From the NCBI GenBank assembly GCA_045540695.1, contig JAZQHR010000103.1:5346-69345 (forward strand): a stretch of DNA of 64,000 nucleotides. Direction: 5' to 3'. Each line of letters begins with the position of its first letter. Position 1 is the first letter of the stretch. This DNA is from Clostridia bacterium (GTDB lineage: Bacteria > Bacillota > Clostridia > UMGS1810). Made by a program: the position numbers and the translations under genes. Below are positions 1 to 64,000 of this stretch, piece after piece. The notes under the pieces were generated by a model that was not told the DNA's origin, searched no databases, and saw only the letters and a program-made list of their open reading frames with translations.

Positions 1-24
1 ATTATTATCTTTGAAATAAGGAGG

Positions 25-2265
25 TTGGGAAAGATACAAGAGATTAAATTTCGATGTGTTCCGGTACAGGAACGATATTATTCGCAAGATTCATCTTACG
101 GAGTCTTTGTTTTTCATACAAAGGATGATATTCCTGAGTACGATTTAGTACCATCCTCACCATTTCAAAGTAACACTAATGATTTGAAAATGTCAATGTT
201 GGTTGGTAATATGCAGCAACTTTATCTTGGTTCCGAATATGAGGTGACTGCAACGCTTGATTACAACGCTAAGTATAAGTCATATCAGTACAAACCAAAG
301 ATTATTACATCGGTTGCTCCCAAAAGTGATGAACAACAAAGAATGTTTCTATCATCAATTCTAACCGAAAAACAGACGGACACTTTGTTAGGTCAATATC
401 CTAATATTGTTGAAGAAATGATAAATGGCACAGACAATGTTGATCTTAACTTGCTGAAGGGAATAGGAAAGTATACATACGAATCTATTAAAGAAAAAGT
501 ATTAGACAATTATGTAATTTCAGACATTCTTATTCTCTTACAACCCTTGGGTGTTAAATACCCTACGATAAAGAAATTGTTAATGGGAGAGCCTAATCCA
601 GCATTGCTTAAAGAAAAGTTAATTGATAATCCGTATATTATGCTTGATATTCGAGGATTTGGGTTTAAAACAGTAGATGGGTTGGCTCTAAAACTGAATC
701 CTGAGATAAAAATATCAGCAAAAAGAACTTATGCCTTTATCAAATATTACTTTAAAGAAATAGGTAATGGTCAAGGTCATACATGGGTTACTGTTGATAC
801 TTTAGAAAATGCTGTAAGAGATAATATTCCAGAGTGCTTGGATGTCTACAATACTGTTGTCGAAAATGAAAAAGAACGAGATATGATTCTTCATTTTGAC
901 GGAGATAGGGTTGGGCTTAAAGAGTATTATAAACTCGAAAGAGACATTTTTGACATATTAAAAGAAATTCAAGGCTATCCAGCCTTAGAAATTTCTGAAG
1001 AAAATATCACCAAAGGTATTGAACAGGCAGAAACAGAGCAAGGGTTTACATTAACAGATGAACAACGAGAAATTGTATTAAAGAGTTTGAACGACAATGT
1101 TTGTATTATAGTTGGTTTTGCAGGAACTGGTAAAACAACCATATCAAGAGCACTACTTAACATATATAAACAAGCAGAATATTCAATTTCATGTTGTGCT
1201 TTGTCGGCAAAAGCTGCACAGAGAATAACGGAAGCAACAGGTATGGAATCATCTACAATACACAGATTGCTTGGATATTCACCTCAAGGTTTTGTTTGCA
1301 ATCATCAAAACCCACTTAATGCTGATGTAATTCTTGTTGATGAAGGCTCTATGATAAACTCTTATGTATTTTATGCTTTGTTAAGTGCTATTAAAGAAGG
1401 TGCTAAAGTCATAATTTGCGGAGATAACAGACAGTTACCACCAATAGGTTATGGCAATATATTTGGTGATTTGCTTACAAAAACTGATTATTTTTCAATT
1501 TCTCGACTTACAAAAGTGTTAAGACAGGCTGAAAAATCAGGAATTTTGATGGATGCAAACAAGATAAGAAGTGGTCAGTATCCCATTGAACAGCCGGAAC
1601 TTAAAATTGTTAATGGCGAGTTACAAGATATGACGTATATGTTCCGAGATTCACGTGAAGGATTACAGAACATTGCAGTTAAAACATACCTAAAGGCAAT
1701 TGAACAAGATGGTATGGACGAAGTTGTTATTATCACTCCAAGAAAAGAACATTGTGAGAACAGTACCTTAGAGATAAACAAACGAATTGTTGACATTCTT
1801 GCTGATAAGAATGGTCGAAGCATGAAGATGGGACAGAAAGAATTTTTCGTTGGTTCCAAAGTAATGCAGATGGACAACAACTATGAAAAGAATGTCTTTA
1901 ATGGTGAAGTTGGATACATAACCGATATTCATGATTACCAAGAAGGTAAAGAAAAAGTAGTGCGGTTTACTGTTGAGTTTAAACTTAATGACCAAGTGAA
2001 AAAGGTTGTTTATAACAGAAACGAATTAGACCAGTTGGATTTGGCTTATGCCATGACGGTTCATAAAAGTCAGGGTTCAGGTTATAAAACAGTAATTATC
2101 ATTACTGATATGACACATTACACATTACTTGATACTTGTTTGTTATATACGGCAATCACTAGAGCAAAGAAAAGATGTTTGTTGTTGTCCGAACCTTCAG
2201 CTTTTAAGATGTGTATGAACAACAATAAGAGCAAAAGTCGTCAGACTTGGCTCAAAGATATGTAA
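25..2265 (+). CDS. RecD2/YrrC-like SF1B DNA helicase
   Basis: Walker A GFAGTGKTT and Walker B ILVDEGSM. C-terminal AMTVHKSQGSGYK...YTAITRAKK (UvrD_C_2-like). N-terminal HhH-like LKGIGKYT and IRGFGFKT. Start uncertain: the TTG at 25 abuts the SD aaggagg (18-24) and the frame is open to the window edge. Confidence 0.8.
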   Translation: MGKIQEIKFRCVPVQERYYSQDSSYGVFVFHTKDDIPEYDLVPSSPFQSNTNDLKMSMLVGNMQQLYLGSEYEVTATLDYNAKYKSYQYKPKIITSVAPKSDEQQRMFLSSILTEKQTDTLLGQYPNIVEEMINGTDNVDLNLLKGIGKYTYESIKEKVLDNYVISDILILLQPLGVKYPTIKKLLMGEPNPALLKEKLIDNPYIMLDIRGFGFKTVDGLALKLNPEIKISAKRTYAFIKYYFKEIGNGQGHTWVTVDTLENAVRDNIPECLDVYNTVVENEKERDMILHFDGDRVGLKEYYKLERDIFDILKEIQGYPALEISEENITKGIEQAETEQGFTLTDEQREIVLKSLNDNVCIIVGFAGTGKTTISRALLNIYKQAEYSISCCALSAKAAQRITEATGMESSTIHRLLGYSPQGFVCNHQNPLNADVILVDEGSMINSYVFYALLSAIKEGAKVIICGDNRQLPPIGYGNIFGDLLTKTDYFSISRLTKVLRQAEKSGILMDANKIRSGQYPIEQPELKIVNGELQDMTYMFRDSREGLQNIAVKTYLKAIEQDGMDEVVIITPRKEHCENSTLEINKRIVDILADKNGRSMKMGQKEFFVGSKVMQMDNNYEKNVFNGEVGYITDIHDYQEGKEKVVRFTVEFKLNDQVKKVVYNRNELDQLDLAYAMTVHKSQGSGYKTVIIITDMTHYTLLDTCLLYTAITRAKKRCLLLSEPSAFKMCMNNNKSKSRQTWLKDM

Positions 2266-2276
2266 AAATAGAAAAT

Positions 2277-2306
2277 GAGAGTATAACTTTTGTTTGTTAT
2301 ACTCTC
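2277..2306 (+). other. Perfect 11-bp-stem hairpin; helicase-gene terminator and/or left-end hairpin of the TnpB element
   Basis: gagagtataac (2277-2287), 8-nt loop, gttatactctc (2296-2306). The downstream T-run is weak. Confidence 0.4.
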
Positions 2307-2364
2307 AAATTTTGTAGAAAAATATGAAATTAAATGGAGAATAATGTATTAGAAGGAGGTGAAA

Positions 2365-3600
2365 ATGGTGAAAGTGGAACGTGTTGAACAGCATCATATT
2401 AAGCTTGATACTGACTTTGGGAGACACATAGACTCTTATTGTTTTAAGTCCAAAAATCTTTATAACTACGCTAATTATATTGTAAGAGAAACTTTTATTG
2501 AAAATAATGAATGGATTAGATACAACAAATTATTTGAATTGGTAAAAGATTCAGAGCCGTATAAAGATATTGGAAGTAATGTAGGACAGGCAACATTGCG
2601 AATGTTAGATAAGGCATGGAAGTCATTCTTTGAGAGTGTTAAAGATTGGTCGAAGAATCCAAGTAAATATCTTGGCAAACCGAAACTCCCCAAGTACAGA
2701 AACAAAGACGGACGATATGTTTTGGTTCTCGACAGTAATAAAGTAAAACTGAAAGACGGTTATGTATATTTTGCGTGGAAACCATTTAAGCCATTCAATA
2801 ATCGCTTCAAGACTAATGCAAAAGAGAGAATAATACAATGTAGGTTTATTCCGAAAGGCAGTGGATATACGATGGAGGTAGTATATGAAACTGAAGCTCC
2901 AGATTGTTTAGATGCTTCTGAAAGAGTTGTTGCAATCGATGTAGGAGTTGATAACTTCGTAACTATGGTAAATAACATAGGCATAAAGCCTATTGCTATT
3001 AAAGGCGGAGTGATTAAATCTATCAATCAATATTACAATAAGAAAAATGCAAAAATTCGCTCAGAGTTAGCAAAAATCAATAAGATGAATTGGTCAAAAA
3101 GACTACAAAATCTTAAAGATAAAAGGTTTGAAATGATTAAATATCATATGCACTGTATCAGCAAATATGTGGTTGATTGGTGTGTGTTGTATGATATAGA
3201 CACGATTATAGTAGGACATAACAATAATTGGAAACAAGAACAATTAGGCATGCAAAATTTCACTTATATCCCATATGAACTATTTTTACATATGTTAAGT
3301 TACAAAAGTGAAAATGTAGGTATTAAATGCGTTATGAATGAAGAATCATATACATCGGGCACATCGTTTCTTGATTGCGAAGAACCTTGTAAAGAGAATT
3401 ATAACAAAGAGAGACGAGTACATAGAGGGTTGTTTGTTAGTAACAAAGGAATAAAAATCAACGCAGATGTTAATGCTGCATATCAAATTATGAAGAAGGT
3501 ATTCCCGGATGTATTTTCGGACGGGGTAGAGGGTGTAGGTTTACACCCAACGATTATCAATTTTGGTAACGTAAATGGCACGAAAGTGTCAATAAATTAG
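2365..3600 (+). CDS. tnpB: IS200/IS605-family TnpB (OrfB) RNA-guided-endonuclease-like protein
   Basis: N-terminal OrfB-type region (GKPKLPKYRNKDGRY). RuvC-I-like VVAIDVGVDNFVT, EESYTSGTS, C-terminal KINADVNAAYQIMKK. SD aaggagg 2353-2359 gives ATG 2365; the ORF track starts at GTG 2359. Confidence 0.8.
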   Translation: MVKVERVEQHHIKLDTDFGRHIDSYCFKSKNLYNYANYIVRETFIENNEWIRYNKLFELVKDSEPYKDIGSNVGQATLRMLDKAWKSFFESVKDWSKNPSKYLGKPKLPKYRNKDGRYVLVLDSNKVKLKDGYVYFAWKPFKPFNNRFKTNAKERIIQCRFIPKGSGYTMEVVYETEAPDCLDASERVVAIDVGVDNFVTMVNNIGIKPIAIKGGVIKSINQYYNKKNAKIRSELAKINKMNWSKRLQNLKDKRFEMIKYHMHCISKYVVDWCVLYDIDTIIVGHNNNWKQEQLGMQNFTYIPYELFLHMLSYKSENVGIKCVMNEESYTSGTSFLDCEEPCKENYNKERRVHRGLFVSNKGIKINADVNAAYQIMKKVFPDVFSDGVEGVGLHPTIINFGNVNGTKVSIN

Positions 3601-3655
3601 GACTTTTATCGGGATTGATGTTCCCGACATTTGTGACGGGAAGATTGGAGGTAAA
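3540..3655 (+). ncRNA. Possible omega-RNA/right-end scaffold region of the TnpB element
   Basis: By analogy with TnpB systems, the guide RNA overlaps the 3' end of tnpB and the right end. Hairpin tcggga-N7-tcccga lies at 3609-3627. No covariance model could be run. Confidence 0.2.
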
Positions 3656-3898
3656 ATGGATAGTTTAATTGAAATTAAAAGACAACTTAAGCCGTGCCCC
3701 TTTTGTGGTCACAGAGTTGATATAAAGAGATATTGTCATACTTATAATGGTGGCATACAGATGACGTTTGAGTGTTTTTGTGGTGCAGAGGCTACATTTA
3801 CTCATGACCCACTTGGAGATATGTCGGATTATCGTGGAGCTAGAGAGAGGCTAATGCCTTGGGAACAGTGGAATGAAAGAACAAGAGGTAAAATATGA
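3656..3898 (+). CDS. Lar-family restriction-alleviation-like zinc-ribbon protein
   Basis: N-terminal LKPCPFCGH motif, a second Cys pair (FECFCG) and a C-terminal WEQWNER tail, as I recall the Lar family. SD ggagg upstream. Confidence 0.45.
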   Translation: MDSLIEIKRQLKPCPFCGHRVDIKRYCHTYNGGIQMTFECFCGAEATFTHDPLGDMSDYRGARERLMPWEQWNERTRGKI

Positions 3899-4137
3899 CG
3901 ATTCAAGAATTCGCTTGGCAAAACCAAGGTAAAGAACTTCCTATGCAGGAAGTTGAAATTTTTACAGGCGTTGAGCCGAAGTATAAATGTAAAAACAAAT
4001 TTTTACAAAAAGTATTAACAAAGTTGTTTGGTCACGTTCCAGTATACGAGAAAAGGCAAGCAAAAGTGTTAGTGTGTAAAACAGAAGATTTTCCTTGTAA
4101 TTTTGATGGTAATATTGCGATAGAAATAGGTGATTAA
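3895..4137 (+). CDS. Hypothetical phage protein
   Basis: ORF with ATG overlapping the previous stop (ATGA coupling). No recognisable motif. Confidence 0.5.
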   Translation: MTIQEFAWQNQGKELPMQEVEIFTGVEPKYKCKNKFLQKVLTKLFGHVPVYEKRQAKVLVCKTEDFPCNFDGNIAIEIGD

Positions 4138-4464
4138 ATGAAGTTTAAGTGTGTAAGAATGAGCTGTGAAAGTTGTCCTCATAAAAAATTATGCGACGAC
4201 TCTCCGTACTATGGAGATGAAATTTCTGACGATTATATTTTTGTCTATTGGGCAAATAAGTATGATGAGGGTGCTGAACTTATAAATGCTCCTATCACAA
4301 TGGATGGTAAATGCGTTGGAGTAATTACGAGAGTTAGCAAAGAGTATATTTATGGCGAACTATATGTAAGGGCGGTAGCAGAATTTAATCCCGACAATAA
4401 TAAGTGTGTTGGATTTGGAATAGTTGGAGGTAGTAATGGCAGGATTTATATCAAAACAACCTAA
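4138..4464 (+). CDS. Hypothetical phage protein (N-terminal Cys cluster)
   Basis: SD aggtga upstream. CVRMSCESCPHKKLC Cys-rich N-terminus. Confidence 0.5.
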   Translation: MKFKCVRMSCESCPHKKLCDDSPYYGDEISDDYIFVYWANKYDEGAELINAPITMDGKCVGVITRVSKEYIYGELYVRAVAEFNPDNNKCVGFGIVGGSNGRIYIKTT

Positions 4465-4684
4465 CGGATTATATTGTAGATTCTCAACTGTTGTAGATTG
4501 TCCTACTGATTGGAATATGACCGAAGAAGACTATATTGAAATGTGTAAACAAAAAGCAGAAAAAGAAGCGAGAGACATTCTTGCAAATCATCTGTATCCG
4601 TTTGAAATGGTAAAAGAAAGATTTATCAATAATAATATGACGAATGATGAATTTGAACGATTCCTAAAGGATGTGGAAGAATGA
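4436..4684 (+). CDS. Hypothetical phage protein
   Basis: SD ggagg then ATG 4436 (the ORF track starts at 4424). Overlaps the upstream gene by about 29 nt. Confidence 0.45.
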   Translation: MAGFISKQPNGLYCRFSTVVDCPTDWNMTEEDYIEMCKQKAEKEARDILANHLYPFEMVKERFINNNMTNDEFERFLKDVEE

Positions 4685-5028
4685 AAATAAGATTACTCTG
4701 TATTAAGGGTATTACGGTGGATACCAACATGCACGGAGATGACGACCCAAAAGAAATTTCCTATTCTGAAGGCACAGAGTATAACGCCATAATTGATATG
4801 CCATACAACGGAATTAGACTTGAAGTTCCGGGTAAGAAAAACCACTATACTTTTCCGTATCACATAGACGACATCAAGAAATATTTTATATCTGCTTTTG
4901 ATAAAGAAAGACATGATGAAATCTATACGAAAGTTAAAAATTGTAAAATATATATTGATTCTAAATGCTTTGACGTGGGAGAGGCAATAATTAAACAGGA
5001 GAAAATAAATGAAAAATCAACTTTCTAA
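4681..5028 (+). CDS. Hypothetical phage protein
   Basis: ATGA overlap with the upstream stop. No recognisable motif. Confidence 0.5.
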   Translation: MKIRLLCIKGITVDTNMHGDDDPKEISYSEGTEYNAIIDMPYNGIRLEVPGKKNHYTFPYHIDDIKKYFISAFDKERHDEIYTKVKNCKIYIDSKCFDVGEAIIKQEKINEKSTF

Positions 5029-5497
5029 AAGAGAATATAAATATAGATGCAAAATTATAGCCGAGAATCATTTAAAGAAGGATTGTCAGGTATATCTCGG
5101 CAACTATGTGGTAACTGAAGGTCTTACATATAAAGAAATATATCTTGATGAAGCGTTGTTGCATAGAATGCTGACAAATTATAGTTTTTGGCAAGTAGGC
5201 AAAGCGGTTTATAAAGCCGGAGTTACCGCTAAACAAGCCGCTAATGCTTTTCAGGATTTTGCTTGTGCCGTCAGCGCTGTCTCACAGGCGGTTGAGGTTG
5301 ATAGTATAGTTTCTAACATGAAGAGAACATATGAATTAAGCGACAAGCAAGCAGATGAATTATTAAGACTTGCAGGAGATTATGCTACAAGACACGTTCT
5401 AACTTGTGGTGATGTGCTATATGAGGTTGGGCGAAAAATAAGAGAGGATGGCTATACAATGCAGAGCTGTATTAAGTGGTTGAAAGAGGAGATATAG
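5009..5497 (+). CDS. Hypothetical phage protein
   Basis: SD aggaga upstream. No recognisable motif. Confidence 0.5.
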   Translation: MKNQLSKREYKYRCKIIAENHLKKDCQVYLGNYVVTEGLTYKEIYLDEALLHRMLTNYSFWQVGKAVYKAGVTAKQAANAFQDFACAVSAVSQAVEVDSIVSNMKRTYELSDKQADELLRLAGDYATRHVLTCGDVLYEVGRKIREDGYTMQSCIKWLKEEI

Positions 5498-6010
5498 ATG
5501 AAAGAAATTCCTTATTATAAAAAATATGCAAGAGAAGTTATTACTGAATTAGTCAAATATGATGATGAGGATATAATTCGTAAGTTTGTTAGCGAAATAT
5601 CCAAACTAAGTACACTCAAACCATACTGTAACAACCACAAGAAACCAACTGTGAGAACCGTTGTTAAACCAAAGACAATAATGTCCAATTCCGAAGCTTT
5701 TCCAGACATTCTTGAATCATACAAGAAATCAACATACGTTTGCTCGTCGTGTGGCAAAATTATTTTTCCTGAGGTAGAAATTGCAGATGGCAACATCAAT
5801 CTTCATTCTGAGAAAAATAACTATCTTGGTAAGGGCGGTAGGATTATTCGTGATAATATCTGCCCTGACTGTAAGTTGTCAGTCAAAGGGTTTAAGGACA
5901 ATGTGATTAAAGAATTGCCTAATGGATATATTGGATGTTTAAGATGTGGAACAGTGTTTGACGCAGGTAGAGATTGTTGTCCCGGATGCAAGCAACCGAG
6001 ATATTATTGA
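5498..6010 (+). CDS. Hypothetical phage protein with multiple zinc-ribbon motifs
   Basis: CSSCG, CPDC, CLRCG and CCPGC pairs in the C-terminal half. SD gaggag upstream. Confidence 0.5.
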   Translation: MKEIPYYKKYAREVITELVKYDDEDIIRKFVSEISKLSTLKPYCNNHKKPTVRTVVKPKTIMSNSEAFPDILESYKKSTYVCSSCGKIIFPEVEIADGNINLHSEKNNYLGKGGRIIRDNICPDCKLSVKGFKDNVIKELPNGYIGCLRCGTVFDAGRDCCPGCKQPRYY

Positions 6011-6049
6011 TACCCAATAAAACAAGTCTTTCAAGTGGAGAGAAGATAT

Positions 6050-6289
6050 ATGAAGAAATTTAAAATAAAATTTAACGACTTTAACTGTTTGAAATGTTCG
6101 GGTCGATTATACATAAAAGAAATTTATAAAAAATTGCAAGAACAGTATGAACCAAATGCTGGTGCTAATGGATATCTTTCTATTTTAATATCTGAGTGCA
6201 AGTGTGGTCAAAAGCATAAGATATATTGCGAATGTCACGAAATAAATGAGAATATAACAGTTTGCATTAATAGAATTATAAAAATATAA
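6050..6289 (+). CDS. Hypothetical Cys-rich phage protein
   Basis: SD ggagag then ATG 6050 (the track starts at GTG 6035). CLKCS...CKCG...CECH motifs. Confidence 0.45.
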   Translation: MKKFKIKFNDFNCLKCSGRLYIKEIYKKLQEQYEPNAGANGYLSILISECKCGQKHKIYCECHEINENITVCINRIIKI

Positions 6290-6300
6290 GGAGAAATAAT

Positions 6301-6477
6301 ATGCCAACATATATACATGAATGTCCTGAACATGGTGAAGTAGAAGTGGACTGCAAAATATCAGAAGCTACTGAAATAAAACCTTGCCCAATATGTGGCA
6401 AGGATAGCAAAAGAGTTTATGGTGTTAATGCAATTCAATGGAAATGCGATGGAGCTTTTGGTAAAAGCACAAAGTAA
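6301..6477 (+). CDS. Small zinc-ribbon protein, FmdB-like (58 aa; below the ORF-track cutoff)
   Basis: My translation is MPTYIHECPEHGEVEVDCKISEATEIKPCPICGKDSKRVYGVNAIQWKCDGAFGKSTK. SD aaggaga lies just upstream of the ATG. It fills an otherwise unexplained gap in a tightly packed operon. Confidence 0.55.
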   Translation: MPTYIHECPEHGEVEVDCKISEATEIKPCPICGKDSKRVYGVNAIQWKCDGAFGKSTK

Positions 6478-6491
6478 GAGGGGTACTGATA

Positions 6492-6698
6492 ATGCTTGAA
6501 ACAATTGATGAAACAAAAGTAAAAATACCAAAGGGTCAAACAATAATGGAGGTTCATTATAAAGAAGGGATTCCTAAATTTTTAATTACTACAAACGTTA
6601 TTAGAGATAAATACTACCTATATAAAATATCGAAAGATTACGTTTTAGAAAAATTAGAAACATCAAACATTCCTAAGTTTAAAAGGAGAACAATATAA
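6492..6698 (+). CDS. Hypothetical phage protein
   Basis: SD-like agagggg upstream. No recognisable motif. Confidence 0.45.
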   Translation: MLETIDETKVKIPKGQTIMEVHYKEGIPKFLITTNVIRDKYYLYKISKDYVLEKLETSNIPKFKRRTI

Positions 6699-6892
6699 TG
6701 TGTGAAGTATGCTTGAGAACACCATGTCATCCTAGATGTCCTAATGCTAAGGAATCAAAGATAGTTGGGGAATGCAAGCATTGTGGCGAACCAATATATG
6801 ACGGGAGCGAATATTGGACTGACGATGACAACAACATCTATGAATCAAGAGTATGTGCTGAACTTTATTATGGGATAAGACAGATTGATTGA
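6698..6892 (+). CDS. Hypothetical Cys-rich phage protein
   Basis: TAATG coupling to the upstream gene. CEVC...CHPRC...CKHCG motifs. Confidence 0.5.
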   Translation: MCEVCLRTPCHPRCPNAKESKIVGECKHCGEPIYDGSEYWTDDDNNIYESRVCAELYYGIRQID

Positions 6893-6902
6893 CGGAGGAT
6901 AA

Positions 6903-7484
6903 ATGAACAAAAGATTAAAAAAATTTTTAATAGCTATTGGTATTATGCTAATAATTCTTTTATTAGGCACAATGGCTTATGCCAATAGCTATAAACAGAA
7001 GATAGACAAAGAAATTGTTAATATAGAGAGTAAGCAAGAAAAGATTCACAATATAGCAGACGAAGTGCGAGAACTGAATCTTGATAATGAAACGGAAATT
7101 ATTACAAGTTTAAAACGTGCTTGGCATAATTTTGATAGTCAAAAACAGCTTTTAATAGAAAAGCGTGAAAAACTAGACAATATATTAAATTTTAATATAT
7201 TTGAAATATCTGCTTATTGTGGTGAGAATTATCACCATATATGCAACAACGGTAATGCAAGAACTACCGCAACGGGGACAGTTCCAACTGCAGGGCGAAC
7301 TGTTGCGGTAGATCCTAATGTCATCCCTTATGGTTCTACTGTAATTATTGGAGGCAATGAGTACATAGCAGAGGACACTGGCGGTGCGATTAAAGGTAAT
7401 AAAATTGACATATTTTTTAATACACATGCTGAAGCATTGCAATGGGGTAGACGCAACATGGAAGTTTATATAGTTAGAAATTAA
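6903..7484 (+). CDS. 3D-domain (MltA/YuiC-like) cell-wall-active protein with N-terminal membrane anchor
   Basis: TM segment FLIAIGIMLIILLLGTMAYA. C-terminal TATGTVPTAGRTVAVDPNVIPYGSTVIIGGNEYIAEDTGGAIKGNKIDIFF matches the 3D-domain signature. Confidence 0.8.
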   Translation: MNKRLKKFLIAIGIMLIILLLGTMAYANSYKQKIDKEIVNIESKQEKIHNIADEVRELNLDNETEIITSLKRAWHNFDSQKQLLIEKREKLDNILNFNIFEISAYCGENYHHICNNGNARTTATGTVPTAGRTVAVDPNVIPYGSTVIIGGNEYIAEDTGGAIKGNKIDIFFNTHAEALQWGRRNMEVYIVRN

Positions 7485-7500
7485 GAAAGGAGCAATTGAT

Positions 7501-7833
7501 ATGGTCGAACAAAGATGTGCTATGTGTGGGGTAATTATTCCTGAAGGCAGAATGATTTGTCCTTTATGTGAAAATATGGAGCCAAGCTTTGATACTGTTA
7601 AAATTATAGTAAAGCTTGATAAGATTGCGGATATATCAGAATTTGTTAATTTGGCATCTAAATGTAGCGATGATGTAACGATTGGTTCAGGTAGATTTGC
7701 AGTTAATGCAAAATCAATCATGGGGTTGTATAGTTTAGATTTGACTAAACCATTACACGTAGAATTTTACGGCGATATACCTTATGAGGTTAAAGAAGGT
7801 ATGAAGAAGTTTATTGTAGGAGAACAATGTTAA
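7501..7833 (+). CDS. Zinc-ribbon fused to an HPr/Crh-like domain
   Basis: N-terminal CAMCG...CPLCE. Residues about 33-100 parallel HPr (ASKCSDDVTIGSGRFAVNAKSIMGLYSLDL versus HPr ...[12 protein letters not shown]...). The Ser46-equivalent is kept; no His at the His15 position. Confidence 0.55.
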   Translation: MVEQRCAMCGVIIPEGRMICPLCENMEPSFDTVKIIVKLDKIADISEFVNLASKCSDDVTIGSGRFAVNAKSIMGLYSLDLTKPLHVEFYGDIPYEVKEGMKKFIVGEQC

Positions 7834-8763
7834 TGGGTACATATAGACAATTAGGTGGTGGTGCGTTTTTACAAAAACCATCGTCTACTACGTGGATATA
7901 TAATACAATTAACCAAGGAAAAACATTACCACCTACGTTTAGATTATGGGATTCGCCTATAAAAAATCAATTATCTAAAAGTACATGCGTGGCTCACGCT
8001 TTGGCAAGTGCTATAGAGATTTTACAACACTATGACACCGGTAGTAGAGAAATAATATCTACTAGTTGGTTCTATGGATATAGAGAAGTGGATGACCATC
8101 AACAAGAAGGCATGTATATTTTAGAAGCTTTAGATATGGCAAGAAAAATAGGTGGTGTTCCTAAGTCATTGATGCCTGACAATTTGGGATATCATGAAAG
8201 CCGTAAAATAATACAAGAAATGAAAGATGTCTGCCTAAATGTTTCTTCAAAGTATAAAATTAGAAATTATGCTTCAATAGAAAAGCCAGAAATAATGATG
8301 GGGGATATATGAGAATAATTCGCCAGTAATTATCGGCATGACAGTATATGATTCATTCCTTAATGTTGATAGTACAGGCATTCTGCCAGTTCCAAAAAAG
8401 ACCGAGAAAAGTTATGGTGGACATGCAGTGCTATGTACTGGGTGGACTACCATAAACAACGAAATATATTTGGTTATTAAAAATTCATGGGGAGAATATT
8501 GGGGAGATAATGGATATGCGTATATGAAATTATCAGATGATATGCCTATATATGAAATGTACATTATTTACGATGAAACCGACAATCCGCTATGTTTGAC
8601 GGATATAGTAGGTCATTGGTGCGAAGAAGACACTAAACTTGCAATAAGATGCGGAATATTAAATGGCTACGAAGACAAAACATTTAGACCTGACAACTAT
8701 ATAACAAGGGCAGAGATGTCATCTATTGTTGCAAAATTATTAAGAAAAACGACGATGTATTAA
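7827..8763 (+). pseudogene. Papain-like (C1) cysteine peptidase with C-terminal SLH domain, split by a frameshift in a G5 run
   Basis: ORF 7827-8312 has the Q...C block (IKNQLSKSTCVAHALASAIE). ORF 8338-8763 has the His block (GGHAVLCTGW), the Asn block (IKNSWGEYWGDNGY) and an SLH motif (IVGHWCEEDTKLAIRCGILNGYEDKTFRPDNYITRAEMSSIVAKLL). The second frame is open from 8299. Removing one G from ggggg (8300-8304) joins the frames. Confidence 0.75.
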
Positions 8764-8798
8764 GGAGAATAATAAATTGGTGGCATAAAGCAACGTAA

Positions 8799-8933
8799 AA
8801 ATGGCAAGCAGGAATTTGCGTGAATCAAAAACATATATATTTGGTGGTTTACCAAGACGTTTACGATGCGACGCAAGCAAGAAAACATGCTGAAGAAAAG
8901 TATTTTGGAGAGTACAATTTAAAGACGAGTTAA
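8799..8933 (+). pseudogene. Remnant of an AP2-type DNA-binding domain (homing-endonuclease-associated type)
   Basis: The frame reads KWQAGICVNQKHIYLVVYQDVYDATQARKHAEEKYFGEYN, resembling the AP2 pattern KWxAxI...iyLG.f...eeA..AR..AE.kyFGEy. The preceding GGIKQRKNGK is in another frame. There is no start codon and no nuclease domain. Confidence 0.35.
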
Positions 8934-8946
8934 AAGAGGTAGAAAT

Positions 8947-9579
8947 ATGAAAATAAAAACAAAATTCAATTGGATATCCAACGATTGGAAAAGAATAAAA
9001 AATCATTGTCGAACAACAGATAATAAAGATTTTACCGAGAACGAAGCAACTGAGATATTTAAGAAAAAACTACTCATATCTGAGCATTCGCCAATTCGTC
9101 TTTTGGAATTCGATTGGTCATGGAAATCAATATATTATTGGCTTAGTACCGAGTGGTCTCGTCATAAATTTGAAAAGTTCATTAGTAGCCAGAGAGATGA
9201 CAGACTAAAAGACGATACACCAAGAGGTGAAAAACCTCAAAACGCATTAGTTGATTTTGATGGTTATGCCAATATGCAAAACCTGATAGATGCTTGGCGT
9301 AAAAGATTATGTAGGGCAGCAACAGACGAGGCGAGAGAGTTGGCTGAAGACTTTAAAATAGAGTTACATAAAACGCATCCTTTAGAATCTGATGTGCTTG
9401 TTCCAAACTGTATATATAGGGCAGGTTGCCCTGAGTTTCATTGCTGTAGCTATATAGGCAAGTTTATAAAGTGGGCAAAAGATAATAATAAAGATATTCC
9501 TTGGTTAGACATTCAGGGAAGATATGACTTATACAATGAATATTTTTACCAAGAAAAGGAGAAATCAAATGACAGATAA
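8947..9579 (+). CDS. Divergent ThyX-like (flavin-dependent thymidylate synthase family) protein
   Basis: SEHSPIRLLEFDWSWKSIYYWLSTEWSRHKFEKFISSQR parallels the ThyX core (GHeS.lEh..ftf.i.giSr....ql.RHRxxxxxxxSqR). The later NLIDAWRKRLCRAATDEARELAEDF parallels the R....AqwEir block. The size (210 aa) fits. Confidence 0.45.
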   Translation: MKIKTKFNWISNDWKRIKNHCRTTDNKDFTENEATEIFKKKLLISEHSPIRLLEFDWSWKSIYYWLSTEWSRHKFEKFISSQRDDRLKDDTPRGEKPQNALVDFDGYANMQNLIDAWRKRLCRAATDEARELAEDFKIELHKTHPLESDVLVPNCIYRAGCPEFHCCSYIGKFIKWAKDNNKDIPWLDIQGRYDLYNEYFYQEKEKSNDR

Positions 9580-9850
9580 AATTGAACAACATAAAAAGAT
9601 ATGCCTTCAACTTAATGAGACATATTCTAAAAAAAATCATGACTACGGAGATTCATTCGGTGAAAGTATTAACGAGTGGGGGATTATTTCGGCAGCAACA
9701 CGAATTTCTGACAAATATAACAGATTTAAATCTCTTGTTAAAATTTCAAATAATAATCGCTTAGTTATTGATGAATCATTGGGGGATACATTATTAGACA
9801 TGGCTAATTATTGCATCATGACATATATGGAGTTGAATGGGGATGAATAA
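9569..9850 (+). CDS. DUF1599-like all-alpha protein (nucleotide-metabolism-associated)
   Basis: KKNHDYGDSF...ISDKYNRFKSL...DESLGDTLLDMANYCIM resembles the DUF1599 pattern as I recall it. SD aaaggag gives ATG 9569 (the track starts at 9524). Confidence 0.3.
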   Translation: MTDKIEQHKKICLQLNETYSKKNHDYGDSFGESINEWGIISAATRISDKYNRFKSLVKISNNNRLVIDESLGDTLLDMANYCIMTYMELNGDE

Positions 9851-10427
9851 AATATTTATAGTTGACGATAGCGAAGGTATATTTTCTAACACAATAGGAA
9901 AATACATACCAACCCTTAAATGTTCAATATTAGACCTTCCTAAAGAAGCCGCTAAGGTTTTAGGTTGGGATGGTGATAAGACCGAAAAAGACAGACGATT
10001 TTTAAGTGACATTATGGGTTTGTCAACGGATTATAACGATGCACCATTTAAGGATGTATTGTCACTTGTAACAGATTTTAAGAACAACAAAGATTATGCC
10101 GAATACAAAGTTTTGATTATAGATATGAGAGACCCAAAAGATATTGCTCGTGCCGTTAAAACATTTGGTGCCGACACAATTCTCATCCGCAATCCTAATG
10201 TTAAAAAAATTAATAGCAATCATGCAGATAGAGATGTTGAAAATTATGAATATGACTACATAATAGAAAATAACGGCACACTTGAACAACTCGATGAAGT
10301 TGCAAAAAGATTTGTAAATTATATAAAGAATCATGATAATCAAAAATTCCCATCGGATGCGTATTGTTTGATTAGTCATAGTGGTAAAAAAACAATAGTG
10401 TTTGAGTGCAACAAGATGTTGAGGTGA
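9837..10427 (+). CDS. Phage dNMP-kinase-like protein lacking a Walker A motif
   Basis: The C-terminal two thirds (RRFLSDIMGLSTD, VLIIDMRDPKDIARAVKTFGADTILIRNPN, NHADRDVENYEYDYIIENNGTLEQL) resemble T5-type dNMP kinases from memory. The N-terminus reads IFIVDDSEGIFSNT where GxxxxGK[DTS] is expected. Confidence 0.35.
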   Translation: MGMNKIFIVDDSEGIFSNTIGKYIPTLKCSILDLPKEAAKVLGWDGDKTEKDRRFLSDIMGLSTDYNDAPFKDVLSLVTDFKNNKDYAEYKVLIIDMRDPKDIARAVKTFGADTILIRNPNVKKINSNHADRDVENYEYDYIIENNGTLEQLDEVAKRFVNYIKNHDNQKFPSDAYCLISHSGKKTIVFECNKMLR

Positions 10428-10431
10428 GGAT

Positions 10432-10869
10432 ATGAAGAACTATGTTATATACACCTGTGGAGGTATGGGAAAGTTTGGTAAAGAAAACTTTAATGAAGGA
10501 AACAGTTGGCGATTACATTGTAAAAAGTCTCTTGAAAACTATGATTGCGATTACAAAGTCAAAGTTATAAACCCAAATGACTTTTTTAATTTTATTGACG
10601 AACCGCCACAATATAAAACACAATCTGAAGTTATGAATTTAGATTTGCATAAACTTCGCAATTCCGACTTAGTTATTGCAAACTTTAATGATATGTATTC
10701 TTTGGGTTCAATGGCAGAAATCGCAATAGCCTATGAAAGAAAGATTCCGGTTATCGGTCTTGATATAAATAATCAACATCTTCGCCCTTGGCAAATTGAA
10801 ATGACTGAAAGAATTTTTAACGATATTGATGAAATGCTTGATTATATTCAAAATTTTTATTTAAGATAA
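10432..10869 (+). CDS. Nucleoside 2-deoxyribosyltransferase-like protein
   Basis: Rossmann-like VIYTCGGM start. DLHKLRNSDLVIANF...SLGSMAEIAIAYERKIPVIGL matches the NDT/Rcl-family Asp...Glu pattern. Confidence 0.5.
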   Translation: MKNYVIYTCGGMGKFGKENFNEGNSWRLHCKKSLENYDCDYKVKVINPNDFFNFIDEPPQYKTQSEVMNLDLHKLRNSDLVIANFNDMYSLGSMAEIAIAYERKIPVIGLDINNQHLRPWQIEMTERIFNDIDEMLDYIQNFYLR

Positions 10870-10883
10870 TGGAGAATAATTAT

Positions 10884-11033
10884 ATGGAAGCAAAATTTAA
10901 CTTTGATGATTTCTACAAACAGTTAACCGAAGATGAGCAGCAAATATGTGACTTGTGTAGAGATTTGAATATAGGTAAATGCGAGAAATGCGAGTTTGTT
11001 TTTCGCTTTGCTTCTAAAAAAGATAGGAGGTAA
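10884..11033 (+). CDS. Small Cys-rich ORF (49 aa; below the ORF-track cutoff)
   Basis: My translation is MEAKFNFDDFYKQLTEDEQQICDLCRDLNIGKCEKCEFVFRFASKKDRR. SD ggaga lies upstream. It ends 3 nt before the next start. Confidence 0.4.
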   Translation: MEAKFNFDDFYKQLTEDEQQICDLCRDLNIGKCEKCEFVFRFASKKDRR

Positions 11034-11036
11034 ATT

Positions 11037-11243
11037 ATGAGCGTTGTATTATACACTATTGATTGTCCCAAATGTCTTGTACTAGAAAAAAAGCTTAAAC
11101 AAAAACAAATACCATTTGTAAAAGTTTCTGACCAAGAAATTCTTGTAGCAAAAGGATTTGGAGACGCACATTTTCCAATACTTGAAGTAGACGATGTAAG
11201 AATGGAGTATAGAACATCAATTGAATGGCTTAATAATATATAG
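11037..11243 (+). CDS. NrdH/glutaredoxin-like redoxin
   Basis: 68 aa. VVLYTIDCPKCLVLEKKL has the CxxC at the start of helix 1 typical of the thioredoxin fold. It sits immediately upstream of nrdD. Confidence 0.6.
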   Translation: MSVVLYTIDCPKCLVLEKKLKQKQIPFVKVSDQEILVAKGFGDAHFPILEVDDVRMEYRTSIEWLNNI

Positions 11244-11255
11244 GAGGAAACGATA

Positions 11256-13193
11256 TTGGAAATAAACATTAAATTGAACAAAAATTTTACAACCCAATAC
11301 AACAAACTACAGGCTGAATACGGCACGGATATTGCTCGCATAAACGGGTTTGACGATGGACAGTTGAGCTACACAGATTTTTTGGATAACTTTGTGGCAG
11401 AAACAACGGTTGCAGATGCAAGTATAGATGGCAATAGTAATGTTGGACATAAAGATATTGTGACTCTTGAAAAAGAGATGCCGAAACCTCATGAAAAACT
11501 AATAGCATTCAATAAAATATATCTTGAAATTCAAAAGAAATATGGATTTCAAGCTGCGAATGAATGGCTTAGGGCAGAATGGGTTGGTGAGTTATATATG
11601 CATGATGCAAATACCACAAGTTTTAAACACTACTGTTTTGCCTATGACCTAAAAGACCTCGCTGAAAAAGGACTGTATTTTATAGAAGGAAGAAATGCAG
11701 AGCCAGCACAACACCTTACAACTTTCGTTGATTTTGTAAAAGAATTTATAAGTTATGCAAGTAACCGTAGTTCTGGTGCCGTAGGGCTACCTAATCTTAT
11801 TCCATATATGTTTTATTTTTGGAAAAAAGATATAAACAACAATCATTTTCCAAAAAGTCCTGAATATTATGCAAGACAGGAATTTCAGAGATTTATTCAT
11901 GCGGTAAACCAGCCATACGTAAGAGATGGTTCACAATCTGCGTTCACAAATACATCTGTTTTTGATAGACCATATTTTGAGGCACTATTTGGCGGAGCAG
12001 AATTTCCTGACGGAACATTTATGATTGATTATGAAGAAGAAATTATTGAATTTCAGAAATGGTATATGGAAGTGATGGCTGAAATTCGCCATAAGAATAT
12101 GTTCACGTTTCCAGTAAGCACAATCAGTTTGCTAAGAAAGGATGGCAAGTTTGTTGATGAAGATTTTGCGAAATGGGCAATTAAGCATAATATACAGTGG
12201 GCTGATAGCAATCTTTTTATTGACACAACTGTTAATTCATTATCTAATTGTTGCAGATTAAAAAGTAATATCGAAGACTTAGGTTATTTTAATTCCATTG
12301 GTGGAACGGCTTTAAAGGTTGGTTCTGTAAAAGTATCCACTGTAAACCTAGCTAGACTTGCACTCGACACTAAAACAGAAGATGCTTATATAGAAGAACT
12401 TAAAAAACGTGTGTATATAAATCTTATTGCTCTCGATAGTGTTAGATACATAATAACACGAAATGTTGAGAAAGGTTTGCTACCTAATTTCAAGTACGGT
12501 CTTGTAGATTTTGAACACCTTTATAACACCATAGGTTTTATCGGAATATATGAAACAATGAAGAAGTTTAAATATGTCGAAGTTGATGAGTTTGGTAATA
12601 CATATTATACCGAAAAAGCATCTGCTTTTGGAGAGAGAATTTTTAAGACAATGAGAGAAGTGGCTGATGAGTTTATTAAAGAGAACAACTGCGATTATCA
12701 AATAAATACTGAACAGATTCCGGGTGAATCGGCAGCAGCTAAACTTATGAAAAAAGACAAGTTCTTTTATCCTAGGGCAAAGATTTACGACTTGCCTTTA
12801 TATGGTAACCAGTTTATACCTTTAGGTATTAAAACAACAGGGCAAGAACGTGTAAGAATTGCATCAGAATTTGATGGATATTGTTCTGGTGGCTCAATAC
12901 TCCACTATAATATTGACGCACCATTCGATTCTTTTGAAAAAGCTTGGAAGATGGTTAATTACATAGCAGATCAAGGAGTAACATATTTTGCGTTCAATAC
13001 AAAAATTCAAGCTTGTATTAATAATCATGCTTTTTATGGTAAAATTTGTCCAACGTGTGGAAATCCAGTTTCTACAGAATTCAGCAGAATTGTTGGTTTC
13101 TTCACACCTGTAAGAACATACTCGAAAGAACGAAAAGCAGAATTCGACCTTAGAGAATGGGCAGACACCAACGCCGAAACAGAAAGAGTTTGA
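11256..13193 (+). CDS. nrdD: Anaerobic (class III) ribonucleoside-triphosphate reductase
   Basis: LSNCCRLKS thiyl-loop motif. C-terminal Zn site CINNH...CPTCGN followed by the glycyl-radical motif SRIVGFFTPV. 645 aa, TTG start after SD ggagg. Confidence 0.9.
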   Translation: MEINIKLNKNFTTQYNKLQAEYGTDIARINGFDDGQLSYTDFLDNFVAETTVADASIDGNSNVGHKDIVTLEKEMPKPHEKLIAFNKIYLEIQKKYGFQAANEWLRAEWVGELYMHDANTTSFKHYCFAYDLKDLAEKGLYFIEGRNAEPAQHLTTFVDFVKEFISYASNRSSGAVGLPNLIPYMFYFWKKDINNNHFPKSPEYYARQEFQRFIHAVNQPYVRDGSQSAFTNTSVFDRPYFEALFGGAEFPDGTFMIDYEEEIIEFQKWYMEVMAEIRHKNMFTFPVSTISLLRKDGKFVDEDFAKWAIKHNIQWADSNLFIDTTVNSLSNCCRLKSNIEDLGYFNSIGGTALKVGSVKVSTVNLARLALDTKTEDAYIEELKKRVYINLIALDSVRYIITRNVEKGLLPNFKYGLVDFEHLYNTIGFIGIYETMKKFKYVEVDEFGNTYYTEKASAFGERIFKTMREVADEFIKENNCDYQINTEQIPGESAAAKLMKKDKFFYPRAKIYDLPLYGNQFIPLGIKTTGQERVRIASEFDGYCSGGSILHYNIDAPFDSFEKAWKMVNYIADQGVTYFAFNTKIQACINNHAFYGKICPTCGNPVSTEFSRIVGFFTPVRTYSKERKAEFDLREWADTNAETERV

Positions 13194-13195
13194 AG

Positions 13196-13657
13196 ATGAA
13201 GATTAAGGGTCTTATAACCGAAGACTTTGTAAACTATAAAAAGGTATCTATGACAATAATGTTCCCGCACTGTGACTTTAAATGCAGTGCGGAGCATTGT
13301 CAAAATAGTCCTTTAGCAAAGGCAAAAACATATGATATAGACATTGATAAAACAGTTGAAAAATATCTAAACAACCCTATAACAGAAGCGGTAGTGATGC
13401 AAGGACTTGAGCCGTTTGATTCATGGTCAGATTTAGTAAAATTCATAGCCAAATTGAGAGAAAAATCACGAGATGATGTTGTAATATACACGGGTTATAA
13501 TAAGGCTGAAATTGCCAATAAAATCGATATTTTAAAGCAATACAAAAATATAATAATTAAATTCGGAAGGTTTATTCCAAATCAAGAAAAACATTATGAC
13601 GAAGTGCTTGGTGTATACTTAGCATCAGACAATCAATATGGAGAGGTAATAAGTTGA
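13196..13657 (+). CDS. nrdG: Anaerobic RNR activating protein (radical SAM)
   Basis: MFPHCDFKCSAEHC Cys cluster near the N-terminus. Position directly after nrdD. ATG 13196 lies 3 nt after the nrdD stop (the track starts at 13157, inside nrdD). Confidence 0.75.
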   Translation: MKIKGLITEDFVNYKKVSMTIMFPHCDFKCSAEHCQNSPLAKAKTYDIDIDKTVEKYLNNPITEAVVMQGLEPFDSWSDLVKFIAKLREKSRDDVVIYTGYNKAEIANKIDILKQYKNIIIKFGRFIPNQEKHYDEVLGVYLASDNQYGEVIS

Positions 13658-13836
13658 AGATTAGACTATCAGAAGATAAAGATTTAGTAGAAGAAATTAA
13701 GCAAAAACTAAAAGATAATGGTGGTTTTTGCCCGTGTAGATTAGAAAAAACTCCTGATACAAAATGTCCATGTAAAGAATTCAAAGAACAAGACAAGTCA
13801 GGAGAGTGTCATTGTGGGCTTTATATTAAAGAATAA
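13654..13836 (+). CDS. Mini ferredoxin:thioredoxin-reductase catalytic-subunit-like protein (CPC-CPC-CHC)
   Basis: GGFCPCRLEKTPDTKCPCKEFKEQDKSGECHCGLY carries all six Cys of the FTR catalytic motif. The TTG start overlaps the nrdG stop (gTTGA); SD ggagagg lies upstream. Confidence 0.55.
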   Translation: MKIRLSEDKDLVEEIKQKLKDNGGFCPCRLEKTPDTKCPCKEFKEQDKSGECHCGLYIKE

Positions 13837-13858
13837 TATGTCGACAGGAGATATTAAA

Positions 13859-14302
13859 ATGCTAGAAATGAATATAAATATTAAGAAAAATACTAATACA
13901 GCAATAATACCAAAAAGAGAAACAATCGGCTCTGCGGGAGCTGACTTATCAGCAGATATAAACGAACCTGTATTAATAAGACCACATGAAACAGTTAAAA
14001 TTCCAACAGGTATATCTATTGAGTTGCCTGAAGGAACATTTGGCGCTATTGTTGCAAGAAGTGGGTTATCTACTAAAGAAGGTTTACGCCCTGCCAACTG
14101 TTTTGGTGTAATAGATGAAGATTATAGAGGTAATTGTGTAGTTGCATTACATAATGATAGTGATGAAACAAGAATTGTTGAGCCAAATCAACGCATAGCA
14201 CAACTTATAATTATTCCATATATAGCAGCCAATTTTGTAGAAGTTAAAGATTTATCAGAAACAGACAGAGGCAAAGGCGGTTTTGGTAGTACAGGAAAAT
14301 AA
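13859..14302 (+). CDS. dut: dUTP diphosphatase (phage copy)
   Basis: GSAGADL, ARSGLS, IDEDYRG and C-terminal RGKGGFGSTGK motifs. SD aggag gives ATG 13859. Confidence 0.9.
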   Translation: MLEMNINIKKNTNTAIIPKRETIGSAGADLSADINEPVLIRPHETVKIPTGISIELPEGTFGAIVARSGLSTKEGLRPANCFGVIDEDYRGNCVVALHNDSDETRIVEPNQRIAQLIIIPYIAANFVEVKDLSETDRGKGGFGSTGK

Positions 14303-14305
14303 AAT

Positions 14306-14334
14306 TTAAAAATATTTAAAAATATTAAAAATAA
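14306..14334. repeat. Three helically phased A-tract repeats, TAAAAATAT(T)
   Basis: ttaaaaatatttaaaaatattaaaaataagg: units spaced 9-10 nt, directly upstream of the Xis-like gene. Confidence 0.5.
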
Positions 14335-14347
14335 GGGAGTTTACATA

Positions 14348-14623
14348 TTGAAGCTTAATAAAGAATACGTCGAAAATTTACCATTTACCATTCAAGAAAG
14401 AATTCACCAACTTAACAAACTAATTGAAGAATATCCATCAAAAATCCCTACTGTAAAAGTAGCGAAATTTTTAGGTATGGATATAGATTGTTTAAGAAGG
14501 GGGATAGAACAAGGTAAAATACCTTTTGCTCTTGGATGTGACAACGATACATATGGGAATAGATACACTTATGTATCATCACTTACATTCTATTTATGGT
14601 GTATATCTCCGTCGCTTCGATAA
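14348..14623 (+). CDS. Putative excisionase/HTH DNA-binding protein
   Basis: HTH-like VKVAKFLGMDIDCLRRGIEQGKIPF. Position immediately upstream of the integrase. TTG start after SD aagggag. Confidence 0.35.
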   Translation: MKLNKEYVENLPFTIQERIHQLNKLIEEYPSKIPTVKVAKFLGMDIDCLRRGIEQGKIPFALGCDNDTYGNRYTYVSSLTFYLWCISPSLR

Positions 14624-14637
14624 AACGTTTTAAAAAC

Positions 14638-14666
14638 TTGATAATGCCATAACATTATGATATAAT
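14638..14666 (+). promoter_or_regulatory. Sigma-70/SigA-type promoter upstream of the integrase gene
   Basis: TTGATA (14638-14643), 17-nt spacer, TATAAT (14661-14666). Confidence 0.55.
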
Positions 14667-14709
14667 ATAATCACATTTCAAAGAATTTATATCTGTGTTA
14701 TGGCATTAT
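14641..14709. repeat. 14-bp perfect inverted repeat bracketing the int promoter
   Basis: ataatgccataaca (14641-14654) and tgttatggcattat (14696-14709). Confidence 0.6.
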
Positions 14710-14743
14710 TTATACTTTTGATATTAATCGAGGAGGAATAATA

Positions 14744-15802
14744 ATGTATGATGCAAGTATAAAAAAAAGAAAAGATGGTAGACTCGAAATGCAAATAGTC
14801 GTTGGAGTTGATGATAACGGAAAAAGAGTTAGAAAATCTTTTTACGGACATTCTGAAAGAGAGGTGAAGAAAAAAAGAGACAAGTGGGTAAAAGAAACCA
14901 ATATATATAAAGAGCTTAAAGTTGGCAAAACAGACGCCTTTTCATCGTGGGCAGACATTTGGCTGGAGACATACAAAAAACCTGTCGTTAGACCATACAC
15001 ATATGAAAACACATATAGAACACGCGTCGAAAAGTATCTTAAACCTTATTTTAAAAATCGAGATTTAAATGCAATTACCCAAAAAGATATTCAGGATTTT
15101 TTTAACTCTCATAAAGAAGTGTCTACGGCTTTGCTTAAAACGTTAAGAATAATTTTAAAAAATATATTTGACAAAGCGATCATTAATGACTTGTGTTCGA
15201 AAAATCCAGTTAATGATATCAAACTATCATCAAATTACGAAGAAAAAGAAAGACAGGCTTATAACGCTAAACAACAACGATTAGCAATTCAATGGGCTAT
15301 GGATAACAACAAAACCGATATTCTTATAGCTTTAAAAACCGGAATTCGAAGAGGAGAATTGTTTGGATTGCGATGGAATGATGTAGATTTGAAAAATAAA
15401 ATAATATATATTAATCAATCTATTAGTCCAAAAGTAAAAGGTGTGGAAGAAATTGATACAAAATTAAAATCTAAATCTAGTAAACGAGCGATACCTATAG
15501 ATAATGAACTTGTCGAATGGCTTTCGTTTTTACCAAATGAAAATGAACGACTTTTTGACTCTCCATCGGTAGATGCTTTTGCGAAGAAAATAAATAAATC
15601 TTTGAAACAAATGTCTAAGGATTGTAATATACCAAGTTTAACACTACACGAATTAAGACATACGTTTGGAACTGTATTGAGAGAAAATGGAGTTGATATA
15701 TATTCAATTTCAAAACTAATGGGACATTCAAGCGTTGCAGTAACAGAAGCAATTTACGTTCATAATGATATAGAAGTGCTGCGCCGTGCAATGCGTATTT
15801 AA
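14744..15802 (+). CDS. int: Tyrosine site-specific integrase (phage integrase family)
   Basis: C-terminal catalytic region: GIRRGELFGLRWNDV (Arg), HELRHTFGT (H-x-x-R), LMGHSS...Y. Adjacent to the tRNA fragment. Confidence 0.9.
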   Translation: MYDASIKKRKDGRLEMQIVVGVDDNGKRVRKSFYGHSEREVKKKRDKWVKETNIYKELKVGKTDAFSSWADIWLETYKKPVVRPYTYENTYRTRVEKYLKPYFKNRDLNAITQKDIQDFFNSHKEVSTALLKTLRIILKNIFDKAIINDLCSKNPVNDIKLSSNYEEKERQAYNAKQQRLAIQWAMDNNKTDILIALKTGIRRGELFGLRWNDVDLKNKIIYINQSISPKVKGVEEIDTKLKSKSSKRAIPIDNELVEWLSFLPNENERLFDSPSVDAFAKKINKSLKQMSKDCNIPSLTLHELRHTFGTVLRENGVDIYSISKLMGHSSVAVTEAIYVHNDIEVLRRAMRI

Positions 15803-15882
15803 TTATAACATCCTGCCAGTCAGTGTCAGTCAATTTAAATAAAGATGGCTTAACAAAGCCATTTGAGAGGACTGTTTCCGTC

Positions 15883-15941
15883 TTGGAAATGCTGTGAACG
15901 TTCAAAGCGTTCCGAGGGTTCGAATCCCTTCCTCTCCTCCA
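15883..15941 (+). tRNA. 3' fragment of a type-II (long-variable-arm, probably Ser-type) tRNA; att-site remnant, not an intact gene
   Basis: T-arm gaggg-ttcgaat-ccctt (15914-15930), acceptor 3' strand cctctcc, then tCCA (to 15941). 7-bp variable arm gaacgtt-caa-agcgttc (15896-15912). No matching 5' acceptor strand (ggagagg), D-arm or 5' anticodon-stem strand upstream. Confidence 0.5.
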
Positions 15942-15950
15942 TAAACAAAA

Positions 15951-15976
15951 AGCATCCTTTAAAGGATGTTTTTTTG
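15951..15976 (+). terminator. Rho-independent terminator after the tRNA fragment
   Basis: agcatcct-ttaa-aggatgtt hairpin followed by a T7 run. Confidence 0.7.
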
Positions 15977-16175
15977 TTTTGTATTATTCATTTTTCATTA
16001 TTCTTTTAATGTGACAGGATTTTTTAATGAATAATGAATGATGAAGCCGCTACGCTTATGAATAATTAATAATTATGGTAGCTTTGCTTATACAATACTT
16101 TTTTATTAAAGGTCGCACTAATTTATTTTATTTACATATATTTTAAAATATGATATAATAATATAAAAGTTTAAC

Positions 16176-16190
16176 TCAACTAATAGTTGA
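16176..16190. promoter_or_regulatory. Perfect 7-1-7 palindrome TCAACTAATAGTTGA; candidate operator upstream of the HTH-serine dehydratase gene
   Basis: tcaacta-a-tagttga. The half-site AGTTGAT recurs at 16226-16232 and, upstream of the second HTH fusion, at 20411-20417. Confidence 0.3.
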
Positions 16191-16284
16191 TAATATTTAT
16201 ATAAAATATTTCATAAAACATTTATAGTTGATAGAATTTCACTTATAATAGTATAAAATGGTAAATTTTATGAGGTGAAAAAAT

Positions 16285-17715
16285 TTGAACGAATTTAGAT
16301 ACGAAAAGATTAAAGAATTAAGACGGAAAAATAATATGTCGCAAAAACTTCTTGGAGAGATGCTGGGGATAAGTGATCGTGCAGTTTCTAAATGGGAAAC
16401 AGGGCTTTCTCAGCCGTCAGGTAAAAATCTTATTTCTATGTCAAAAATATTTAACGTACCGGTTGAGTACTTTTTAAATATTTCTGAAAGTAGCAAACAT
16501 ATAAAAAAAGAAAAAGGTATGGAGTCTATAACAGAGCTATACAAGATAGGCAGAGGTCCGTCAAGTTCTCACACCATTGGTCCTGAAAAAGCTTGTGTGA
16601 TATTTAAAGATAAATATAAAGATGCTGATAAATTTAAAGCTATACTTTATGGCTCACTTGCTAAAACAGGCAAAGGACACGGAACAGATGTCGTTATAAA
16701 GAAAACATTTTCACCTTATGAATGCAGTATAGAGTTTGATTATACAAATGCTGATATTCCTCATCCAAACACTATGGAGCTTATAGCGTACTCCAAAAAT
16801 AAAGAATTATGCAGAGAAAAGGTGTTCAGCATTGGCGGAGGAAGCATAGCTTTTGAAAACGATGTTATAACACCGCCTGAAAGGATATATGCACTTGACA
16901 AGTTCAGCGACATATCCGACTACTGCGAGGAAAAAGGTATTCGTATATGGGAATATGCTCTTGAAAACGAGGATGACAATTTTATCGACTATATGCATAA
17001 AATTTGGGAAGCTATGAAAACATCAGTCAAAAATGGACTTACTGACACAGGTTTACTTCCCGGCGGACTTGATGTTCAGAAAAAAGCAAAAGTATTATAC
17101 AACAGTCAGCACATAGATGAAACCAATGAAACACGTGAAAACCGCATAGTTTGTTCGTATGCATTTGCGGTTGGTGAGCAAAATGCATCGGGCGAAAAGA
17201 TAGTTACTGCACCAACCTGCGGTGCGGCGGGAATAGTTCCGGCGGTGCTTTTGTATCAGCAGCAAAAGAATAATTTCAGCGATGAAAGCATCGTTCATGC
17301 ACTTATGACTGCGGGTATAATGGGAAACCTTATCAAGACAAATGCATCTATATCGGGTGCAGAATGTGGCTGTCAAGCAGAGGTTGGAAGTGCATGTGCG
17401 ATGGCGGCAGCGGCATTGGCGGAGCTTTTTGGACTTTCGATTGACAAAATCGAGTATGCGGCTGAAATTGCTATAGAGCATCATTTAGGTCTTACCTGCG
17501 ACCCTATATGTGGTCTTGTGCAGATACCTTGCATAGAGAGAAATGCCGTTGCGGCAATGCGTGCTATAAATGCAGTAAACCTTTCAAGCTTTCTATGGGA
17601 TACCAGAAAGATTTCGTTTGACAAGGTTGTGCAGACTATGAAAGAAACGGGCGAAGATATGCATGTTTCATACAAGGAAACCTCAGAGGCGGGACTTGCG
17701 AAGATAAATATATAA
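16285..17715 (+). CDS. XRE-family HTH domain fused to an iron-sulfur L-serine dehydratase (single-chain type)
   Basis: Residues 1-64 are an XRE HTH (MSQKLLGEMLGISDRAVSKWETG). From M79 the sequence is MESITELYKIGRGPSSSHTIGP (the SdaA N-terminal signature), then TAPTCGAAGIVPAVL, and the Cys ligand contexts ECGCQAEVGSA, LTCDP and IPCIERNA. Confidence 0.8.
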   Translation: MNEFRYEKIKELRRKNNMSQKLLGEMLGISDRAVSKWETGLSQPSGKNLISMSKIFNVPVEYFLNISESSKHIKKEKGMESITELYKIGRGPSSSHTIGPEKACVIFKDKYKDADKFKAILYGSLAKTGKGHGTDVVIKKTFSPYECSIEFDYTNADIPHPNTMELIAYSKNKELCREKVFSIGGGSIAFENDVITPPERIYALDKFSDISDYCEEKGIRIWEYALENEDDNFIDYMHKIWEAMKTSVKNGLTDTGLLPGGLDVQKKAKVLYNSQHIDETNETRENRIVCSYAFAVGEQNASGEKIVTAPTCGAAGIVPAVLLYQQQKNNFSDESIVHALMTAGIMGNLIKTNASISGAECGCQAEVGSACAMAAAALAELFGLSIDKIEYAAEIAIEHHLGLTCDPICGLVQIPCIERNAVAAMRAINAVNLSSFLWDTRKISFDKVVQTMKETGEDMHVSYKETSEAGLAKINI

Positions 17716-17737
17716 TAGGTACGAAAGGAATTTTATT

Positions 17738-19048
17738 ATGAAATTACCAAAAATGAAATTTACTGCAGCTGGTGATATGCTTATTCAAAGGCTTATATCA
17801 ACAAAATACGAAGGATTTGATGCAGTAAGAGATTATATATCAAAAGGTGATGCAAGATTTTTCAATTTTGAATCTATAATTTACCGTGAGGGTATATGGG
17901 GAAATTATTTTAATGGAGGTTCATTCCATAATTCTGACCCAAAAACACTGGACATTGCAAAAGAATATGGCTTTAATATGATGACATTTGCGAACAACCA
18001 CACATTTGACTGGGGATATGGCGGACTTATATCTACACTTGATGCACTAAAGGAAACAGATTTTGTTCACGCAGGTGTAGGAATGAATCTTGATGAGGCT
18101 GCTTCTCCTGCATATCTTGAAACGCCTACTGGTAGAGTTGCACTGATTTCTATGGCATCGTCTATAGCTGACCCATCAGCCATGGCGGGTAAGCAGTCAA
18201 GACGTATACCTGGACGACCTGGTGTAAATGCACTTAGAACCAATGAATATATAGAAGTAACTAAAGAGCAGTTTGATGCCCTTAAAGCTATAGCGGAAAC
18301 AAGCGGTATAAACGCTGAACACGCAATTCTTCAGGCGGAAGGTTATGCAGCTCTGAACGAAGATACAGATGTAGTCGAACTAAGCAATAAAATTAAATTT
18401 CGTTTGGGCGACAAGGCAAAACATCACGTTAGCTTAAACGAAAAGGATATGACAAGGCTTGAAAAGGCTATTTACGAAGCAAAATCGCAGGCGGACTACA
18501 TACTTATAAGTATTCACGGACACGAGGTTTCGGGTAATGCAAAAGAAATTCCTGCAGATTTCTTAAAAGAATTTGCACATCGCTGTATTGATATGGGTGC
18601 ACACGCGGTATTAGGACATGGTCCGCATCTGTTGAGACCACTTGAGATTTATAAAAATTGCCCAATATTCTATTCGCTCGGTGATTTTATGCTACATAAC
18701 GAGAGTGTTACATTTGCTCCAGAGGATATGTATGAAAAGTATGGTCTAACTTCTGATGATCCGATATGTGATATCTATCGCAAACGTTCACGTAATTATA
18801 CAGTTGGACTTCTTACTGACAGAAGAATGATGGAGGCGGTAATTCCATACTTTGAAATGGAAGACGGAAAGCTTACTCATTTGGAGCTTATGCCGATTGA
18901 GCTTGGTTTTGGTGAGCCACGTTATCGTCTTGGAAATCCAAGATTTTGCACAGACAGAGGCATTATTGAGCGTCTTGCCGACATGTCTGCTCCTTACGGA
19001 ACTAAAATCAGCATAAATGACGAAGGCATAGGCATTGTTGAGTTATAA
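17738..19048 (+). CDS. CapA/PGA_cap-family metallophosphoesterase-like protein
   Basis: FTAAGDMLI, FFNFESII, ANNHTFDWGYGG, ISIHGHE, GHGPH and YSLGDF motifs. Confidence 0.7.
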   Translation: MKLPKMKFTAAGDMLIQRLISTKYEGFDAVRDYISKGDARFFNFESIIYREGIWGNYFNGGSFHNSDPKTLDIAKEYGFNMMTFANNHTFDWGYGGLISTLDALKETDFVHAGVGMNLDEAASPAYLETPTGRVALISMASSIADPSAMAGKQSRRIPGRPGVNALRTNEYIEVTKEQFDALKAIAETSGINAEHAILQAEGYAALNEDTDVVELSNKIKFRLGDKAKHHVSLNEKDMTRLEKAIYEAKSQADYILISIHGHEVSGNAKEIPADFLKEFAHRCIDMGAHAVLGHGPHLLRPLEIYKNCPIFYSLGDFMLHNESVTFAPEDMYEKYGLTSDDPICDIYRKRSRNYTVGLLTDRRMMEAVIPYFEMEDGKLTHLELMPIELGFGEPRYRLGNPRFCTDRGIIERLADMSAPYGTKISINDEGIGIVEL

Positions 19049-19075
19049 AATTATATTATTGGGAGATATGAAATT

Positions 19076-20260
19076 ATGAAATCTATTTCAGAAAAATGCA
19101 AACAAATAGAAGATAAGCTTATATCACTTCGAAGAGAGCTTCACAAATATCCTGAAATAGGCGGAGATTTGCCGAAAACAAAAGAAATTGTATGCCGTGA
19201 GCTTGACAGAATGGGTATTTCGTACAAGGAAAACACAACTGATGATGGTGTAATAGCAAATATAAAAGGTGCAAAAATTGGCAAAACAATAGCATTTCGT
19301 GCTGATATGGACGGACTTCACATAAATGAAGCGACAAACCTACCATTTAAGTCGGAAATCGAAGGACAGATGCATGGCTGCGGACACGATGCACACACTG
19401 CTATACTTCTTGCGACTGCTGAAATATTAAATAACTGTAAAGATGAAATAAATGGCACAGTGAGATTACTATTCCAGACAGGTGAAGAAACAGGAACAGG
19501 AGCAAAAAATATGCTATCTGAAGGTGCAATTGACGGTGTAGATGCTATTTGTGCTATTCATGTTGGTAACCTTGCAGGTGACAGTCTTCCAGCAGGCTCG
19601 GTGGTTGTTCTTCCGGGTCCGGTAAGTGCAGGAAAGGACAAGTTCACCATAACTGTGCACGGCAAAGGAACACACACTGCATTTCCTGAAAAGGGGATTG
19701 ACCCTATACTTATAGCTGCAAGAATTGTAAATGCGTGCGAAGAAATGTCGGCAAGAGAGCTTCCTGTGGGAACTGCGGCTGTTTTAAGCTTTGGAAGCTT
19801 TAATGCAGGGATTGACCACAACACTATTCCTGACACTGCTGTTCTTAAGGGAAGTATACGTGTTCAGGACGTAAACACAAGAAACTTCATGGGCGAAAGA
19901 CTTAAATCAATAGCTGAAAACATTGCAAAAGCGTTTAGAGCTGAATGCACAGTTGATATAAAAAGAGGCTCATCTACGGTAATGAATGATAAAAGCTTAA
20001 GTGAACTTGTAGCAAAATCCGTTACCGATGCACTTGGTGACGAAATGGTATACACATCTATTCCATCGCCACTTATGGGTTCCGACGACTTTGCAAATTA
20101 TGCCGAGAAAATTCCGGGAGTATATTTCTTCCTTTGCACAAACAATAAGGATAAAGGCATTATTCAGGCGAATCATAACCCTGAATTTGACGTCGATGAA
20201 GATGTATTATGGAAGGGCGTAGCTGCATACTGTGCTACTGCAATTGAATTTTTAAAATAA
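19076..20260 (+). CDS. M20-family amidohydrolase (N-acyl-amino-acid amidohydrolase type)
   Basis: LRRELHKYPEIG, HGCGHDAHTA and FQTGEE motifs. Confidence 0.8.
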   Translation: MKSISEKCKQIEDKLISLRRELHKYPEIGGDLPKTKEIVCRELDRMGISYKENTTDDGVIANIKGAKIGKTIAFRADMDGLHINEATNLPFKSEIEGQMHGCGHDAHTAILLATAEILNNCKDEINGTVRLLFQTGEETGTGAKNMLSEGAIDGVDAICAIHVGNLAGDSLPAGSVVVLPGPVSAGKDKFTITVHGKGTHTAFPEKGIDPILIAARIVNACEEMSARELPVGTAAVLSFGSFNAGIDHNTIPDTAVLKGSIRVQDVNTRNFMGERLKSIAENIAKAFRAECTVDIKRGSSTVMNDKSLSELVAKSVTDALGDEMVYTSIPSPLMGSDDFANYAEKIPGVYFFLCTNNKDKGIIQANHNPEFDVDEDVLWKGVAAYCATAIEFLK

Positions 20261-20271
20261 TTTATTTTTAT

Positions 20272-20296
20272 AAGCCTGCTTTTGCAGGCTTTTTTG
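20272..20296 (+). terminator. Rho-independent terminator
   Basis: aagcctgc-tttt-gcaggctt followed by a T-run. Confidence 0.75.
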
Positions 20297-20491
20297 TTTG
20301 TTGTGTAAAGTGTTATTTACGTAATACACAGAAAAAATAATAATAGAATTGATATCAACAGTAATTAAATGAAATTTCGCAACCAAAGGTTGCTACAAAA
20401 ATCAAACTAAAGTTGATTGATATAAAACGAGTAATTTGCTAATATTATAATAAAAGAATTTATATAAAAGCTATGAAAGGCGGATAAAACG

Positions 20492-22111
20492 ATGACAATA
20501 GGTGAAAAAATCTCACAGCTTAGATTGTCTAAAAATATTTCTCAGGAACAACTCGCAGAGAAAATTTCTGTTTCAAGACAGTCGGTATCAAAGTGGGAGA
20601 TGGACCAGGCACTACCACAAATAGATAAGGTGCTTCAATTATGCGAATTATTTAATATATCAACTGATGATCTATTACAAGATAAAATTGCATTAAAGCA
20701 AAATACAAATAAGGATTTTTGCCATAACAAATATTTTGGTACTGATGGCTTCAGGGGTGAAGCAAATGTTAACCTGACATCTTTTCAGGCGTATAGGGTA
20801 GGTAGATTTTTAGGCTGGTATTACTCTTCTGAACTTTCAGGTTGCACTAAAGCAGGGTATAGACCAAGAATTGTAATAGGAAAGGATACCCGACGTTCAA
20901 GCTATATGCTGGAATATTCTATTGTTGCAGGCATTACTGCATCAGGTGCAGATGCATATATGCTTCACGTTACTACAACGCCAAGTGTGTCGTATGTTAC
21001 ACGCCAGGATGAGTTTGATTGTGGTATTATGATTACTGCATCACACAATCCATATTACGATAATGGCATAAAAATTATAAACAAATATGGCGAAAAGCTT
21101 GATGACAAAACGACCGCACTTATCGAAAGTTATATCGATGGAGATTTAAATATACTTGGTGTTTTGGAAGATGATTTACCTCTTGCGTGTCGGGAAAAAA
21201 TAGGTTGTATTGTCGATTATGTTTCGGGTAGAAACAGATATGTCGGATACCTTATTTCACTTGCATCAAATTCATATAAAAACCTAAAAATAGGTCTTGA
21301 CTGTGCAAATGGTGCATCGTGGATGATTGCAAAATCAGTGTTTGGTGCACTTGGTGCTCAAACCTTTGTTATTGGTGCTGAACCGGACGGATTAAACGTA
21401 AATAGCGGATGCGGTTCAACACACATTGAAAATTTATGTAAGCTTGTAAAAGAAAAACATCTAGACTTAGGTTTTGCATTTGACGGGGATACTGACAGAT
21501 GTATTGCCGTCGACGGAAATGGTAACGTTGTAGATGGCGATGCTATGATGTATATACTTGCTAAACGTCTAAAATCGCGTGGTATGCTTAATAATGACAC
21601 AGTTGTTGCTACTATAATGTCAAATAGCGGACTTATTTCAAGTCTTGAAAAAATAGGTATAAAATGTGAGCAGACAACAGTTGGTGACAGATTTGTGTAT
21701 GAATGTATGCAAAACAATGATTACAGTCTTGGCGGTGAGCAATCAGGACATATCATATTAAAGAAATATGCTACCACTGGCGATGGATTATTAACAGCTA
21801 TAATGATTACCGAGGAAGTTTGTGATAGTAAAATGTCACTTTCTGAACTTGCAAGTCCGGTAAAACTATATCCTCAATACACCATAAATGTTCGTGTAAA
21901 GGATAAATCAGCAGTTTTAGCTGATGGAGAAGTAATATCTTCATTAGAAAGTGTAAAAAATCTTATTGGTGATAACGGAAGAGCACTTCTTAGACAGAGT
22001 GGAACAGAGCCTGTAATAAGAATTATGATAGAATGCGAAAATGAGAGTAAGTGCGTAGAATACGCAAATGTTATTGCAGATAAGATAAGCGAAAGGGGAC
22101 ATAACGCTTGA
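20492..22111 (+). CDS. glmM: XRE-family HTH domain fused to phosphoglucosamine mutase
   Basis: Residues 1-64 are an XRE HTH (ISQEQLAEKISVSRQSVSKWEMD). From residue 79 the sequence is NKYFGTDGFRGEAN (the GlmM N-terminus without its Met), then TASHNPYYDNGIK (phosphoserine loop), GFAFDGDTDR (metal loop) and GGEQSGH. Confidence 0.85.
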   Translation: MTIGEKISQLRLSKNISQEQLAEKISVSRQSVSKWEMDQALPQIDKVLQLCELFNISTDDLLQDKIALKQNTNKDFCHNKYFGTDGFRGEANVNLTSFQAYRVGRFLGWYYSSELSGCTKAGYRPRIVIGKDTRRSSYMLEYSIVAGITASGADAYMLHVTTTPSVSYVTRQDEFDCGIMITASHNPYYDNGIKIINKYGEKLDDKTTALIESYIDGDLNILGVLEDDLPLACREKIGCIVDYVSGRNRYVGYLISLASNSYKNLKIGLDCANGASWMIAKSVFGALGAQTFVIGAEPDGLNVNSGCGSTHIENLCKLVKEKHLDLGFAFDGDTDRCIAVDGNGNVVDGDAMMYILAKRLKSRGMLNNDTVVATIMSNSGLISSLEKIGIKCEQTTVGDRFVYECMQNNDYSLGGEQSGHIILKKYATTGDGLLTAIMITEEVCDSKMSLSELASPVKLYPQYTINVRVKDKSAVLADGEVISSLESVKNLIGDNGRALLRQSGTEPVIRIMIECENESKCVEYANVIADKISERGHNA

Positions 22112-22770
22112 ATAAAATTGTTAAGACGAGAGAGCTTTTTGACTGCAAAACTTTGTATTTAAAAGAGCTTTTCGAAAGCTCTGAATACCCATGGGAGATG
22201 CTTCCTAAAATAAAGGCGTATATTTTAAATTTGATCGAACAAGGTTTAAGCGGTTATACTAAATATGCAGAAGGTGTTTATGTAGGTGAAAATGTCAAGA
22301 TATATCCTAATGTAACTATCGAAGCACCAGCAATAATAGGCGAAGGTACAGAAATTCGACCAGGAGCATTTATAAGAGGAAATGTTATTACTGGAAAAAA
22401 CTGTGTAATAGGTAATTCTACGGAATTAAAAAATTGCATACTTCTCGATAATGTTCAGGTTCCGCATTATAACTATGTTGGTGATTCAGTCCTTGGAAAC
22501 TATGCCCACATGGGTGCAGGTTCTATATGTTCTAATCTTAAGTCTGATGGTAAACCGGTAGTAATACATGCTGATGTAGATATTGAAACTGGACTTCGAA
22601 AAATTGGCGGAATATTAGGTGATTACGCGGATGTTGGTTGCGGTTGTGTCCTAAATCCGGGTACTGTAATTGGAAAAAACACTTCTGTATACCCATTGAC
22701 ACCGCTTAGAGGAGTGTATCCTTCAGAGTGTATAGTCAAATCCACTCATAATATAGTAAAAAGAATATAA
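22108..22770 (+). CDS. Hexapeptide-repeat (left-handed beta-helix) transferase, GlmU C-terminal-domain-like
   Basis: Repeated [LIV]G-x4 hexapeptides through residues about 60-200. TGAA overlap with the glmM-fusion stop. Confidence 0.6.
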   Translation: MNKIVKTRELFDCKTLYLKELFESSEYPWEMLPKIKAYILNLIEQGLSGYTKYAEGVYVGENVKIYPNVTIEAPAIIGEGTEIRPGAFIRGNVITGKNCVIGNSTELKNCILLDNVQVPHYNYVGDSVLGNYAHMGAGSICSNLKSDGKPVVIHADVDIETGLRKIGGILGDYADVGCGCVLNPGTVIGKNTSVYPLTPLRGVYPSECIVKSTHNIVKRI

Positions 22771-22779
22771 ATGTAAAAA

Positions 22780-22808
22780 ATTCTGCATTTGTGTTGCAGA
22801 ATTTTTTT
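22780..22808 (+). terminator. Rho-independent terminator
   Basis: attctgca-tttgtgt-tgcagaat followed by T7. It lies inside the long version of ORF 22791, which argues for the later start. Confidence 0.75.
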
Positions 22809-22874
22809 GTTTTTTTATTGTATTTTGATTTTAAAAGTGATAAAATGTTTAAAAGTATACTAGGGGGACTATAT

Positions 22875-24023
22875 ATGATTATTAAAAATGGTTTGATTCA
22901 CGATGCTGTTAATGAAGAAGCATACATATCTGATATAAAAATTGTTGATGGTAAAATTGCAGAGATTGCTAAAAATATAAATGATGCCGACAACGAAGTG
23001 ATTGATGCTACAGGACTGAATGTTTTTCCTGGAATGGTAGAAGGTCATTGTCATACTGGAATGAGCTCGTATGGTACTTCTGAAGATAAAGAACATAATG
23101 AAAAAAACGATGCTTTAAATCCACACTTAAGAGCTATTGATGGATTTAATCCATTTAGTCCGCTTGTTGGAAGAGCACTTAATGCCGGTATAACAACAAT
23201 TTGTACAGGTCCGGGTAGTGCAGCAGTTGTCGGCGGAACTTTTATCGCTGTAAAAACTTACGGCACTTGCGTTGATGATATGCTTGTTAAAAACGATGTG
23301 GCTATGAAATGCGCTCTTGGTGAAAATCCAAAAAGAATTATTAATTCAATCAATTCACGTATGACATCAGCTGCAAAGCTTCGTGAGATTTTATTTCAGA
23401 CAAAAGAATATCTTGCTAAAAAAGAACTTGCAAGTGATGACATTTCCAAATTGCCAAAGTTTGATATGAAGCTTGAAGCAATGATACCTGTTATAAAGAA
23501 AAATATACCTTTAAAAATTCATGCACACAGAGCTGATGATATATGTACAGCTATCAGAATTGCAAAGGAATTTGATGTTAAATGTACCATTGAACATTGT
23601 ACGGAAGGTCACCTTATAGTTAATGAACTTGTTAAAGCTAACGTACCTGTAATATGCGGTCCGGTTATGTGTGGTGGAGCTAAGTTCGAACTTGCAAATA
23701 AGACTTTTAAAACAGCCGCTGTACTTGCTGACGCCGGCTTGAATGTAAGTATAACTACCGATGCGGGCGTTACACAGCTTGAATATTTGCCACTATGTGC
23801 CGCTTATGCCATCAAAGATGGTGGCATGAATCCATTTAAAGCACTTCAGGCAATTACAATCAATCCTGCGCGTCACATAGGCATAGAAGACAGGGTTGGT
23901 TCTATTGAAGTTGGCAAAGATGCCGATATTCTTATTACAGATGGTGATATACTTGTAAATACCACAAAGGTGCTTAAAGTAATTGTTGACGGAAAAATAG
24001 TTGTTAAAAAATTAATTTGTTAA
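22875..24023 (+). CDS. Metal-dependent amidohydrolase-family protein
   Basis: MIIKNGLIHD...VFPGMVEGHCHTG (HxH metal motif). C-terminal VGSIEVGKDADILI. SD aggggga gives ATG 22875. Confidence 0.75.
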   Translation: MIIKNGLIHDAVNEEAYISDIKIVDGKIAEIAKNINDADNEVIDATGLNVFPGMVEGHCHTGMSSYGTSEDKEHNEKNDALNPHLRAIDGFNPFSPLVGRALNAGITTICTGPGSAAVVGGTFIAVKTYGTCVDDMLVKNDVAMKCALGENPKRIINSINSRMTSAAKLREILFQTKEYLAKKELASDDISKLPKFDMKLEAMIPVIKKNIPLKIHAHRADDICTAIRIAKEFDVKCTIEHCTEGHLIVNELVKANVPVICGPVMCGGAKFELANKTFKTAAVLADAGLNVSITTDAGVTQLEYLPLCAAYAIKDGGMNPFKALQAITINPARHIGIEDRVGSIEVGKDADILITDGDILVNTTKVLKVIVDGKIVVKKLIC

Positions 24024-24034
24024 TTTTCATAAAA

Positions 24035-24062
24035 AAGTTATCTTTCGGGATGACTTTTTTAT
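24035..24062 (+). terminator. Rho-independent terminator
   Basis: aagttatc-tttcgg-gatgactt (one G-U pair) followed by a T-run. Confidence 0.6.
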
Positions 24063-24167
24063 TATTTTGGAAAAATTTTATTTTTGAAATGTATAAAATA
24101 TTGACTTTACAATACATTATTTGTATAATAAAGTTTGTAAAAACTAACTTGTGAAAAGAGGATATAT

Positions 24168-25151
24168 ATGAATATAAAAATTGGAATAGTTGGATACGGA
24201 AATCTTGGAAAAGGCGTTGAAAGTGCTATACTTCAAAATAAAGATATGTCACTTTACGGCGTATTTACCAGAAGAAATCCGTCTGACCTTAAGACACTTA
24301 CAGGAGCAAAAGTATATTCACTTGATGATATATTAAATCACAAAGATAAAGTTGACGTGCTTATAATTTGCGGAGGTAGTGCTACTGATTTACCAGTGCA
24401 GACGCCTGAGCTTGCAAAGAATTTTAATGTAATCGATAGTTTTGATACACATGCAAAAATTCCAGAGCATTTTGAAAATGTTGATGCTGAGGCTAAAAAA
24501 TCGGGTAAAACTGCTATGATTTCAGTAGGATGGGACCCTGGTATGTTTTCGCTTAACAGGCTATATGGCGAAGTAGTCCTTCCTGACGGAAAAGATTACA
24601 CATTTTGGGGTAAAGGGGTAAGTCAAGGACACTCGGATGCCATAAGAAGAATAGATGGTGTTGTGGACGCAAGACAATATACAATACCTGTTGATGAAGC
24701 ACTTGATGCAGTTAGAAGCGGTGCAAACCCCGAACTTACTACACGTCAGAAACACATAAGAGAGTGTTTTGTTGTAGCAGACGATAGTGCTGATAAAGCA
24801 AAAATTGAAAACGAAATCAAAACTATGCCAAACTATTTTGCCGATTACGATACAATTGTTCACTTTATTTCGCTTGAAGAATTAAAACGTGACCATAACG
24901 GTATTCCACATGGTGGTTTTGTTATAAGAAGTGGTAAAACGGGTTTAAATGGCGAACATAATCATATTATAGAGTATAGCTTAAAGCTTGATTCTAACCC
25001 TGAATTTACATCATCTGTTTTAGTTGCTTATGCCCGTGCTGTATATAGGTTAAACAAAGAAGGAATGCATGGATGCAAAACAGTATTTGATATAGCACCT
25101 GCATATTTATCACCAAATTCAGCCGAAGATTTAAGAAAAAGATTGTTATAA
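24168..25151 (+). CDS. ddh: meso-Diaminopimelate D-dehydrogenase
   Basis: IGIVGYGNLGKGVE, SVGWDPGMFSLNR, FWGKGVSQGHSDAIRRI, CFVVAD and GIPHGGFVIR closely parallel the Corynebacterium Ddh sequence as I recall it. Confidence 0.8.
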   Translation: MNIKIGIVGYGNLGKGVESAILQNKDMSLYGVFTRRNPSDLKTLTGAKVYSLDDILNHKDKVDVLIICGGSATDLPVQTPELAKNFNVIDSFDTHAKIPEHFENVDAEAKKSGKTAMISVGWDPGMFSLNRLYGEVVLPDGKDYTFWGKGVSQGHSDAIRRIDGVVDARQYTIPVDEALDAVRSGANPELTTRQKHIRECFVVADDSADKAKIENEIKTMPNYFADYDTIVHFISLEELKRDHNGIPHGGFVIRSGKTGLNGEHNHIIEYSLKLDSNPEFTSSVLVAYARAVYRLNKEGMHGCKTVFDIAPAYLSPNSAEDLRKRLL

Positions 25152-25289
25152 TATTTAATAAATATCCATTCAGTTATTGATTGGATATTTATTTTTTGAA
25201 AAAAAGTACAAAATTAAAGAAAATACTTTGATTTTTCCTATAAAAGTAGTATAATAAATATAAGTATGTCTATATAGAGGAGGTATACT

Positions 25290-26234
25290 ATGAAAAAACA
25301 TAGTTTTAGTGTTAATTTAAGTGAAATTATAAAAGAATTTCACCTAAATGTATTAAACGAAATTGAAAATTATGAAAATATTAAAATAGTAAATAATGAA
25401 ATTAACAGACCAAGCCTTCAGATTGCAGGTTTTTTCGATTATTTTGATAATACAAGACTGCAAATAATCGGTATGGTTGAAACAACTTATCTACAAAGGC
25501 TAACAAGCGAAAAACGTACCGAAGCACTTGAAGCACTTTTTAAAACAAATATTCCTGCAATTATAGTATCGAGAGGAATTACTCCGTCTGCAGAACTTAT
25601 AGAGCTTGCTACAAAATATAATACACCTGTTCTTCAAACCAGTGAGTCTACATCGAGATTTGTCAGCGGTCTTATAGCATATCTAAATCTTATGCTTGCA
25701 GAACGAGTAACAATGCATGGCGTATTTGTCGAAGTATACGGCGAAGGAATACTCATCCTTGGTGATAGTGGAGTAGGTAAAAGTGAAACTGCAATAGAGC
25801 TTGTAAAAAGAGGTCACAGACTTGTAGCTGATGATGCAGTTGAGATAAAAAAAGCATCAAACAAAGCACTTGTAGGCAGTGCTCCTGCAATTATTCGACA
25901 TTTTATCGAGCTAAGAGGCATCGGTATAGTAGATGTTAAGAGAATATTTGGTATGGGTGCTGTAAAAGATACCGAAAAGGTTGATATGGTTATTAACCTT
26001 GAACTATGGGAAGACCATAAACAGTATGACAGATTAGGTATTACTACTGAATACACTGATATTCTTGGTATAAATGTACCTGCTCTTACAATCCCTGTTA
26101 AACCAGGTAGAAACCTAGCTATGATAGTTGAAGTTGCTGCTATGAATAACAGACAAAAACGTATGGGTTATAACGCTGCAGAAGCACTTAATAATAGACT
26201 AATGAGTGAGATGGAGGGTGGTGCAGAGTTGTAA
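25290..26234 (+). CDS. hprK: HPr kinase/phosphorylase
   Basis: GDSGVGKSETAIELVKRGHRLVADD and IELRGIGIVDV signatures. Confidence 0.9.
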   Translation: MKKHSFSVNLSEIIKEFHLNVLNEIENYENIKIVNNEINRPSLQIAGFFDYFDNTRLQIIGMVETTYLQRLTSEKRTEALEALFKTNIPAIIVSRGITPSAELIELATKYNTPVLQTSESTSRFVSGLIAYLNLMLAERVTMHGVFVEVYGEGILILGDSGVGKSETAIELVKRGHRLVADDAVEIKKASNKALVGSAPAIIRHFIELRGIGIVDVKRIFGMGAVKDTEKVDMVINLELWEDHKQYDRLGITTEYTDILGINVPALTIPVKPGRNLAMIVEVAAMNNRQKRMGYNAAEALNNRLMSEMEGGAEL

Positions 26235-26965
26235 TGGATATAAAAACAGATTTACATTGCCATACTCTTGTTAGTACACATGCATATAGCACTATACAGG
26301 AGTATGTTGACAGAGCAAACAAAGTTGGGCTTGAAATGATTGCTATTACCGATCATGGTATGGGAATAGACGATTCTCCGCACAGATGGCATTTTAGTGA
26401 AATGCATTCTATAGTTCCAAATATCATTGATGATGTGTATGTATTACATGGCGTTGAGGCAAATATAATGTCGCATGACGGTAAGATTGATATGAGTGAT
26501 AAAATATTAAAAGCACTTAACTGGGTTATAGCTAGTTATCACATTCATAGCATTAAACCAGGATCAGTTGAGGAGCACACAAATGCTTATCTTAACCTAA
26601 TGGAAAATAATTATATCGACGTTATTGGACATAGCGGTTCAGTTGATTACGTATATGATTACGAAAAGGTTATAAAAAAAGCTGCTCAGTATAATAAAAT
26701 AATAGAGATAAACGAAAAAACATTTTCAACACGTGAAGCAAGTATAGAAAACTGTGTTAAAATTGCTAAACTTTGTAAAAAATATGGCACGAAAATATCT
26801 GTAAATTCAGACTCACATTTCACGTCAAGCCTTGGATATTATCCAAATTCTATTAAAATGCTTGACGAAATTGAGTTTCCAGAAGAACTGATTGTGAATC
26901 TAAACGCTAAACGTGTAATAGACTATATAAATCAAAGAAAAGACAGATTAATGTTAAAAAAATAA
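26234..26965 (+). CDS. PHP-domain phosphoesterase (YcdX-like)
   Basis: DLHCHTLVSTHAYS, AITDHG and GHSG metal-binding His motifs. Confidence 0.7.
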   Translation: MDIKTDLHCHTLVSTHAYSTIQEYVDRANKVGLEMIAITDHGMGIDDSPHRWHFSEMHSIVPNIIDDVYVLHGVEANIMSHDGKIDMSDKILKALNWVIASYHIHSIKPGSVEEHTNAYLNLMENNYIDVIGHSGSVDYVYDYEKVIKKAAQYNKIIEINEKTFSTREASIENCVKIAKLCKKYGTKISVNSDSHFTSSLGYYPNSIKMLDEIEFPEELIVNLNAKRVIDYINQRKDRLMLKK

Positions 26966-26977
26966 AGGAGACAGATT

Positions 26978-27922
26978 ATGTATATTGGAGTTGATCTAGG
27001 CGGTACAGCTATTAAGGCAGGTTTAGTTGATGATAATGGTACTATTCTTCATAAAGGTAGTGCACCTACCAGAGCTAAAGCAGGGTATCAGGCAATAGTT
27101 AGCGATATTGCAGACCTAATAAATAAAGTTCTTGAAGAAAGCAATACTTCTATAAAAGATATTAAATCAATAGGAATGGGTGCACCCGGTTCAATTGATA
27201 GCAAAAATGGTGTTATAATATATTCCGAAAACATTGTAATGAGAAATGCACCTGTGTGCGATGAATTTAAAAAATATTTTGATTTACCGGTATATATCGG
27301 TAACGATGCTAACTGCGCTGCTCTTGGTGAATATTATGCATTAGAAGAAAAAGATATAGAATGTTTTGTAGCCATTACACTTGGCACAGGCGTTGGAAGT
27401 GGAATTATTATAAATGGTAAAATTTTTACCGGATTTAACGGAGTTGCTGGTGAGTTTGGTCATACTACAATTGACAGAAACGGTATTGATTGTAATTGCG
27501 GAAGAAAAGGCTGCTGGGAAAACTATGCATCAGCTACTGCACTTATAAGAGAAACTGTTAAAGCTGCAAATGAAAATCCCGATTCAATCTTAGCGAAACT
27601 TATTGCCGAAAATGACGGTAAAGCAAATGGAAAGATTCCGTTTGATGCAGCCCAGGCTGGTGATGAAGTCGGAGCAAGGGTTGTAAATGAGTATTTAAAA
27701 AATGTCGCTTTAGGTTTGGTAGATGTAATCAATATTCTTCGCCCTGAAGTTGTTGTAATTGGCGGTGGCGTGTCTAACCAAGGTGAGGGAATGTTAAACC
27801 CTATCAAAGACTATGTATACAAACATGTATACGGAAAAGACAGCTCTGCAAGAAGTGATATCAGGGTTGCTAAGCTTGGGAATGATGCCGGAACAATTGG
27901 AGCAGCGTTCCTTGGTAAATAA
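26978..27922 (+). CDS. glcK: ROK-family glucokinase
   Basis: IGVDLGGTAIK, GNDANCAALGE and GHTTID..G..CNCGRKGCWE (the ROK Zn motif). Confidence 0.85.
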   Translation: MYIGVDLGGTAIKAGLVDDNGTILHKGSAPTRAKAGYQAIVSDIADLINKVLEESNTSIKDIKSIGMGAPGSIDSKNGVIIYSENIVMRNAPVCDEFKKYFDLPVYIGNDANCAALGEYYALEEKDIECFVAITLGTGVGSGIIINGKIFTGFNGVAGEFGHTTIDRNGIDCNCGRKGCWENYASATALIRETVKAANENPDSILAKLIAENDGKANGKIPFDAAQAGDEVGARVVNEYLKNVALGLVDVINILRPEVVVIGGGVSNQGEGMLNPIKDYVYKHVYGKDSSARSDIRVAKLGNDAGTIGAAFLGK

Positions 27923-27940
27923 TATTTGGAGGTATTAGAT

Positions 27941-28837
27941 TTGAATATAGAAAATGGTTTGCATAATATTCTTACAAGTGAATTGATACTTACAAACGAA
28001 CCTATGAAAAATCATACTTCTTTTAAAATAGGCGGTAATGCCGATTACTATGTAATGCCTGAAACAAAAGAACAGATACTTTCTGTTAGAAATTTTTGCT
28101 TGGAAAATGATGTTCCATTTTATATAGTCGGAAAAGGCTCTAATCTTCTTGTAAGCGATAATGGACTTCGTGGTGTAGTTATTAAAATCGGCAGAAATTT
28201 TTCATCATATAAAGTTAATGATGACACCATAACAGCTCAGTCAGGAATTCTTTTGTCAAAGCTTGCCAATGTTGCACTTGAAAATGAATTTACAGGTTTT
28301 GAGTTTGCATCAGGTATTCCCGGTTCACTGGGCGGAGCAGTATATATGAATGCCGGAGCCTATGATGGTGAAATGAAAGATGTAGTGATATCGACCGAGT
28401 ACATTGATAAAAACGGAAATATATGCACTGTAACTGGCGAAGAACACGATTTTTCATACAGACACAGTATGTTTTCATCTGATGACGTTATTTTAGAAAG
28501 TGCTATGAAATTTAATCGTGGAAATAAAGATGAAATATACGCATATATGAAAGATTTAAATAATCGCAGAAGAGAAAAACAGCCACTTGAATACCCAAGT
28601 GCAGGAAGTACTTTTAAAAGACCGGATGGCTATTTTGCTGCGAAGCTTATAGATGATTCAGGTCTTAGAGGATATCGCATAGGCGGTGCAATGGTTTCGG
28701 ATAAACATTGCGGATTTGTTGTAAATGTCGACAATGCGACTTGCGATGATGTTCTTAAACTAATGGATTATATCAAAGAAATAGTTATGAAAAAATATGG
28801 CGTTGAGCTAGAGCCTGAAATTAAATATCTTGGCTGA
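27941..28837 (+). CDS. murB: UDP-N-acetylenolpyruvoylglucosamine reductase
   Basis: HTSFKIGGNADY, GKGSNLLV, GIPGSLGGAVYMNAGAYDGE, SAGSTFKRP. The TTG at 27941 follows SD ggagg; the track starts at TTG 27926. Confidence 0.9.
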   Translation: MNIENGLHNILTSELILTNEPMKNHTSFKIGGNADYYVMPETKEQILSVRNFCLENDVPFYIVGKGSNLLVSDNGLRGVVIKIGRNFSSYKVNDDTITAQSGILLSKLANVALENEFTGFEFASGIPGSLGGAVYMNAGAYDGEMKDVVISTEYIDKNGNICTVTGEEHDFSYRHSMFSSDDVILESAMKFNRGNKDEIYAYMKDLNNRRREKQPLEYPSAGSTFKRPDGYFAAKLIDDSGLRGYRIGGAMVSDKHCGFVVNVDNATCDDVLKLMDYIKEIVMKKYGVELEPEIKYLG

Positions 28838-28870
28838 TAGCTACACAAACGATAGAAAAGGAGAGAAGAA

Positions 28871-29803
28871 ATGTCATTTTCTTCTGATACAAAACTTGAA
28901 ATTATTAAAAACGAAATAAGCAAGGAGTGCTGTGCAACCTCAGAGCTTCTTGCTATCGTGTGTTTTGGCGGAACAGTTGTGAAAAAGGAAGCAGGATATG
29001 TCTTGCAGATTAACACAGAAAATGCTAAAATCGCACGTAGAATGTACAATTTAATAAAGTTTATATTTAACATTAATGCAAAAATTAACGTCTATAAAAA
29101 AACTGTTAAAACATCTACATACACAGTTTTAGTGGACGACGAAAAACATATAAAACAGATACTTGTTAGATTTAATCTTATTGAAAAAAATGATTCCATT
29201 GACACATTTTTAAGCTTTAAGATATCTGATAAGCTTGTTGATAGAATATGCTGTAAAAAATCATTTATCAAAGGTGCATTTTTAATGAGTGGTTCTGTCA
29301 ACAATCCTGAAAAGAATTACCATCTTGAATTTGTTACTCATAGATTTAATATAACAAATGATTTTACAAAGATATTATCTGATATGGATCTTGAACCAAA
29401 ATCAATCATCAGAAAATCTAACTACGTATTATATTTTAAAAGTAGCGAAATGATAAGCGATGTTTTAACAGTTATAGGTGCTGTAAATGCTGTGTGGGAC
29501 ATACAAAACATTAAAATTGTAAAAGAAATACGTAATAACTCAAATAGAGTTTACAACTTTGAAGATGCAAATATGAATAAAACTATTGATGCATCTACAA
29601 AGCAACGTATGTCTATTGAAAAAATCAGAGATGCAGGTAAGATGGATGACCTTCCACCTACACTTAAAGAGATAGCTTTATTAAGGCTTGAAAACAGCGA
29701 ATGTTCGCTAAAAGAGCTTGGTGAAATGTTAACACCACCTATAAGTAAATCAGGTGTTAACCATAGACTTAGAAAATTACAAGAAATAGCAGAAAGATTA
29801 TAA
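28871..29803 (+). CDS. whiA: DNA-binding protein WhiA
   Basis: MSFSSDTKLEI...CC N-terminus, LAGLIDADG-like repeats and a C-terminal HTH (SKSGVNHRLRKL). Confidence 0.85.
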   Translation: MSFSSDTKLEIIKNEISKECCATSELLAIVCFGGTVVKKEAGYVLQINTENAKIARRMYNLIKFIFNINAKINVYKKTVKTSTYTVLVDDEKHIKQILVRFNLIEKNDSIDTFLSFKISDKLVDRICCKKSFIKGAFLMSGSVNNPEKNYHLEFVTHRFNITNDFTKILSDMDLEPKSIIRKSNYVLYFKSSEMISDVLTVIGAVNAVWDIQNIKIVKEIRNNSNRVYNFEDANMNKTIDASTKQRMSIEKIRDAGKMDDLPPTLKEIALLRLENSECSLKELGEMLTPPISKSGVNHRLRKLQEIAERL

Positions 29804-29818
29804 AAGGAGATTTTTGTT

Positions 29819-30655
29819 ATGAATTGGGAACTTGGTGCATCCACATGGGGCGATAGATATAATGATGTTAACTTCTTTGAATGTTGTCAAAAAAATGGAA
29901 TTAAATATATCGAAATTGCTCCTGCTTTCAACTACAGAGGCGTTAATGTATTATATGAAGTATATACCAGCATCGATTTTAAACAAATAAAAAGATTTGC
30001 CGACGAAACACATATCAAACTTTGGTCTTATCATCTTCCGTTTGACCCTGATGGTGCAAATCTTGTATCGCTTGACAAAGAACTTAGAAATTCTTCTATT
30101 GAGCTTTGTTGTGAGATGATCAAAAAATTTTCGGATATTGGCATTAAAATAGGCGTTTTGCATCCAAGTGTTGGTGGGTACTCTGGCGAAGATAGAGTGG
30201 AAAGGATTAAGTATTCTTCAGACTCCGTTTTTAAAATAAACCGCGTGGCTAAAGAATGTGGAGTCACTATCGCTGTCGAAAATCTTCCGCCACGCGCTAC
30301 ATCTGACAAAAGCGCTGATTTGGTAGAAATATTAAAGTGCGATGAGAGCTTAAGAGTATGTTTTGACGTAAACCACTTGTTCCACGAAACTCACAATGAT
30401 TTTATAGACGCACTTGGTCAAAAAATCATCACACTACATATTTCTGATTATGATTTTGAAGATGAAAGGCATTGGTTGCCAGGACAGGGCAAAATAAATT
30501 GGAATGAATTAGTTACGCTATTAAATAAAATAAATTATAAAGGCGTTTTTATGAATGAAATTGATGCATCGTGTTTGGGCGTAATTGATGGTGGAAAATA
30601 TTCTCTTGCTGAATTAAAAGACGCAAACCATAGAATTTTAAAAGCCAAAATATAA
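29819..30655 (+). CDS. Sugar phosphate isomerase/epimerase (xylose-isomerase-like TIM barrel)
   Basis: GVLHPS, IAVENLP, FDVNH and HISD metal-ligand-type motifs. Confidence 0.6.
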   Translation: MNWELGASTWGDRYNDVNFFECCQKNGIKYIEIAPAFNYRGVNVLYEVYTSIDFKQIKRFADETHIKLWSYHLPFDPDGANLVSLDKELRNSSIELCCEMIKKFSDIGIKIGVLHPSVGGYSGEDRVERIKYSSDSVFKINRVAKECGVTIAVENLPPRATSDKSADLVEILKCDESLRVCFDVNHLFHETHNDFIDALGQKIITLHISDYDFEDERHWLPGQGKINWNELVTLLNKINYKGVFMNEIDASCLGVIDGGKYSLAELKDANHRILKAKI

Positions 30656-30732
30656 TAAATGGAAAAATCTATTGATTTTTTTGGGAAAATATTATAGAAT
30701 ATATAAGATTATTATTCTATTTGGAGGATATT

Positions 30733-30960
30733 ATGGAAAATAATATGGAATCAAATGATTATATAGTTATTAAAGCACTTGAAAAAGGTGTCAATATTAT
30801 TGGTTTAACAAGAGGACGCGATACCAGGTTTCATCATACAGAGATTTTGGACGTGGGCGAGATTTATATAGCTCAGTTCACAGAGATAACTTCTGCAATG
30901 AAAATAAAAGGTAAAGCTATTGTATACACTAAGCATGGAGAAATCCATACTGAGGTGTAA
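30733..30960 (+). CDS. mtrB: trp RNA-binding attenuation protein (TRAP)
   Basis: [65 protein letters not shown] is near-collinear with B. subtilis MtrB ([54 protein letters not shown]...). SD ggagg gives ATG 30733. Confidence 0.85.
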
Positions 30961-30976
30961 GAGTGGGTGAGTAAAT

Positions 30977-31168
30977 ATGTGGACAGTTATATATGTTACA
31001 AAAGATATAAGCCTTGCTGATAAAATTAAAAGCGAGTTTGAAAATAATAATATTCTATTTAAGATTAGAAACGTTTCTAATAGTCAGGATGGGGATTGTT
31101 ATGAAATATTAGTTCCAGAGTCTGAAATAGATAAGGCTCACGACATTATAATCAACATAGGTATTTAA
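30977..31168 (+). CDS. Small hypothetical protein
   Basis: 63-aa ORF directly after mtrB. No Cys-rich motif, so not anti-TRAP-like. Confidence 0.45.
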   Translation: MWTVIYVTKDISLADKIKSEFENNNILFKIRNVSNSQDGDCYEILVPESEIDKAHDIIINIGI

Positions 31169-31183
31169 GGAGGATTACTTAAG

Positions 31184-32155
31184 ATGAACAACATAAAGAC
31201 TATCGGGGTACTAACAAGTGGTGGCGATGCACCAGGAATGAATGCAGCTGTCAGAGCTGTTACCAGAACCGGTATAAATAAAGGTTATCGCGTAATGGGA
31301 ATAAAGCAGGGCTACAAAGGCCTTATTGAGGGTGATATTGAAGAATTAACTCTTAGAAATGTATCAAATACTCTTCACAGGGGCGGTACATTTCTTGGAA
31401 CTGCAAGATGCAAGGAATTTACTACACTTGAAGGACAGAAAATAGCCGCAGATATGTGTAGAAAATTTGGTATTGATGCAGTAGTTGTCATTGGTGGTGA
31501 TGGCTCGTTTAGAGGAGCTATGGATTTAAGTGCTCAGGGAATTTTTACTGTTGGTATTCCTGGTACAATTGACAACGATATAGCTTGCACTGAGTATACT
31601 ATTGGATTTGATACCGCTCTCAACACTGCTATGGAAGCTATAGATAAGGTTAGAGATACTATGGCGAGTCATCAAAGATGTTCTGTAGTTGAGGTAATGG
31701 GCAGACATGCCGGTTATATTGCTACTGAAGTTGCAATAGCTACTGGTGCCGAAGTTTTAATGATACCTGAAAAAGAGTATGATGTTGATAAAGATGTAGT
31801 GGGTAAGATTTTAGAAGCCAAATCAAGAGGTAAAAGCCACTATATAGTTATTCTTGCTGAAGGAATAGGTGGTGCAGGAAGACTTGCGAAAAAAATAGAG
31901 GACGATACAGGCATTATTACGCGTGCATCTGTTCTAGGATATATCCAAAGAGGCGGTAATCCTACTGTACGTGATAGAGTTATCGCAAGTAAGATGGGTT
32001 ATCATGCTGTAAATATTCTTGAAAATGTAGAAACAAGCAGAATAGTAGTATATAAAAATGGTAAAATAGTTGATGTGGATATGATCGAAGGTCTTTCACA
32101 GAAAAAATCAATTGATGAATATGAAGTTGAAATGGCACAAATATTAGCAATGTAA
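31184..32155 (+). CDS. pfkA: ATP-dependent 6-phosphofructokinase
   Basis: IGVLTSGGDAPGMNAA, VIGGDGS, GIPGTIDNDI and MGRHAG motifs. Confidence 0.95.
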   Translation: MNNIKTIGVLTSGGDAPGMNAAVRAVTRTGINKGYRVMGIKQGYKGLIEGDIEELTLRNVSNTLHRGGTFLGTARCKEFTTLEGQKIAADMCRKFGIDAVVVIGGDGSFRGAMDLSAQGIFTVGIPGTIDNDIACTEYTIGFDTALNTAMEAIDKVRDTMASHQRCSVVEVMGRHAGYIATEVAIATGAEVLMIPEKEYDVDKDVVGKILEAKSRGKSHYIVILAEGIGGAGRLAKKIEDDTGIITRASVLGYIQRGGNPTVRDRVIASKMGYHAVNILENVETSRIVVYKNGKIVDVDMIEGLSQKKSIDEYEVEMAQILAM

Positions 32156-32174
32156 TTTCAACCGGAGGGATATT

Positions 32175-33932
32175 ATGAGAAAAACAAAGATAGTTTGCAC
32201 AATGGGACCTGCTGTTAATGACATAAACACACTTAAAGAACTTGCAATAAATGGTATGAATGTTGCCAGACTTAATTTTTCTCATGGAAGCTACGAGGAG
32301 CATAAAAAACGAATTGATGATATAGTTGAGGTACGTAATGAACTAAAATTGCCTATTGCAATTCTTTTAGATACAAAAGGTCCAGAAATAAGAATTAAAA
32401 CTTTTGAAAATGATAGTGTTAATCTTGTAGAAGGAGCGAAATTCACCTTAACGTGCGAGGATGTTCAGGGAACAGACAAAAAAGTTTCCGTTACTTACGA
32501 GAACTTATATAAAGATATCTCTGTTGGTACAAGAATTTTAATAGACGATGGCTTGGTAGAGCTTTTAGTTGAAAACATTGTAAATAAGGATATAATATGT
32601 GAAGTAATAAATGGTGGAGTATTATCAAATAAAAAAAGTATAAATATTCCCGGAGTATCAATAAAGCTTCCTTATTTAAGTGAAAAAGATAAAAAAGACA
32701 TTATATTTGGAATAGAAAATGATGTGGATTTTATTGCAGCATCATTTGTAAGAACTGCTTATGATGTTTTAGAGGTAAGAAAAGTTCTTGAGCAAAACGG
32801 TGGAGAAAACATACACATTATTGCAAAAATAGAAAACAGCGAAGGTGTAAACAACATTGATGCCATAATCACTGCAAGTGATGGAATTATGGTAGCGAGA
32901 GGTGATATGGGTGTGGAAATTCCATTTGAGGATTTGCCTGCTATACAGAAACTTCTTATTGAAAAATGTTATAAAGCCGGCAAAAAAGTAATAACTGCTA
33001 CTCAAATGCTCGATTCGATGATTAGAAATCCAAGACCAACACGAGCTGAAACTACCGACGTTGCAAACGCAATATACGATGGTACAAGTGCTATAATGCT
33101 TTCAGGTGAAACCGCTATAGGTAAATATCCTGTAGAAAGTGTTATCACAATGAGTAAAATTGCAGAAAAGACCGAAAAAAGCATTAACTATAAAAAAAGA
33201 TTTCATAATCAGACAACCAATCTATTGACAAATACAGTAGCAAGTGCGATAAGTCACGCTACATGTACTACAGCTATGGATTTAGGTGCGACTGCTATCA
33301 TTACAGTAACAAATTCCGGAGTTACCGCCAGAATGGTATCAAGTTTTAGACCTGAATGTCCGATTATTGCAACTACCCCAGTTGAGAAAGTATATAGACA
33401 AATGGCGCTTTCATGGGGAATAATTCCAGTATTAAGCGAACAGCAAAAAACTATGGATGATTTGTTTGACCATGCTGTTGATAGGTCGCTTGAAACAGGT
33501 ATTATAAAAAATGGTGATTTAGTTGTAATAACCGGTGGATTACCTGTCGGAATAAGTGGTACTACAAATATTATTAAAGCACATTTAGTAGGACATGTTC
33601 TTGCTGAAGGTAAGGGTGTAAGTAATCTGTCAGTAAGCGGAAAAGTGTTTGTAGTTGATAATACAAGACATGCACTCGATGAATTTGAAACTGGAGATAT
33701 TTTAGTAATTGACAGTACAAATAACGATATACTCCCAATTATTAAAAAAGCAAAGGGCATTATTGTAGAAGAAGAAGGATTGGCATCTCACGCTGCAATT
33801 GTTGGTATGACACTTGATATTCCGGTTATAACAGGTGCTAAAGCAGCTACTTCTATTCTTAAAAACGGCACTGTTGTTACAATAGATGGTTCACGAGGAC
33901 TTGTATATAGCGGTGTGGTAAAAGTAATATAA
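32175..33932 (+). CDS. pyk: Pyruvate kinase with C-terminal PEP-utilizer mobile domain
   Basis: KIVCTMGPA, NFSHG and MVARGDMGVEIP. The C-terminal about 100 aa carry GLASHAAIVG, a PEP-utilizer-like motif. Confidence 0.95.
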   Translation: MRKTKIVCTMGPAVNDINTLKELAINGMNVARLNFSHGSYEEHKKRIDDIVEVRNELKLPIAILLDTKGPEIRIKTFENDSVNLVEGAKFTLTCEDVQGTDKKVSVTYENLYKDISVGTRILIDDGLVELLVENIVNKDIICEVINGGVLSNKKSINIPGVSIKLPYLSEKDKKDIIFGIENDVDFIAASFVRTAYDVLEVRKVLEQNGGENIHIIAKIENSEGVNNIDAIITASDGIMVARGDMGVEIPFEDLPAIQKLLIEKCYKAGKKVITATQMLDSMIRNPRPTRAETTDVANAIYDGTSAIMLSGETAIGKYPVESVITMSKIAEKTEKSINYKKRFHNQTTNLLTNTVASAISHATCTTAMDLGATAIITVTNSGVTARMVSSFRPECPIIATTPVEKVYRQMALSWGIIPVLSEQQKTMDDLFDHAVDRSLETGIIKNGDLVVITGGLPVGISGTTNIIKAHLVGHVLAEGKGVSNLSVSGKVFVVDNTRHALDEFETGDILVIDSTNNDILPIIKKAKGIIVEEEGLASHAAIVGMTLDIPVITGAKAATSILKNGTVVTIDGSRGLVYSGVVKVI

Positions 33933-33942
33933 GGAGATAGTT

Positions 33943-34140
33943 ATGAAATATATTGCATTTATTCTTTTGATTATCGGTATGATTATCGTCTACAGTTCAA
34001 AAAGAATTATAAATACTAAAGCTATCAGAAAAAGAATCAATACCGATGATGAAGAAGAATTGCTATTAAAGTCAAATGGTATTAAGCTTATTGGCTTTGC
34101 TATAGCACTTATAGGCGCAATAATAATTTTTAATATATAA
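33943..34140 (+). CDS. Small two-TM membrane protein
   Basis: Strong SD aaggaga. Two hydrophobic segments flank a charged loop. Confidence 0.5.
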
Positions 34141-34154
34141 TTTGGAGGATTAAA

Positions 34155-36791
34155 ATGGCTATTAACAAAAAAATTGAAAAGACTTATGATCCCAAGAAGG
34201 TAGAAGACCGAATCTACCAAAACTGGGTGGATAATAAGTATTTTGAGGCTAAGGTTGACCCAGATAAAAAGCCTTTTACTATTGTAATTCCACCTCCTAA
34301 TGTAACAGGACAGTTACATATGGGACATGCTCTTGATGAAACTCTTCAGGATATTCTAATACGATATAAAAGAATGATGGGTTATAGTGCTCTATGGATT
34401 CCAGGTACTGACCATGCAGGTATTGCAACACAGATTAAGGTTGAAGAAAATCTTAGAGTTGAACACGGTCTTACAAGACATGACCTTGGAAGAGAAAAAT
34501 TTCTTGAAAAGGTTTGGGACTGGAAAAAGCAATATGGTGACAGAATAATCAATCAGCTTAAAAAACTTGGTTCTTCATGTGACTGGTCAAGAGAACGCTT
34601 CACAATGGATGAAGGCTGCTCAAAAGCCGTACGTGAAGTGTTTGTAAACCTTTATAACGAAGGTCTTATATACCAGGGCAGCAGAATTATAAACTGGTGT
34701 CCAAACTGTGCTACAGCGCTTTCTGATGCTGAGGTAGAGTATGCTGAGCAGGCAGGACATTTCTGGCATATTAAGTATCCTGTTAAAGATAGCGATGACT
34801 GTATCATTATTGCTACTACAAGACCTGAAACACTTCTTGGTGATACTGCTGTTGCAGTAAATCCTGAAGATGACAGATACAAAGACATGGTTGGAAAGAC
34901 ACTTATTCTTCCGCTTGTCGGCAGAGAAATCCCAATCATTGCAGATGATTACGTTGATAAAGAATTTGGTACAGGTGCGGTTAAAATTACGCCTGCACAT
35001 GACCCTAACGACTTTGAAGTAGGACAAAGACACAACCTAGAACAGATTAAAATATTTACTGATGATGCTAAAATTGCAAAAATTGGAAGTAAATATGATG
35101 GAATGTACAGATATGATGCAAGAAAGGCTATGGTTGAAGACCTTGAGGCTCAGGGCTTACTTGTTAAAATAGAAGACCATTCTCATAATGTTGGACAGTG
35201 TTACAGATGTTCTACAACAGTTGAACCTATGACATCAAAGCAGTGGTTTGTTAAAATGGAGCCACTTGCGAAGAGAGCTATAGAAGTTGTTAAAGACAAA
35301 ACTGTTAAATTTGTTCCTGACAGATTTAGCAAAACTTATCTTAACTGGATGGAAAACATCCACGACTGGTGTATATCAAGACAGCTTTGGTGGGGACACA
35401 GAATTCCTGCGTTCTACTGCGAAGACTGTGGTGAAACTACCGTTTCAAAAGAGGATATCACTGTATGTCCTAAGTGCGGTGGTAAGGTAAAACAAGATCC
35501 AGACGTGCTAGATACTTGGTTTAGCTCTGCGCTTTGGCCGTTCTCTACACTAGGTTGGCCTGATAAGACAGAAGACCTTGAATATTTCTATCCTACAAGC
35601 GTGCTTGTAACAGGATATGATATTATTTTCTTCTGGGTTGCAAGAATGATATTCTCGGCTGTTAAGCATACCGATAAAGCACCATTTGAACACGTATTTA
35701 TCCATGGTATCGTTAGAGACAGCCAGGGAAGAAAGATGAGTAAATCTCTTGGAAATGGTATAGACCCGCTTGTAGTTATAGACCAGTACGGTGCTGACGC
35801 ACTTAGATTTACTCTTGCTACAGGAAACTCACCTGGTAATGATATGAGATATTACGAGGAAAGAGTAGAGGCAAGCAGAAACTTTGCCAACAAGATATGG
35901 AATGCATCAAGATTCCTTCTTATGAACCTTGATATCGAAAAGATAGAACTTCCTTCAATTGATGAGCTTTGTATAGAGGATAAGTGGATACTTAGCAAGT
36001 ACAATAAACTGGTTAAAGAGGTTACTGAAAACCTTGACAAATTTGAGCTTGGCATTGCTGTATCTAAATTATATGATTTCATTTGGGATAATTACTGTGA
36101 CTGGTATATCGAGCTTGTTAAACCTAGACTATATGCAAAAGAAGGCAAGGATTTCCAGAATGCACAAAATGTTTTGGCGTATGTACTTATAAATACATTA
36201 AAGCTTTTACATCCGTTTATGCCGTTTATAACAGAGGAGATATACACTTATCTTCCACACGTTGAACCAAGCATAATGATTTCAAAATGGCCTGAATTTT
36301 CTAACAATTTATGCTTTGATGATGCCCAAAAGAATATGGAAATCATTATGGAAGCTATTAAGAGCATAAGAAACGTTAGAACACAGATGAATGTTGTTCC
36401 TTCTAAAAAAGCTAAAGTAATTATCGTTACTGATAATAAAGCTATATTTGAAGGCAGCGAAATATTCTTTGAAAAGCTTGCTTCAAGCCTTGAAACAGTA
36501 ATACAGTCAGATAAATCAGGTATACCTGAAAATGCTGTTACTACAGTTGTAGAAGGTGCTGAAATATTCATTCCACTTGATGACCTTGTTGATAAAGAAA
36601 AAGAAACTGAAAGACTTCTCAAGGAAAAAGAACATCTTGAAGCTGAAATCAAGAGGGTAGAAGGCAAGCTAAACAACCCTGGATTTGTGGCAAAAGCTCC
36701 GCAAAAGGTTGTTGACGAAGAAAAAGCAAAAGAAACTAAATACAAAGAAATGCTTGAAAAGGTTATTGCAAGCCTGGAGGCATTAAAATAA
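34155..36791 (+). CDS. valS: Valine--tRNA ligase
   Basis: [14 protein letters not shown] (HIGH), KMSKSLGN (KMSKS) and a C-terminal coiled coil. Confidence 0.95.
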
Positions 36792-36804
36792 ACTGAGGTG
36801 CAAA

Positions 36805-38082
36805 ATGAATATAAACGAATGCATTGATTATATTCATTCGCTAGGCAGATTTGGTAAAAAATCAGGACTTGATAATATACGAATGCTAATGGATTTTCTT
36901 GATAATCCGCAGGACGAATTAAAATTTATTCATGTTGCCGGTACAAACGGAAAAGGTTCAACATCGTATCTTATCGCCAATGTTTTAAAATATCAAGGAT
37001 ATAAGGTGGGGCTTTTTACCTCACCTTTTATTGAAGTTTTTAATGAACGTATACGTCTAAACGGCGAAAACATTACTGATAGTGACCTGATAAAGTATAC
37101 CTCTGTTGTAAAAAAAGCGGTTGAATATCTAGAAGAAAAAGGATTTCACCCAATTGAATTTGAAGTAATAACTGCTATAGCTTTTTTATATTACAAAGAA
37201 CAAAAATGTGACTATGTTGTTCTGGAAACCGGAATAGGCGGCAGATTAGACTCAACAAATATTATTAAAAGTAATGTTGCGAGTGTTATAACAACTATTG
37301 GGATAGACCATACGAGTATCCTTGGTGAAACATTATCTGAAATTGCATATCAAAAGGCGGGTATAATAAAGGAAAATTCTGATGTTATATTGTATCCGAA
37401 TATTGATGATAAAGCTAAGAAAACAATCGTAGATTATGCTTTAAAATTAAATTCAACTATACACATATCCGACCTTTCTGCACTGGAGATTAAAAGTGAT
37501 ACTTCTAATGGAAGCATCTTTAATTACAAGAAGTATAAAGATATAAAACTATCTCTTGTTGGAAGCCATCAAATATTAAATGCAATTACTGTACTCGAAA
37601 CCATAACAGCCATATCAGATAAAATAAAAATAAATGAAAATAGTATCAGAAATGCATTTATTAACGCAAAATGGCCTGTGAGATTTGAAGTATTTAATAA
37701 AAATATTCCAATTGTAGTTGATGGAGCACACAATTTTGAAGGTGTTAGTGGATTTATAGATAGTTTAAATAAATATTTTCCCGATTTTAAAAAGATACTT
37801 ATCATTGGTATGCTTAATGAGAAAGAATATAAAAAATCTCTTGATTATGCATTAAACATTGCTGACGAGGTTGTCATAACGAATGTACCTAGCGTAAGGC
37901 AAACTGACGTTAGCGAAATATATAATTATGCAAAATCAAAAGCTCAAAAGGTGTATTTTGTTGAAAATAATGAAGAAGCACTTGTTTTTGCTCATAAACT
38001 ATCTGATGAAAAATCTGTAATAGGTTTATTTGGTTCATTGTACTTAGCCGGAAATATAAGAGGTTTTGTCGAAAACTTTTAA
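36805..38082 (+). CDS. folC: Folylpolyglutamate synthase/dihydrofolate synthase
   Basis: HVAGTNGKGST P-loop, ETGIGGRLDSTN and DGAHN motifs. Confidence 0.9.
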   Translation: MNINECIDYIHSLGRFGKKSGLDNIRMLMDFLDNPQDELKFIHVAGTNGKGSTSYLIANVLKYQGYKVGLFTSPFIEVFNERIRLNGENITDSDLIKYTSVVKKAVEYLEEKGFHPIEFEVITAIAFLYYKEQKCDYVVLETGIGGRLDSTNIIKSNVASVITTIGIDHTSILGETLSEIAYQKAGIIKENSDVILYPNIDDKAKKTIVDYALKLNSTIHISDLSALEIKSDTSNGSIFNYKKYKDIKLSLVGSHQILNAITVLETITAISDKIKINENSIRNAFINAKWPVRFEVFNKNIPIVVDGAHNFEGVSGFIDSLNKYFPDFKKILIIGMLNEKEYKKSLDYALNIADEVVITNVPSVRQTDVSEIYNYAKSKAQKVYFVENNEEALVFAHKLSDEKSVIGLFGSLYLAGNIRGFVENF

Positions 38083-38086
38083 GGTT

Positions 38087-38140
38087 TTTGACAAAGCTTC
38101 TTTTTTTTCGTCAAAGGAAAAAAGATTCAAAAAAAGAATA
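38087..38140 (+). promoter_or_regulatory. Putative spoIIA promoter region: two Spo0A-box-like elements and a SigH-type promoter
   Basis: TTTGACA (38087-38093) and TTCGTCA (38107-38113) each differ at one position from the 0A box TTCGACA. AGGAAAA (38115-38121) and GAAT (38136-38139) have SigH-like spacing. Confidence 0.35.
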
Positions 38141-38179
38141 TGATTATATGTTTAACTATATTACAAAGGAGTGGAATCT

Positions 38180-38539
38180 TTGAAGGTTTTTTTCAGTACT
38201 AAAGATAAAACATTAATTGCTAAAATCACAGGCGAACTTGACCACCATAACGCAGCTGAAATACGCGAAGAAACAGATTTTAAAATTATAAATGAGAATA
38301 TTAAGACTGTAATATTTGATTTTACAAATTTATCATTTATTGATAGCTCGGGTGTTGGTGTGATTATCGGACGATATAAGTTAATAAGCTCTTTATCAGG
38401 TAAACTTATTATTGTTTCACCATCGAAAACAATAAATAAAATACTGGAACTGTCCGGAATAATGAAAATAATGAAGGTTTATAAAAATTTTGATGAATTA
38501 ACTTTAGAAGGGAGCTTTAAAAATGAATTTGCGAAATGA
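38180..38539 (+). CDS. spoIIAA: Anti-sigma-F factor antagonist
   Basis: STAS domain with the phosphorylatable-Ser context FIDSSGVGVIIGRYK. The TTG at 38180 lies 8 nt after SD aaggag (the track starts at GTG 38171). Confidence 0.85.
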   Translation: MKVFFSTKDKTLIAKITGELDHHNAAEIREETDFKIINENIKTVIFDFTNLSFIDSSGVGVIIGRYKLISSLSGKLIIVSPSKTINKILELSGIMKIMKVYKNFDELTLEGSFKNEFAK

Positions 38540-38957
38540 AATCATGGTTAAATTTTTAAGTAAATCAGAAAATGAAGGATTCGCAAGAATGGTTGTAGCC
38601 TCACTAGTATCGCAGCTTGACCCAACTATTGAGGAATTAAACGACGTTAAAACTGCGGTGTCAGAGGCAGTAACAAACTGCATTGTGCATGCCTACAGTG
38701 ATAAAAAAGGATACATATTTTTGGAATGTAAATTATATGACAATATGATTGTGATGAGTGTAAAAGATAACGGAAAGGGGATAGAGGATGTAAAAAAAGC
38801 CCGAGAGCCATTATTTACTACTAATACCGATATGGAAAGATCAGGCATGGGATTTACCGTAATGGAAACTTTTATGGATGAAGTGGAAGTTGAATCAATA
38901 CCTGATGTTGGCACAAAAGTTACTATGAAAAAGAAAATATGTGCAAATACACTTTGA
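38523..38957 (+). CDS. spoIIAB: Anti-sigma-F factor (serine kinase)
   Basis: SENEGFARMVVASLVSQLDPTIEELNDVKTAVSEAVTNCIVHAY is collinear with B. subtilis SpoIIAB. GHKL ATPase G-boxes are present. Confidence 0.9.
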   Translation: MNLRNEIMVKFLSKSENEGFARMVVASLVSQLDPTIEELNDVKTAVSEAVTNCIVHAYSDKKGYIFLECKLYDNMIVMSVKDNGKGIEDVKKAREPLFTTNTDMERSGMGFTVMETFMDEVEVESIPDVGTKVTMKKKICANTL

Positions 38958-38981
38958 TAAATTCGAAAGGTTGACGATGTC

Positions 38982-39701
38982 TTGAATACAGAAATACACA
39001 ATCTAATTTTAAAAGCACAATCAGGCGATAAAGAGGCTGAATCGAAGATATTTGAAGATAATATTGGGCTTATATGGAGTGTTGCTAAAAGATTTTCCAA
39101 TAGAGGATATGATGCAGATGATATTTTTCAGATTGGAAGTATAGGCATGATAAAAGCAATACAAAAGTTTGACCTGTCATTTAATGTGAAATTTTCAACT
39201 TACGCTGTACCTATGATAATGGGAGAAATTAAACGATTTTTACGTGACGATGGTATAATAAAGGTTAGCAGAAACCTAAAAGAACTTGCATATAAAGCAA
39301 ATTACGCAAGGGAACAGATAGAAAAAAGGAAAGGTGCAGATGCAAGAATATCTGAAATTGCAGATTTTTTAAACATTAGCACTGAAGATGTAGTACAAGC
39401 CTTAGAAGCAAATTCGTGCATGGAATCACTATATCAAACTGTAAATGATGACAGTAAATCTCCTGTATACATTATTGATAGAATAAACAATAACGAGAAC
39501 AATGAAAATGATTTGATAGACATGATTGATATAAAAGAATCGTTAAGAAAACTCGATTATCGGGATAGGCAAATAATCGTTATGAGGTATATAAAGGGTA
39601 AAACTCAAAGTGAAATAGCAAAAGCACTCGGCATTTCTCAAGTACAAGTTTCCCGACTTGAAAAGAAAATTTTAATTAATATGCGTAAAATGATAAGCTA
39701 A
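38982..39701 (+). CDS. sigF: Sporulation sigma factor SigF
   Basis: Sigma-70 regions 2-4 (DDIFQIGSIGMIKAIQKFD, YAVPMIMGEIKRFLRD, GKTQSEIAKALGISQVQVSRLEKK). Follows spoIIAA-AB. Confidence 0.9.
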   Translation: MNTEIHNLILKAQSGDKEAESKIFEDNIGLIWSVAKRFSNRGYDADDIFQIGSIGMIKAIQKFDLSFNVKFSTYAVPMIMGEIKRFLRDDGIIKVSRNLKELAYKANYAREQIEKRKGADARISEIADFLNISTEDVVQALEANSCMESLYQTVNDDSKSPVYIIDRINNNENNENDLIDMIDIKESLRKLDYRDRQIIVMRYIKGKTQSEIAKALGISQVQVSRLEKKILINMRKMIS

Positions 39702-39788
39702 TTTTATTAATTTGCTATTGATTTTCTACAAAAAATATGTTATTATACAATTTAGATGTGTTTAAATATACCTCGAGGAGGAGATAAC

Positions 39789-40478
39789 TTGAATAGTGAA
39801 TTAAATTTACTCGATTTAATCAGCGTTTTTCTTAAAAGATGGTGGATTATATTCATAAGTATTGTTGTTATTGGCGGTTTGTCTTTTGTGTATTCTGAAT
39901 TTTTCATTCAGCCTATGTATACATCCAGAGGAACATTATATGTTCAAAACACAAGCTATGATATATCTGAAAATATGAATGTAAGTGATATTTCAGCATC
40001 AAAAGAGCTTGTAAATACATACATTGAAATACTTAAAAGCAATACTTTCTTAAACATCGTAAGTAATAGATGTGGACTTGATTACAAACCGGGCGAGATA
40101 AAATCTATGGTTTCTCTTGCGTCAGTTAACGAAACTGAAATTTTTTCAGTTTCAGTAAGAAATGCAAATCCTGAGCATGCGATGAAGATATGTCAGACAA
40201 TTTTAGTTAGTGCCCAAGAAGAGATTGCAAGAATAGTTTCGGTTGGTAACGTTAAAATAGTTGACAACGCAAATAATCCAATAGCTCCTTCATCTCCAAA
40301 CGTAAGTAGAAATACATTTCTAGGTACTGTTTTCGGTATAATCTTAGGTATGCTTATCATTCTTGCCCTTGAAACACTTGATATGCGTGTTAAGAGTGAA
40401 AATGATTTATCTGACAAATATAGACTTCCTATTTTAGGCGTTATACCTACACTTGAAACAGTATCAAAATCGAAATAG
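39789..40478 (+). CDS. Wzz/YwqC-type chain-length determinant / BY-kinase transmembrane modulator
   Basis: N- and C-terminal TM segments flank a periplasmic-type domain (YTSRGTLYV, ELVNTYIEILKS). The TTG at 39789 follows SD ggaggag. Confidence 0.8.
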   Translation: MNSELNLLDLISVFLKRWWIIFISIVVIGGLSFVYSEFFIQPMYTSRGTLYVQNTSYDISENMNVSDISASKELVNTYIEILKSNTFLNIVSNRCGLDYKPGEIKSMVSLASVNETEIFSVSVRNANPEHAMKICQTILVSAQEEIARIVSVGNVKIVDNANNPIAPSSPNVSRNTFLGTVFGIILGMLIILALETLDMRVKSENDLSDKYRLPILGVIPTLETVSKSK

Positions 40479-40490
40479 GAGGATAATGAT

Positions 40491-41282
40491 ATGGCTAATA
40501 CTACTAAAACGGAAAAAAGCAAGATAATTCAAGCAGAAACTCTAAAAAACAGTCGTCTTGCCATACTTAACGATAAAACAAATTTCTCAGTAAAAGAGGC
40601 ATATAAGGCAGCAAGAACTAACTTTATGTTTGCTCTATCTAATATTCCAGACAAATGCAAGAAAATTGTTTTTACAAGCCAAGGCCCAGGCGAGGGTAAG
40701 ACAACCACTTCAATAAATATTGCTGTTGCATTTGCTCAAACAGGTGCAAAGGTTATGATTATTGATGGCGACCTTAGACGTCCACATGTTCATAAATACC
40801 TTGATATTGACAATGAAATAGGTCTTACAAGTGTTCTTGGTGGATTTAATACATTAGAAGAAGCTATAAAAAAGCATGAATTAGGTGTGGATTGTATTAC
40901 ATGTGGTCATATACCACCAAACCCTTCAGAGCTTCTTTCATCAAACAAAATGATTGACCTAGTTGAAAGCCTTACTGATAAGTATGACTATATCGTTTTG
41001 GATACTCCTCCAATAAACGTTGTATCCGACGCTATAGCAATGTCAACCAAACTTGATGCAAGTGTTGCTTTGGTTGTTAGACAAAAATACACTACACATG
41101 ATGCTATTAAAAAATCAATATCTACACTTGAATTTGCAAACGCAAGACTTTTAGGTTTTGTACTAAACGACGTTACTGACGAATCATTCACATACAGAAG
41201 CAGATACGGTAGATACAGATCGTACAGAAACTATAAAAAGTATGTAAAATATGACTCAAAATACGGTTATAAGTATTATTGA
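40491..41282 (+). CDS. CpsD/CapB/YwqD-family bacterial tyrosine kinase (BY-kinase)
   Basis: Walker A SQGPGEGKTTT, Walker A' VMIIDGDLRRP, Walker B YIVLDTPP. C-terminal Tyr cluster YRSRYGRYRSYRNYKKYVKYDSKYGYKYY. Confidence 0.9.
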   Translation: MANTTKTEKSKIIQAETLKNSRLAILNDKTNFSVKEAYKAARTNFMFALSNIPDKCKKIVFTSQGPGEGKTTTSINIAVAFAQTGAKVMIIDGDLRRPHVHKYLDIDNEIGLTSVLGGFNTLEEAIKKHELGVDCITCGHIPPNPSELLSSNKMIDLVESLTDKYDYIVLDTPPINVVSDAIAMSTKLDASVALVVRQKYTTHDAIKKSISTLEFANARLLGFVLNDVTDESFTYRSRYGRYRSYRNYKKYVKYDSKYGYKYY

Positions 41283-41306
41283 TGTTATTTTATTGGAGGA
41301 ATTATA

Positions 41307-42002
41307 ATGATTGACTTTCATTCACACATTCTTCCCGGTATAGATGATGGCGCTCAGGATATAGAAGAAGCGATATCTATGCTTGAGTATTCAAAATCTC
41401 AAGGAATATCCACTATGGTCGCTACACCGCATTATTATACAGAAACATCAATTGACGATTTTATAGCCCAAAGAGAAAATTCATACAACACTTTAAAAGA
41501 AGAATGTAAAAAAAGGAATATTGATATTCCAAATATTATTTTGGGTGCTGAGGTTTATTTGACAAACGACTTATTTGAGGCCGGAGATATAAATAAGCTT
41601 TCTATCGATGGAACAAAGACTATACTTATAGAAATGCCGTATTCATATTGGCACGATATATATTACGATAAGATTTTCCACTTAACTAGCAAATATCATT
41701 TAAAACCTGTTATTGCACATTTGGACAGGTATATAATGGCTGATAAGAAAAGTGTAAATATATCAAAGCTTTTGAGTATGGAGGTTCGTGTCCAGATAAA
41801 CTCTGATACATTGGTATATGATAAAAAACTTGCTAAGAAAATTTTTAGAAAAGACTTAATAGATGTATTAGGTTCTGACACACATAACAATGACTATAGA
41901 AAATCTTCGCTTAGAGAAGCTTATGATTTATTAAAAAATAAACTTGGTGAAGATGCGGTAGAAAGTATTAATGATAAAGCAAGATATTTACTCAATTTAT
42001 AA
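41307..42002 (+). CDS. CpsB/YwqE-type PHP-family protein-tyrosine phosphatase
   Basis: MIDFHSHILPGIDDGA signature, VATPH and GSDTHN. Confidence 0.9.
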   Translation: MIDFHSHILPGIDDGAQDIEEAISMLEYSKSQGISTMVATPHYYTETSIDDFIAQRENSYNTLKEECKKRNIDIPNIILGAEVYLTNDLFEAGDINKLSIDGTKTILIEMPYSYWHDIYYDKIFHLTSKYHLKPVIAHLDRYIMADKKSVNISKLLSMEVRVQINSDTLVYDKKLAKKIFRKDLIDVLGSDTHNNDYRKSSLREAYDLLKNKLGEDAVESINDKARYLLNL

Positions 42003-42009
42003 CAAAAAA

Positions 42010-42029
42010 GCGGAGAAGTTTTTCTCCGC
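42010..42029 (+). terminator. Rho-independent terminator
   Basis: gcggagaa-gttt-ttctccgc hairpin after the phosphatase gene. Confidence 0.65.
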
Positions 42030-42052
42030 TAAATTTATATCAAGGTGATAAA

Positions 42053-42742
42053 ATGGAATTAACAAACAGATTAAAGGCAGTGGCAGATTATATTACTAAG
42101 TGTGATACTATTGCTGACATAGGAACTGATCACGCATACATACCTATTTATTGCGTACAAAATAAGATTTGTAAATACGCATTAGCATGCGATGTAAATG
42201 AAGGTCCTTTGAAAATAGCTAAAAAAAATATTGCATCTAAAGGTATGTCTGACAAAATTGAAACAAGGCTATCTGATGGACTTAAAAAAATATATAAAAA
42301 TGAAGTAAATACTATTGTTATTGCAGGTATGGGGGGTCAGCTTATAAACGAAATAATCAGTGCCGGGTTAAATATAATTACACCGGATACTGAATTGATT
42401 CTTCAGCCCATGATTGCTGTTTCGGATACTAGAAAATATTTGCTTGAAAACGGATTTTCAATATTAGGCGAAAAAATAGCAGTTGAAGGAGAAAAGTTAT
42501 ATAACATTTTAAAAGTTAAGCGAAAAGAGCAAAATTTTGATGATTTCGATATATTTATAGGACGTCAAATATTAAATGATGAAAATGCAGTTAGATATTT
42601 TGAAAGAAACATAAGAATTTCAAAAAATATTATTGAAGGTTTGGAAAAATCGACTAATAAAGAAAAAGAGATTTCTCATGAAAAATATAAGCTTTCTCTA
42701 TACGAAAAAGCGCTTAATAAAGTTTTACAAGGAGAAAAATGA
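42053..42742 (+). CDS. trmK: tRNA (adenine22-N1)-methyltransferase
   Basis: RLKAVADYI...IADIGTDHAYIPIY...ACDVNEGPL...RLSDGL is the typical TrmK/DUF633 pattern. Confidence 0.75.
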   Translation: MELTNRLKAVADYITKCDTIADIGTDHAYIPIYCVQNKICKYALACDVNEGPLKIAKKNIASKGMSDKIETRLSDGLKKIYKNEVNTIVIAGMGGQLINEIISAGLNIITPDTELILQPMIAVSDTRKYLLENGFSILGEKIAVEGEKLYNILKVKRKEQNFDDFDIFIGRQILNDENAVRYFERNIRISKNIIEGLEKSTNKEKEISHEKYKLSLYEKALNKVLQGEK

Positions 42743-43515
42743 TGGTAACGGTTAATGATATAATAACATATCTGGATAATTTATATCCCGAAAATAATGC
42801 TGAAAGCTGGGACAATGTCGGACTGCTTCTTGGCACAAAAAATAATAAAGTAAATAAAGTTCTTCTTACACTTGATATTGACGAAAAGGTAGTAGATGAA
42901 GCCGTAGAAAATAAAGCTGATATGATCATATCTCATCATCCACTAATATTTAATCCAATAAAAAGCATCATTACTGATTCTCACGATGGAAGAATGTTTG
43001 AAAAGCTTATAAAAAACAATATAGCTGTATACTCTGCACATACTAATTTTGATGTTTCTGAAAATGGACTAAACGATTACGCAGCAAAGCTTGTTGGCAT
43101 TAGCGTAAAAGGTATTTTAAGCGAGCAATCGTCACTTGGTAGATATGGATGTTTTGATAAAGAACATAACTTAAAAGATGTTTTGGACATTTGCAAAAAT
43201 AAATTTTATTCTAAAAATATTCGCTATGTAGGCGATTTGGATAAAAATATTAAAAATATAGCTATTGTGACTGGTAGTGGAATGAGCGAAGTGGATAGCT
43301 GCTACGAAAAAAATATTGATTTATTTATTACAGGTGACGTAAAATACAGCGGAGCCCGAGAAGCGTTAAACAATAATCTTTCTATTATTGACCTTGGACA
43401 CTATGGTAGTGAATATATTGCAGTTGACTTATTCTATGATGTATTATCAAAAAAATTCGCTGATGTAAGCTTTATTAAATCAACTGCCAACACCGATATA
43501 TTTGACAGTTTTTAA
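42739..43515 (+). CDS. Nif3-like dinuclear metal-center protein
   Basis: AESWDNVGLLLG, ISHHPLIF, YSAHTNFD and DLGHYGSE motifs. Conserved trmK-nif3 pairing. Confidence 0.85.
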   Translation: MMVTVNDIITYLDNLYPENNAESWDNVGLLLGTKNNKVNKVLLTLDIDEKVVDEAVENKADMIISHHPLIFNPIKSIITDSHDGRMFEKLIKNNIAVYSAHTNFDVSENGLNDYAAKLVGISVKGILSEQSSLGRYGCFDKEHNLKDVLDICKNKFYSKNIRYVGDLDKNIKNIAIVTGSGMSEVDSCYEKNIDLFITGDVKYSGAREALNNNLSIIDLGHYGSEYIAVDLFYDVLSKKFADVSFIKSTANTDIFDSF

Positions 43516-43537
43516 AAATAATGATATATTTATCTAT

Positions 43538-43883
43538 GCGAGCAAGCCGGATAGTCGCATGTATAGTGCCGAAAGGCCGTACATGAGGAAAGTCCGAGCA
43601 TCATAGGGCAGGGTGCCGGGTAACGCCCGGTGGAGGCGACTCTAAGGATAGTGCAACAGAAAAAAACCGCCGTTTTTTAACGGTAAGGGTGAAAAGGCGA
43701 GGTAAGAGCTCACCGTGGGCTGGGTGATCAGTCTGACGTGTAAACCCCACTTGATGCAACACCGTATAGAGAGGAATATATGTTGGCCCGACATTCCTCG
43801 GGTAGGTGGCTTGATATGTGCAGTAATGTACATACTAGATAGATGGCTATTCAAGACAGAACTCGGCTTATAGACTTGCTCGC
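43538..43883 (+). ncRNA. rnpB: RNase P RNA (bacterial, type B)
   Basis: P1 pairing gcgagcaag (43538-) with cttgctcgc (-43883). Universally conserved GAGGAAAGTCCGAGC and ACAGAACTCGGCTTA blocks. GGTAACGCC and GTGCAACAGAAA are present. Confidence 0.9.
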
Positions 43884-43909
43884 AACTTTATTTTTGGAGG
43901 GAATTTAAA

Positions 43910-44350
43910 ATGCAAAAAGTAAATATAAAAAAACTACATAAAGATGCCGTAATTCCGACTTATGGCTCAAAGAATGCAGCAGGAGCAGATTTATATGCAT
44001 GTATAGATGAGGCTGTAGAAATATTACCTGGCGAAACAAAAATGATCCCAACAGGATTATCTATGGAAATTCCTATTGGGTATGCGGGATTTATATACGC
44101 ACGAAGCGGACTTGCTTCAAAAAGAGGCTTAGCTCCTGCAAATAAGGTTGGTGTGGTTGATTCGGATTATCGTGGTGAATTTATGGTTGCACTTCATAAC
44201 CATTCTAATGAAAAACAGTCAGTTGAACCTAAAGAAAGAATTGCACAACTTGTTATAGCCCCACATTTAACAGTAATGTTTAATGAGGTCGAGGAGTTAA
44301 CTGACACTGAACGCGGAAGCGGTGGATTTGGTTCTACCGGTACAAAATAA
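43910..44350 (+). CDS. dut: dUTP diphosphatase (chromosomal copy)
   Basis: NAAGADL, ARSGLASK, VDSDYRGE and RGSGGFGSTG motifs. Confidence 0.9.
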   Translation: MQKVNIKKLHKDAVIPTYGSKNAAGADLYACIDEAVEILPGETKMIPTGLSMEIPIGYAGFIYARSGLASKRGLAPANKVGVVDSDYRGEFMVALHNHSNEKQSVEPKERIAQLVIAPHLTVMFNEVEELTDTERGSGGFGSTGTK

Positions 44351-44369
44351 TAATTGTTAAAGCTATTAA

Positions 44370-44405
44370 CAGCACAAAAGTTTTTGCTTTTGTGCTGTTT
44401 TTTTG
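44370..44405 (+). terminator. Rho-independent terminator
   Basis: cagcacaaaag / cttttgtgctg 11-bp stem followed by T8. Confidence 0.8.
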
Positions 44406-44466
44406 TTATATATCTAAACTTATACTCATATATATATTTATATATCTATAATCAAAGGTGATACTT

Positions 44467-45366
44467 ATGAAAGAAGGCATAATAAGATATTTTCCGTCAA
44501 AAATTCAAAAAGCATTATCAAGTATTGATGATGTTTTGTGGAATAAGATAGAAGAAATTCGTTTAGGGGTAGGAAAACCAATTTTAGTTTGTACAAATGA
44601 AAATATATATTACTTAAAAGAAGATAATACCATAAGTGACAAGTTTTGCGAAAGAAATATGATATTATCGGAAAAAGAAATAAACTGCATATTAGAGCTT
44701 ATAACTGATGGCTCAGTATATGCTGTAAGTGAAAAAATCAAAAATGGATATATCACGCTTCCTGGCGGACATAGAGTAGGGATTGCAGGAACTGGTGTTA
44801 TTGCCGATAATAAAATACAGCATATAAAAGATATATCAAGCCTTAATTTTAGAATATGCCGCGAAATTATAGACGTATCTACGGAGATTATTCCCTTTAT
44901 TTATAATAATAACATTTTGAAAAATACACTTATAATTGGTCCGCCCAAAAGCGGAAAAACAACATATCTTAGAGATATAGCAAGATTGCTTGGAAATGAG
45001 AAAAATCGATTAAAAGTCAGTATAGTAGATGAACGTGGCGAAATCGCATCTATGCATAATAGATTTACCAATCATTCTATGGGAATATTTTGTGATGTGC
45101 TTGATTTTTGTCCTAAATCCAAAGGTATGATGCTTATGGTAAGAGCAATGTCGCCGGATGTGATAATTACTGATGAAATAGGTGTTGATGAAGATATAGA
45201 TGCTATAAAAAATATCGCACGATGCGGAGTGAAGATAATTACAACAATACATGGCTATGATGACTCAGATATTCCAAGTGAGATAAAAAATTTATTTGAA
45301 CTAAAAATCATCCTTAGCAATAGACACAAAACAGGTACAATAGAAAAAATAATAGAATGTAGGTGA
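44467..45366 (+). CDS. spoIIIAA: Stage III sporulation protein AA (ATPase)
   Basis: Walker A GPPKSGKTT and Walker B VIITDEIG. First gene of an eight-gene spoIIIA-type operon. Confidence 0.85.
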   Translation: MKEGIIRYFPSKIQKALSSIDDVLWNKIEEIRLGVGKPILVCTNENIYYLKEDNTISDKFCERNMILSEKEINCILELITDGSVYAVSEKIKNGYITLPGGHRVGIAGTGVIADNKIQHIKDISSLNFRICREIIDVSTEIIPFIYNNNILKNTLIIGPPKSGKTTYLRDIARLLGNEKNRLKVSIVDERGEIASMHNRFTNHSMGIFCDVLDFCPKSKGMMLMVRAMSPDVIITDEIGVDEDIDAIKNIARCGVKIITTIHGYDDSDIPSEIKNLFELKIILSNRHKTGTIEKIIECR

Positions 45367-45372
45367 AATAAT

Positions 45373-45891
45373 TTGTTTAAAATTTTTGGCGTTATAATGA
45401 TAATTTTTTCAACAACATACATAGGTTTTCTAAAGGCAAGTACATATAAAAACAGAATTTTGGAGCTTACTGAATTTCAAAAAGGATTTGAGTTATTTGA
45501 AACAGAGGTGCGTTTTACAAAGTCACCATTATGCACAGCGTTTTTAAATATAAGCAAAAATTTATCCGGTAATGTATCATTGATATTTAAACAATTTTCA
45601 GAAGAATATCTAGATACAAATGGCGAAAGTGCAAATGAAATATGGGACAAGGTTATCGATAATAACATAAAAAATCTAAATTTAGTAAGTAACGATTTAA
45701 GCATTATAAAAGACTTTGGAATATGTCTTGGAACTTTTGATGAAGAAGGACAGCTTGAGAGTGTTTCATCTATAATTAAAAGACTTTCATCGCATCAAGA
45801 TAGTGTCACAGTATTGTGTGAGAAAAATTCAAAACTGTATCAAAGTCTTGGTGTATATTCAGGGATACTTGTATCGGTACTATTATTTTAA
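45373..45891 (+). CDS. spoIIIAB: Stage III sporulation protein AB
   Basis: Size, N- and C-terminal TM segments and operon position. Confidence 0.7.
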   Translation: MFKIFGVIMIIFSTTYIGFLKASTYKNRILELTEFQKGFELFETEVRFTKSPLCTAFLNISKNLSGNVSLIFKQFSEEYLDTNGESANEIWDKVIDNNIKNLNLVSNDLSIIKDFGICLGTFDEEGQLESVSSIIKRLSSHQDSVTVLCEKNSKLYQSLGVYSGILVSVLLF

Positions 45892-45909
45892 CAACGGAGG
45901 ATAATTAAA

Positions 45910-46104
45910 ATGGAGGTAGATTTGATTTTCAAAATCGCAGCAATAGGCATAGTAATTGCTGTTTTACATATTATTTTGGAAAATTCGGGTCGAAAAGAGC
46001 AAGCAATGATGACAACTCTGGCAGGTCTTATAGTTGTTCTCCTAATGGTAGTTCAGCAAATTAGTCTCCTTTTTGAAACTATAAAGTCTATATTTAATTT
46101 TTAG
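45910..46104 (+). CDS. spoIIIAC: Stage III sporulation protein AC
   Basis: 64-aa two-TM protein (IFKIAAIGIVIAVL...SGRKEQA). Operon position. Confidence 0.8.
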   Translation: MEVDLIFKIAAIGIVIAVLHIILENSGRKEQAMMTTLAGLIVVLLMVVQQISLLFETIKSIFNF

Positions 46105-46115
46105 GCGGGTTATTT

Positions 46116-46496
46116 ATGGATATTTATAAAATTGTAGGTATAGCTGTAATAGCAACCATTCTTGCAACACTATTAAAGTCCCAAAAGAAAGAAATTGCTA
46201 TTATATTAAGCATTGCCACCGGACTTGTTATATTACTTTATGTTTCATTATATCTCAATAATGTTATTGACACTGTTTTAGAAATATCTTCAAGAGTAAA
46301 TCTTGATTTATCATTTGTAAAAATTATACTAAAAATAATCTCAATATCGTACATTTGTGAGTTTGGATCACAAATTTGCAAAGATGCAGGTGAATCGTCT
46401 ATTGCATCAAAGGTTGAGCTTGCAGGCAAGGTGATAATTATTTATATTTCAACACCTATAATAACATCACTGCTTAATATACTTTCAGATTTCTAA
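46116..46496 (+). CDS. spoIIIAD: Stage III sporulation protein AD
   Basis: 126-aa polytopic membrane protein containing ICKDAGESSIASKVELAGK. Operon position. Confidence 0.8.
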   Translation: MDIYKIVGIAVIATILATLLKSQKKEIAIILSIATGLVILLYVSLYLNNVIDTVLEISSRVNLDLSFVKIILKIISISYICEFGSQICKDAGESSIASKVELAGKVIIIYISTPIITSLLNILSDF

Positions 46497-46513
46497 TAAA
46501 CGAGGAAACCAAA

Positions 46514-47650
46514 ATGAGAAAATTTGTGTGCATTATTATATTTGTTATATATGTTATTACGCCTATATATATACGTGCAGAAAGCACTGTAAGCGAACAG
46601 TATAATGAAATGAACCTTGATAAAATAATTGATATATCAAGTGAATATACTGATGAAAATATTTCTCTGGAATATATTGCAGACAGACTTATGAAGGGCG
46701 AAAATTTCATAAATTTCAATTCAGTATTTGGAAGAATATTAAGTATTATCGCAAATGAAATTCACTTAAATATCAACCTCATAATATCGTTAATTATTCT
46801 TGCTATAGTATCTGCAATACTGACCAATCTACAAAGTGCTTATGAAAATAGCGGTGTATCTGAGGTAACATTTTTAGCATGTTATTCAATATTTGTAATA
46901 CTAACAATAAGCGGATTTTATGAATGCGCAAAGCTTGCAGGTAAAGTAATAACCGACCAAACTTTATTTATGAAAATGACTCTTCCTACATACATAAGCC
47001 TTATGATTGCTACAGGAAATATAGCAGTAGCCGGTACTATGGAACCTATTTTTTTGTTTTTAGTGCATACAATAAGTAATGTGATAGATAAAGTATTATT
47101 ACCTCTTGTGTTCTGGATAAGCATCTTATCTATAATAAATAATTTTTCAGGCAGATTTCACGTAACGAAGCTTATACAATTTTCCAGACAAGCAGTCACT
47201 TGGGCTATGGCAGCTATGATTACTTTTTTTGTAGGCACAATGAGTATGTCGGGAATAACCTCGTCTATGACTGATGGTGTAGCACTTAGAACTATGAAAT
47301 ATGCTGTAGGAAGATTCGTTCCGGTTGTTGGTAGTATATTAACTGATTCTATTGATACCGTTATAACGTCTACATTAGTTGTAAAAAACGCTATAGGCGT
47401 ACTAGGTGTAATAGTTATTATAATAATATGCATTTCACCAATAATAAAACTACTACTTCTTACAATGATGTATAAGCTTACCGCAGGCATTTTAGAGCCT
47501 ATATCTGATAAACGAATAGTTGGAATAATAAGCAACATAGGAGAGGGAATATCCCTATTATTTATTATGGTTTTTTCAGTCACAATAATGTTTATTATTT
47601 CTATCACAACTGTAGTAGGATTTGGAAATATTACTTCAATGATAAAGTAG
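46514..47650 (+). CDS. spoIIIAE: Stage III sporulation protein AE
   Basis: Signal peptide plus a polytopic permease-like body of 378 aa. Operon position. Confidence 0.8.
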   Translation: MRKFVCIIIFVIYVITPIYIRAESTVSEQYNEMNLDKIIDISSEYTDENISLEYIADRLMKGENFINFNSVFGRILSIIANEIHLNINLIISLIILAIVSAILTNLQSAYENSGVSEVTFLACYSIFVILTISGFYECAKLAGKVITDQTLFMKMTLPTYISLMIATGNIAVAGTMEPIFLFLVHTISNVIDKVLLPLVFWISILSIINNFSGRFHVTKLIQFSRQAVTWAMAAMITFFVGTMSMSGITSSMTDGVALRTMKYAVGRFVPVVGSILTDSIDTVITSTLVVKNAIGVLGVIVIIIICISPIIKLLLLTMMYKLTAGILEPISDKRIVGIISNIGEGISLLFIMVFSVTIMFIISITTVVGFGNITSMIK

Positions 47651-47658
47651 GTGAAAAG

Positions 47659-48111
47659 ATGGAATATATAAAGGCATACTTTTTAAGCATTATAACCGTA
47701 ATTATATTTACAGTAATCATTGAAATACTTATGCCTAACAGCTCGTTTAGAAAATATATAAAACTTGTTCTGGGACTTTTGGTTATAATCGTTATGATAA
47801 ATCCAATTACAAATCTAAAAGATGTTAGTGTATCTACATTTGAAGGTAGTGATGAGATTATTATGCTAGCAAAAGAATATGAAAACGTGCAGGAAAATCA
47901 AATAAATGAGGTTTTTTGTGAAAAATTAGAAAAGCAAATTTCAGATGATATACTTCAAAAATATAGTGAAAATATCAAAATTAGCGTTGAGGCAAATTAC
48001 GAAGAGTTAACGTGCGTGTATATATCGAATGCATCGGTACATGCAAAAAATGACATAAGGAATTATATTATAAATACATATAAGCCTAAAAACGTTGTAA
48101 TAAACGGGTGA
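47659..48111 (+). CDS. spoIIIAF: Stage III sporulation protein AF
   Basis: Two N-terminal TM segments. Size and operon position. Confidence 0.7.
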   Translation: MEYIKAYFLSIITVIIFTVIIEILMPNSSFRKYIKLVLGLLVIIVMINPITNLKDVSVSTFEGSDEIIMLAKEYENVQENQINEVFCEKLEKQISDDILQKYSENIKISVEANYEELTCVYISNASVHAKNDIRNYIINTYKPKNVVING

Positions 48112-48115
48112 TAAA

Positions 48116-48628
48116 ATGGAAAAACTCATTAACATTATAAAATTTAAAATGAATAAAAAATATTTATACATAATACTAATATTAGGAGTAGCATTAATGC
48201 TTGCTTCGGGATTTAAAGTCAAAGAAAAGCCTGAAAGCGAAGTTAAATCAGAAAGTACTGAATATATCGAAACACTCAAAATGGAAGAAAGACTTGAAAA
48301 TATCTTATCAAAGATTGACGGAGTAGGAAGTGTAAACGTAATGATAACATACGATACTTCTCCAGAAAAAATTGCCGTATCAAATGATAAGATTTCAACA
48401 AAAAAGGAAGATGAAAATATTGAAAAAGAAGTTGTAATGAAAAGTAATGGTTCAAACAAAGAGCCTTTTATATCAAAAGAGATTAAACCATTAGTAAGAG
48501 GAGTGCTAATAGTTGCTGAGGGAGCGGAAAATTCCAGCACACGAATTAACCTAATAAGAGCAGTTTCGTCAGTTCTCGATGTGACAGTTAATAAAGTTGA
48601 AGTATTACCTAAAAATAAGGAGGAATAA
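48116..48628 (+). CDS. spoIIIAG: Stage III sporulation protein AG
   Basis: N-terminal TM segment. C-terminal VRGVLIVAEGAENSSTRINLIRAVSSVLDV matches the SpoIIIAG ring-building motif region. Confidence 0.8.
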   Translation: MEKLINIIKFKMNKKYLYIILILGVALMLASGFKVKEKPESEVKSESTEYIETLKMEERLENILSKIDGVGSVNVMITYDTSPEKIAVSNDKISTKKEDENIEKEVVMKSNGSNKEPFISKEIKPLVRGVLIVAEGAENSSTRINLIRAVSSVLDVTVNKVEVLPKNKEE

Positions 48629-48630
48629 AG

Positions 48631-49134
48631 ATGATGGTGTTTAACAGAAAACAAATTATTGCAGGAGCACTTGTTGTTATGATAGGACTTGCAGGATATT
48701 TAAACTATATGTATGATTCAGAGAGTGTAGACGTAAATTCTGAAGAAGTAGAAACGTCGAATATTGGGCAGGTACAAATGGTTAGCAGTACAAAAGATTA
48801 CTTTTCAAATTGCAGAGTAAACAGAGATACCTCGCGTGCAAAAGCGGTTGATCTGCTTAAAGATACAATTTCTAACGAAAACGTAAGCGAGCAAACAAAA
48901 AACGATGCACAAAAACAGCTTATTGAAACTGCTAAAAATATCGAAAAGGAAGAAGACATAGAAAGTATAATTATCGCTAAAGGTTTTGAAGATGCTGTAG
49001 TATTTATAAATGGTGAATCAGTTACAGTTACCGTTAAATCTCAGGGTCTAACAGCGGTTGATTCAGCTAAAATTAAAGACGTTGTTTTGGAATACATAAA
49101 CACAAATAATATAAAAATAGTTGAAGTTGAATAA
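48631..49134 (+). CDS. spoIIIAH: Stage III sporulation protein AH
   Basis: N-terminal TM segment, charged linker and C-terminal YscJ/FliF-like fold region. Last gene of the operon. Confidence 0.7.
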   Translation: MMVFNRKQIIAGALVVMIGLAGYLNYMYDSESVDVNSEEVETSNIGQVQMVSSTKDYFSNCRVNRDTSRAKAVDLLKDTISNENVSEQTKNDAQKQLIETAKNIEKEEDIESIIIAKGFEDAVVFINGESVTVTVKSQGLTAVDSAKIKDVVLEYINTNNIKIVEVE

Positions 49135-49192
49135 GAAATATGATATAATATAAAAAACATAAATTGTTTGTGTTGCTAAGGAGGAAAATATC

Positions 49193-49597
49193 ATGGATAA
49201 TAAAGCAAATGAAATAATGGAAGCTACTGGAAATGTTAAGATTTCCGATGAAGTTATTGCTACAATAACACATGTTGCGGTATCAGAAATAAAAGGTGTT
49301 TCCGGAATGAGCGGAAGCTTTGCCGGTGATATTGCACAAATGCTTGGCAAAAAGAATATGACTAAGGGTGTAAAGGTAGATTTAAAAGAAAACAGTGTTA
49401 CACTTGATTTAAATGTAATAATTGAATACGGAGTAAAAATTCCGGAGGTGGCTTGGGAGATTCAGGAATCGGTTAAAAAAGCTATTGAATCTATGACAGG
49501 CCTTGACGTAGAAAAGGTAAATATCCACGTAGTAGGAATAGATATTCCAAAAATTGAAGAAAAATCAACCGATTCTGACGAAAATATTAGCGAATAA
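49193..49597 (+). CDS. Asp23/Gls24-family envelope stress protein
   Basis: VKISDEVIATITHVAVSEIKGV and DLNVIIEYGVKIPEVAWEIQESVKKAIE are typical Asp23 blocks. Confidence 0.85.
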   Translation: MDNKANEIMEATGNVKISDEVIATITHVAVSEIKGVSGMSGSFAGDIAQMLGKKNMTKGVKVDLKENSVTLDLNVIIEYGVKIPEVAWEIQESVKKAIESMTGLDVEKVNIHVVGIDIPKIEEKSTDSDENISE

Positions 49598-49605
49598 TTA
49601 AAATA

Positions 49606-49645
49606 AATCCTGTTTTTTATAAAAACAGGGTTTATTTTTTTATTT
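49606..49645 (+). terminator. Rho-independent terminator
   Basis: cctgttttt / aaaaacagg stem followed by a long T-run. Confidence 0.7.
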
Positions 49646-49694
49646 TTTTGTAGTATAATAAAATAAATATACATATAATTCCGGAGGATTACAA

Positions 49695-50120
49695 ATGAGC
49701 AGAAAAAAAGCCAGAGATAATGCTTTTAAATTGATATTTGAAGTACCTTTCTTTAATAATGATTTTCTAAGCAGAATTGATATTTTCAATGAAATAAAAG
49801 AAGATAATCTTACAGAAAATGATATTAACTATATCACATCATCAGTTACTGCTTGTTATGAAAATATAGAAAAAATTGACCACATTATAAGTAGCAATCT
49901 AAAAAACTGGACTATTGACAGAATTCCGAACGTGTCTAAGGCTATAATGCGACTAGCTGTGTGCGAAATGCTGTACATAGATGATGTACCATATCAGGTA
50001 GCTGTAAATGAAGCTATAGAGCTTGCTAAGGTTTATGGTGACGATGATTCACCTTCATTTATAAACGGCGTTCTTGCAAGTATAATAAAGTCTGAAAATA
50101 TAGAAGGAAATGTAAAATAA
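49695..50120 (+). CDS. nusB: Transcription antitermination factor NusB
   Basis: SRKKARDNAFKLIFE start, W..DRI and INEAIELAK.Y...S..FINGVL motifs. Confidence 0.9.
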   Translation: MSRKKARDNAFKLIFEVPFFNNDFLSRIDIFNEIKEDNLTENDINYITSSVTACYENIEKIDHIISSNLKNWTIDRIPNVSKAIMRLAVCEMLYIDDVPYQVAVNEAIELAKVYGDDDSPSFINGVLASIIKSENIEGNVK

Positions 50121-51317
50121 ATGGCTGTTATTACTGTTAGTCAATTAAATAATTACATGAAACGTTTTGTAGACAGCAATGTTCATCTTAGTAAGCTTTG
50201 GGTAAAAGGCGAGATTTCCAATTACAAAAAGCATTATACGGGTCACATTTATATGACCCTAAAAGATGAAACAAGTGTTATTAAAGCTGTAATGTTTAAA
50301 GGAAGCGCCGCATCACTTATGTTTGAGCCTGATAATGGTATGAAGGTTATTGCATGTGGTAAAGTGGCAGTATTTGAGCGTGATGGACAATATCAGCTAT
50401 ATGTTGAAAGCATGGTACCCGATGGTGTAGGGGAGCTTCATATAGCCTATGAGCAGCTTAAAGAAAAGCTGGAGAAAAAAGGGTATTTCGATGAATCAAG
50501 AAAGAAAAAAATCCCTCGTTATCCACAAAACATTGGCGTTATCACATCTCCAACAGGCGCTGCTATAAGAGATATATTAAACGTACTTACAAGACGATAT
50601 CCGGTTGCTAATATTTATATATATCCCGCTCAGGTTCAGGGAATAGGGGCAAGCTCTACAATTGTAGATGGAATAAATACATTTAATAATTTAGATAATG
50701 TTGATGTTATTATCACAGGACGTGGCGGTGGTTCGATAGAGGATTTATGGGCGTTTAACGAGGAAAACGTAGCAGACGCTATATATAATTCGCATATTCC
50801 AATTATTTCTGCTGTTGGTCACGAAACAGATTTTACAATAGCTGACTTTGTAGCAGATTTAAGAGCTCCTACACCTTCTGCCGGAGCAGAGCTTGCTGTT
50901 CCTGATATATTGGAGCTTAAAAATAAGCTTAGTACAACAAAATCAACATTGTCTGTCTTATTGACAAACAAATACTCATTAAAGAGAAAAGAACTTGAAA
51001 ACATTATGTCCAAAAAAGTATTTTCAAATCCTGAATCTTTAGTAGAAGACAGAAAGCTCGAACTGGATAATATATCAGATAAAATCCTGACATTATTTGA
51101 AAATAAAGTTGATAAGTGTAAAACTACATTGATAGGAAGCACTACAAAGCTTGAGGCACTTAATCCGCTTGCTGTGTTGAATAGAGGATTTTCAATAATC
51201 AGCCTCGATAATCATCCGGTAAAAAGCATAAAAAATATACATATTGATGACGATGTGGAAGTCAGATTAGTTGACGGAACTGCTAAATGCAAAGTAACAG
51301 ATTTAACGGAGGAATAA
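50121..51317 (+). CDS. xseA: Exodeoxyribonuclease VII large subunit
   Basis: ITVSQLNNYMK...VKGEISN OB-fold N-terminus, GVITSPTGAAIRDI and RGGGSIEDLWAFN. Confidence 0.9.
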   Translation: MAVITVSQLNNYMKRFVDSNVHLSKLWVKGEISNYKKHYTGHIYMTLKDETSVIKAVMFKGSAASLMFEPDNGMKVIACGKVAVFERDGQYQLYVESMVPDGVGELHIAYEQLKEKLEKKGYFDESRKKKIPRYPQNIGVITSPTGAAIRDILNVLTRRYPVANIYIYPAQVQGIGASSTIVDGINTFNNLDNVDVIITGRGGGSIEDLWAFNEENVADAIYNSHIPIISAVGHETDFTIADFVADLRAPTPSAGAELAVPDILELKNKLSTTKSTLSVLLTNKYSLKRKELENIMSKKVFSNPESLVEDRKLELDNISDKILTLFENKVDKCKTTLIGSTTKLEALNPLAVLNRGFSIISLDNHPVKSIKNIHIDDDVEVRLVDGTAKCKVTDLTEE

Positions 51318-51319
51318 AA

Positions 51320-51550
51320 ATGAGCAAAAAAGAGATTTCATTCGAAGAAAACATAAAAAGACTTGAAGAAATTGTTACATTACTTGAGAAGGGCGAAACT
51401 CCTTTAGAGGAAAGTATGTCACTTTTCGAAGAAGGTGTTAAGCTAACTAACCAATGTTTATCTATACTTGATAATGCAGAGCAAAAAATAAAATCACTTA
51501 CCAAAAACGGTGAAAACATTGAAGAAAGCGACTTTGTATCGGAGGAATAA
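51320..51550 (+). CDS. xseB: Exodeoxyribonuclease VII small subunit
   Basis: SFEENIKRLEEIVTLLEKGETPLEESMSLFEEG signature. SD ggagg gives ATG 51320. Confidence 0.9.
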   Translation: MSKKEISFEENIKRLEEIVTLLEKGETPLEESMSLFEEGVKLTNQCLSILDNAEQKIKSLTKNGENIEESDFVSEE

Positions 51551-51551
51551 G

Positions 51552-52388
51552 ATGGATTTTAACGTTGAATATAAAAAAAGAGTTAAAATTATAGATGAAC
51601 ATATTGAAAAATATCTAGAAAGCTTATCAGGCATTGATGACACACTCAAAGATGCACTAAAATACTCTGTGTTAAATGGCGGAAAAAGAATACGTTCAAT
51701 TCTCCTTACTGAATGTGCAAAGTTATTTAATGTAGATTATGATAAATCTCTTGACTATGCAATGGCGATAGAATTTATTCACGCGTATTCACTTGTGCAT
51801 GACGATTTACCTGCTATGGATAATTCTGATTTTCGCAGGGGTCAGCCAAGTTGTCATAAAAAATATGGTGAAGCTATGGCAATATTGGTAGGAGATTCAC
51901 TTTTGAACCTAGCGTTTGAGGTTATGGCAAATTCGTGTGATAACGAAAATTACATAAAGGCAATGAGAAAAATTACGAATGCTTCCGGAATATTTGGTAT
52001 GATAAACGGACAAGTGAATGACATTAAAATATCATCAAAAAAAGATGCCACAGAAAAAGAGCTTATATCGCTTATAGAGCAAAAGACCATGGCACTTATT
52101 CGAGCTTCTGTTGTAGCTGGTGCAATCATTGGTGGTGCAACAGATGATGAACTTCATAAGCTTGATATGTATTCATATCACATGGGACTAGCATTTCAAA
52201 TACGTGATGATATAGAAGATGAACAAGAAGATGTAGAAGAACATAATGATTGCCCTAATTTTCTTAACGTTCTTGGCAAAGAAAAGGCTATTTCAAGGCT
52301 TAACGAACATAAGATTAAATCAAATATGTATCTTGATAAATTTAATGATAATGAGTTTTTAAAGCAACTCAACGAATATTTATACTAA
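51552..52388 (+). CDS. ispA: Polyprenyl (farnesyl/geranylgeranyl) diphosphate synthase
   Basis: GGKRIRS, first DDxxD (LVHDDLPAMDN) and second DDxxD (FQIRDDIED). ATG 51552 follows SD ggagg. Confidence 0.85.
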   Translation: MDFNVEYKKRVKIIDEHIEKYLESLSGIDDTLKDALKYSVLNGGKRIRSILLTECAKLFNVDYDKSLDYAMAIEFIHAYSLVHDDLPAMDNSDFRRGQPSCHKKYGEAMAILVGDSLLNLAFEVMANSCDNENYIKAMRKITNASGIFGMINGQVNDIKISSKKDATEKELISLIEQKTMALIRASVVAGAIIGGATDDELHKLDMYSYHMGLAFQIRDDIEDEQEDVEEHNDCPNFLNVLGKEKAISRLNEHKIKSNMYLDKFNDNEFLKQLNEYLY

Positions 52389-52410
52389 TTTTTGAAAAGA
52401 GATTATTTTG

Positions 52411-54255
52411 ATGAATTATTTAGATAAAATTTCATCTCCGGCTGATTTAAAGAAGCTTTCACCCGATTGTTATAAACAACTGTGCGATGAAATAAGACAA
52501 TTTTTAATAGATAGTGTTATGCAAACAGGCGGTCATCTTGCGTCAAATCTTGGCGTAGTTGAGCTTACTGTCGCTATGCATATTGCTTTTGATTGCCCAA
52601 AAGACAAGATAGTATTTGACGTGGGTCATCAAAGCTATGTACATAAGCTATTAACAGGAAGAAAAGATAGATTTTCTACACTTAGAAAGCTAAACGGTTT
52701 ATCTGGATTTCCTAAAACATCCGAAAGTGAATATGATTCCTTTAATGTAGGACATGCCAGCACATCCATTTCTGCTGCATTAGGTCTAGCACGTGCAAGA
52801 GATTTAAATGGAACTAATGAAAATATTATTGCTTTAATAGGTGATGGTGCATTAGGCGGGGGTATGGCTCTTGAGGCACTTAGCGATGCTGGAACCAGTA
52901 AAACAAAGCTTATAGTTATCATTAACGATAATGAAATGTCTATAAGCAAAAATGTCGGTGGAATTTCTGAACATCTTAGCAAGCTTAGAATTAAACCTGG
53001 TTATACCAAGGCAAAAGATAATATAAAGGATTTCCTATATTCTAAAGGAAAATTTAGCGAAAGTGTCGGAAATTTTCTTAAATCAACAAAAGATAAGATA
53101 AAAGATATTGCTATACACGGCGGAATGTTTGAAGAACTTGGATTTACTTATTTAGGTATTATTGATGGTCATAACATAGAAAGTTTGATAGATGTTTTTG
53201 AAAAGGCTAAAGCTATTGACGGACCAGTGATTATTCATACATTCACTAAAAAAGGTATGGGATATAAAGATGCTGAGGAACATCCTGATATTTTTCATGG
53301 AGTGTCTGAATCTGCTTTAAAATCAACTAAAAAGTCTTTAACATATTCTAAAAAGTTTGAAGAAATAATTACCAATATAGGCAGTAAAAATAAAAACGTT
53401 GTCGCAATAACGGCTGCAATGAAATCGCCATGCGGACTTGATACTTTTGCAAATGCCTTTCCTGAAAGATTTTTTGACGTTGGAATAGCAGAACAGCATG
53501 CCGTTACTATGGCTGCAGGTCTTGCGTGTGGTAATATTACACCGGTAGTTTGTATTTATTCAACATTTTTACAAAGAGCTTATGACCAAATATTACACGA
53601 TGTATGTCTTCAGAATCTTCATGTTGTATTTGCTATTGACAGAGCTGGTATAGTAGGGGATGATGGAGAAACTCATCAAGGCATTTATGATCTTTCATAT
53701 CTTGCTCATCTGCCAAATATGACAATTTTGTCACCTAGCTGTGCTATTGAATTTGAGCAAATGATGGAATATGCTATAAATAGCCATAACGGACCTGTTG
53801 CAATACGTTATCCAAAAGACATAGTATCAGAAAGACGACCATCAGTTGATTTTGACTATGCAAAATCGGAAGTAATTACAATTGGAAAAGATGTTACTAT
53901 AGTTGCTGAAGGTCGTATGGTTGATTGTGCTCTAAAAACAGCTGAGCTTTTGAATGCAAATGGCATTTTAGCTACTGTAGTAAATATTAGAACTATAAAA
54001 CCATTTGACAAAGAAACAATTTTAAAACATATAAATCAAACAAAACTATTAGTAACAATAGAAGATAATATAAAATCATCCGGCATGGGTACATATATTT
54101 CTTCAGAATTAGAACAAACTGCACTTATTTTAGGTCATAAAAACGGCATATTACCACAAGGTAAGCAAAAGGAATTGTTTAAACTAAATAACCTGGATTA
54201 CATAGGTGTAGCTGAAAGCATAATAAATAAGCTAAAAGAGGATAGTAATGAATAA
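52411..54255 (+). CDS. dxs: 1-Deoxy-D-xylulose-5-phosphate synthase
   Basis: GGHLASNLGVVELT, DVGHQSY, GDGALGGGMALEAL (the TPP motif) and GIAEQHAVT. Confidence 0.95.
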   Translation: MNYLDKISSPADLKKLSPDCYKQLCDEIRQFLIDSVMQTGGHLASNLGVVELTVAMHIAFDCPKDKIVFDVGHQSYVHKLLTGRKDRFSTLRKLNGLSGFPKTSESEYDSFNVGHASTSISAALGLARARDLNGTNENIIALIGDGALGGGMALEALSDAGTSKTKLIVIINDNEMSISKNVGGISEHLSKLRIKPGYTKAKDNIKDFLYSKGKFSESVGNFLKSTKDKIKDIAIHGGMFEELGFTYLGIIDGHNIESLIDVFEKAKAIDGPVIIHTFTKKGMGYKDAEEHPDIFHGVSESALKSTKKSLTYSKKFEEIITNIGSKNKNVVAITAAMKSPCGLDTFANAFPERFFDVGIAEQHAVTMAAGLACGNITPVVCIYSTFLQRAYDQILHDVCLQNLHVVFAIDRAGIVGDDGETHQGIYDLSYLAHLPNMTILSPSCAIEFEQMMEYAINSHNGPVAIRYPKDIVSERRPSVDFDYAKSEVITIGKDVTIVAEGRMVDCALKTAELLNANGILATVVNIRTIKPFDKETILKHINQTKLLVTIEDNIKSSGMGTYISSELEQTALILGHKNGILPQGKQKELFKLNNLDYIGVAESIINKLKEDSNE

Positions 54256-55054
54256 CAGATTAGATATAGAACTTGTAAACAGAGGTTTGGTTGAGAGTCG
54301 CGAACGAGCCAAGGCGTATATTATGTCAGGCATTGTATATGTCGATGGCGAAAAAGCACTTAAAGCCGGTGACAAAGTAAAAGATGGTGTTTCTATTGAA
54401 GTACGCGGTGCGACAATACCGTATGTCAGTCGAGGCGGTCTAAAGCTTGAAAAAGCAATAGATGTATTTAACATTGATTTAAATAATTTGGTTTGTGTAG
54501 ATGTCGGTGCATCAACAGGCGGTTTTACAGACTGTATGCTTCAAAACGGAGCAAAAAAGGTTTATTCCATTGATGTTGGATATGGTCAGCTTGCATGGAA
54601 ACTTCGCACTGATGAGAGAGTTGTTAATATTGAGCGAACAAATATACGTTATCTTGATCTGTCAGTTTTTGAAGACGAAATAGATTTTGCATCAATTGAC
54701 GTATCGTTCATATCACTTAAGCTTGTATTACCAGTTGTGTATAGTTTTCTTGGTGATAACGGACACGTGGTAGCGTTAGTTAAACCACAATTTGAAGCAG
54801 GAAGAGAAGAAGTAGGCAAAAAAGGTGTTGTACGCGAAAAATCCACACATAAAAAGGTTATAATAAAATGTATAGAGTACGCCAAGGAAAACGGATTTCA
54901 CATAGAAAACCGTGATTTTTCACCTATAAAAGGACCCGAAGGAAACATAGAGTTTTTACTTAAGCTAAGTAAAAATAGCAATGAAAATGATATTGTTGAT
55001 GAGAATTACATTGATACAATAGTTGAAAATGCACACAAAATGCAGGAGAATTAA
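54248..55054 (+). CDS. tlyA: TlyA-family rRNA 2'-O-methyltransferase
   Basis: S4-like N-terminus RLDIELVNRGLVESRERAK, VSRGGLKLE and DVGASTGGFTDC (the SAM motif). Confidence 0.9.
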   Translation: MNNRLDIELVNRGLVESRERAKAYIMSGIVYVDGEKALKAGDKVKDGVSIEVRGATIPYVSRGGLKLEKAIDVFNIDLNNLVCVDVGASTGGFTDCMLQNGAKKVYSIDVGYGQLAWKLRTDERVVNIERTNIRYLDLSVFEDEIDFASIDVSFISLKLVLPVVYSFLGDNGHVVALVKPQFEAGREEVGKKGVVREKSTHKKVIIKCIEYAKENGFHIENRDFSPIKGPEGNIEFLLKLSKNSNENDIVDENYIDTIVENAHKMQEN

Positions 55055-55055
55055 A

Positions 55056-55949
55056 ATGGATGACAAATTTACTACTATAAATTTAGGTGATGAGATAATA
55101 AAGTTAATTCCGAAACCCGCAAGTGAGGGTGGTGGATACGATTATGTTATAGTTCCAAATGATGAAGCACCAAAAACTTTTAACAATAAGAAAAATAATA
55201 CCACTGCAAAACCTCATGAGCTTCATAAGGGACATCGTCAAAGAATGCGTTCAAAGTATAAGAAAAATGGTATACACAGCCTGGACCCTCATGAAGCACT
55301 TGAGATATTACTTGGATATTCAATTCCACGTAGAGAAACCAATTCTATTGCACACAGACTTATTGAGGAATTTGGCAGTTTGAAAAATGTTCTAAATGCT
55401 GACATAGAACACCTAAGCAGAGTAGAGGGAGTGGGAGAGAACACTGCTATTTTAATTACATTATGCCGTGATATCTTAGACTATGCACTTGAAAGCGCTG
55501 TTAAAAATATAAATCTCACTTCACGTGATACATTAGATGAGTTTTGTTGTGATTTATTTAGATATTCGGTTAACGAAAAACTTATTGTTATAATGACTGA
55601 TGGTAACAGAAACTTTCTGCATTACGAAGTATTGGCTCATGGTAACAGGCGTTCAGCTCAAGTTTCCATTAAAATGCTTATAGATTTAATTACAAAGCAT
55701 AACCCAAGCTGTATTATATTAGCACACAATCATCCAGGTAACAACTTAAGCCCATCATCAGTTGATGTCAAATTAACTAATGCCATTTTAAAGGCACTTG
55801 CGCCATATAAAGTTGAACTCATTGATCATCTTATATGTAATGGAAAACGTGCTTTAAGTATGGAAGACAGAGGCTTTATCAATAGAGATCTTTTAAAAGA
55901 TGAAGTAGAAATCGAAGAAATTGATTTAGGTGATATTTTTGGAAATTAA
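55056..55949 (+). CDS. radC: RadC-family JAB-domain protein with an extra ~60-aa N-terminal extension
   Basis: HKGHRQRMRSKY, HEALEILLGY, HhH LSRVEGVGENTA and JAMM-like ILAHNHPGNNLSPSSVD. ATG 55056 follows SD aggaga. Confidence 0.8.
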   Translation: MDDKFTTINLGDEIIKLIPKPASEGGGYDYVIVPNDEAPKTFNNKKNNTTAKPHELHKGHRQRMRSKYKKNGIHSLDPHEALEILLGYSIPRRETNSIAHRLIEEFGSLKNVLNADIEHLSRVEGVGENTAILITLCRDILDYALESAVKNINLTSRDTLDEFCCDLFRYSVNEKLIVIMTDGNRNFLHYEVLAHGNRRSAQVSIKMLIDLITKHNPSCIILAHNHPGNNLSPSSVDVKLTNAILKALAPYKVELIDHLICNGKRALSMEDRGFINRDLLKDEVEIEEIDLGDIFGN

Positions 55950-56826
55950 GGACATTTCAATAGAGGACAAGCATATATTTGACAAAATAATAAATTTCAG
56001 TCGAAAAAATGCCGAGGCATCTTTTGCCAATCTTTTTATATGGAGTGATATTTACAATACTAAATATTCTATCATAAATGATATGTTGTGTGTTTTTTAC
56101 ACGAGTGATTCCGGTGTTTTAAAGACAATATTTCCTTTTGGAAATGGTGATATAAAGTCAACTATCGAAATTATAAAGAATAACGTTTTTAAAGATTCAG
56201 ATACTTTTGTTATGACTGCCGTATGTGAAGATGACAAGACAAAGCTTGAAAAAATATTTGGTGATAAAGTATCCTTTGAATATGACAGAGATTCGTCTGA
56301 ATATGTATATTTATCTGACAAATTTATTACTCTTAGCGGAAAAAAACTTCACGCAAAAAGAAATCATATCAATAAATTTGAATCAATATATGATTATCGT
56401 TATAAAAATATTGAACCGGATGATTATGAAAAATGCATCCTGGCTGTTGAAGAGTGGATGCATGACAAATATGATGGTAACACAAGTGAATATTTTGATG
56501 AATTAAAAACTATTAAAAAAGCATTTTTAAACTTTGAAATACTTGGATTAAACGGTGGAGCAATATATATCGAAGATAAATTAGTAGCATTTACTATAGG
56601 CGAAAGACTAAGTGACGATATGGCGGTTGTCCATATAGAAAAGGCAGATACCAATTATCCCGGCTCTTTTGCTATTATAAATCGTGAATATATAAAGCAT
56701 AATTGGAGTGACATTAAATATATCAATAGAGAAGAAGACCTCGGAATAGAAGGGCTTAGAAAGGCTAAGTTGTCTTATTACCCTGAATTTTTGGTAGATA
56801 AGTATATTGCTACATTTAATATATAA
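55930..56826 (+). CDS. DUF2156-like (lysyl-PG-synthase C-terminal-domain / GNAT-like) protein
   Basis: The pattern ...SFANLFIWSDIYNTKY...GKKLHAKRNHINKF...EEDLGIEGLRKAKLSYYP resembles DUF2156. Start codon uncertain (GTG 55930 or TTG 55939). Confidence 0.45.
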   Translation: MIFLEIKDISIEDKHIFDKIINFSRKNAEASFANLFIWSDIYNTKYSIINDMLCVFYTSDSGVLKTIFPFGNGDIKSTIEIIKNNVFKDSDTFVMTAVCEDDKTKLEKIFGDKVSFEYDRDSSEYVYLSDKFITLSGKKLHAKRNHINKFESIYDYRYKNIEPDDYEKCILAVEEWMHDKYDGNTSEYFDELKTIKKAFLNFEILGLNGGAIYIEDKLVAFTIGERLSDDMAVVHIEKADTNYPGSFAIINREYIKHNWSDIKYINREEDLGIEGLRKAKLSYYPEFLVDKYIATFNI

Positions 56827-56840
56827 GGAGGAAATATAAA

Positions 56841-57380
56841 ATGATATGTGTATTTTTAGCGAATGGATTTGAGGAAATAGAGGCATTGGCTTTTGTAGAT
56901 ATATTAAGAAGAGCTGATATTGATGTAAAAACAGTTTCAATATACGATGATAATATGGTTACAGGAGCACATGGTATATGCGTTAAATCTGATATACTTA
57001 TAAAAAATATTAAAAAAGAAGATATAACAGGTGTTGTTTTACCGGGTGGTCTGCCTGGTACAACAAATCTTTTAGCTTCTACCGATGTAAAAGAACTAAT
57101 AGACTATGCTATGACCAATAATCTTTATGCCGGTGCAATATGCGCCGCACCTATGGTATATGGTGTGTTAGGCTATTTAAAAGGGAAAAATGCAACATCA
57201 TACCCATCTTTTCAAAATGAATTAAATGGTGCTACTGTGCTTCAGGACAGAGTTGTAAAAGATGGAAATATTATAACATCACGCGGAGCAGGCACTGCAC
57301 ACGATTTTGCATTTGAATTTGTAAAATGTATTAAAGACGAAAAAACAGCCGATTCGATCTGCGAATCAATGCAGTATTAA
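56841..57380 (+). CDS. DJ-1/PfpI-family protein
   Basis: GFEEIEA, LPGGLPG, the nucleophile elbow AICAAP and ITSRGAGTA. Confidence 0.85.
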   Translation: MICVFLANGFEEIEALAFVDILRRADIDVKTVSIYDDNMVTGAHGICVKSDILIKNIKKEDITGVVLPGGLPGTTNLLASTDVKELIDYAMTNNLYAGAICAAPMVYGVLGYLKGKNATSYPSFQNELNGATVLQDRVVKDGNIITSRGAGTAHDFAFEFVKCIKDEKTADSICESMQY

Positions 57381-57383
57381 GAT

Positions 57384-57941
57384 ATGGAAAAATCATATAT
57401 AAGAGCTCAAAAATTAAAAGAACGAAGAAGCCTTGATAAAGATATTGTTATTAAAAATAGCGAAATAATCACCAATATTATAACAAATTCTAAATGGTTT
57501 TTAGATGCTAAAACAATAATGATATATGTATCTTTTGAAAACGAAGTAGATACACATAGCATTATCGAAGCTGCATTAAAACTTGAAAAAAACGTAATAG
57601 TACCTGTATGCACGGATGATTATAATATAATTCCTGTTAAAATAGATTCTTTTTTAAATCTTACACAAAATAAATACGGAATATTGGAACCCGTTAATGT
57701 ATTACCTTATTTAGATGAGATAGACGTAGTCATAGTGCCTGGTGTTGCATTTGACAAAAATTTTAACAGAGTTGGATTTGGCAAAGGATACTACGATAAG
57801 TTTCTGTCAAATCATAAAGATGCACTTAAAGCCAGTATATGTCACGATTGTCAGCTTACAGATGAAATTTACGCCGATGAATATGATGTTAAAATGGATA
57901 TTATAATCACCGAAAAGGGGATATATGATAGAAATGATTAA
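57384..57941 (+). CDS. 5-Formyltetrahydrofolate cyclo-ligase
   Basis: VIVPGVAFDKNFNRVGFGKGYYDKFL is the family signature. Confidence 0.85.
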   Translation: MEKSYIRAQKLKERRSLDKDIVIKNSEIITNIITNSKWFLDAKTIMIYVSFENEVDTHSIIEAALKLEKNVIVPVCTDDYNIIPVKIDSFLNLTQNKYGILEPVNVLPYLDEIDVVIVPGVAFDKNFNRVGFGKGYYDKFLSNHKDALKASICHDCQLTDEIYADEYDVKMDIIITEKGIYDRND

Positions 57942-58764
57942 ATCAGCAAATTTTTTATTGATTATAATTTTAATAATGCAAAATATTATTTCTCTTTTCA
58001 CTTTGGGAGAAAATCTTTCTTATATATCAGAAGTCCTTATCAATCAGCTGTTTACGTTATGTATTCCACTAATTATATATTTGGTATATAGCAAAAGAAG
58101 GCTTTCGTTTAAAAACACTCAGTTGTCTTTTCAAAAAATAATAATATGTGCAGCAGGAACAATTTCACTTGGAATATTAGCACAATTTGTAAATATACCT
58201 GTTTTAAGTTTGATGGAAAATTATGGGAAATATAACAATGAAATATACATTCCAAACGGTTCATTTGAATTTACTGCATTTTTCATTTTAATTGCAATAA
58301 CACCTGCAATAATTGAAGAAATAATATTTAGAAAGATTGTGTTAAAAGAGTATAGGGGAGCTTATAACGATATAATTGCAATTATATTATGCGGATTTGC
58401 ATTTGCAATTTTACACGGAAATTTTGCATTATTTTTGCCTCAATTTTTAATCGGAACTTACTTAGCTTATATTACTATAAAATCAGGAGAAATATATCTG
58501 GCTGTAATTTGCCACTTTATACATAACTCATCATCGCTGATAGCACAGAAATTCTTTTATAACGAATTATCAAATTTAATATACGGAAACATGACAGTGG
58601 TATTTATAATTTCAGTTTTGATTTTGTGGTTGAGTATAATATTTTTACGCAAAGAAAAAACCACATACAAAAGAAACAAAATAGAAATCCCTGTAAGAAG
58701 CACAAAGATATCACTTTGGCTTTTTATCACAATTGCACTATTTTTTAAAATTATTTTCATTTAA
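57925..58764 (+). CDS. CPBP-family intramembrane glutamic endopeptidase
   Basis: Polytopic membrane protein with EEIIFRK, FAILH and HFIHN motifs. Confidence 0.8.
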   Translation: MIEMIKSANFLLIIILIMQNIISLFTLGENLSYISEVLINQLFTLCIPLIIYLVYSKRRLSFKNTQLSFQKIIICAAGTISLGILAQFVNIPVLSLMENYGKYNNEIYIPNGSFEFTAFFILIAITPAIIEEIIFRKIVLKEYRGAYNDIIAIILCGFAFAILHGNFALFLPQFLIGTYLAYITIKSGEIYLAVICHFIHNSSSLIAQKFFYNELSNLIYGNMTVVFIISVLILWLSIIFLRKEKTTYKRNKIEIPVRSTKISLWLFITIALFFKIIFI

Positions 58765-58798
58765 CCCGCAAGGGGATTACATGCTTAATTCATTATAC

Positions 58799-58828
58799 CA
58801 TTTCGTGAAATTAAAATTTCACGAAATG
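58799..58828. repeat. 30-nt near-perfect palindrome immediately upstream of the recombinase SD
   Basis: catttcgtgaaatt-aa-aatttcacgaaatg with 14-nt arms. It ends 1 nt before gaggaaggg (the SD) and 16 nt before ATG 58845. Confidence 0.7.
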
Positions 58829-58844
58829 AGGAAGGGCGTTTTTT

Positions 58845-59879
58845 ATGGTTGATTTAAACAGACTATATAGCCAAAGTCCTGTTGTATTAAAGGACTATCT
58901 TACATATTTATCAGTTATTAAAGGTAAATCAGACAATACAATATACAGTTATTATTTTGATTTAAAAATGTTTATCAGATTTTTAATGACTGAAAAACAA
59001 AATTATTCACTTGGTGATTTTGAAAATATTGATATTTTAGAATTTAATCAGGAAATTTTAAATTCTGTTACTCTTACAGATTTATATTCTTTTATGGCGT
59101 ACGTTACAAACAATCATTCATCAAATGATAAATACAGAGCCAGAAAAGTTTCCAGTTTAAAATCGTTCTTTAAATATCTAAGTACAAAGGCAAATATTAT
59201 AGATGATAATCCTGCATTAAATTTAGAAACACCAAAGTTAAAAAAACGTTTACCGAAATATTTATCTGTTGATGAGAGTATTAGATTTTTACAATCAATT
59301 GATGGCGATTCTAAAATAAGAGATTTAGCTATGTTCTCTCTCTTCTTAAACTGTGGTATTCGATTATCAGAGCTTGTCGGTATAAATATCCGAGATATAA
59401 ATTTCACGAAATGCACACTTAGAATAATCGGTAAAGGCGACAAAGAAAGAATTGTATATTTAAACGATTTATGCTTAAATGCTATTAAAGCGTATATGGA
59501 AGTAAGGCCAAATGACGGAGTTGTGTATGAAGACCGCGATGCGCTGTTTTTAAGCAACAAAAAACGTAGAATAAGCAACAGAATGGTACAAATTTTAGCT
59601 AAAAAATACTTTAAAGCCGCTGATATAGATGAACGTGTATTTACTCCTCATAAGTTAAGACACACAGCAGCTACAATAATGTATAATGAAGGAAACGTTG
59701 ATATAAGAACTCTACAGGAGCTTTTAGGGCATGTAAGTCTTGCGACTACACAGATATACACTCATATTAGCAATGATGAGCTTAAAAAAGCTACTCAAAG
59801 CAATCCGCTTGCAAATCTTGATATTGATTTAACAAACGATAATAAAGATGATAAAGATAAAGAAAATCCCGAAAAATAA
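58845..59879 (+). CDS. XerC/XerD-family tyrosine recombinase
   Basis: N-terminal SAM-like core-binding domain (YLSVIKGKSDNTIYSY). Catalytic GIRLSELVG (Arg), HKLRHTAAT (HxxR) and LLGHVSLATTQIYTH (His...Tyr). Acidic low-complexity tail. Confidence 0.8.
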   Translation: MVDLNRLYSQSPVVLKDYLTYLSVIKGKSDNTIYSYYFDLKMFIRFLMTEKQNYSLGDFENIDILEFNQEILNSVTLTDLYSFMAYVTNNHSSNDKYRARKVSSLKSFFKYLSTKANIIDDNPALNLETPKLKKRLPKYLSVDESIRFLQSIDGDSKIRDLAMFSLFLNCGIRLSELVGINIRDINFTKCTLRIIGKGDKERIVYLNDLCLNAIKAYMEVRPNDGVVYEDRDALFLSNKKRRISNRMVQILAKKYFKAADIDERVFTPHKLRHTAATIMYNEGNVDIRTLQELLGHVSLATTQIYTHISNDELKKATQSNPLANLDIDLTNDNKDDKDKENPEK

Positions 59880-59888
59880 TTCGGGATT
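59865..59888. terminator. Bidirectional terminator hairpin at the convergence of + and - strand genes
   Basis: aatcccgaa-aaataa-ttcgggatt. It overlaps the recombinase stop codon, with T/A runs on both sides. Confidence 0.65.
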
Positions 59889-59907
59889 TTCTAATTATTA
59901 GTTATAT

Positions 59908-60897
59908 TTAAACATCAAATCCATTTTCAATTGATTTTATAAGTAGTTTTACAGCATTATCTAAATCAGTTTTATTTATAACCTCACACGATGTATGGAT
60001 ATTTCTGCATGGAATAGAAATTGCACCGGTTAATACGCCTTCTTTTGTAGTGTGGATTACACCCGCATCTGTTCCGCCTTGCTGTAAAATTTCTAACTGA
60101 TATGGAATATTAGTACTTATTGCAGTATTTTTAAGATATTCACATATTTTTTTGCTACAAATAATAGAATTATCCTTTAATTTAATTGCAGGTCCCCTAC
60201 CCGTCTTTACATTCATATCCCTACAGCCTGGTGTATCACCTGTAGAAGTAACATCCACTGCAATTGCAATATCAGGATTTATACCAAAAGCAGCAGTTTT
60301 AGCGCCTCTTAATCCGAGCTCTTCCTGCGATGAAAACACATAATATAAAGTATTATCAGTTTTTGGCATGTTTTTAATTGTATTTATCAATGAATATACA
60401 CCTGCACGGTTATCCAGCGCCTTAGAAATGACATAATTATCATTTATAACTGTATCTCCGCAAAGCACTGCTACATCACCAATTGAAACCAATTTTTCGC
60501 TTTCTTCTTTTGAACACGTACCAATATCTACGTATAAATTTGAAAATTTTAATTTATCAACATTTTCTATCTTACTTTCATACGCAACAGCACCAATAAC
60601 GCCATTTAAAAATCTAACACGACTAAAAATTAGTGAAGGAATTTTTAATCCTCCGATCGGCGAAACACGCAAAAATCCATTATCATCAATATTGGTAACA
60701 ATAACGCCAATCTCATCAGAATGGGCACAAAACATTATCTTTTTATCATTACCATTTTTAACAGCTATAAGGTTTCCTAAAGCATCTTTATACAACGAAT
60801 CTACATAATCTATTATTTCATTTGCAATATATTCTTGAATATGTTCTTCATTTCCGGAAGGTGATGATATCTGGCATAAATTCTTTAATAAATCCAT
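59908..60897 (-). CDS. M42-family metalloaminopeptidase (FrvX/TET-like), paralog 3 of 3
   Basis: SPSGNEE, AHSDEIG, LDNRAG, SSQEELGLRGA and IPCRNIHT motifs. The ATG shares a base with the upstream stop (TAATG). Confidence 0.85.
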   Translation of the reverse strand: MDLLKNLCQISSPSGNEEHIQEYIANEIIDYVDSLYKDALGNLIAVKNGNDKKIMFCAHSDEIGVIVTNIDDNGFLRVSPIGGLKIPSLIFSRVRFLNGVIGAVAYESKIENVDKLKFSNLYVDIGTCSKEESEKLVSIGDVAVLCGDTVINDNYVISKALDNRAGVYSLINTIKNMPKTDNTLYYVFSSQEELGLRGAKTAAFGINPDIAIAVDVTSTGDTPGCRDMNVKTGRGPAIKLKDNSIICSKKICEYLKNTAISTNIPYQLEILQQGGTDAGVIHTTKEGVLTGAISIPCRNIHTSCEVINKTDLDNAVKLLIKSIENGFDV

Positions 60898-61943
60898 TAT
60901 TTTAATACCTCCTTAGTGGTAGGTTTATACATATTTATATTATACAAAATACATTTAACGAGTTTTTTAGTGCTGGTAAAATCGTCTTTACATATAACCG
61001 ATGCCGGTGAATGGATATATCTGCACGGAACAGATATAACAGCAGTTTCGCAGCCATCTCCTGAAACAGAAATAGCACCTGCATCATTGCCTCCAAAGGT
61101 AGATTGCTTATACTGAAATGTAATATTATTTTCTTTTGCTATGTCAACAATGTATTTGTTTAAATTTTTATTTGAATATGAAGCTCTGTCCATAATAGAA
61201 ATTGCCGGACCTTCGCATAATCTTGTGGCATATTCATGTATCTCTGCAGATGGCACATCCGAACAAGTAGTTGCCTCAATTATAATACTCACATCAGGGT
61301 TAATTCTGTGTGATAATACGGTAGCACCTCTAAGTCCAACTTCCTCCTGAACAGAAAAGCAAAAATATATATCACTTTCATACGAATATTTTAACATTTC
61401 AAGAAGAATAGCGCACCCTATCCTATCATCTAACGCCTTGGCTTTTATATAATTATTGTTTTCACCAAATTCTATATATTTTGAATCAAATGATATATAA
61501 TCACCAATTGATATATATTTTAGTGCATCATCTTTAGTTTTAGCGCCTATATCTATATACATATCATCTGACTTTACTACTTTTTTTCTTTCTTCCTTTT
61601 CAAGAAGATGAATAGCCTTTATGCCAATAACACCAGGAATAGAATCTTTTCCAATAACCACTCTTTGTGATAAAAGTAAGCGATCATCTATTCCACCTAC
61701 TTTTTTGAAGCGTATAAATCCATTTTCATCTATTTTAGAAACGATTAAACCTACCTCATCCATGTGACAAGTTAACATAACTTTGTTATCGTTAACTTTA
61801 TTACCTTTTTTATACAAAATCACGTTTCCCATAGTGTCAATAGTAATTTCACTAGCGTATTTTTTTGCTTTTGAAATTATATAATCACGTACGGTATTTT
61901 CATTTCCAGAAACACCATTTAAATTTGTAAGTTGTTCTAACAT
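60897..61943 (-). CDS. M42-family metalloaminopeptidase, paralog 2 of 3
   Basis: VSGNEN, CHMDEVG, LDDRIG, VQEEVGLRGA and VPCRYIHSP motifs. SD ggagga upstream; overlaps the upstream gene by 7 nt. Confidence 0.85.
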   Translation of the reverse strand: MLEQLTNLNGVSGNENTVRDYIISKAKKYASEITIDTMGNVILYKKGNKVNDNKVMLTCHMDEVGLIVSKIDENGFIRFKKVGGIDDRLLLSQRVVIGKDSIPGVIGIKAIHLLEKEERKKVVKSDDMYIDIGAKTKDDALKYISIGDYISFDSKYIEFGENNNYIKAKALDDRIGCAILLEMLKYSYESDIYFCFSVQEEVGLRGATVLSHRINPDVSIIIEATTCSDVPSAEIHEYATRLCEGPAISIMDRASYSNKNLNKYIVDIAKENNITFQYKQSTFGGNDAGAISVSGDGCETAVISVPCRYIHSPASVICKDDFTSTKKLVKCILYNINMYKPTTKEVLK

Positions 61944-62977
61944 AGCACATCCTCCACATTTTTGGTAGAAATGAGAAAATTATATATTGCATCAACCGTT
62001 GAAATTACATCATCTACACTTAATGTTTCAATGCATGTATGCATATATCTCAAAGGAATTGAAAATAACACAGTTGGAACACCATTTTTAGCTACTTGAA
62101 CAGACCACGCGTCTGTTCCTGTGTGGCCACCTTCTACATCAACGGTATATTTTATATTATTTTTATCTAATATTTTAATAAGGTTATCACACAAAATTGG
62201 ATGAATGTTAGGACCTTTTGTAATTATTGTACCATCACCTAGCTTATAAGTGTCTTTTGATGCGTCCGGTGAATCGCCATGGCATACATCTATAACAATT
62301 GCAACATCAGGATCTATGCCATAAGTTACTGTCTTACTGCCACGACATCCTACTTCTTCTTGAGTAGCCGCTACACAGTACAAATCAAAGCTTAACGTTG
62401 TGTTTTTTAATTTTTCTAATATTTCAAGTATCGCAGCTACAGATGTTCTATCATCCTGACATTTTGTGCTAATTCGATTGTTTAGAAGCATATTTGTCTG
62501 ATTATTTACAGTTATAACATCGCCTATTTCAACACTTTTTTCGAGTTCTTTTTTACTCATGCAGCAATCTATATACAGCTTATCTATTTCAACTGCCTTA
62601 CCCATATCCTCATCAGATAAAATATGCGGCGGTGTAGCACCTATAACGCCAAATATATCTTTTTTTCCATGCACTATGACTTCTTTTGACAATAAAGTTC
62701 TTGGATCAACACCACCAATCGGAACAAATTTAATAAAACCATTATCATCAATTTCATTAACCATAAATCCAATTTCGTCAATATGTGCTTCAATCATTAT
62801 TCTTTTGGCATTTGATTTTCCGCATTTCTTTATCGCTACGAGATTTCCAAGGCTATCAGTATAGCTTTCGTCACAATATTCATCTAGCATTTCCTTTACC
62901 ACCGACGAAGCTTTGTCTTCGTAACCGGAAACTCCTGTCAAATTTGAAAGCATTTTTATATTCTCAATCAAACTCAT
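61937..62977 (-). CDS. M42-family metalloaminopeptidase, paralog 1 of 3
   Basis: VSGYED, AHIDEIG, QDDRTS, TQEEVGCRGS and IPLRYMHT motifs. ATG at 62977 follows SD gaggtg (the track starts at TTG 62989). Confidence 0.85.
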   Translation of the reverse strand: MSLIENIKMLSNLTGVSGYEDKASSVVKEMLDEYCDESYTDSLGNLVAIKKCGKSNAKRIMIEAHIDEIGFMVNEIDDNGFIKFVPIGGVDPRTLLSKEVIVHGKKDIFGVIGATPPHILSDEDMGKAVEIDKLYIDCCMSKKELEKSVEIGDVITVNNQTNMLLNNRISTKCQDDRTSVAAILEILEKLKNTTLSFDLYCVAATQEEVGCRGSKTVTYGIDPDVAIVIDVCHGDSPDASKDTYKLGDGTIITKGPNIHPILCDNLIKILDKNNIKYTVDVEGGHTGTDAWSVQVAKNGVPTVLFSIPLRYMHTCIETLSVDDVISTVDAIYNFLISTKNVEDVLC

Positions 62978-62985
62978 AATACACC

Positions 62986-64000
62986 TCAAAATGAATTTAC
63001 TATAGCTTTAAATTTATTTCCTCTCTCTTCAAAGTTTTTAAATAAATCAAAGCTTGCACATGCAGGAGAAAGAAGTACTATATCTCCTTCTCTTCCAAGA
63101 GTAGCAGCAGCTTTAACAGCAAATTCAAAATCTTTTGCCATTACTATTGGCAATTTTTCTTCATATTCTCCGTATGCAGATTCAATTTCTCTTTTTAATT
63201 TATTTGCAGTCGCACCTACCAAAACAATAGCTTTTACATGCTCTTTAATAACTTTTCCAAATCCGTCAAACGAAATATTTTTATCATATCCTCCGGCAAT
63301 CAAAATTACTTTTTGATCATAAGATTTAAGTCCGGCAGTAGTACGTGTAGGGGTACTTGCAATGGAATCATTATAGTATTTAACGCCATTTACTTCACGA
63401 ACAAATTCAAGTCGGTGTGCAACTCCTGTGAAGTTTTTCGCAACCTTCTTTATAGCAAATTCGTCAACTATTCCATACACCGCAGAAATAGCTGTTATAT
63501 AGTTTTCTACGTTGTGGTCACCAGGCAGAATAATATCACTTTTATCCATTATATAAGTGTCATTAAAGTAAATCTTATTACCTGATAAATACGCACCATT
63601 TGTTTTATTTTTACTGCTAAATTTAACTACGCTTCCATTAGCTTCATTCTCAAATGAATTTGTAATATCATTTTCAGCATTTATAATAAGCTTTGAATCA
63701 GAATTTTGATATTTAAAGATGTTTTTCTTTGAATCAACGTATTCCTCCATCGACTTATGCCAATCAAGATGATTTGGGGTAATATTAGTTATTACAGATA
63801 TATCCGGACTGTGAGTTAGGTCAAAAAGCTGAAAACTGCTTAGCTCTGCCACAACAATGTCATCAGAGTGTGTCTTTTCCAAAAGACCCATTAGAGGTGT
63901 GCCAATATTTCCACCTACAAAGCACGATTTACCTCCTGCTTTTAGCATTTCATATATAAGTGTAGTTGTAGTTGTTTTACCATCACTACCTGTTATACCT
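62986..64000 (-). CDS. murD: UDP-N-acetylmuramoylalanine--D-glutamate ligase (N-terminus beyond the window edge)
   Basis: The reverse frame stays open to position 64000 and reads GITGSDGKTTTTTLIYEMLKAGGK (Mur ligase P-loop). Then NITPNHLDWH, GVAHRLE and SPACASFD. Confidence 0.9.
   Translation of the reverse strand, partial: GITGSDGKTTTTTLIYEMLKAGGKSCFVGGNIGTPLMGLLEKTHSDDIVVAELSSFQLFDLTHSPDISVITNITPNHLDWHKSMEEYVDSKKNIFKYQNSDSKLIINAENDITNSFENEANGSVVKFSSKNKTNGAYLSGNKIYFNDTYIMDKSDIILPGDHNVENYITAISAVYGIVDEFAIKKVAKNFTGVAHRLEFVREVNGVKYYNDSIASTPTRTTAGLKSYDQKVILIAGGYDKNISFDGFGKVIKEHVKAIVLVGATANKLKREIESAYGEYEEKLPIVMAKDFEFAVKAAATLGREGDIVLLSPACASFDLFKNFEERGNKFKAIVNSF

Follow-up and report, generated by a model that had tools for sequence, protein, structure and literature searches.

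The window, that is, the whole 64-kb stretch of DNA analyzed here, contains an ATG-initiated plus-strand open reading frame whose 110-residue translation agrees with that given in the initial annotation (Table 1). ORF 7501-7833 is a genuine gene on which purifying selection is strong. Among 5.8 billion proteins searched, 257 relatives were returned; most of the 120 matches listed are 100-110 aa in length, and none of them carries an informative name. In pairwise comparisons with eight homologues, dN/dS ranges over 0.06-0.20 and synonymous sites approach saturation, and 25 positions are invariant among 30 diverse members of the family. The antisense ORF at 7185-7721 (178 aa), which overlaps two conserved plus-strand genes, was taken as spurious. 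A PHROGs search gave no meaningful family for the 110-aa protein, nor for most of its small neighbors, and no Rfam element was found near the gene in the window.

Table 1. Positions in the window of the 110-aa gene, its parts and its surroundings
Feature	Position	Strand	Basis or remark
3D-domain gene (MltA-like cell-wall enzyme), upstream neighbor; N-terminal membrane/signal segment	6903..7484	+	Pfam 3D, E=2e-20
Shine-Dalgarno sequence AGGAG	7488..7492	+	8 nt 5' of the ATG of ORF 7501-7833; direct sequence reading
CDS, 110-aa zinc-ribbon and mini-HPr protein	7501..7833	+	ATG start; ORF list, 257 homologues, dN/dS
N-terminal four-cysteine zinc ribbon, C6-x2-C9 ... C20-x2-C23	7516..7569	+	Cys conservation; putative metal site
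HPr-fold domain (predicted), residues 32-105	7594..7815	+	AF2 elements, Foldseek PDB, Pfam PF00381
Turn D40-K41-I42-A43-D44 in place of the HPr active-site turn I14-H15-A16-R17-P18	7618..7632	+	No His, no Arg; offset numbering
Lys71-Ser72-Ile-Met-Gly-Leu-Tyr-Ser, equivalent to HPr Lys45-Ser46 and helix B	7711..7734	+	Candidate regulatory/phosphorylation site; aligns to HPr/Crh KSIMG
Papain-family (C1) peptidase gene with SLH domain, downstream neighbor	7827..8763	+	Start overlaps the stop of the 110-aa gene by 7 nt; frameshifted in window
Nucleotide-metabolism block headed by the 110-aa gene: ThyX-like, DUF1599, dNMP kinase-like, nucleoside deoxyribosyltransferase-like, NrdD, NrdG-like, dUTPase	8947..14302	+	Pfam
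Tyrosine integrase, right end of element	14744..15802	+	Pfam Phage_integrase and SAM-like N-terminal domain
Host hprK (HPr kinase/phosphorylase), outside element; candidate partner only	25290..26234	+	Pfam Hpr_kinase_N and Hpr_kinase_C

The right-hand 15.8 kb of an integrated element contains the gene. Ahead of it come a RecD-like helicase, an IS605-type TnpB, small cysteine-rich ORFs and a 3D-domain gene; behind it come a C1 peptidase/SLH gene, a nucleotide-metabolism block and a tyrosine integrase, after which host genes begin. The G+C content is 33.5% in both the element part and the host part of the window. Only 16 nt separate the 3D-domain gene from the 110-aa gene, the same order recurs at two related loci (L089 and L090), and the two genes are likely co-transcribed. 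The downstream peptidase gene is frameshifted in the window, where one extra base lies near a G-run at ~8300; in L089 the gene is intact and encodes 309 aa. Within the nucleotide-metabolism block, NrdD, DUF1599, the NrdG-like protein and dUTPase score above their Pfam cut-offs, and ThyX, the dNMP kinase and the deoxyribosyltransferase narrowly miss theirs. At six other loci (L001, L002, L085-L087 and L089), the homologue is followed by variants of this block.

Close homologues head the nucleotide block in elements that end with an integrase or a serine recombinase (L001, L002 and L089), and others are carried by IMG/VR contigs that also encode a phage DNA polymerase and a DnaB-like helicase (L086). 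The phage-like location proposed in the initial annotation is borne out by the integrase-bearing element and by relatives in phages and on IMG/VR contigs, and the view that the 110-aa protein is phage-encoded is supported.

The 110-aa protein is a cytoplasmic, two-part protein, in which a putative N-terminal four-cysteine zinc ribbon is joined to a small HPr-like domain, referred to below as mini-HPr. No signal peptide or membrane anchor was found in it, unlike in the neighboring hydrolases. The cysteine pattern, already noted in the initial annotation, is C-x2-C-x10-C-x2-C (C6/C9 and C20/C23). C20 and C23 are present in 118/118 close homologues and C9 in 116/118; C6 is present in 109/118, which are all that cover the position, as the other nine begin later. 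Pfam DZR_2 gives a weak match that, at 16.2 bits, falls short of its cut-off of 27, and residues 1-30 of the AF2 model are of moderate confidence, with pLDDT block means of 76, 84 and 68.

The HPr-like domain and its turn

The C-terminal domain is predicted, from profile matches and from a structural model, to have an HPr-family fold. Pfam PF00381 (PTS-HPr) matches the protein at E=4.3e-6 and 27.1 bits, above the gathering score of 23, over residues 46-87, which correspond to profile positions 19-59 of 81 only. Scores against the NCBIfam models lie far below their cut-offs: 19.8 bits versus 47.9 for TIGR01003 and 22-24 bits versus 110-123 for NF010354 and NF010352 (best, 23.8 versus 123). A phmmer search of PDB sequences returned HPr and Crh chains only, at E=0.02-1.7. 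When B. subtilis HPr was compared with the 64-kb window by tblastn, its sole match was ORF 7501-7833 (E=0.002, 44% over 36 aa), and no second HPr-like gene was found. The AF2 model, built with 30 homologues, has a mean pLDDT of 81.7 and places residues 32-104 in the order beta-alpha-beta-beta-alpha-beta-alpha (E32-37, H45-52, E59-63, E66-69, H73-77, E85-90 and H95-104). Foldseek against the PDB gave HPr, Crh or NPr for each of the top 41 matches, with a probability of ~1.0 and a TM score of ~0.6 by target. The HMM search and the comparison of a predicted structure with HPr and Crh had been named as checks in the initial annotation, and both agree with its assignment, the HMM search for PF00381 though not for the NCBIfam models. 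That annotation had aligned residues ~33-100 to HPr by eye; the PF00381 score and an hhalign probability of 96% for the family profile against HPr, Crh and E. coli HPr uphold the similarity, but the aligned columns, and hence the part recognizably homologous, are HPr 19-63 only.

The region ahead of this core is where the phosphorylatable histidine of HPr resides. With an offset of 26 (query position = HPr position + 26), His15 corresponds to K41 and Arg17 to A43 in the 110-aa protein. As previously read from the translation, there is no histidine within residues 33-71; the sole histidine is H86. Every profile or sequence match starts at HPr position 19-20, whether from Pfam on the 110-aa protein, Pfam on nine relatives or hhalign, and the segment that would hold the His15/Arg17 turn is left without alignment to HPr profiles. 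In the 141 representatives examined, T/S/K/N/D occupy the equivalent of position 15, and N/E/A/D/S that of position 17. The relevant stretch has no histidine in 125 of the 138 representatives (of 148) with a recognizable motif, and in the other 13 the histidines are scattered. Standalone relatives have their conserved serine at residue ~41, versus 46 in HPr, and strand 1 from ~3, versus 2; the turn would therefore be ~3-5 residues shorter. By these comparisons, His15 is more than substituted. The whole turn with His15 and Arg17 fails to align, and the stretch connecting strand 1 with helix A, where HPr has His15, Arg17 and Pro18, is non-homologous.

Because the acceptor residue is missing, the protein is not expected to work as a PTS phosphocarrier, taking phosphate from Enzyme I and handing it on to EIIA. 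An HPr fold without the acceptor histidine that keeps the helix-B hydrophobic patch might instead bind Enzyme I or EIIA without accepting phosphate, halting PTS sugar uptake. However, in recognizing HPr, Enzyme I and EIIA rely chiefly on the turn with His15 and on the initial turns of helix A, Arg17 among them, and these are missing or non-homologous here. We consider such a block of the PTS very unlikely.

The opposite pattern is seen at Lys71-Ser72 (codons 7711-7713 and 7714-7716, the latter tca). Lys-Ser and helix B are the best-conserved columns among the 141 representatives, which were drawn from 50%-identity clusters. The Lys45 equivalent is Lys in 140/141, the Ser46 equivalent is Ser in 139/140 (with one Thr), and the Gly49 equivalent is Gly in 135/140. 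In close homologues of the 110-aa protein, K71 and S72 are each present in 117/118. The preserved Ser46 context, K71-S72-I-M-G, is therefore as initially described, and the longer motif NAKSIMGL is identical to that of Crh. The equivalents of Ile47 and Met48 are kept in the mini-HPr group; that of Met51 is Phe/Tyr, and that of Gly54 is Asp. The initial annotation had taken the preserved serine context as a possible sign of phosphorylation by HprK. That reading is weakened by Vibrio HPr, which retains Ser46 although the organism is without HprK/P (PMC10287919), so conservation alone could reflect fold structure or another partner.

The mini-HPr group in phages and chromosomes

The 110-aa protein is a phage-borne, zinc-ribbon-fused offshoot of a large, uncharacterized group of His-less mini-HPr proteins. 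When 1.84 billion representatives (50%-identity clusters) were searched with the family profile, 2524 matched at E<=1e-3 and 161 at E<=1e-10. The best 12 representatives (E<=1e-23), a set that leaves out two aligning to the HPr part alone, align along the whole family profile, zinc ribbon included. Nearly all of the remaining listed matches are proteins of 72-83 aa that align to the HPr part only and are mostly standalone. The group is marked by the signature S-G-[RK]-[YF]-x-[VI]-[DN]-[AG]-K-S-[IL]-[ML]-G-x-[FY]-S-L-D-L-[ST]-K-P and by a short turn without histidine; residues 63-84 of the 110-aa protein, SGRFAVNAKSIMGLYSLDLTKP, match this signature. This derivation of the protein from a widespread chromosomal His-less group of Clostridia lies beyond what could be seen from the window, from which the initial annotation was made.

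Scanning one genome per GTDB species gave 134 mini-HPr loci, of which 80 were retained. Seventy-six of these are standalone, and only 4/80 carry the zinc-ribbon fusion; a C-x2-C...C-x2-C pair is likewise found in 10/148 of the mini-HPr representatives examined. The zinc-ribbon fusion is a small, phage-associated sub-branch of the mini-HPr group. No informative domain fusions were found elsewhere in the group, in which the only additions are zinc-ribbon-type or unassigned N-terminal extensions, one tandem duplication (P0210) and, separately, likely gene-call artifacts. A 1666-aa protein with 14 apparent stretches (P0291) was dismissed as a low-complexity artifact.

Standalone genes occur in Flavonifractor, Pseudoflavonifractor, Lawsonibacter, Intestinimonas, Ruminiclostridium, Eubacterium, [Clostridium] fimetarium and many MAGs, under the NCBI/UniProt names 'HPr family phosphocarrier protein' or 'HPr domain-containing protein'. 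At about 55 chromosomal loci, the mini-HPr gene is divergent from a gene for a MiaB/MtaB-type methylthiotransferase (mtaB), and Ruminiclostridium has two copies of it in tandem. Upstream of the chromosomal genes are clear TTGACA-17-TATAAT (sigma-A-like) promoters with leaders of ~80 nt, in which no Rfam family was detected. These promoters point to vegetative expression of the chromosomal genes, which belong to Oscillospiraceae, Ruminiclostridium and relatives. A link to sporulation, suspected from SleB-type and 3D-domain neighbors in phages, was rejected, given the housekeeping type of the chromosomal promoters.

Members of the group are also found in phages outside the family of the 110-aa protein. 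Standalone mini-HPr genes, with 35-45% identity, occur in virulent Enterocloster bolteae phages of ~100 kb, including PMBT24, in which the copy is annotated 'phosphocarrier protein HPR', and on a 68-kb IMG/VR contig (L087). In addition, BFVD holds three gut-virome proteins that share the mini-HPr fold. The author of the initial annotation was aware of no described phage example. Such proteins had in fact been deposited, in PMBT24 and as the three BFVD entries, but the statement stands insofar as no paper discussing them was found: full-text searching turned up no published work on HPr-like proteins of phages or on clostridial His-less HPr, and the PMBT24 genome paper leaves the gene unmentioned.

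A gene for an exported, peptidoglycan-hydrolase-like protein is the immediate neighbor of the mini-HPr gene in four separate phage lineages, and two unrelated hydrolase families are involved. The adjoining gene is of the 3D-domain type in the window and at L089 and L090, and is 3D-like at L050 (BLASTP E=3e-6). A Hydrolase_2 (SleB/CwlJ-type) gene is upstream of the mini-HPr gene in PMBT24 and CB473P1 and downstream in L087. At four further loci (L001, L002, L003 and L005), a 3D-domain gene is found in the same block a few kb downstream, and in the chromosomal locus L028 it is 0.5 kb downstream. The neighboring hydrolases have signal peptides or membrane anchors.

This adjacency raises an alternative in which the HPr fold has been re-used apart from HprK and carbon control, as an adaptor or regulator for the adjoining exported cell-wall enzymes or for the nucleotide-metabolism enzymes. 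On this view, Lys-Ser and helix B would serve as a generic surface for binding or structure, with the zinc ribbon making a nucleic-acid or protein contact. In addition to the recurrent hydrolase neighbors, the 7-nt overlap with the C1 peptidase/SLH gene and the ThyX and/or NrdD block downstream in most phage-context loci examined are consistent with such a role. HPr-family proteins also bind many unrelated partners, as E. coli HPr does with Rsd and glycogen phosphorylase, and both of these E. coli complexes are among the Foldseek matches. However, the chromosomal members, with the exception of L028, lie beside mtaB rather than beside hydrolase or nucleotide genes, and the hydrolases carry export signals that the mini-HPr protein does not. 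The hydrolase adjacency could also be inherited module order; a module possibly shared by descent among phages makes gene order weak evidence. On balance, we regard re-use of the fold in this way as somewhat unlikely, though a serious contender.

Possible partners and comparison with known systems

A gene for HprK/P is present in the window, as the initial annotation had identified. Its closest named relatives, at ~70% identity, are from Ruminococcaceae/Oscillospiraceae MAGs, and it lies in a dapdh-hprK-PHP-glucokinase-murB-whiA neighborhood. The annotation had treated its presence as a functional hint. This does not hold: hprK is an ordinary housekeeping host gene ~9.5 kb past the integrase of the element, and for this reason its occurrence in the same window is no evidence of a functional link to the 110-aa gene.

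The initial annotation further proposed that the protein may be a Crh mimic. On this model, Ser72 would be phosphorylated by HprK/P, and the protein in its phosphorylated form would bind to CcpA, acting as co-repressor and altering catabolite repression. In its favor are the HPr fold, the lack of His15, a NAKSIMGL motif that Crh shares letter for letter, and the presence of HprK/P in the host. On HPr, CcpA touches the strand-1/helix-1 turn as well as helices 1 and 2; Ile47, Met48 and Met51 lie in the hydrophobic core of the interface, and Ser46-P is bound by Arg304/Lys308 (PMC10287919). Of these contacts, Ile47 and Met48 are kept, but Met51 is replaced by Phe/Tyr, and the contacted turn before helix A is shorter, non-homologous and without an Arg17 equivalent. 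His15, which contributes to CcpA binding (PMC3526391), is also missing, and the score against every NCBIfam HPr/Crh model is distant from its cut-off. Gene context also counts against the proposal. In Bacillus, crh is known from a whiA-crh arrangement; the 110-aa gene lies outside such a context, and an epimerase-like gene comes after the host whiA (28871-29803). A Crh mimic that works through CcpA therefore seems improbable.

Readers of HPr(Ser-P) are CcpA and also MalR, and in Faecalibacterium FruR reads it as well (PMC11906611). Because there are several such readers in this lineage, a downstream reader need not be CcpA.

The explanation that we favor, tentatively and short of calling it probable, is that the 110-aa protein acts as a non-catalytic ligand through the Lys-Ser/helix-B face, with HprK/P as the likeliest partner, and biases carbon signaling. 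Lys45-Ser46 and helix B would be the working face because they form the only HPr surface that selection has kept almost unchanged. Host HprK/P would be the most likely partner, with the protein serving as an alternative substrate or as a competitor of HPr, because NAKSIMGL is identical to the sequence in Crh and typical of HPr that is phosphorylated by HprK. Whether Ser-phosphorylated or not, the protein may in addition bind one of the regulators or enzymes whose usual ligand is HPr(Ser-P). The zinc ribbon would supply a second contact or stabilize the small mini-HPr domain. Expression from the phage replication/nucleotide-metabolism block would bias host carbon signaling during infection or lysogeny. 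In favor of this explanation, the host has HprK/P. Several observations count against it. In the HprK/P-HPr crystal structure of Fieulaine and co-workers from 2002, the second kinase subunit reportedly contacts HPr near the start of helix A, which is altered in the 110-aa protein. Met51 and Gly54 have given way to Phe/Tyr and Asp in the group, and the recurrent neighbors are cell-wall and nucleotide-metabolism genes, not carbon-metabolism genes.

A further proposal combines two ideas. Phages of gut Clostridia would have captured a His-less HPr look-alike as a decoy or pseudo-substrate for host HprK/P or for HPr(Ser-P) regulators, resetting carbon catabolite signaling during infection, and the chromosomal mini-HPr proteins would represent an unrecognized third HPr/Crh branch in Oscillospiraceae and relatives. 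We judge this combination rather doubtful. HPr serine phosphorylation is the central switch of carbon use in Firmicutes, including abundant gut anaerobes, and a phage protein that plugs into it would, if true, be a new kind of host-takeover factor. With regard to annotation, hundreds of entries named "HPr family phosphocarrier protein" presumably have no capacity to take up phosphate on a histidine. Mis-annotated and unstudied, these proteins make up a large, coherent and strongly conserved group with a near-invariant Lys-Ser. Because members occur in the cultivable Flavonifractor plautii and in the isolated virulent phage PMBT24, the function of the group is open to direct test.

Compared with known systems, the 110-aa protein shares with HPr (PtsH, PF00381/TIGR01003) the predicted fold and the homologous core at HPr 19-63, with a score above the Pfam gathering score. 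HPr has the His15/Arg17 turn, G-[IL]-H-[AT]-R-P, whereas the 110-aa protein lacks it and scores far below the NCBIfam HPr cut-offs. The likeness to Crh drawn in the initial annotation is sound for the fold, the missing His15 and the Lys-Ser motif, which lies in an identical N-A-K-S-I-M-G-L context around Ser46 in Bacillus Crh, but it does not extend to the turn. Crh is a regulatory HPr paralogue and not a phosphocarrier, and the 110-aa protein is "like" Crh at most in that respect. Crh keeps a full-length G-L-Q-A-R-P-A turn with Arg17-Pro18; the corresponding segment here is unaligned, shorter and without Arg. The intact turn and Arg17 of Crh, lost here, separate the two proteins, and the 110-aa protein, which fails the defining turn of Crh, is by this comparison not a Crh orthologue. 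Overall, the sequence resembles Crh chains little (phmmer E=0.07-0.09), Crh is without a zinc ribbon, and the gene context differs from that of Crh, being a prophage, with the chromosomal relatives beside mtaB.

Close counterparts are the standalone mini-HPr proteins, such as those of Flavonifractor plautii and Pseudoflavonifractor capillosus (81 aa) and the phage copies PMBT24 WDQ45469 and BFVD A0A8S5S213, which are known from machine annotation alone. The chromosomal ones are housekeeping-type genes, whereas the 110-aa gene is a phage gene, and the 110-aa protein has an extra 30-residue zinc ribbon that they lack at the N terminus. Over residues ~37-107 they are 38-56% identical to it, with the same signature and the same short turn without a conserved histidine.

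Cell-wall hydrolases and other neighbours in the phage-type loci

Exported peptidoglycan-hydrolase-like genes directly adjoin the genes for the His-less, short-turn HPr-fold proteins (mini-HPr) in several phage lineages (see the table). These neighbours belong to two unrelated families, one with a 3D domain and the other of the Hydrolase_2/SleB type. The adjacency may reflect a functional link or merely a module order passed down. Directly downstream of the HPr-like gene of the window lies a C1 peptidase + SLH gene, which is split between two frames. Relative to the intact 309-aa gene of L089, the closest long contig, the window copy carries one surplus base near a G-run at about 8300. The split gene is either a pseudogene or the product of a homopolymer sequencing error.

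Small cysteine-rich (C-x2-C) ORFs stand in series immediately upstream of the 3D-domain gene, and the zinc ribbon on the HPr-like domain may have come from them. Between its RecD-like helicase and this small-ORF block, the phage-like element carries an inserted IS605/OrfB-type TnpB, whose TNB domain is Cas12f-like. In L089, an HNH_3 endonuclease ORF splits the dUTPase gene, and the order of dUTPase fragment, HNH and dUTPase fragment suggests insertion of a homing endonuclease or intron.

Coordinates of features in the window and in loci with mini-HPr genes
Feature	Locus	Coordinates	Remark
Hydrolase-like neighbour	window	6903-7484	
Hydrolase-like neighbour	L050	5866-6330	phage-type
Hydrolase-like neighbour	L083	7506-7952	
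Hydrolase-like neighbour	L087	8427-9161	phage-type
Hydrolase-like neighbour	L028	11006-12076	chromosomal
C1 peptidase + SLH gene	window	7827-8763	frames 7827-8312, 8338-8763
Small C-x2-C ORFs	window	5498-6010; 6035-6289; 6301-6477; 6698-6892	series 5498-6892
TnpB	window	2359-3600	
dUTPase/HNH_3/dUTPase	L089	15898-17237	
Chromosomal mini-HPr locus	L034	9886-10300	example
Chromosomal mini-HPr locus	L051	9842-10240	example
Chromosomal mini-HPr locus	L012	9413-10216	example
HTH-bearing enzymes	window	16285-17715; 20492-22111	host part
RNase P RNA, bacterial class A	window	43539-43886	294 bits; host part

Chromosomal loci and their leaders

A MiaB/MtaB-type methylthiotransferase gene is divergent from the chromosomal mini-HPr gene in about 55 species (L009-L082), and in Ruminiclostridium the mini-HPr gene is present as two tandem copies. 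Upstream of the chromosomal genes lie promoters of the sigma-A type, followed by a leader of about 80 nt to which Rfam gave no match. Within this leader, the motif TTGTACAGA is conserved across Flavonifractor and Pseudoflavonifractor; in Flavonifractor-type leaders a short GC-rich hairpin stands before it.

Host part of the window

Two host enzymes, an L-serine dehydratase (beta + alpha) and the phosphoglucosamine mutase GlmM, each carry an XRE-type helix-turn-helix domain in frame at the N-terminus. In the dehydratase the domain is HTH_3 and spans residues 9-63; in GlmM it is RstR-like and takes up residues 1-71. Such joins are either unusual fusions or the result of overlooked stop or start signals.

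Architectures and database naming

Among representative proteins from the profile search, P0210 (157 aa) is a tandem double mini-HPr, and P0307 (187 aa) has a cysteine-rich N-terminal region, of another kind, ahead of its mini-HPr domain. The standalone His-less proteins P0121, P0151 and P0181 carry the machine name "HPr family phosphocarrier protein" despite the absent phospho-accepting histidine, and the viral homologue A0A8S5PSI8 (BFVD) is wrongly named "Catabolite control protein A".

Follow-up and report, generated by a model that had tools for sequence, protein, structure and literature searches.

XRE-type HTH fusions to phosphoglucosamine mutase and L-serine dehydratase in uncultured Clostridia, with predicted operators upstream of their own genes

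Two enzyme genes with N-terminal HTH modules

The window, meaning the whole 64-kb stretch of DNA analysed here, contains two genes, HTH-sda and HTH-glmM, which each encode an XRE/Cro-C1 HTH, a linker, and a metabolic enzyme in one polypeptide (Table 1). The first-pass annotation had described both as single ORFs, and the Pfam and NCBIfam assignments, together with an HTH-glmM reading frame that is unbroken across an in-frame junction in 21 other species-level genomes, confirmed that the fusions are genuine. It had also stressed that the two junctions coincide. Both enzyme parts indeed start at about residue 79, a position that any HTH of ~65 aa followed by a linker of ~14 aa would give.

Table 1. 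Coordinates of the genes, protein modules, and predicted regulatory elements in the window
Feature	Position	Strand	Description
Predicted distal operator of HTH-Sda	16176-16190	+	Inverted repeat TCAACTAATAGTTGA (TCAAC-N5-GTTGA)
HTH-sda promoter	16221-16249	+	-35 TTTATA 16221-16226, -10 TATAAT 16244-16249; 17-nt spacer; promoter scan
GTTGA half-site within HTH-sda promoter spacer	16227-16231	+	Conserved
HTH-Sda fusion ORF	16285-17715	+	476 aa, TTG start; XRE HTH and single-chain Fe-S L-serine dehydratase
XRE/Cro-C1 HTH module, Sda fusion	16285-16479	+	Residues 1-65; recognition helix ISDRAVSKWE
Flexible linker, Sda fusion	16480-16518	+	Residues 66-78
L-serine dehydratase module	16519-17715	+	Residues 79-476; beta then alpha domain
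PGA_cap/CapA-like protein	17738-19048	+	Pfam, NCBIfam
M20 amidohydrolase	19076-20260	+	Pfam, NCBIfam
Predicted operator O1 of HTH-GlmM	20379-20393	+	GCAACCAAAGGTTGC (GCAAC-N5-GTTGC)
Predicted weaker operator O2 of HTH-GlmM	20402-20416	+	TCAAACTAAAGTTGA (TCAAn-N5-GTTGn)
HTH-glmM operon promoter	20417-20445	+	-35 TTGATA, -10 TAATAT; 17-nt spacer; promoter scan
HTH-GlmM fusion ORF	20492-22111	+	539 aa, ATG start; XRE HTH and full GlmM
XRE/Cro-C1 HTH module, GlmM fusion	20492-20680	+	Residues 1-63; recognition helix VSRQSVSKWE
Linker, GlmM fusion	20681-20725	+	About residues 64-78
Phosphoglucosamine mutase module	20726-22111	+	Residues 79-539, four domains; native Met replaced by Asn
Left-handed beta-helix (LbH) acetyltransferase gene	22108-22770	+	Resembles C-terminal half of GlmU
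Terminator-like hairpin after LbH gene	22775-22807		Terminator scan

HTH-GlmM contains the Pfam domains HTH_3 (residues 7-61) and PGM_PMM I-IV (80-530) and scores 495.4 bits against the equivalog model TIGR01455 glmM, above the cutoff of 447.55. The enzyme part begins at about residue 79-80 (N-K-Y-F-G-T-D-G); residues 79-532 align with B. subtilis GlmM (7OJR; E 2.5e-122), and the module matches 7OJR and the B. anthracis enzyme (3PDK) end to end with every catalytic loop intact (TASHNP phosphoserine, DGDTDR metal, GEQSGH sugar, and QSGTEP phosphate loops). Across 48 sequences there is no variation at S184, H185, D331, D333, D335, R336, E416, and H420. The protein thus resembles canonical Firmicute GlmM, including that of S. 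aureus (6GYZ), in its four-domain fold and its loops, and differs from it in the extra 78-residue N-terminal HTH and linker and in the loss of the native start. That this GlmM can be made only as a fusion, as had been proposed, is borne out by the replacement of the native Met in every fused ortholog and by a stretch between codons 48 and 110 that offers no in-frame start.

HTH-Sda contains HTH_3 (residues 9-63), SDH_beta (81-136), and SDH_alpha (216-472) and scores 410.3 bits against NCBIfam TIGR00720 sda_mono, likewise above the equivalog cutoff (345.1). Its dehydratase module aligns with L. pneumophila LSD (4RQO; E 2.3e-82), and it shares with type 2 single-chain Fe-S L-serine dehydratases (4RQO, E. 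coli SdaA) the beta-then-alpha order and the three cluster-Cys contexts (GCQ, TCDP, and PCIERN); the [4Fe-4S] ligand cysteines C363, C405, and C416 do not vary across 46 sequences. Unlike these enzymes, it carries the N-terminal HTH and linker. Compared to 4RQO, ~40 residues of the beta domain have no counterpart; the SDH_beta match is split in two, and its better part spans positions 1-62 of the 155 in the profile. The C-terminus (…AKINI) lacks a Cys. In the Legionella dehydratase the C-terminal Cys has a role. Judged by these alignments, which agree with the first-pass reading of the motifs, both enzymes look catalytically intact.

The dehydratase module starts at a Met (ATG 16519-16521), and a free isoform initiated there had been considered conceivable. 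Although all 46 sequences compared have G78 and M79, no conserved Shine-Dalgarno precedes Met79: the purine-rich run in front of it cannot serve as a ribosome-binding site, as only 1 nt separates its GG from the ATG and the orthologs show no conservation there. The true start is preceded by GAGGTG (16272-16277 in this genome) or GAGGTA in 9/9 orthologs.

Downstream of HTH-sda lie the CapA-like and M20 genes, with intergenic gaps of ~22 and ~27 nt and no terminator-like hairpin before the one at 20272-20291; in this genome only, both genes are probably co-transcribed with HTH-sda. They are not linked to it in the other genomes examined, all of which have different HTH-sda neighbours. HTH-glmM overlaps by 4 nt the second gene of its operon, the LbH gene (Pfam Hexapep and Hexapep_GlmU; NCBIfam Arch_glmU C-terminal region). 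Of the 21 other fused loci, 17 have this gene immediately 3′ of glmM; in ~20 unfused relatives it adjoins glmM, mostly on the upstream side. The pairing supports the orthology of the fused glmM. The usual arrangement is cdaA-cdaR-glmM, in which glmM adjoins the c-di-AMP cyclase gene; here, no c-di-AMP cyclase genes adjoin the HTH-glmM/LbH operon.

Distribution of the fusions and selection on their modules

For each fusion, HTH_3 and the enzyme domains were found in 120/120 of the best-scoring 90%-identity protein clusters listed, with 72-92% identity over nearly always the full length. The clusters derive from ENA, NCBI, JGI, and Logan assemblies, and the proteins are annotated as no more than "phosphoglucosamine mutase" or "L-serine ammonia-lyase." Both architectures are therefore common in sequence databases, contrary to the rarity first supposed, while the literature searched yielded no published description of either, in line with the first-pass view that they are undescribed. 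Among uncultured Acutalibacteraceae-like Clostridia, HTH-glmM occurs in 21 or more species-level genomes. The carriers of both fusions are a group of uncultured gut Clostridia. That separate, adjacent HTH and enzyme genes were joined by a sequencing or assembly error has a negligible probability: we found no point in its favour, and it is ruled out by the at least 120 independent clusters with each architecture, the in-frame junctions in 21 other genomes, and a GlmM module devoid of a start codon of its own.

The DNA compared comprised the 64-kb window and flanks of ±10 kb around the loci in related genomes. Two loci without an HTH (L018 and L019) are nested within the fused glmM clade, a placement that indicates secondary loss of the HTH. 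The 4-kb distance between the two fusions had been read as a sign of a shared mechanism. This reading was not upheld, since none of the 21 other fused-glmM genomes has HTH-sda at a distance of up to 10 kb from HTH-glmM, the surroundings of HTH-sda vary as described above, and the two HTHs are only 34% identical.

Both HTHs score above the HTH_3 (PF01381) cutoff of 23 bits (60.1 and 53.8 bits; E 2.2e-16 for the Sda fusion and 1.9e-14 for the GlmM fusion). Their PDB sequence matches are the P22 C2 repressor and the ICEBs1 Xre-family regulator 7T8I, respectively. In the GlmM fusion, V27, S28, R29, Q30, S33, K34, W35, and E36 are invariant (48 sequences). Purifying selection on the HTHs nearly equals that on the enzymes, while the linkers drift: pN/pS was 0.27, 0.71, and 0.23 for the HTH, linker, and enzyme of the GlmM fusion and 0.29, 0.77, and 0.17 for those of the Sda fusion, and mean linker identity was 26% and 22%. 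AF2 monomer models, of only moderate overall confidence (mean pLDDT 73 and 78), contain a five-helix bundle in the GlmM-fusion HTH (residues 3-13, 18-25, 29-36, 44-54, and 58-62; 10-residue block-mean pLDDT 77-90) and in the Sda-fusion HTH (6-15, 20-27, 31-38, 46-56, and 60-63; 79-92), with pLDDT <50 in the linkers (residues 65-77 and 67-75). The low pN/pS of the HTHs, the invariant recognition-helix residues, and the five-helix-bundle models indicate, at the level of sequence, that the HTH modules are functional.

Regulators of the BzdR/BoxR subfamily couple an XRE HTH to a shikimate-kinase-like domain, are dimeric, and bind operators in target promoters; in BzdR the enzyme domain is inactive and senses benzoyl-CoA, and a linker of ~40 residues is required for signal transfer (PMC3602430). 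Our fusions have the same order of N-terminal XRE-type HTH, linker, and enzyme-fold domain, but their catalytic residues are intact and their linkers are short and poorly conserved. Because the catalytic residues are intact, we rejected the BzdR-type class for both. With this precedent of an XRE HTH on a former enzyme (PMC3602430), and given that one locus (L099) shows further PGM-superfamily genes in these organisms, the enzyme modules could be pure sensors while unfused housekeeping glmM and sdaA genes elsewhere do the catalysis. We regard this as unlikely: the catalytic loops and cluster cysteines are preserved, the scores exceed the TIGR01455 and TIGR00720 cutoffs, purifying selection is strongest on the enzyme modules in both proteins, the fused glmM keeps the GlmU-C-like partner gene seen with ordinary glmM in relatives, and a pattern-based scan found no second glmM locus from fused-glmM genomes among the best 80 loci.

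Promoters and candidate operators

Promoters were called by a scan independently of the operators. Upstream of HTH-glmM, the inverted repeat O1 (with at most 1 mismatch) was present in 18/20 fused orthologs compared to 2/57 unfused glmM genes, against a background expectation of 0.009 sites per 300 bp, the fused loci being phylogenetically related, so that 18/20 does not equal 18 independent observations. In 15 of the O1-positive orthologs the site lies at -96 to -143, and all 15 exact O1 sites in 379 kb of fused-genome sequence are upstream of HTH-glmM. Two fused loci (L007 and L010) have a degenerate operator. The second, weaker site O2 lies 23 bp from O1, centre to centre, and abuts the -35 box; in an anchored alignment of 21 promoters its TCAA and GTTG are conserved and keep a constant distance to O1, and in most orthologs its right half overlaps a TTGnTT -35-like hexamer.

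Each of the 8 fused orthologs has the HTH-sda palindrome, positioned at -105 to -111 relative to the start codon. TATAGTTG occurs in all 8 of them and in 0/6 unfused loci; the 6 unfused sda loci yielded one 1-mismatch palindrome, at an unrelated position. In the fused orthologs the palindrome is exact or near-exact with N10 spacing in L093 and L098, and its right half-site is degenerate in L095 (1 mismatch at N5). Within the promoter, all 9 fused sda loci share the block C(C/A)TTTATAGTTG without change, while the remaining spacer varies. The combination of conserved half-sites with variable spacers in the palindromes is what one expects of a site recognised by a protein rather than of an RNA stem. 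The operators of both fusions share a CAAC-N5-GTTG core, each gene having its own variant, and the exact core occurs 3 times in the 64-kb window versus 0.72 expected. The estimated centres of the candidate operators are about -66 for O1, -43 for O2, and -78 for the Sda palindrome. Such positions, at the -35 box or further upstream, are compatible with activation too.

XRE-like folds are occasionally used in protein contacts, and the HTH could in principle be a vestigial or protein-interaction module that does not bind DNA, the palindromes being sites of another regulator or structural DNA. This seems highly improbable, since the HTHs are under strong purifying selection with invariant recognition-helix residues, the palindrome tracks the presence of the HTH and is lost with it in L018 and L019, and two different HTHs are each paired with their own palindrome variant.

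Comparison with known regulators and a proposed model of autogenous control

Trigger enzymes are an established class, a concept credited to Commichau & Stulke 2008 as cited in PMC5397151 and PMC3602430. [quoted passage not shown] Like these proteins, HTH-GlmM and HTH-Sda appear to combine a DNA-binding domain with a motif-intact enzyme in one polypeptide, conserved across species, and have predicted operators before their own gene or operon. As for RbkR, the fused form replaces the plain enzyme clade-wide and some lineages lose the DNA-binding domain secondarily. They differ from BirA and RbkR, which use a winged helix, in that the DNA-binding domain is an XRE/Cro-C1 HTH. In PutA it is a ribbon-helix-helix, which also sets it apart from the fusions. 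Phage and mobile-element XRE repressors (P22 C2, 434 repressor, ICEBs1 ImmR-type), the best PDB sequence matches of the HTHs, act as dimers on short inverted repeats and have two neighbouring operators, spaced by about two turns of the helix; they dimerise via a small C-terminal domain, in the place of which the fusions carry a whole metabolic enzyme.

The combined evidence suggests that both fusions are probably bifunctional trigger enzymes, each autoregulating its own transcription through the predicted operators, which fits the self-regulating role first proposed for them. We propose that a catalytically competent enzyme carries the XRE HTH on a flexible tether of ~14 residues and that the enzyme body supplies dimerisation, so that two HTHs would be presented together. 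GlmM is a known dimer that crystallises M-shaped, and Fe-S serine dehydratases are dimeric. The HTH pair would bind the 15-bp inverted repeat with its CAAC-N5-GTTG core upstream of its own promoter. A second, weaker site or half-site would also be contacted, at the -35 box in the case of GlmM and just inside the promoter spacer in that of Sda. Whether this proximal site is occupied would govern how readily RNA polymerase gains access, so that the enzyme would set the transcription of its own operon, comprising HTH-glmM and the GlcN-1-P acetyltransferase-like gene in one case and HTH-sda in the other. The sign of this autoregulation is most likely negative. It could be modulated by GlcN-6-P/GlcN-1-P or the phospho-enzyme state in the case of GlmM, and by serine or the Fe-S cluster state in that of the dehydratase.

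The metabolite-sensing part of this model is weaker, as the near-neutral evolution of the linkers argues against a precise BzdR-like allosteric relay. Control could instead be constitutive, with the enzyme serving as a dimerisation scaffold, self-repression buffering its level, and substrates having no effect on DNA binding. This is a possibility of some weight, though not the reading we favour. Linkers with 22-26% identity and a pN/pS of 0.7-0.8, predicted to be disordered, are ill suited to a defined allosteric path, and the operators occur only at the fusions' own promoters in the available DNA, as expected of a pure autoregulator. In contrast, linker length is fairly constant (14-17 aa in most HTH-GlmM orthologs, 28 aa in L016), and its first residues in the GlmM fusion, K65 and I66, are nearly invariant. 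Ligands also modulate DNA binding in BirA, RbkR, and PutA, and a synthetic HTH-shikimate kinase chimera, Q1, was both an enzyme and a working substrate-responsive repressor (PMC3602430).

Unlike the trigger enzymes described so far, the fusions as bifunctional regulators would involve GlmM, a cell-wall enzyme that acts in UDP-GlcNAc supply, and an Fe-S L-serine dehydratase, which acts in serine catabolism. Most likely, each enzyme controls its own production. Self-control by an enzyme is a known strategy, which for GlmM and L-serine dehydratase has, in the literature searched, not been described previously.

The two fusion proteins and their spread

The window is a Clostridia-type chromosome segment of 33.5% GC whose genes include spoIIA-sigF, spoIIIA, murB, whiA, pfkA, pyk, and valS. 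The first-pass annotation had described two of its ORFs, HTH-sda and HTH-glmM, as an XRE-type HTH joined by a linker to an Fe-S L-serine dehydratase and to the phosphoglucosamine mutase GlmM, respectively, and we found both ORFs exactly as described. Pfam recovers the enzyme domains in each, and NCBIfam scores exceed the equivalog cutoffs for the dehydratase (TIGR00720, 410 bits versus 345) and GlmM modules (TIGR01455, 495 bits versus 448). The catalytic motifs, reported earlier as intact, held in alignments with solved structures. The GlmM module aligned end to end with the B. subtilis and B. anthracis enzymes and contains all of the phosphoserine, metal, sugar, and phosphate loops; the dehydratase module aligned with the Legionella enzyme, retaining the three cluster-cysteine contexts and lacking some 40 residues of that structure's beta domain. 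The two HTHs share only 34% identity, and no further ORF of the window carries such a module.

Features of the two fusion loci and their surroundings
Feature	Position	Length or sequence	Description
Prophage or integrative element	1-15974		Many small phage-like ORFs; also a 91-aa ORF
TnpB-like ORF	2359-3600		Presumed from the translation
NrdD/NrdG-like ORFs	11256-13657		Presumed from the translations
dUTPase-like ORF	13814-14302		34% identical to the Pfam-annotated dUTPase of related locus L098
Tyrosine integrase	14744-15802		Within the prophage region
tRNA 3'-end fragment	about 15895-15941	GGTTCGAATCC…CTCCTCCA	No full tRNA called; probably an att-site remnant
Terminator	15947-15974		After the tRNA fragment, before the sda promoter
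Promoter-like sequence	16131-16159	TTTACA-17-TATAAT	11/12 matches, TG-extended, just upstream of the sda palindrome
sda palindrome	16176-16190	TCAACTAATAGTTGA	Predicted operator upstream of HTH-sda
HTH-sda	16285-17715	476 aa	Pfam HTH_3 (residues 9-63), SDH_beta, SDH_alpha
PGA_cap/CapA-like gene and M20 amidohydrolase	17738-20260		After HTH-sda in this genome only; short gaps between genes
Terminator	20272-20291		Before HTH-glmM; first after HTH-sda
O1	20379-20393	GCAACCAAAGGTTGC	Predicted operator upstream of HTH-glmM
O2	20402-20416	TCAAACTAAAGTTGA	Weaker copy of O1, 23 bp past it, centre to centre
HTH-glmM	20492-22111	539 aa	Pfam HTH_3 (residues 7-61), four PGM_PMM domains
Acetyltransferase gene (LbH)	22108-22770		GlmU-C-terminal-like
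Terminator	22775-22807		After the acetyltransferase gene
RNase P RNA	43539-43886		Bacterial class A, 294 bits; sole Rfam match in the window

How widespread the architectures are, a question raised in the first-pass annotation, was addressed with cluster data from four independent sources. For each protein, the fused form was present in 120 of the 120 best-scoring 90%-identity clusters listed (72-92% identity, nearly all at full-length coverage), and the few names given by these sources read simply "phosphoglucosamine mutase" or "L-serine ammonia-lyase". Both fusions are genuine and conserved. Scanning species-representative genomes recovered an uninterrupted HTH-glmM reading frame in at least 21 further genomes, all of them MAGs labelled Acutalibacteraceae, Clostridia, Eubacteriales, Ruminococcus or similar, with named sources that are mostly herbivore guts (goat, water deer, rabbit). 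Fused Sda orthologs were obtained by exact-protein look-ups, the metagenome scan for them giving only distant unfused genes. That the two genes lie 4 kb apart, earlier taken as meaningful, is peculiar to this genome, and conserved linkage was rejected. Also discarded as synteny was the NrdD-NrdG-Dut arrangement upstream of HTH-sda in the window and in L098, the proteins being non-homologous.

Among the matches listed, the nearest GlmMs without an HTH share 55-61% identity. We built a neighbour-joining tree, without bootstrap, from the enzyme portions alone; in it the fused GlmMs form one clade on a long stem, within which the unfused enzymes of two related loci, L018 and L019 (72-73% identical in the enzyme part), are nested. 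Since these two sit inside the fused clade, the tree implies a single fusion event followed by at least two losses of the HTH. The glmM gene is paired with the acetyltransferase gene in fused and unfused relatives alike, which argues that the fused gene is an ortholog of ordinary glmM rather than an extra paralog. Gene order is glmM first in the fused clade (L001-L023) and acetyltransferase first in many unfused Oscillospirales-like relatives (L027-L073), and a local rearrangement accompanies the fusion.

An origin of the HTH in the neighbouring prophage was rejected, since the tRNA fragment and the terminator stand between the integrase and the sda promoter and the orthologs share the fusion without any phage nearby. 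When the GlmM HTH was searched against 1.84 billion representative proteins, no wider enzyme family with this type of HTH was found; the top matches were multi-HTH repeat proteins and fragments, and the nearest single-HTH relatives carry no Pfam enzyme domain. A profile scan of all fetched loci gave only one other long HTH protein, the 329-aa product of L004:18568-19554, with an N-terminal HTH closely resembling the GlmM type (…VSRQAVSKWE…) and, after it, several predicted transmembrane segments. The HTH of the fusion may have been recruited from a free-standing regulator like this one.

Selection on the HTH modules

Orthologs (21 of GlmM, 9 of Sda) were aligned by codon to compare amino acid identity and pN/pS among modules. 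The HTH is conserved in the GlmM fusion (68% identity, pN/pS 0.27) and in the Sda fusion (65%, 0.29), as are the enzyme modules (75%, 0.23 and 79%, 0.17, respectively), and the linkers show 26% identity with a pN/pS of 0.71 and 22% with 0.77. These values demonstrate that selection acts on the HTH and not on the linker. The recognition helices keep invariant residues, VSRQxVSKWE for GlmM and ISDRAVSKWE for Sda. AF2 monomer models gave confident five-helix bundles on low-confidence linkers, the overall confidence being only moderate because the alignments are shallow. Met79 of the Sda fusion, earlier proposed as an internal start for a free enzyme, is invariant, yet no Shine-Dalgarno sequence is conserved at a usable distance from it and the proposal is unsupported; at the true start, GAGGTG or GAGGTA is always present.

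Predicted operators upstream of the fusion genes

The main new result of the analysis is a set of predicted operators. The end of O2 is the exact start of the -35 hexamer of a TTGATA-17-TAATAT promoter of HTH-glmM, and the O1/O2 layout is repeated in the orthologs with half-sites kept and spacers variable. We searched the 300 nt preceding each gene for GCAAC-N5-GTTGC, allowing one mismatch. The site occurred upstream of 18/20 fused glmM genes, loci that are phylogenetically related and not independent, and of only 2/57 unfused ones (background, 0.009 sites per 300 bp); 15 of the 18 lie at -96 to -143. Across 379 kb of fused-genome DNA the exact site occurs 15 times, each time at the HTH-glmM promoter. 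[quoted passage not shown] Two fused loci depart from the rule: L007:2118-3740 (Acutalibacter sp. MAG031) has an altered recognition helix, SVCKWE, and no operator even with 2 mismatches, and in L010 the helix reads AISKWE and the operator has 2 mismatches (GTAAAC…GTTGC). In both, HTH and site could have co-diverged or decayed. HTH-glmM and the acetyltransferase-like gene are together flanked by terminators.

The sda palindrome was found 105-111 nt before the start codon in 8/8 fetched orthologous loci; the repeat is exact or near-exact with a 10-nt spacer in L093 and L098, and its right half-site is degenerate in L095. A block, C(C/A)TTTATAGTTG, is invariant in all fused sda loci and comprises the -35 hexamer of a TTTATA-17-TATAAT promoter directly followed by a GTTG half-site. 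Six unfused sda loci have neither the palindrome nor the block, apart from one 1-mismatch site at an unrelated position. Over the whole window CAAC-N5-GTTG occurs 3 times versus 0.72 expected, two of these being the glmM and sda sites. A leader RNA element (riboswitch, T-box, or glmS ribozyme) was rejected: Rfam matched nothing in the window but RNase P, and the palindrome arms are conserved in sequence without compensatory changes and lie upstream of the predicted -35.

Other features of the sda loci were also recorded. The promoter-like sequence at 16131-16159, the stronger of the two, would put the palindrome at about +10 to +25 and is not clearly conserved among orthologs. The PGA_cap/CapA-like gene has partial similarity, far below cutoff, to the lasso-peptide epimerase MslH model. 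In L099 an unfused 498-aa PGM/PMM-superfamily gene (L099:4660-6156) lies directly downstream of HTH-sda; it has Pfam domains I-III only and is not a GlmM-type match.

Autoregulatory trigger enzymes as a proposed model

The simplest reading of these sequence patterns is that each protein would be an autoregulatory trigger enzyme, an enzyme doubling as a transcription regulator. Fe-S serine dehydratases are dimeric, and a GlmM dimer is documented in the literature. Each dimeric enzyme body would present two tethered HTHs, which would occupy the distal palindrome and cooperate in binding the weak site next to the -35, thereby setting transcription of their own operon, which for GlmM would comprise HTH-glmM and the acetyltransferase-like gene. 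Repression is the favoured sign, though activation would also be compatible with where the sites are inferred to lie (near -66 and -43 for glmM; near -78 and in the promoter spacer for sda). Control of DNA binding by a ligand is plausible because BirA, RbkR, PutA, and a synthetic HTH-shikimate kinase chimera offer an analogy; the freely evolving linker lends it no support, and simple concentration feedback without ligand control is a serious alternative. A further reading, which we consider improbable, is that the fusions are metabolite-responsive one-component switches that have taken over homeostatic control of wall amino-sugar supply and serine catabolism in the clade, with HTH-GlmM reading GlcN-phosphate levels or its own phosphorylation state and HTH-Sda reading serine or Fe-S cluster integrity. 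Both HTHs would recognise one predicted core, CAAC-N5-GTTG, and O2 (TCAAA-N5-GTTGA) differs from the Sda-type operator at a single position; on this reading the two enzymes could therefore cross-regulate, linking serine/pyruvate metabolism to the supply of peptidoglycan precursors.

The first committed amino-sugar-1-phosphate for peptidoglycan is the product of GlmM and, to our knowledge, the setting of the level of this enzyme is poorly understood apart from glmS-centred circuits. The logic of both fusions seems to fit the established trigger-enzyme class. The closest system in evolutionary pattern is archaeal RbkR, in which an enzyme-regulator fusion has taken the place of the plain enzyme across a clade, with predicted operators and secondary domain losses (PMC5397151). 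The closest in domain type is BzdR, whose defining feature is the loss of catalytic residues (PMC3602430), unlike the two proteins here, in which these residues are intact; the HTH-enzyme fusions are a living counterpart of the intermediate built artificially for BzdR evolution. The first-pass annotation knew of no described fusion to either enzyme, and the literature we searched likewise contained no description of an HTH-GlmM or an HTH-serine dehydratase. On this model, GlmM and serine dehydratase would be two additions to the short list of trigger enzymes, with a putative regulatory half that current annotation conceals by naming the proteins as enzymes only. A clade with an HTH-bearing glmM ortholog and a recognizable predicted operator, with L018 and L019 as natural "loss" controls, would offer a simple system on wall-precursor sensing, and HTH-Sda the same opportunity for an oxygen-labile Fe-S enzyme.
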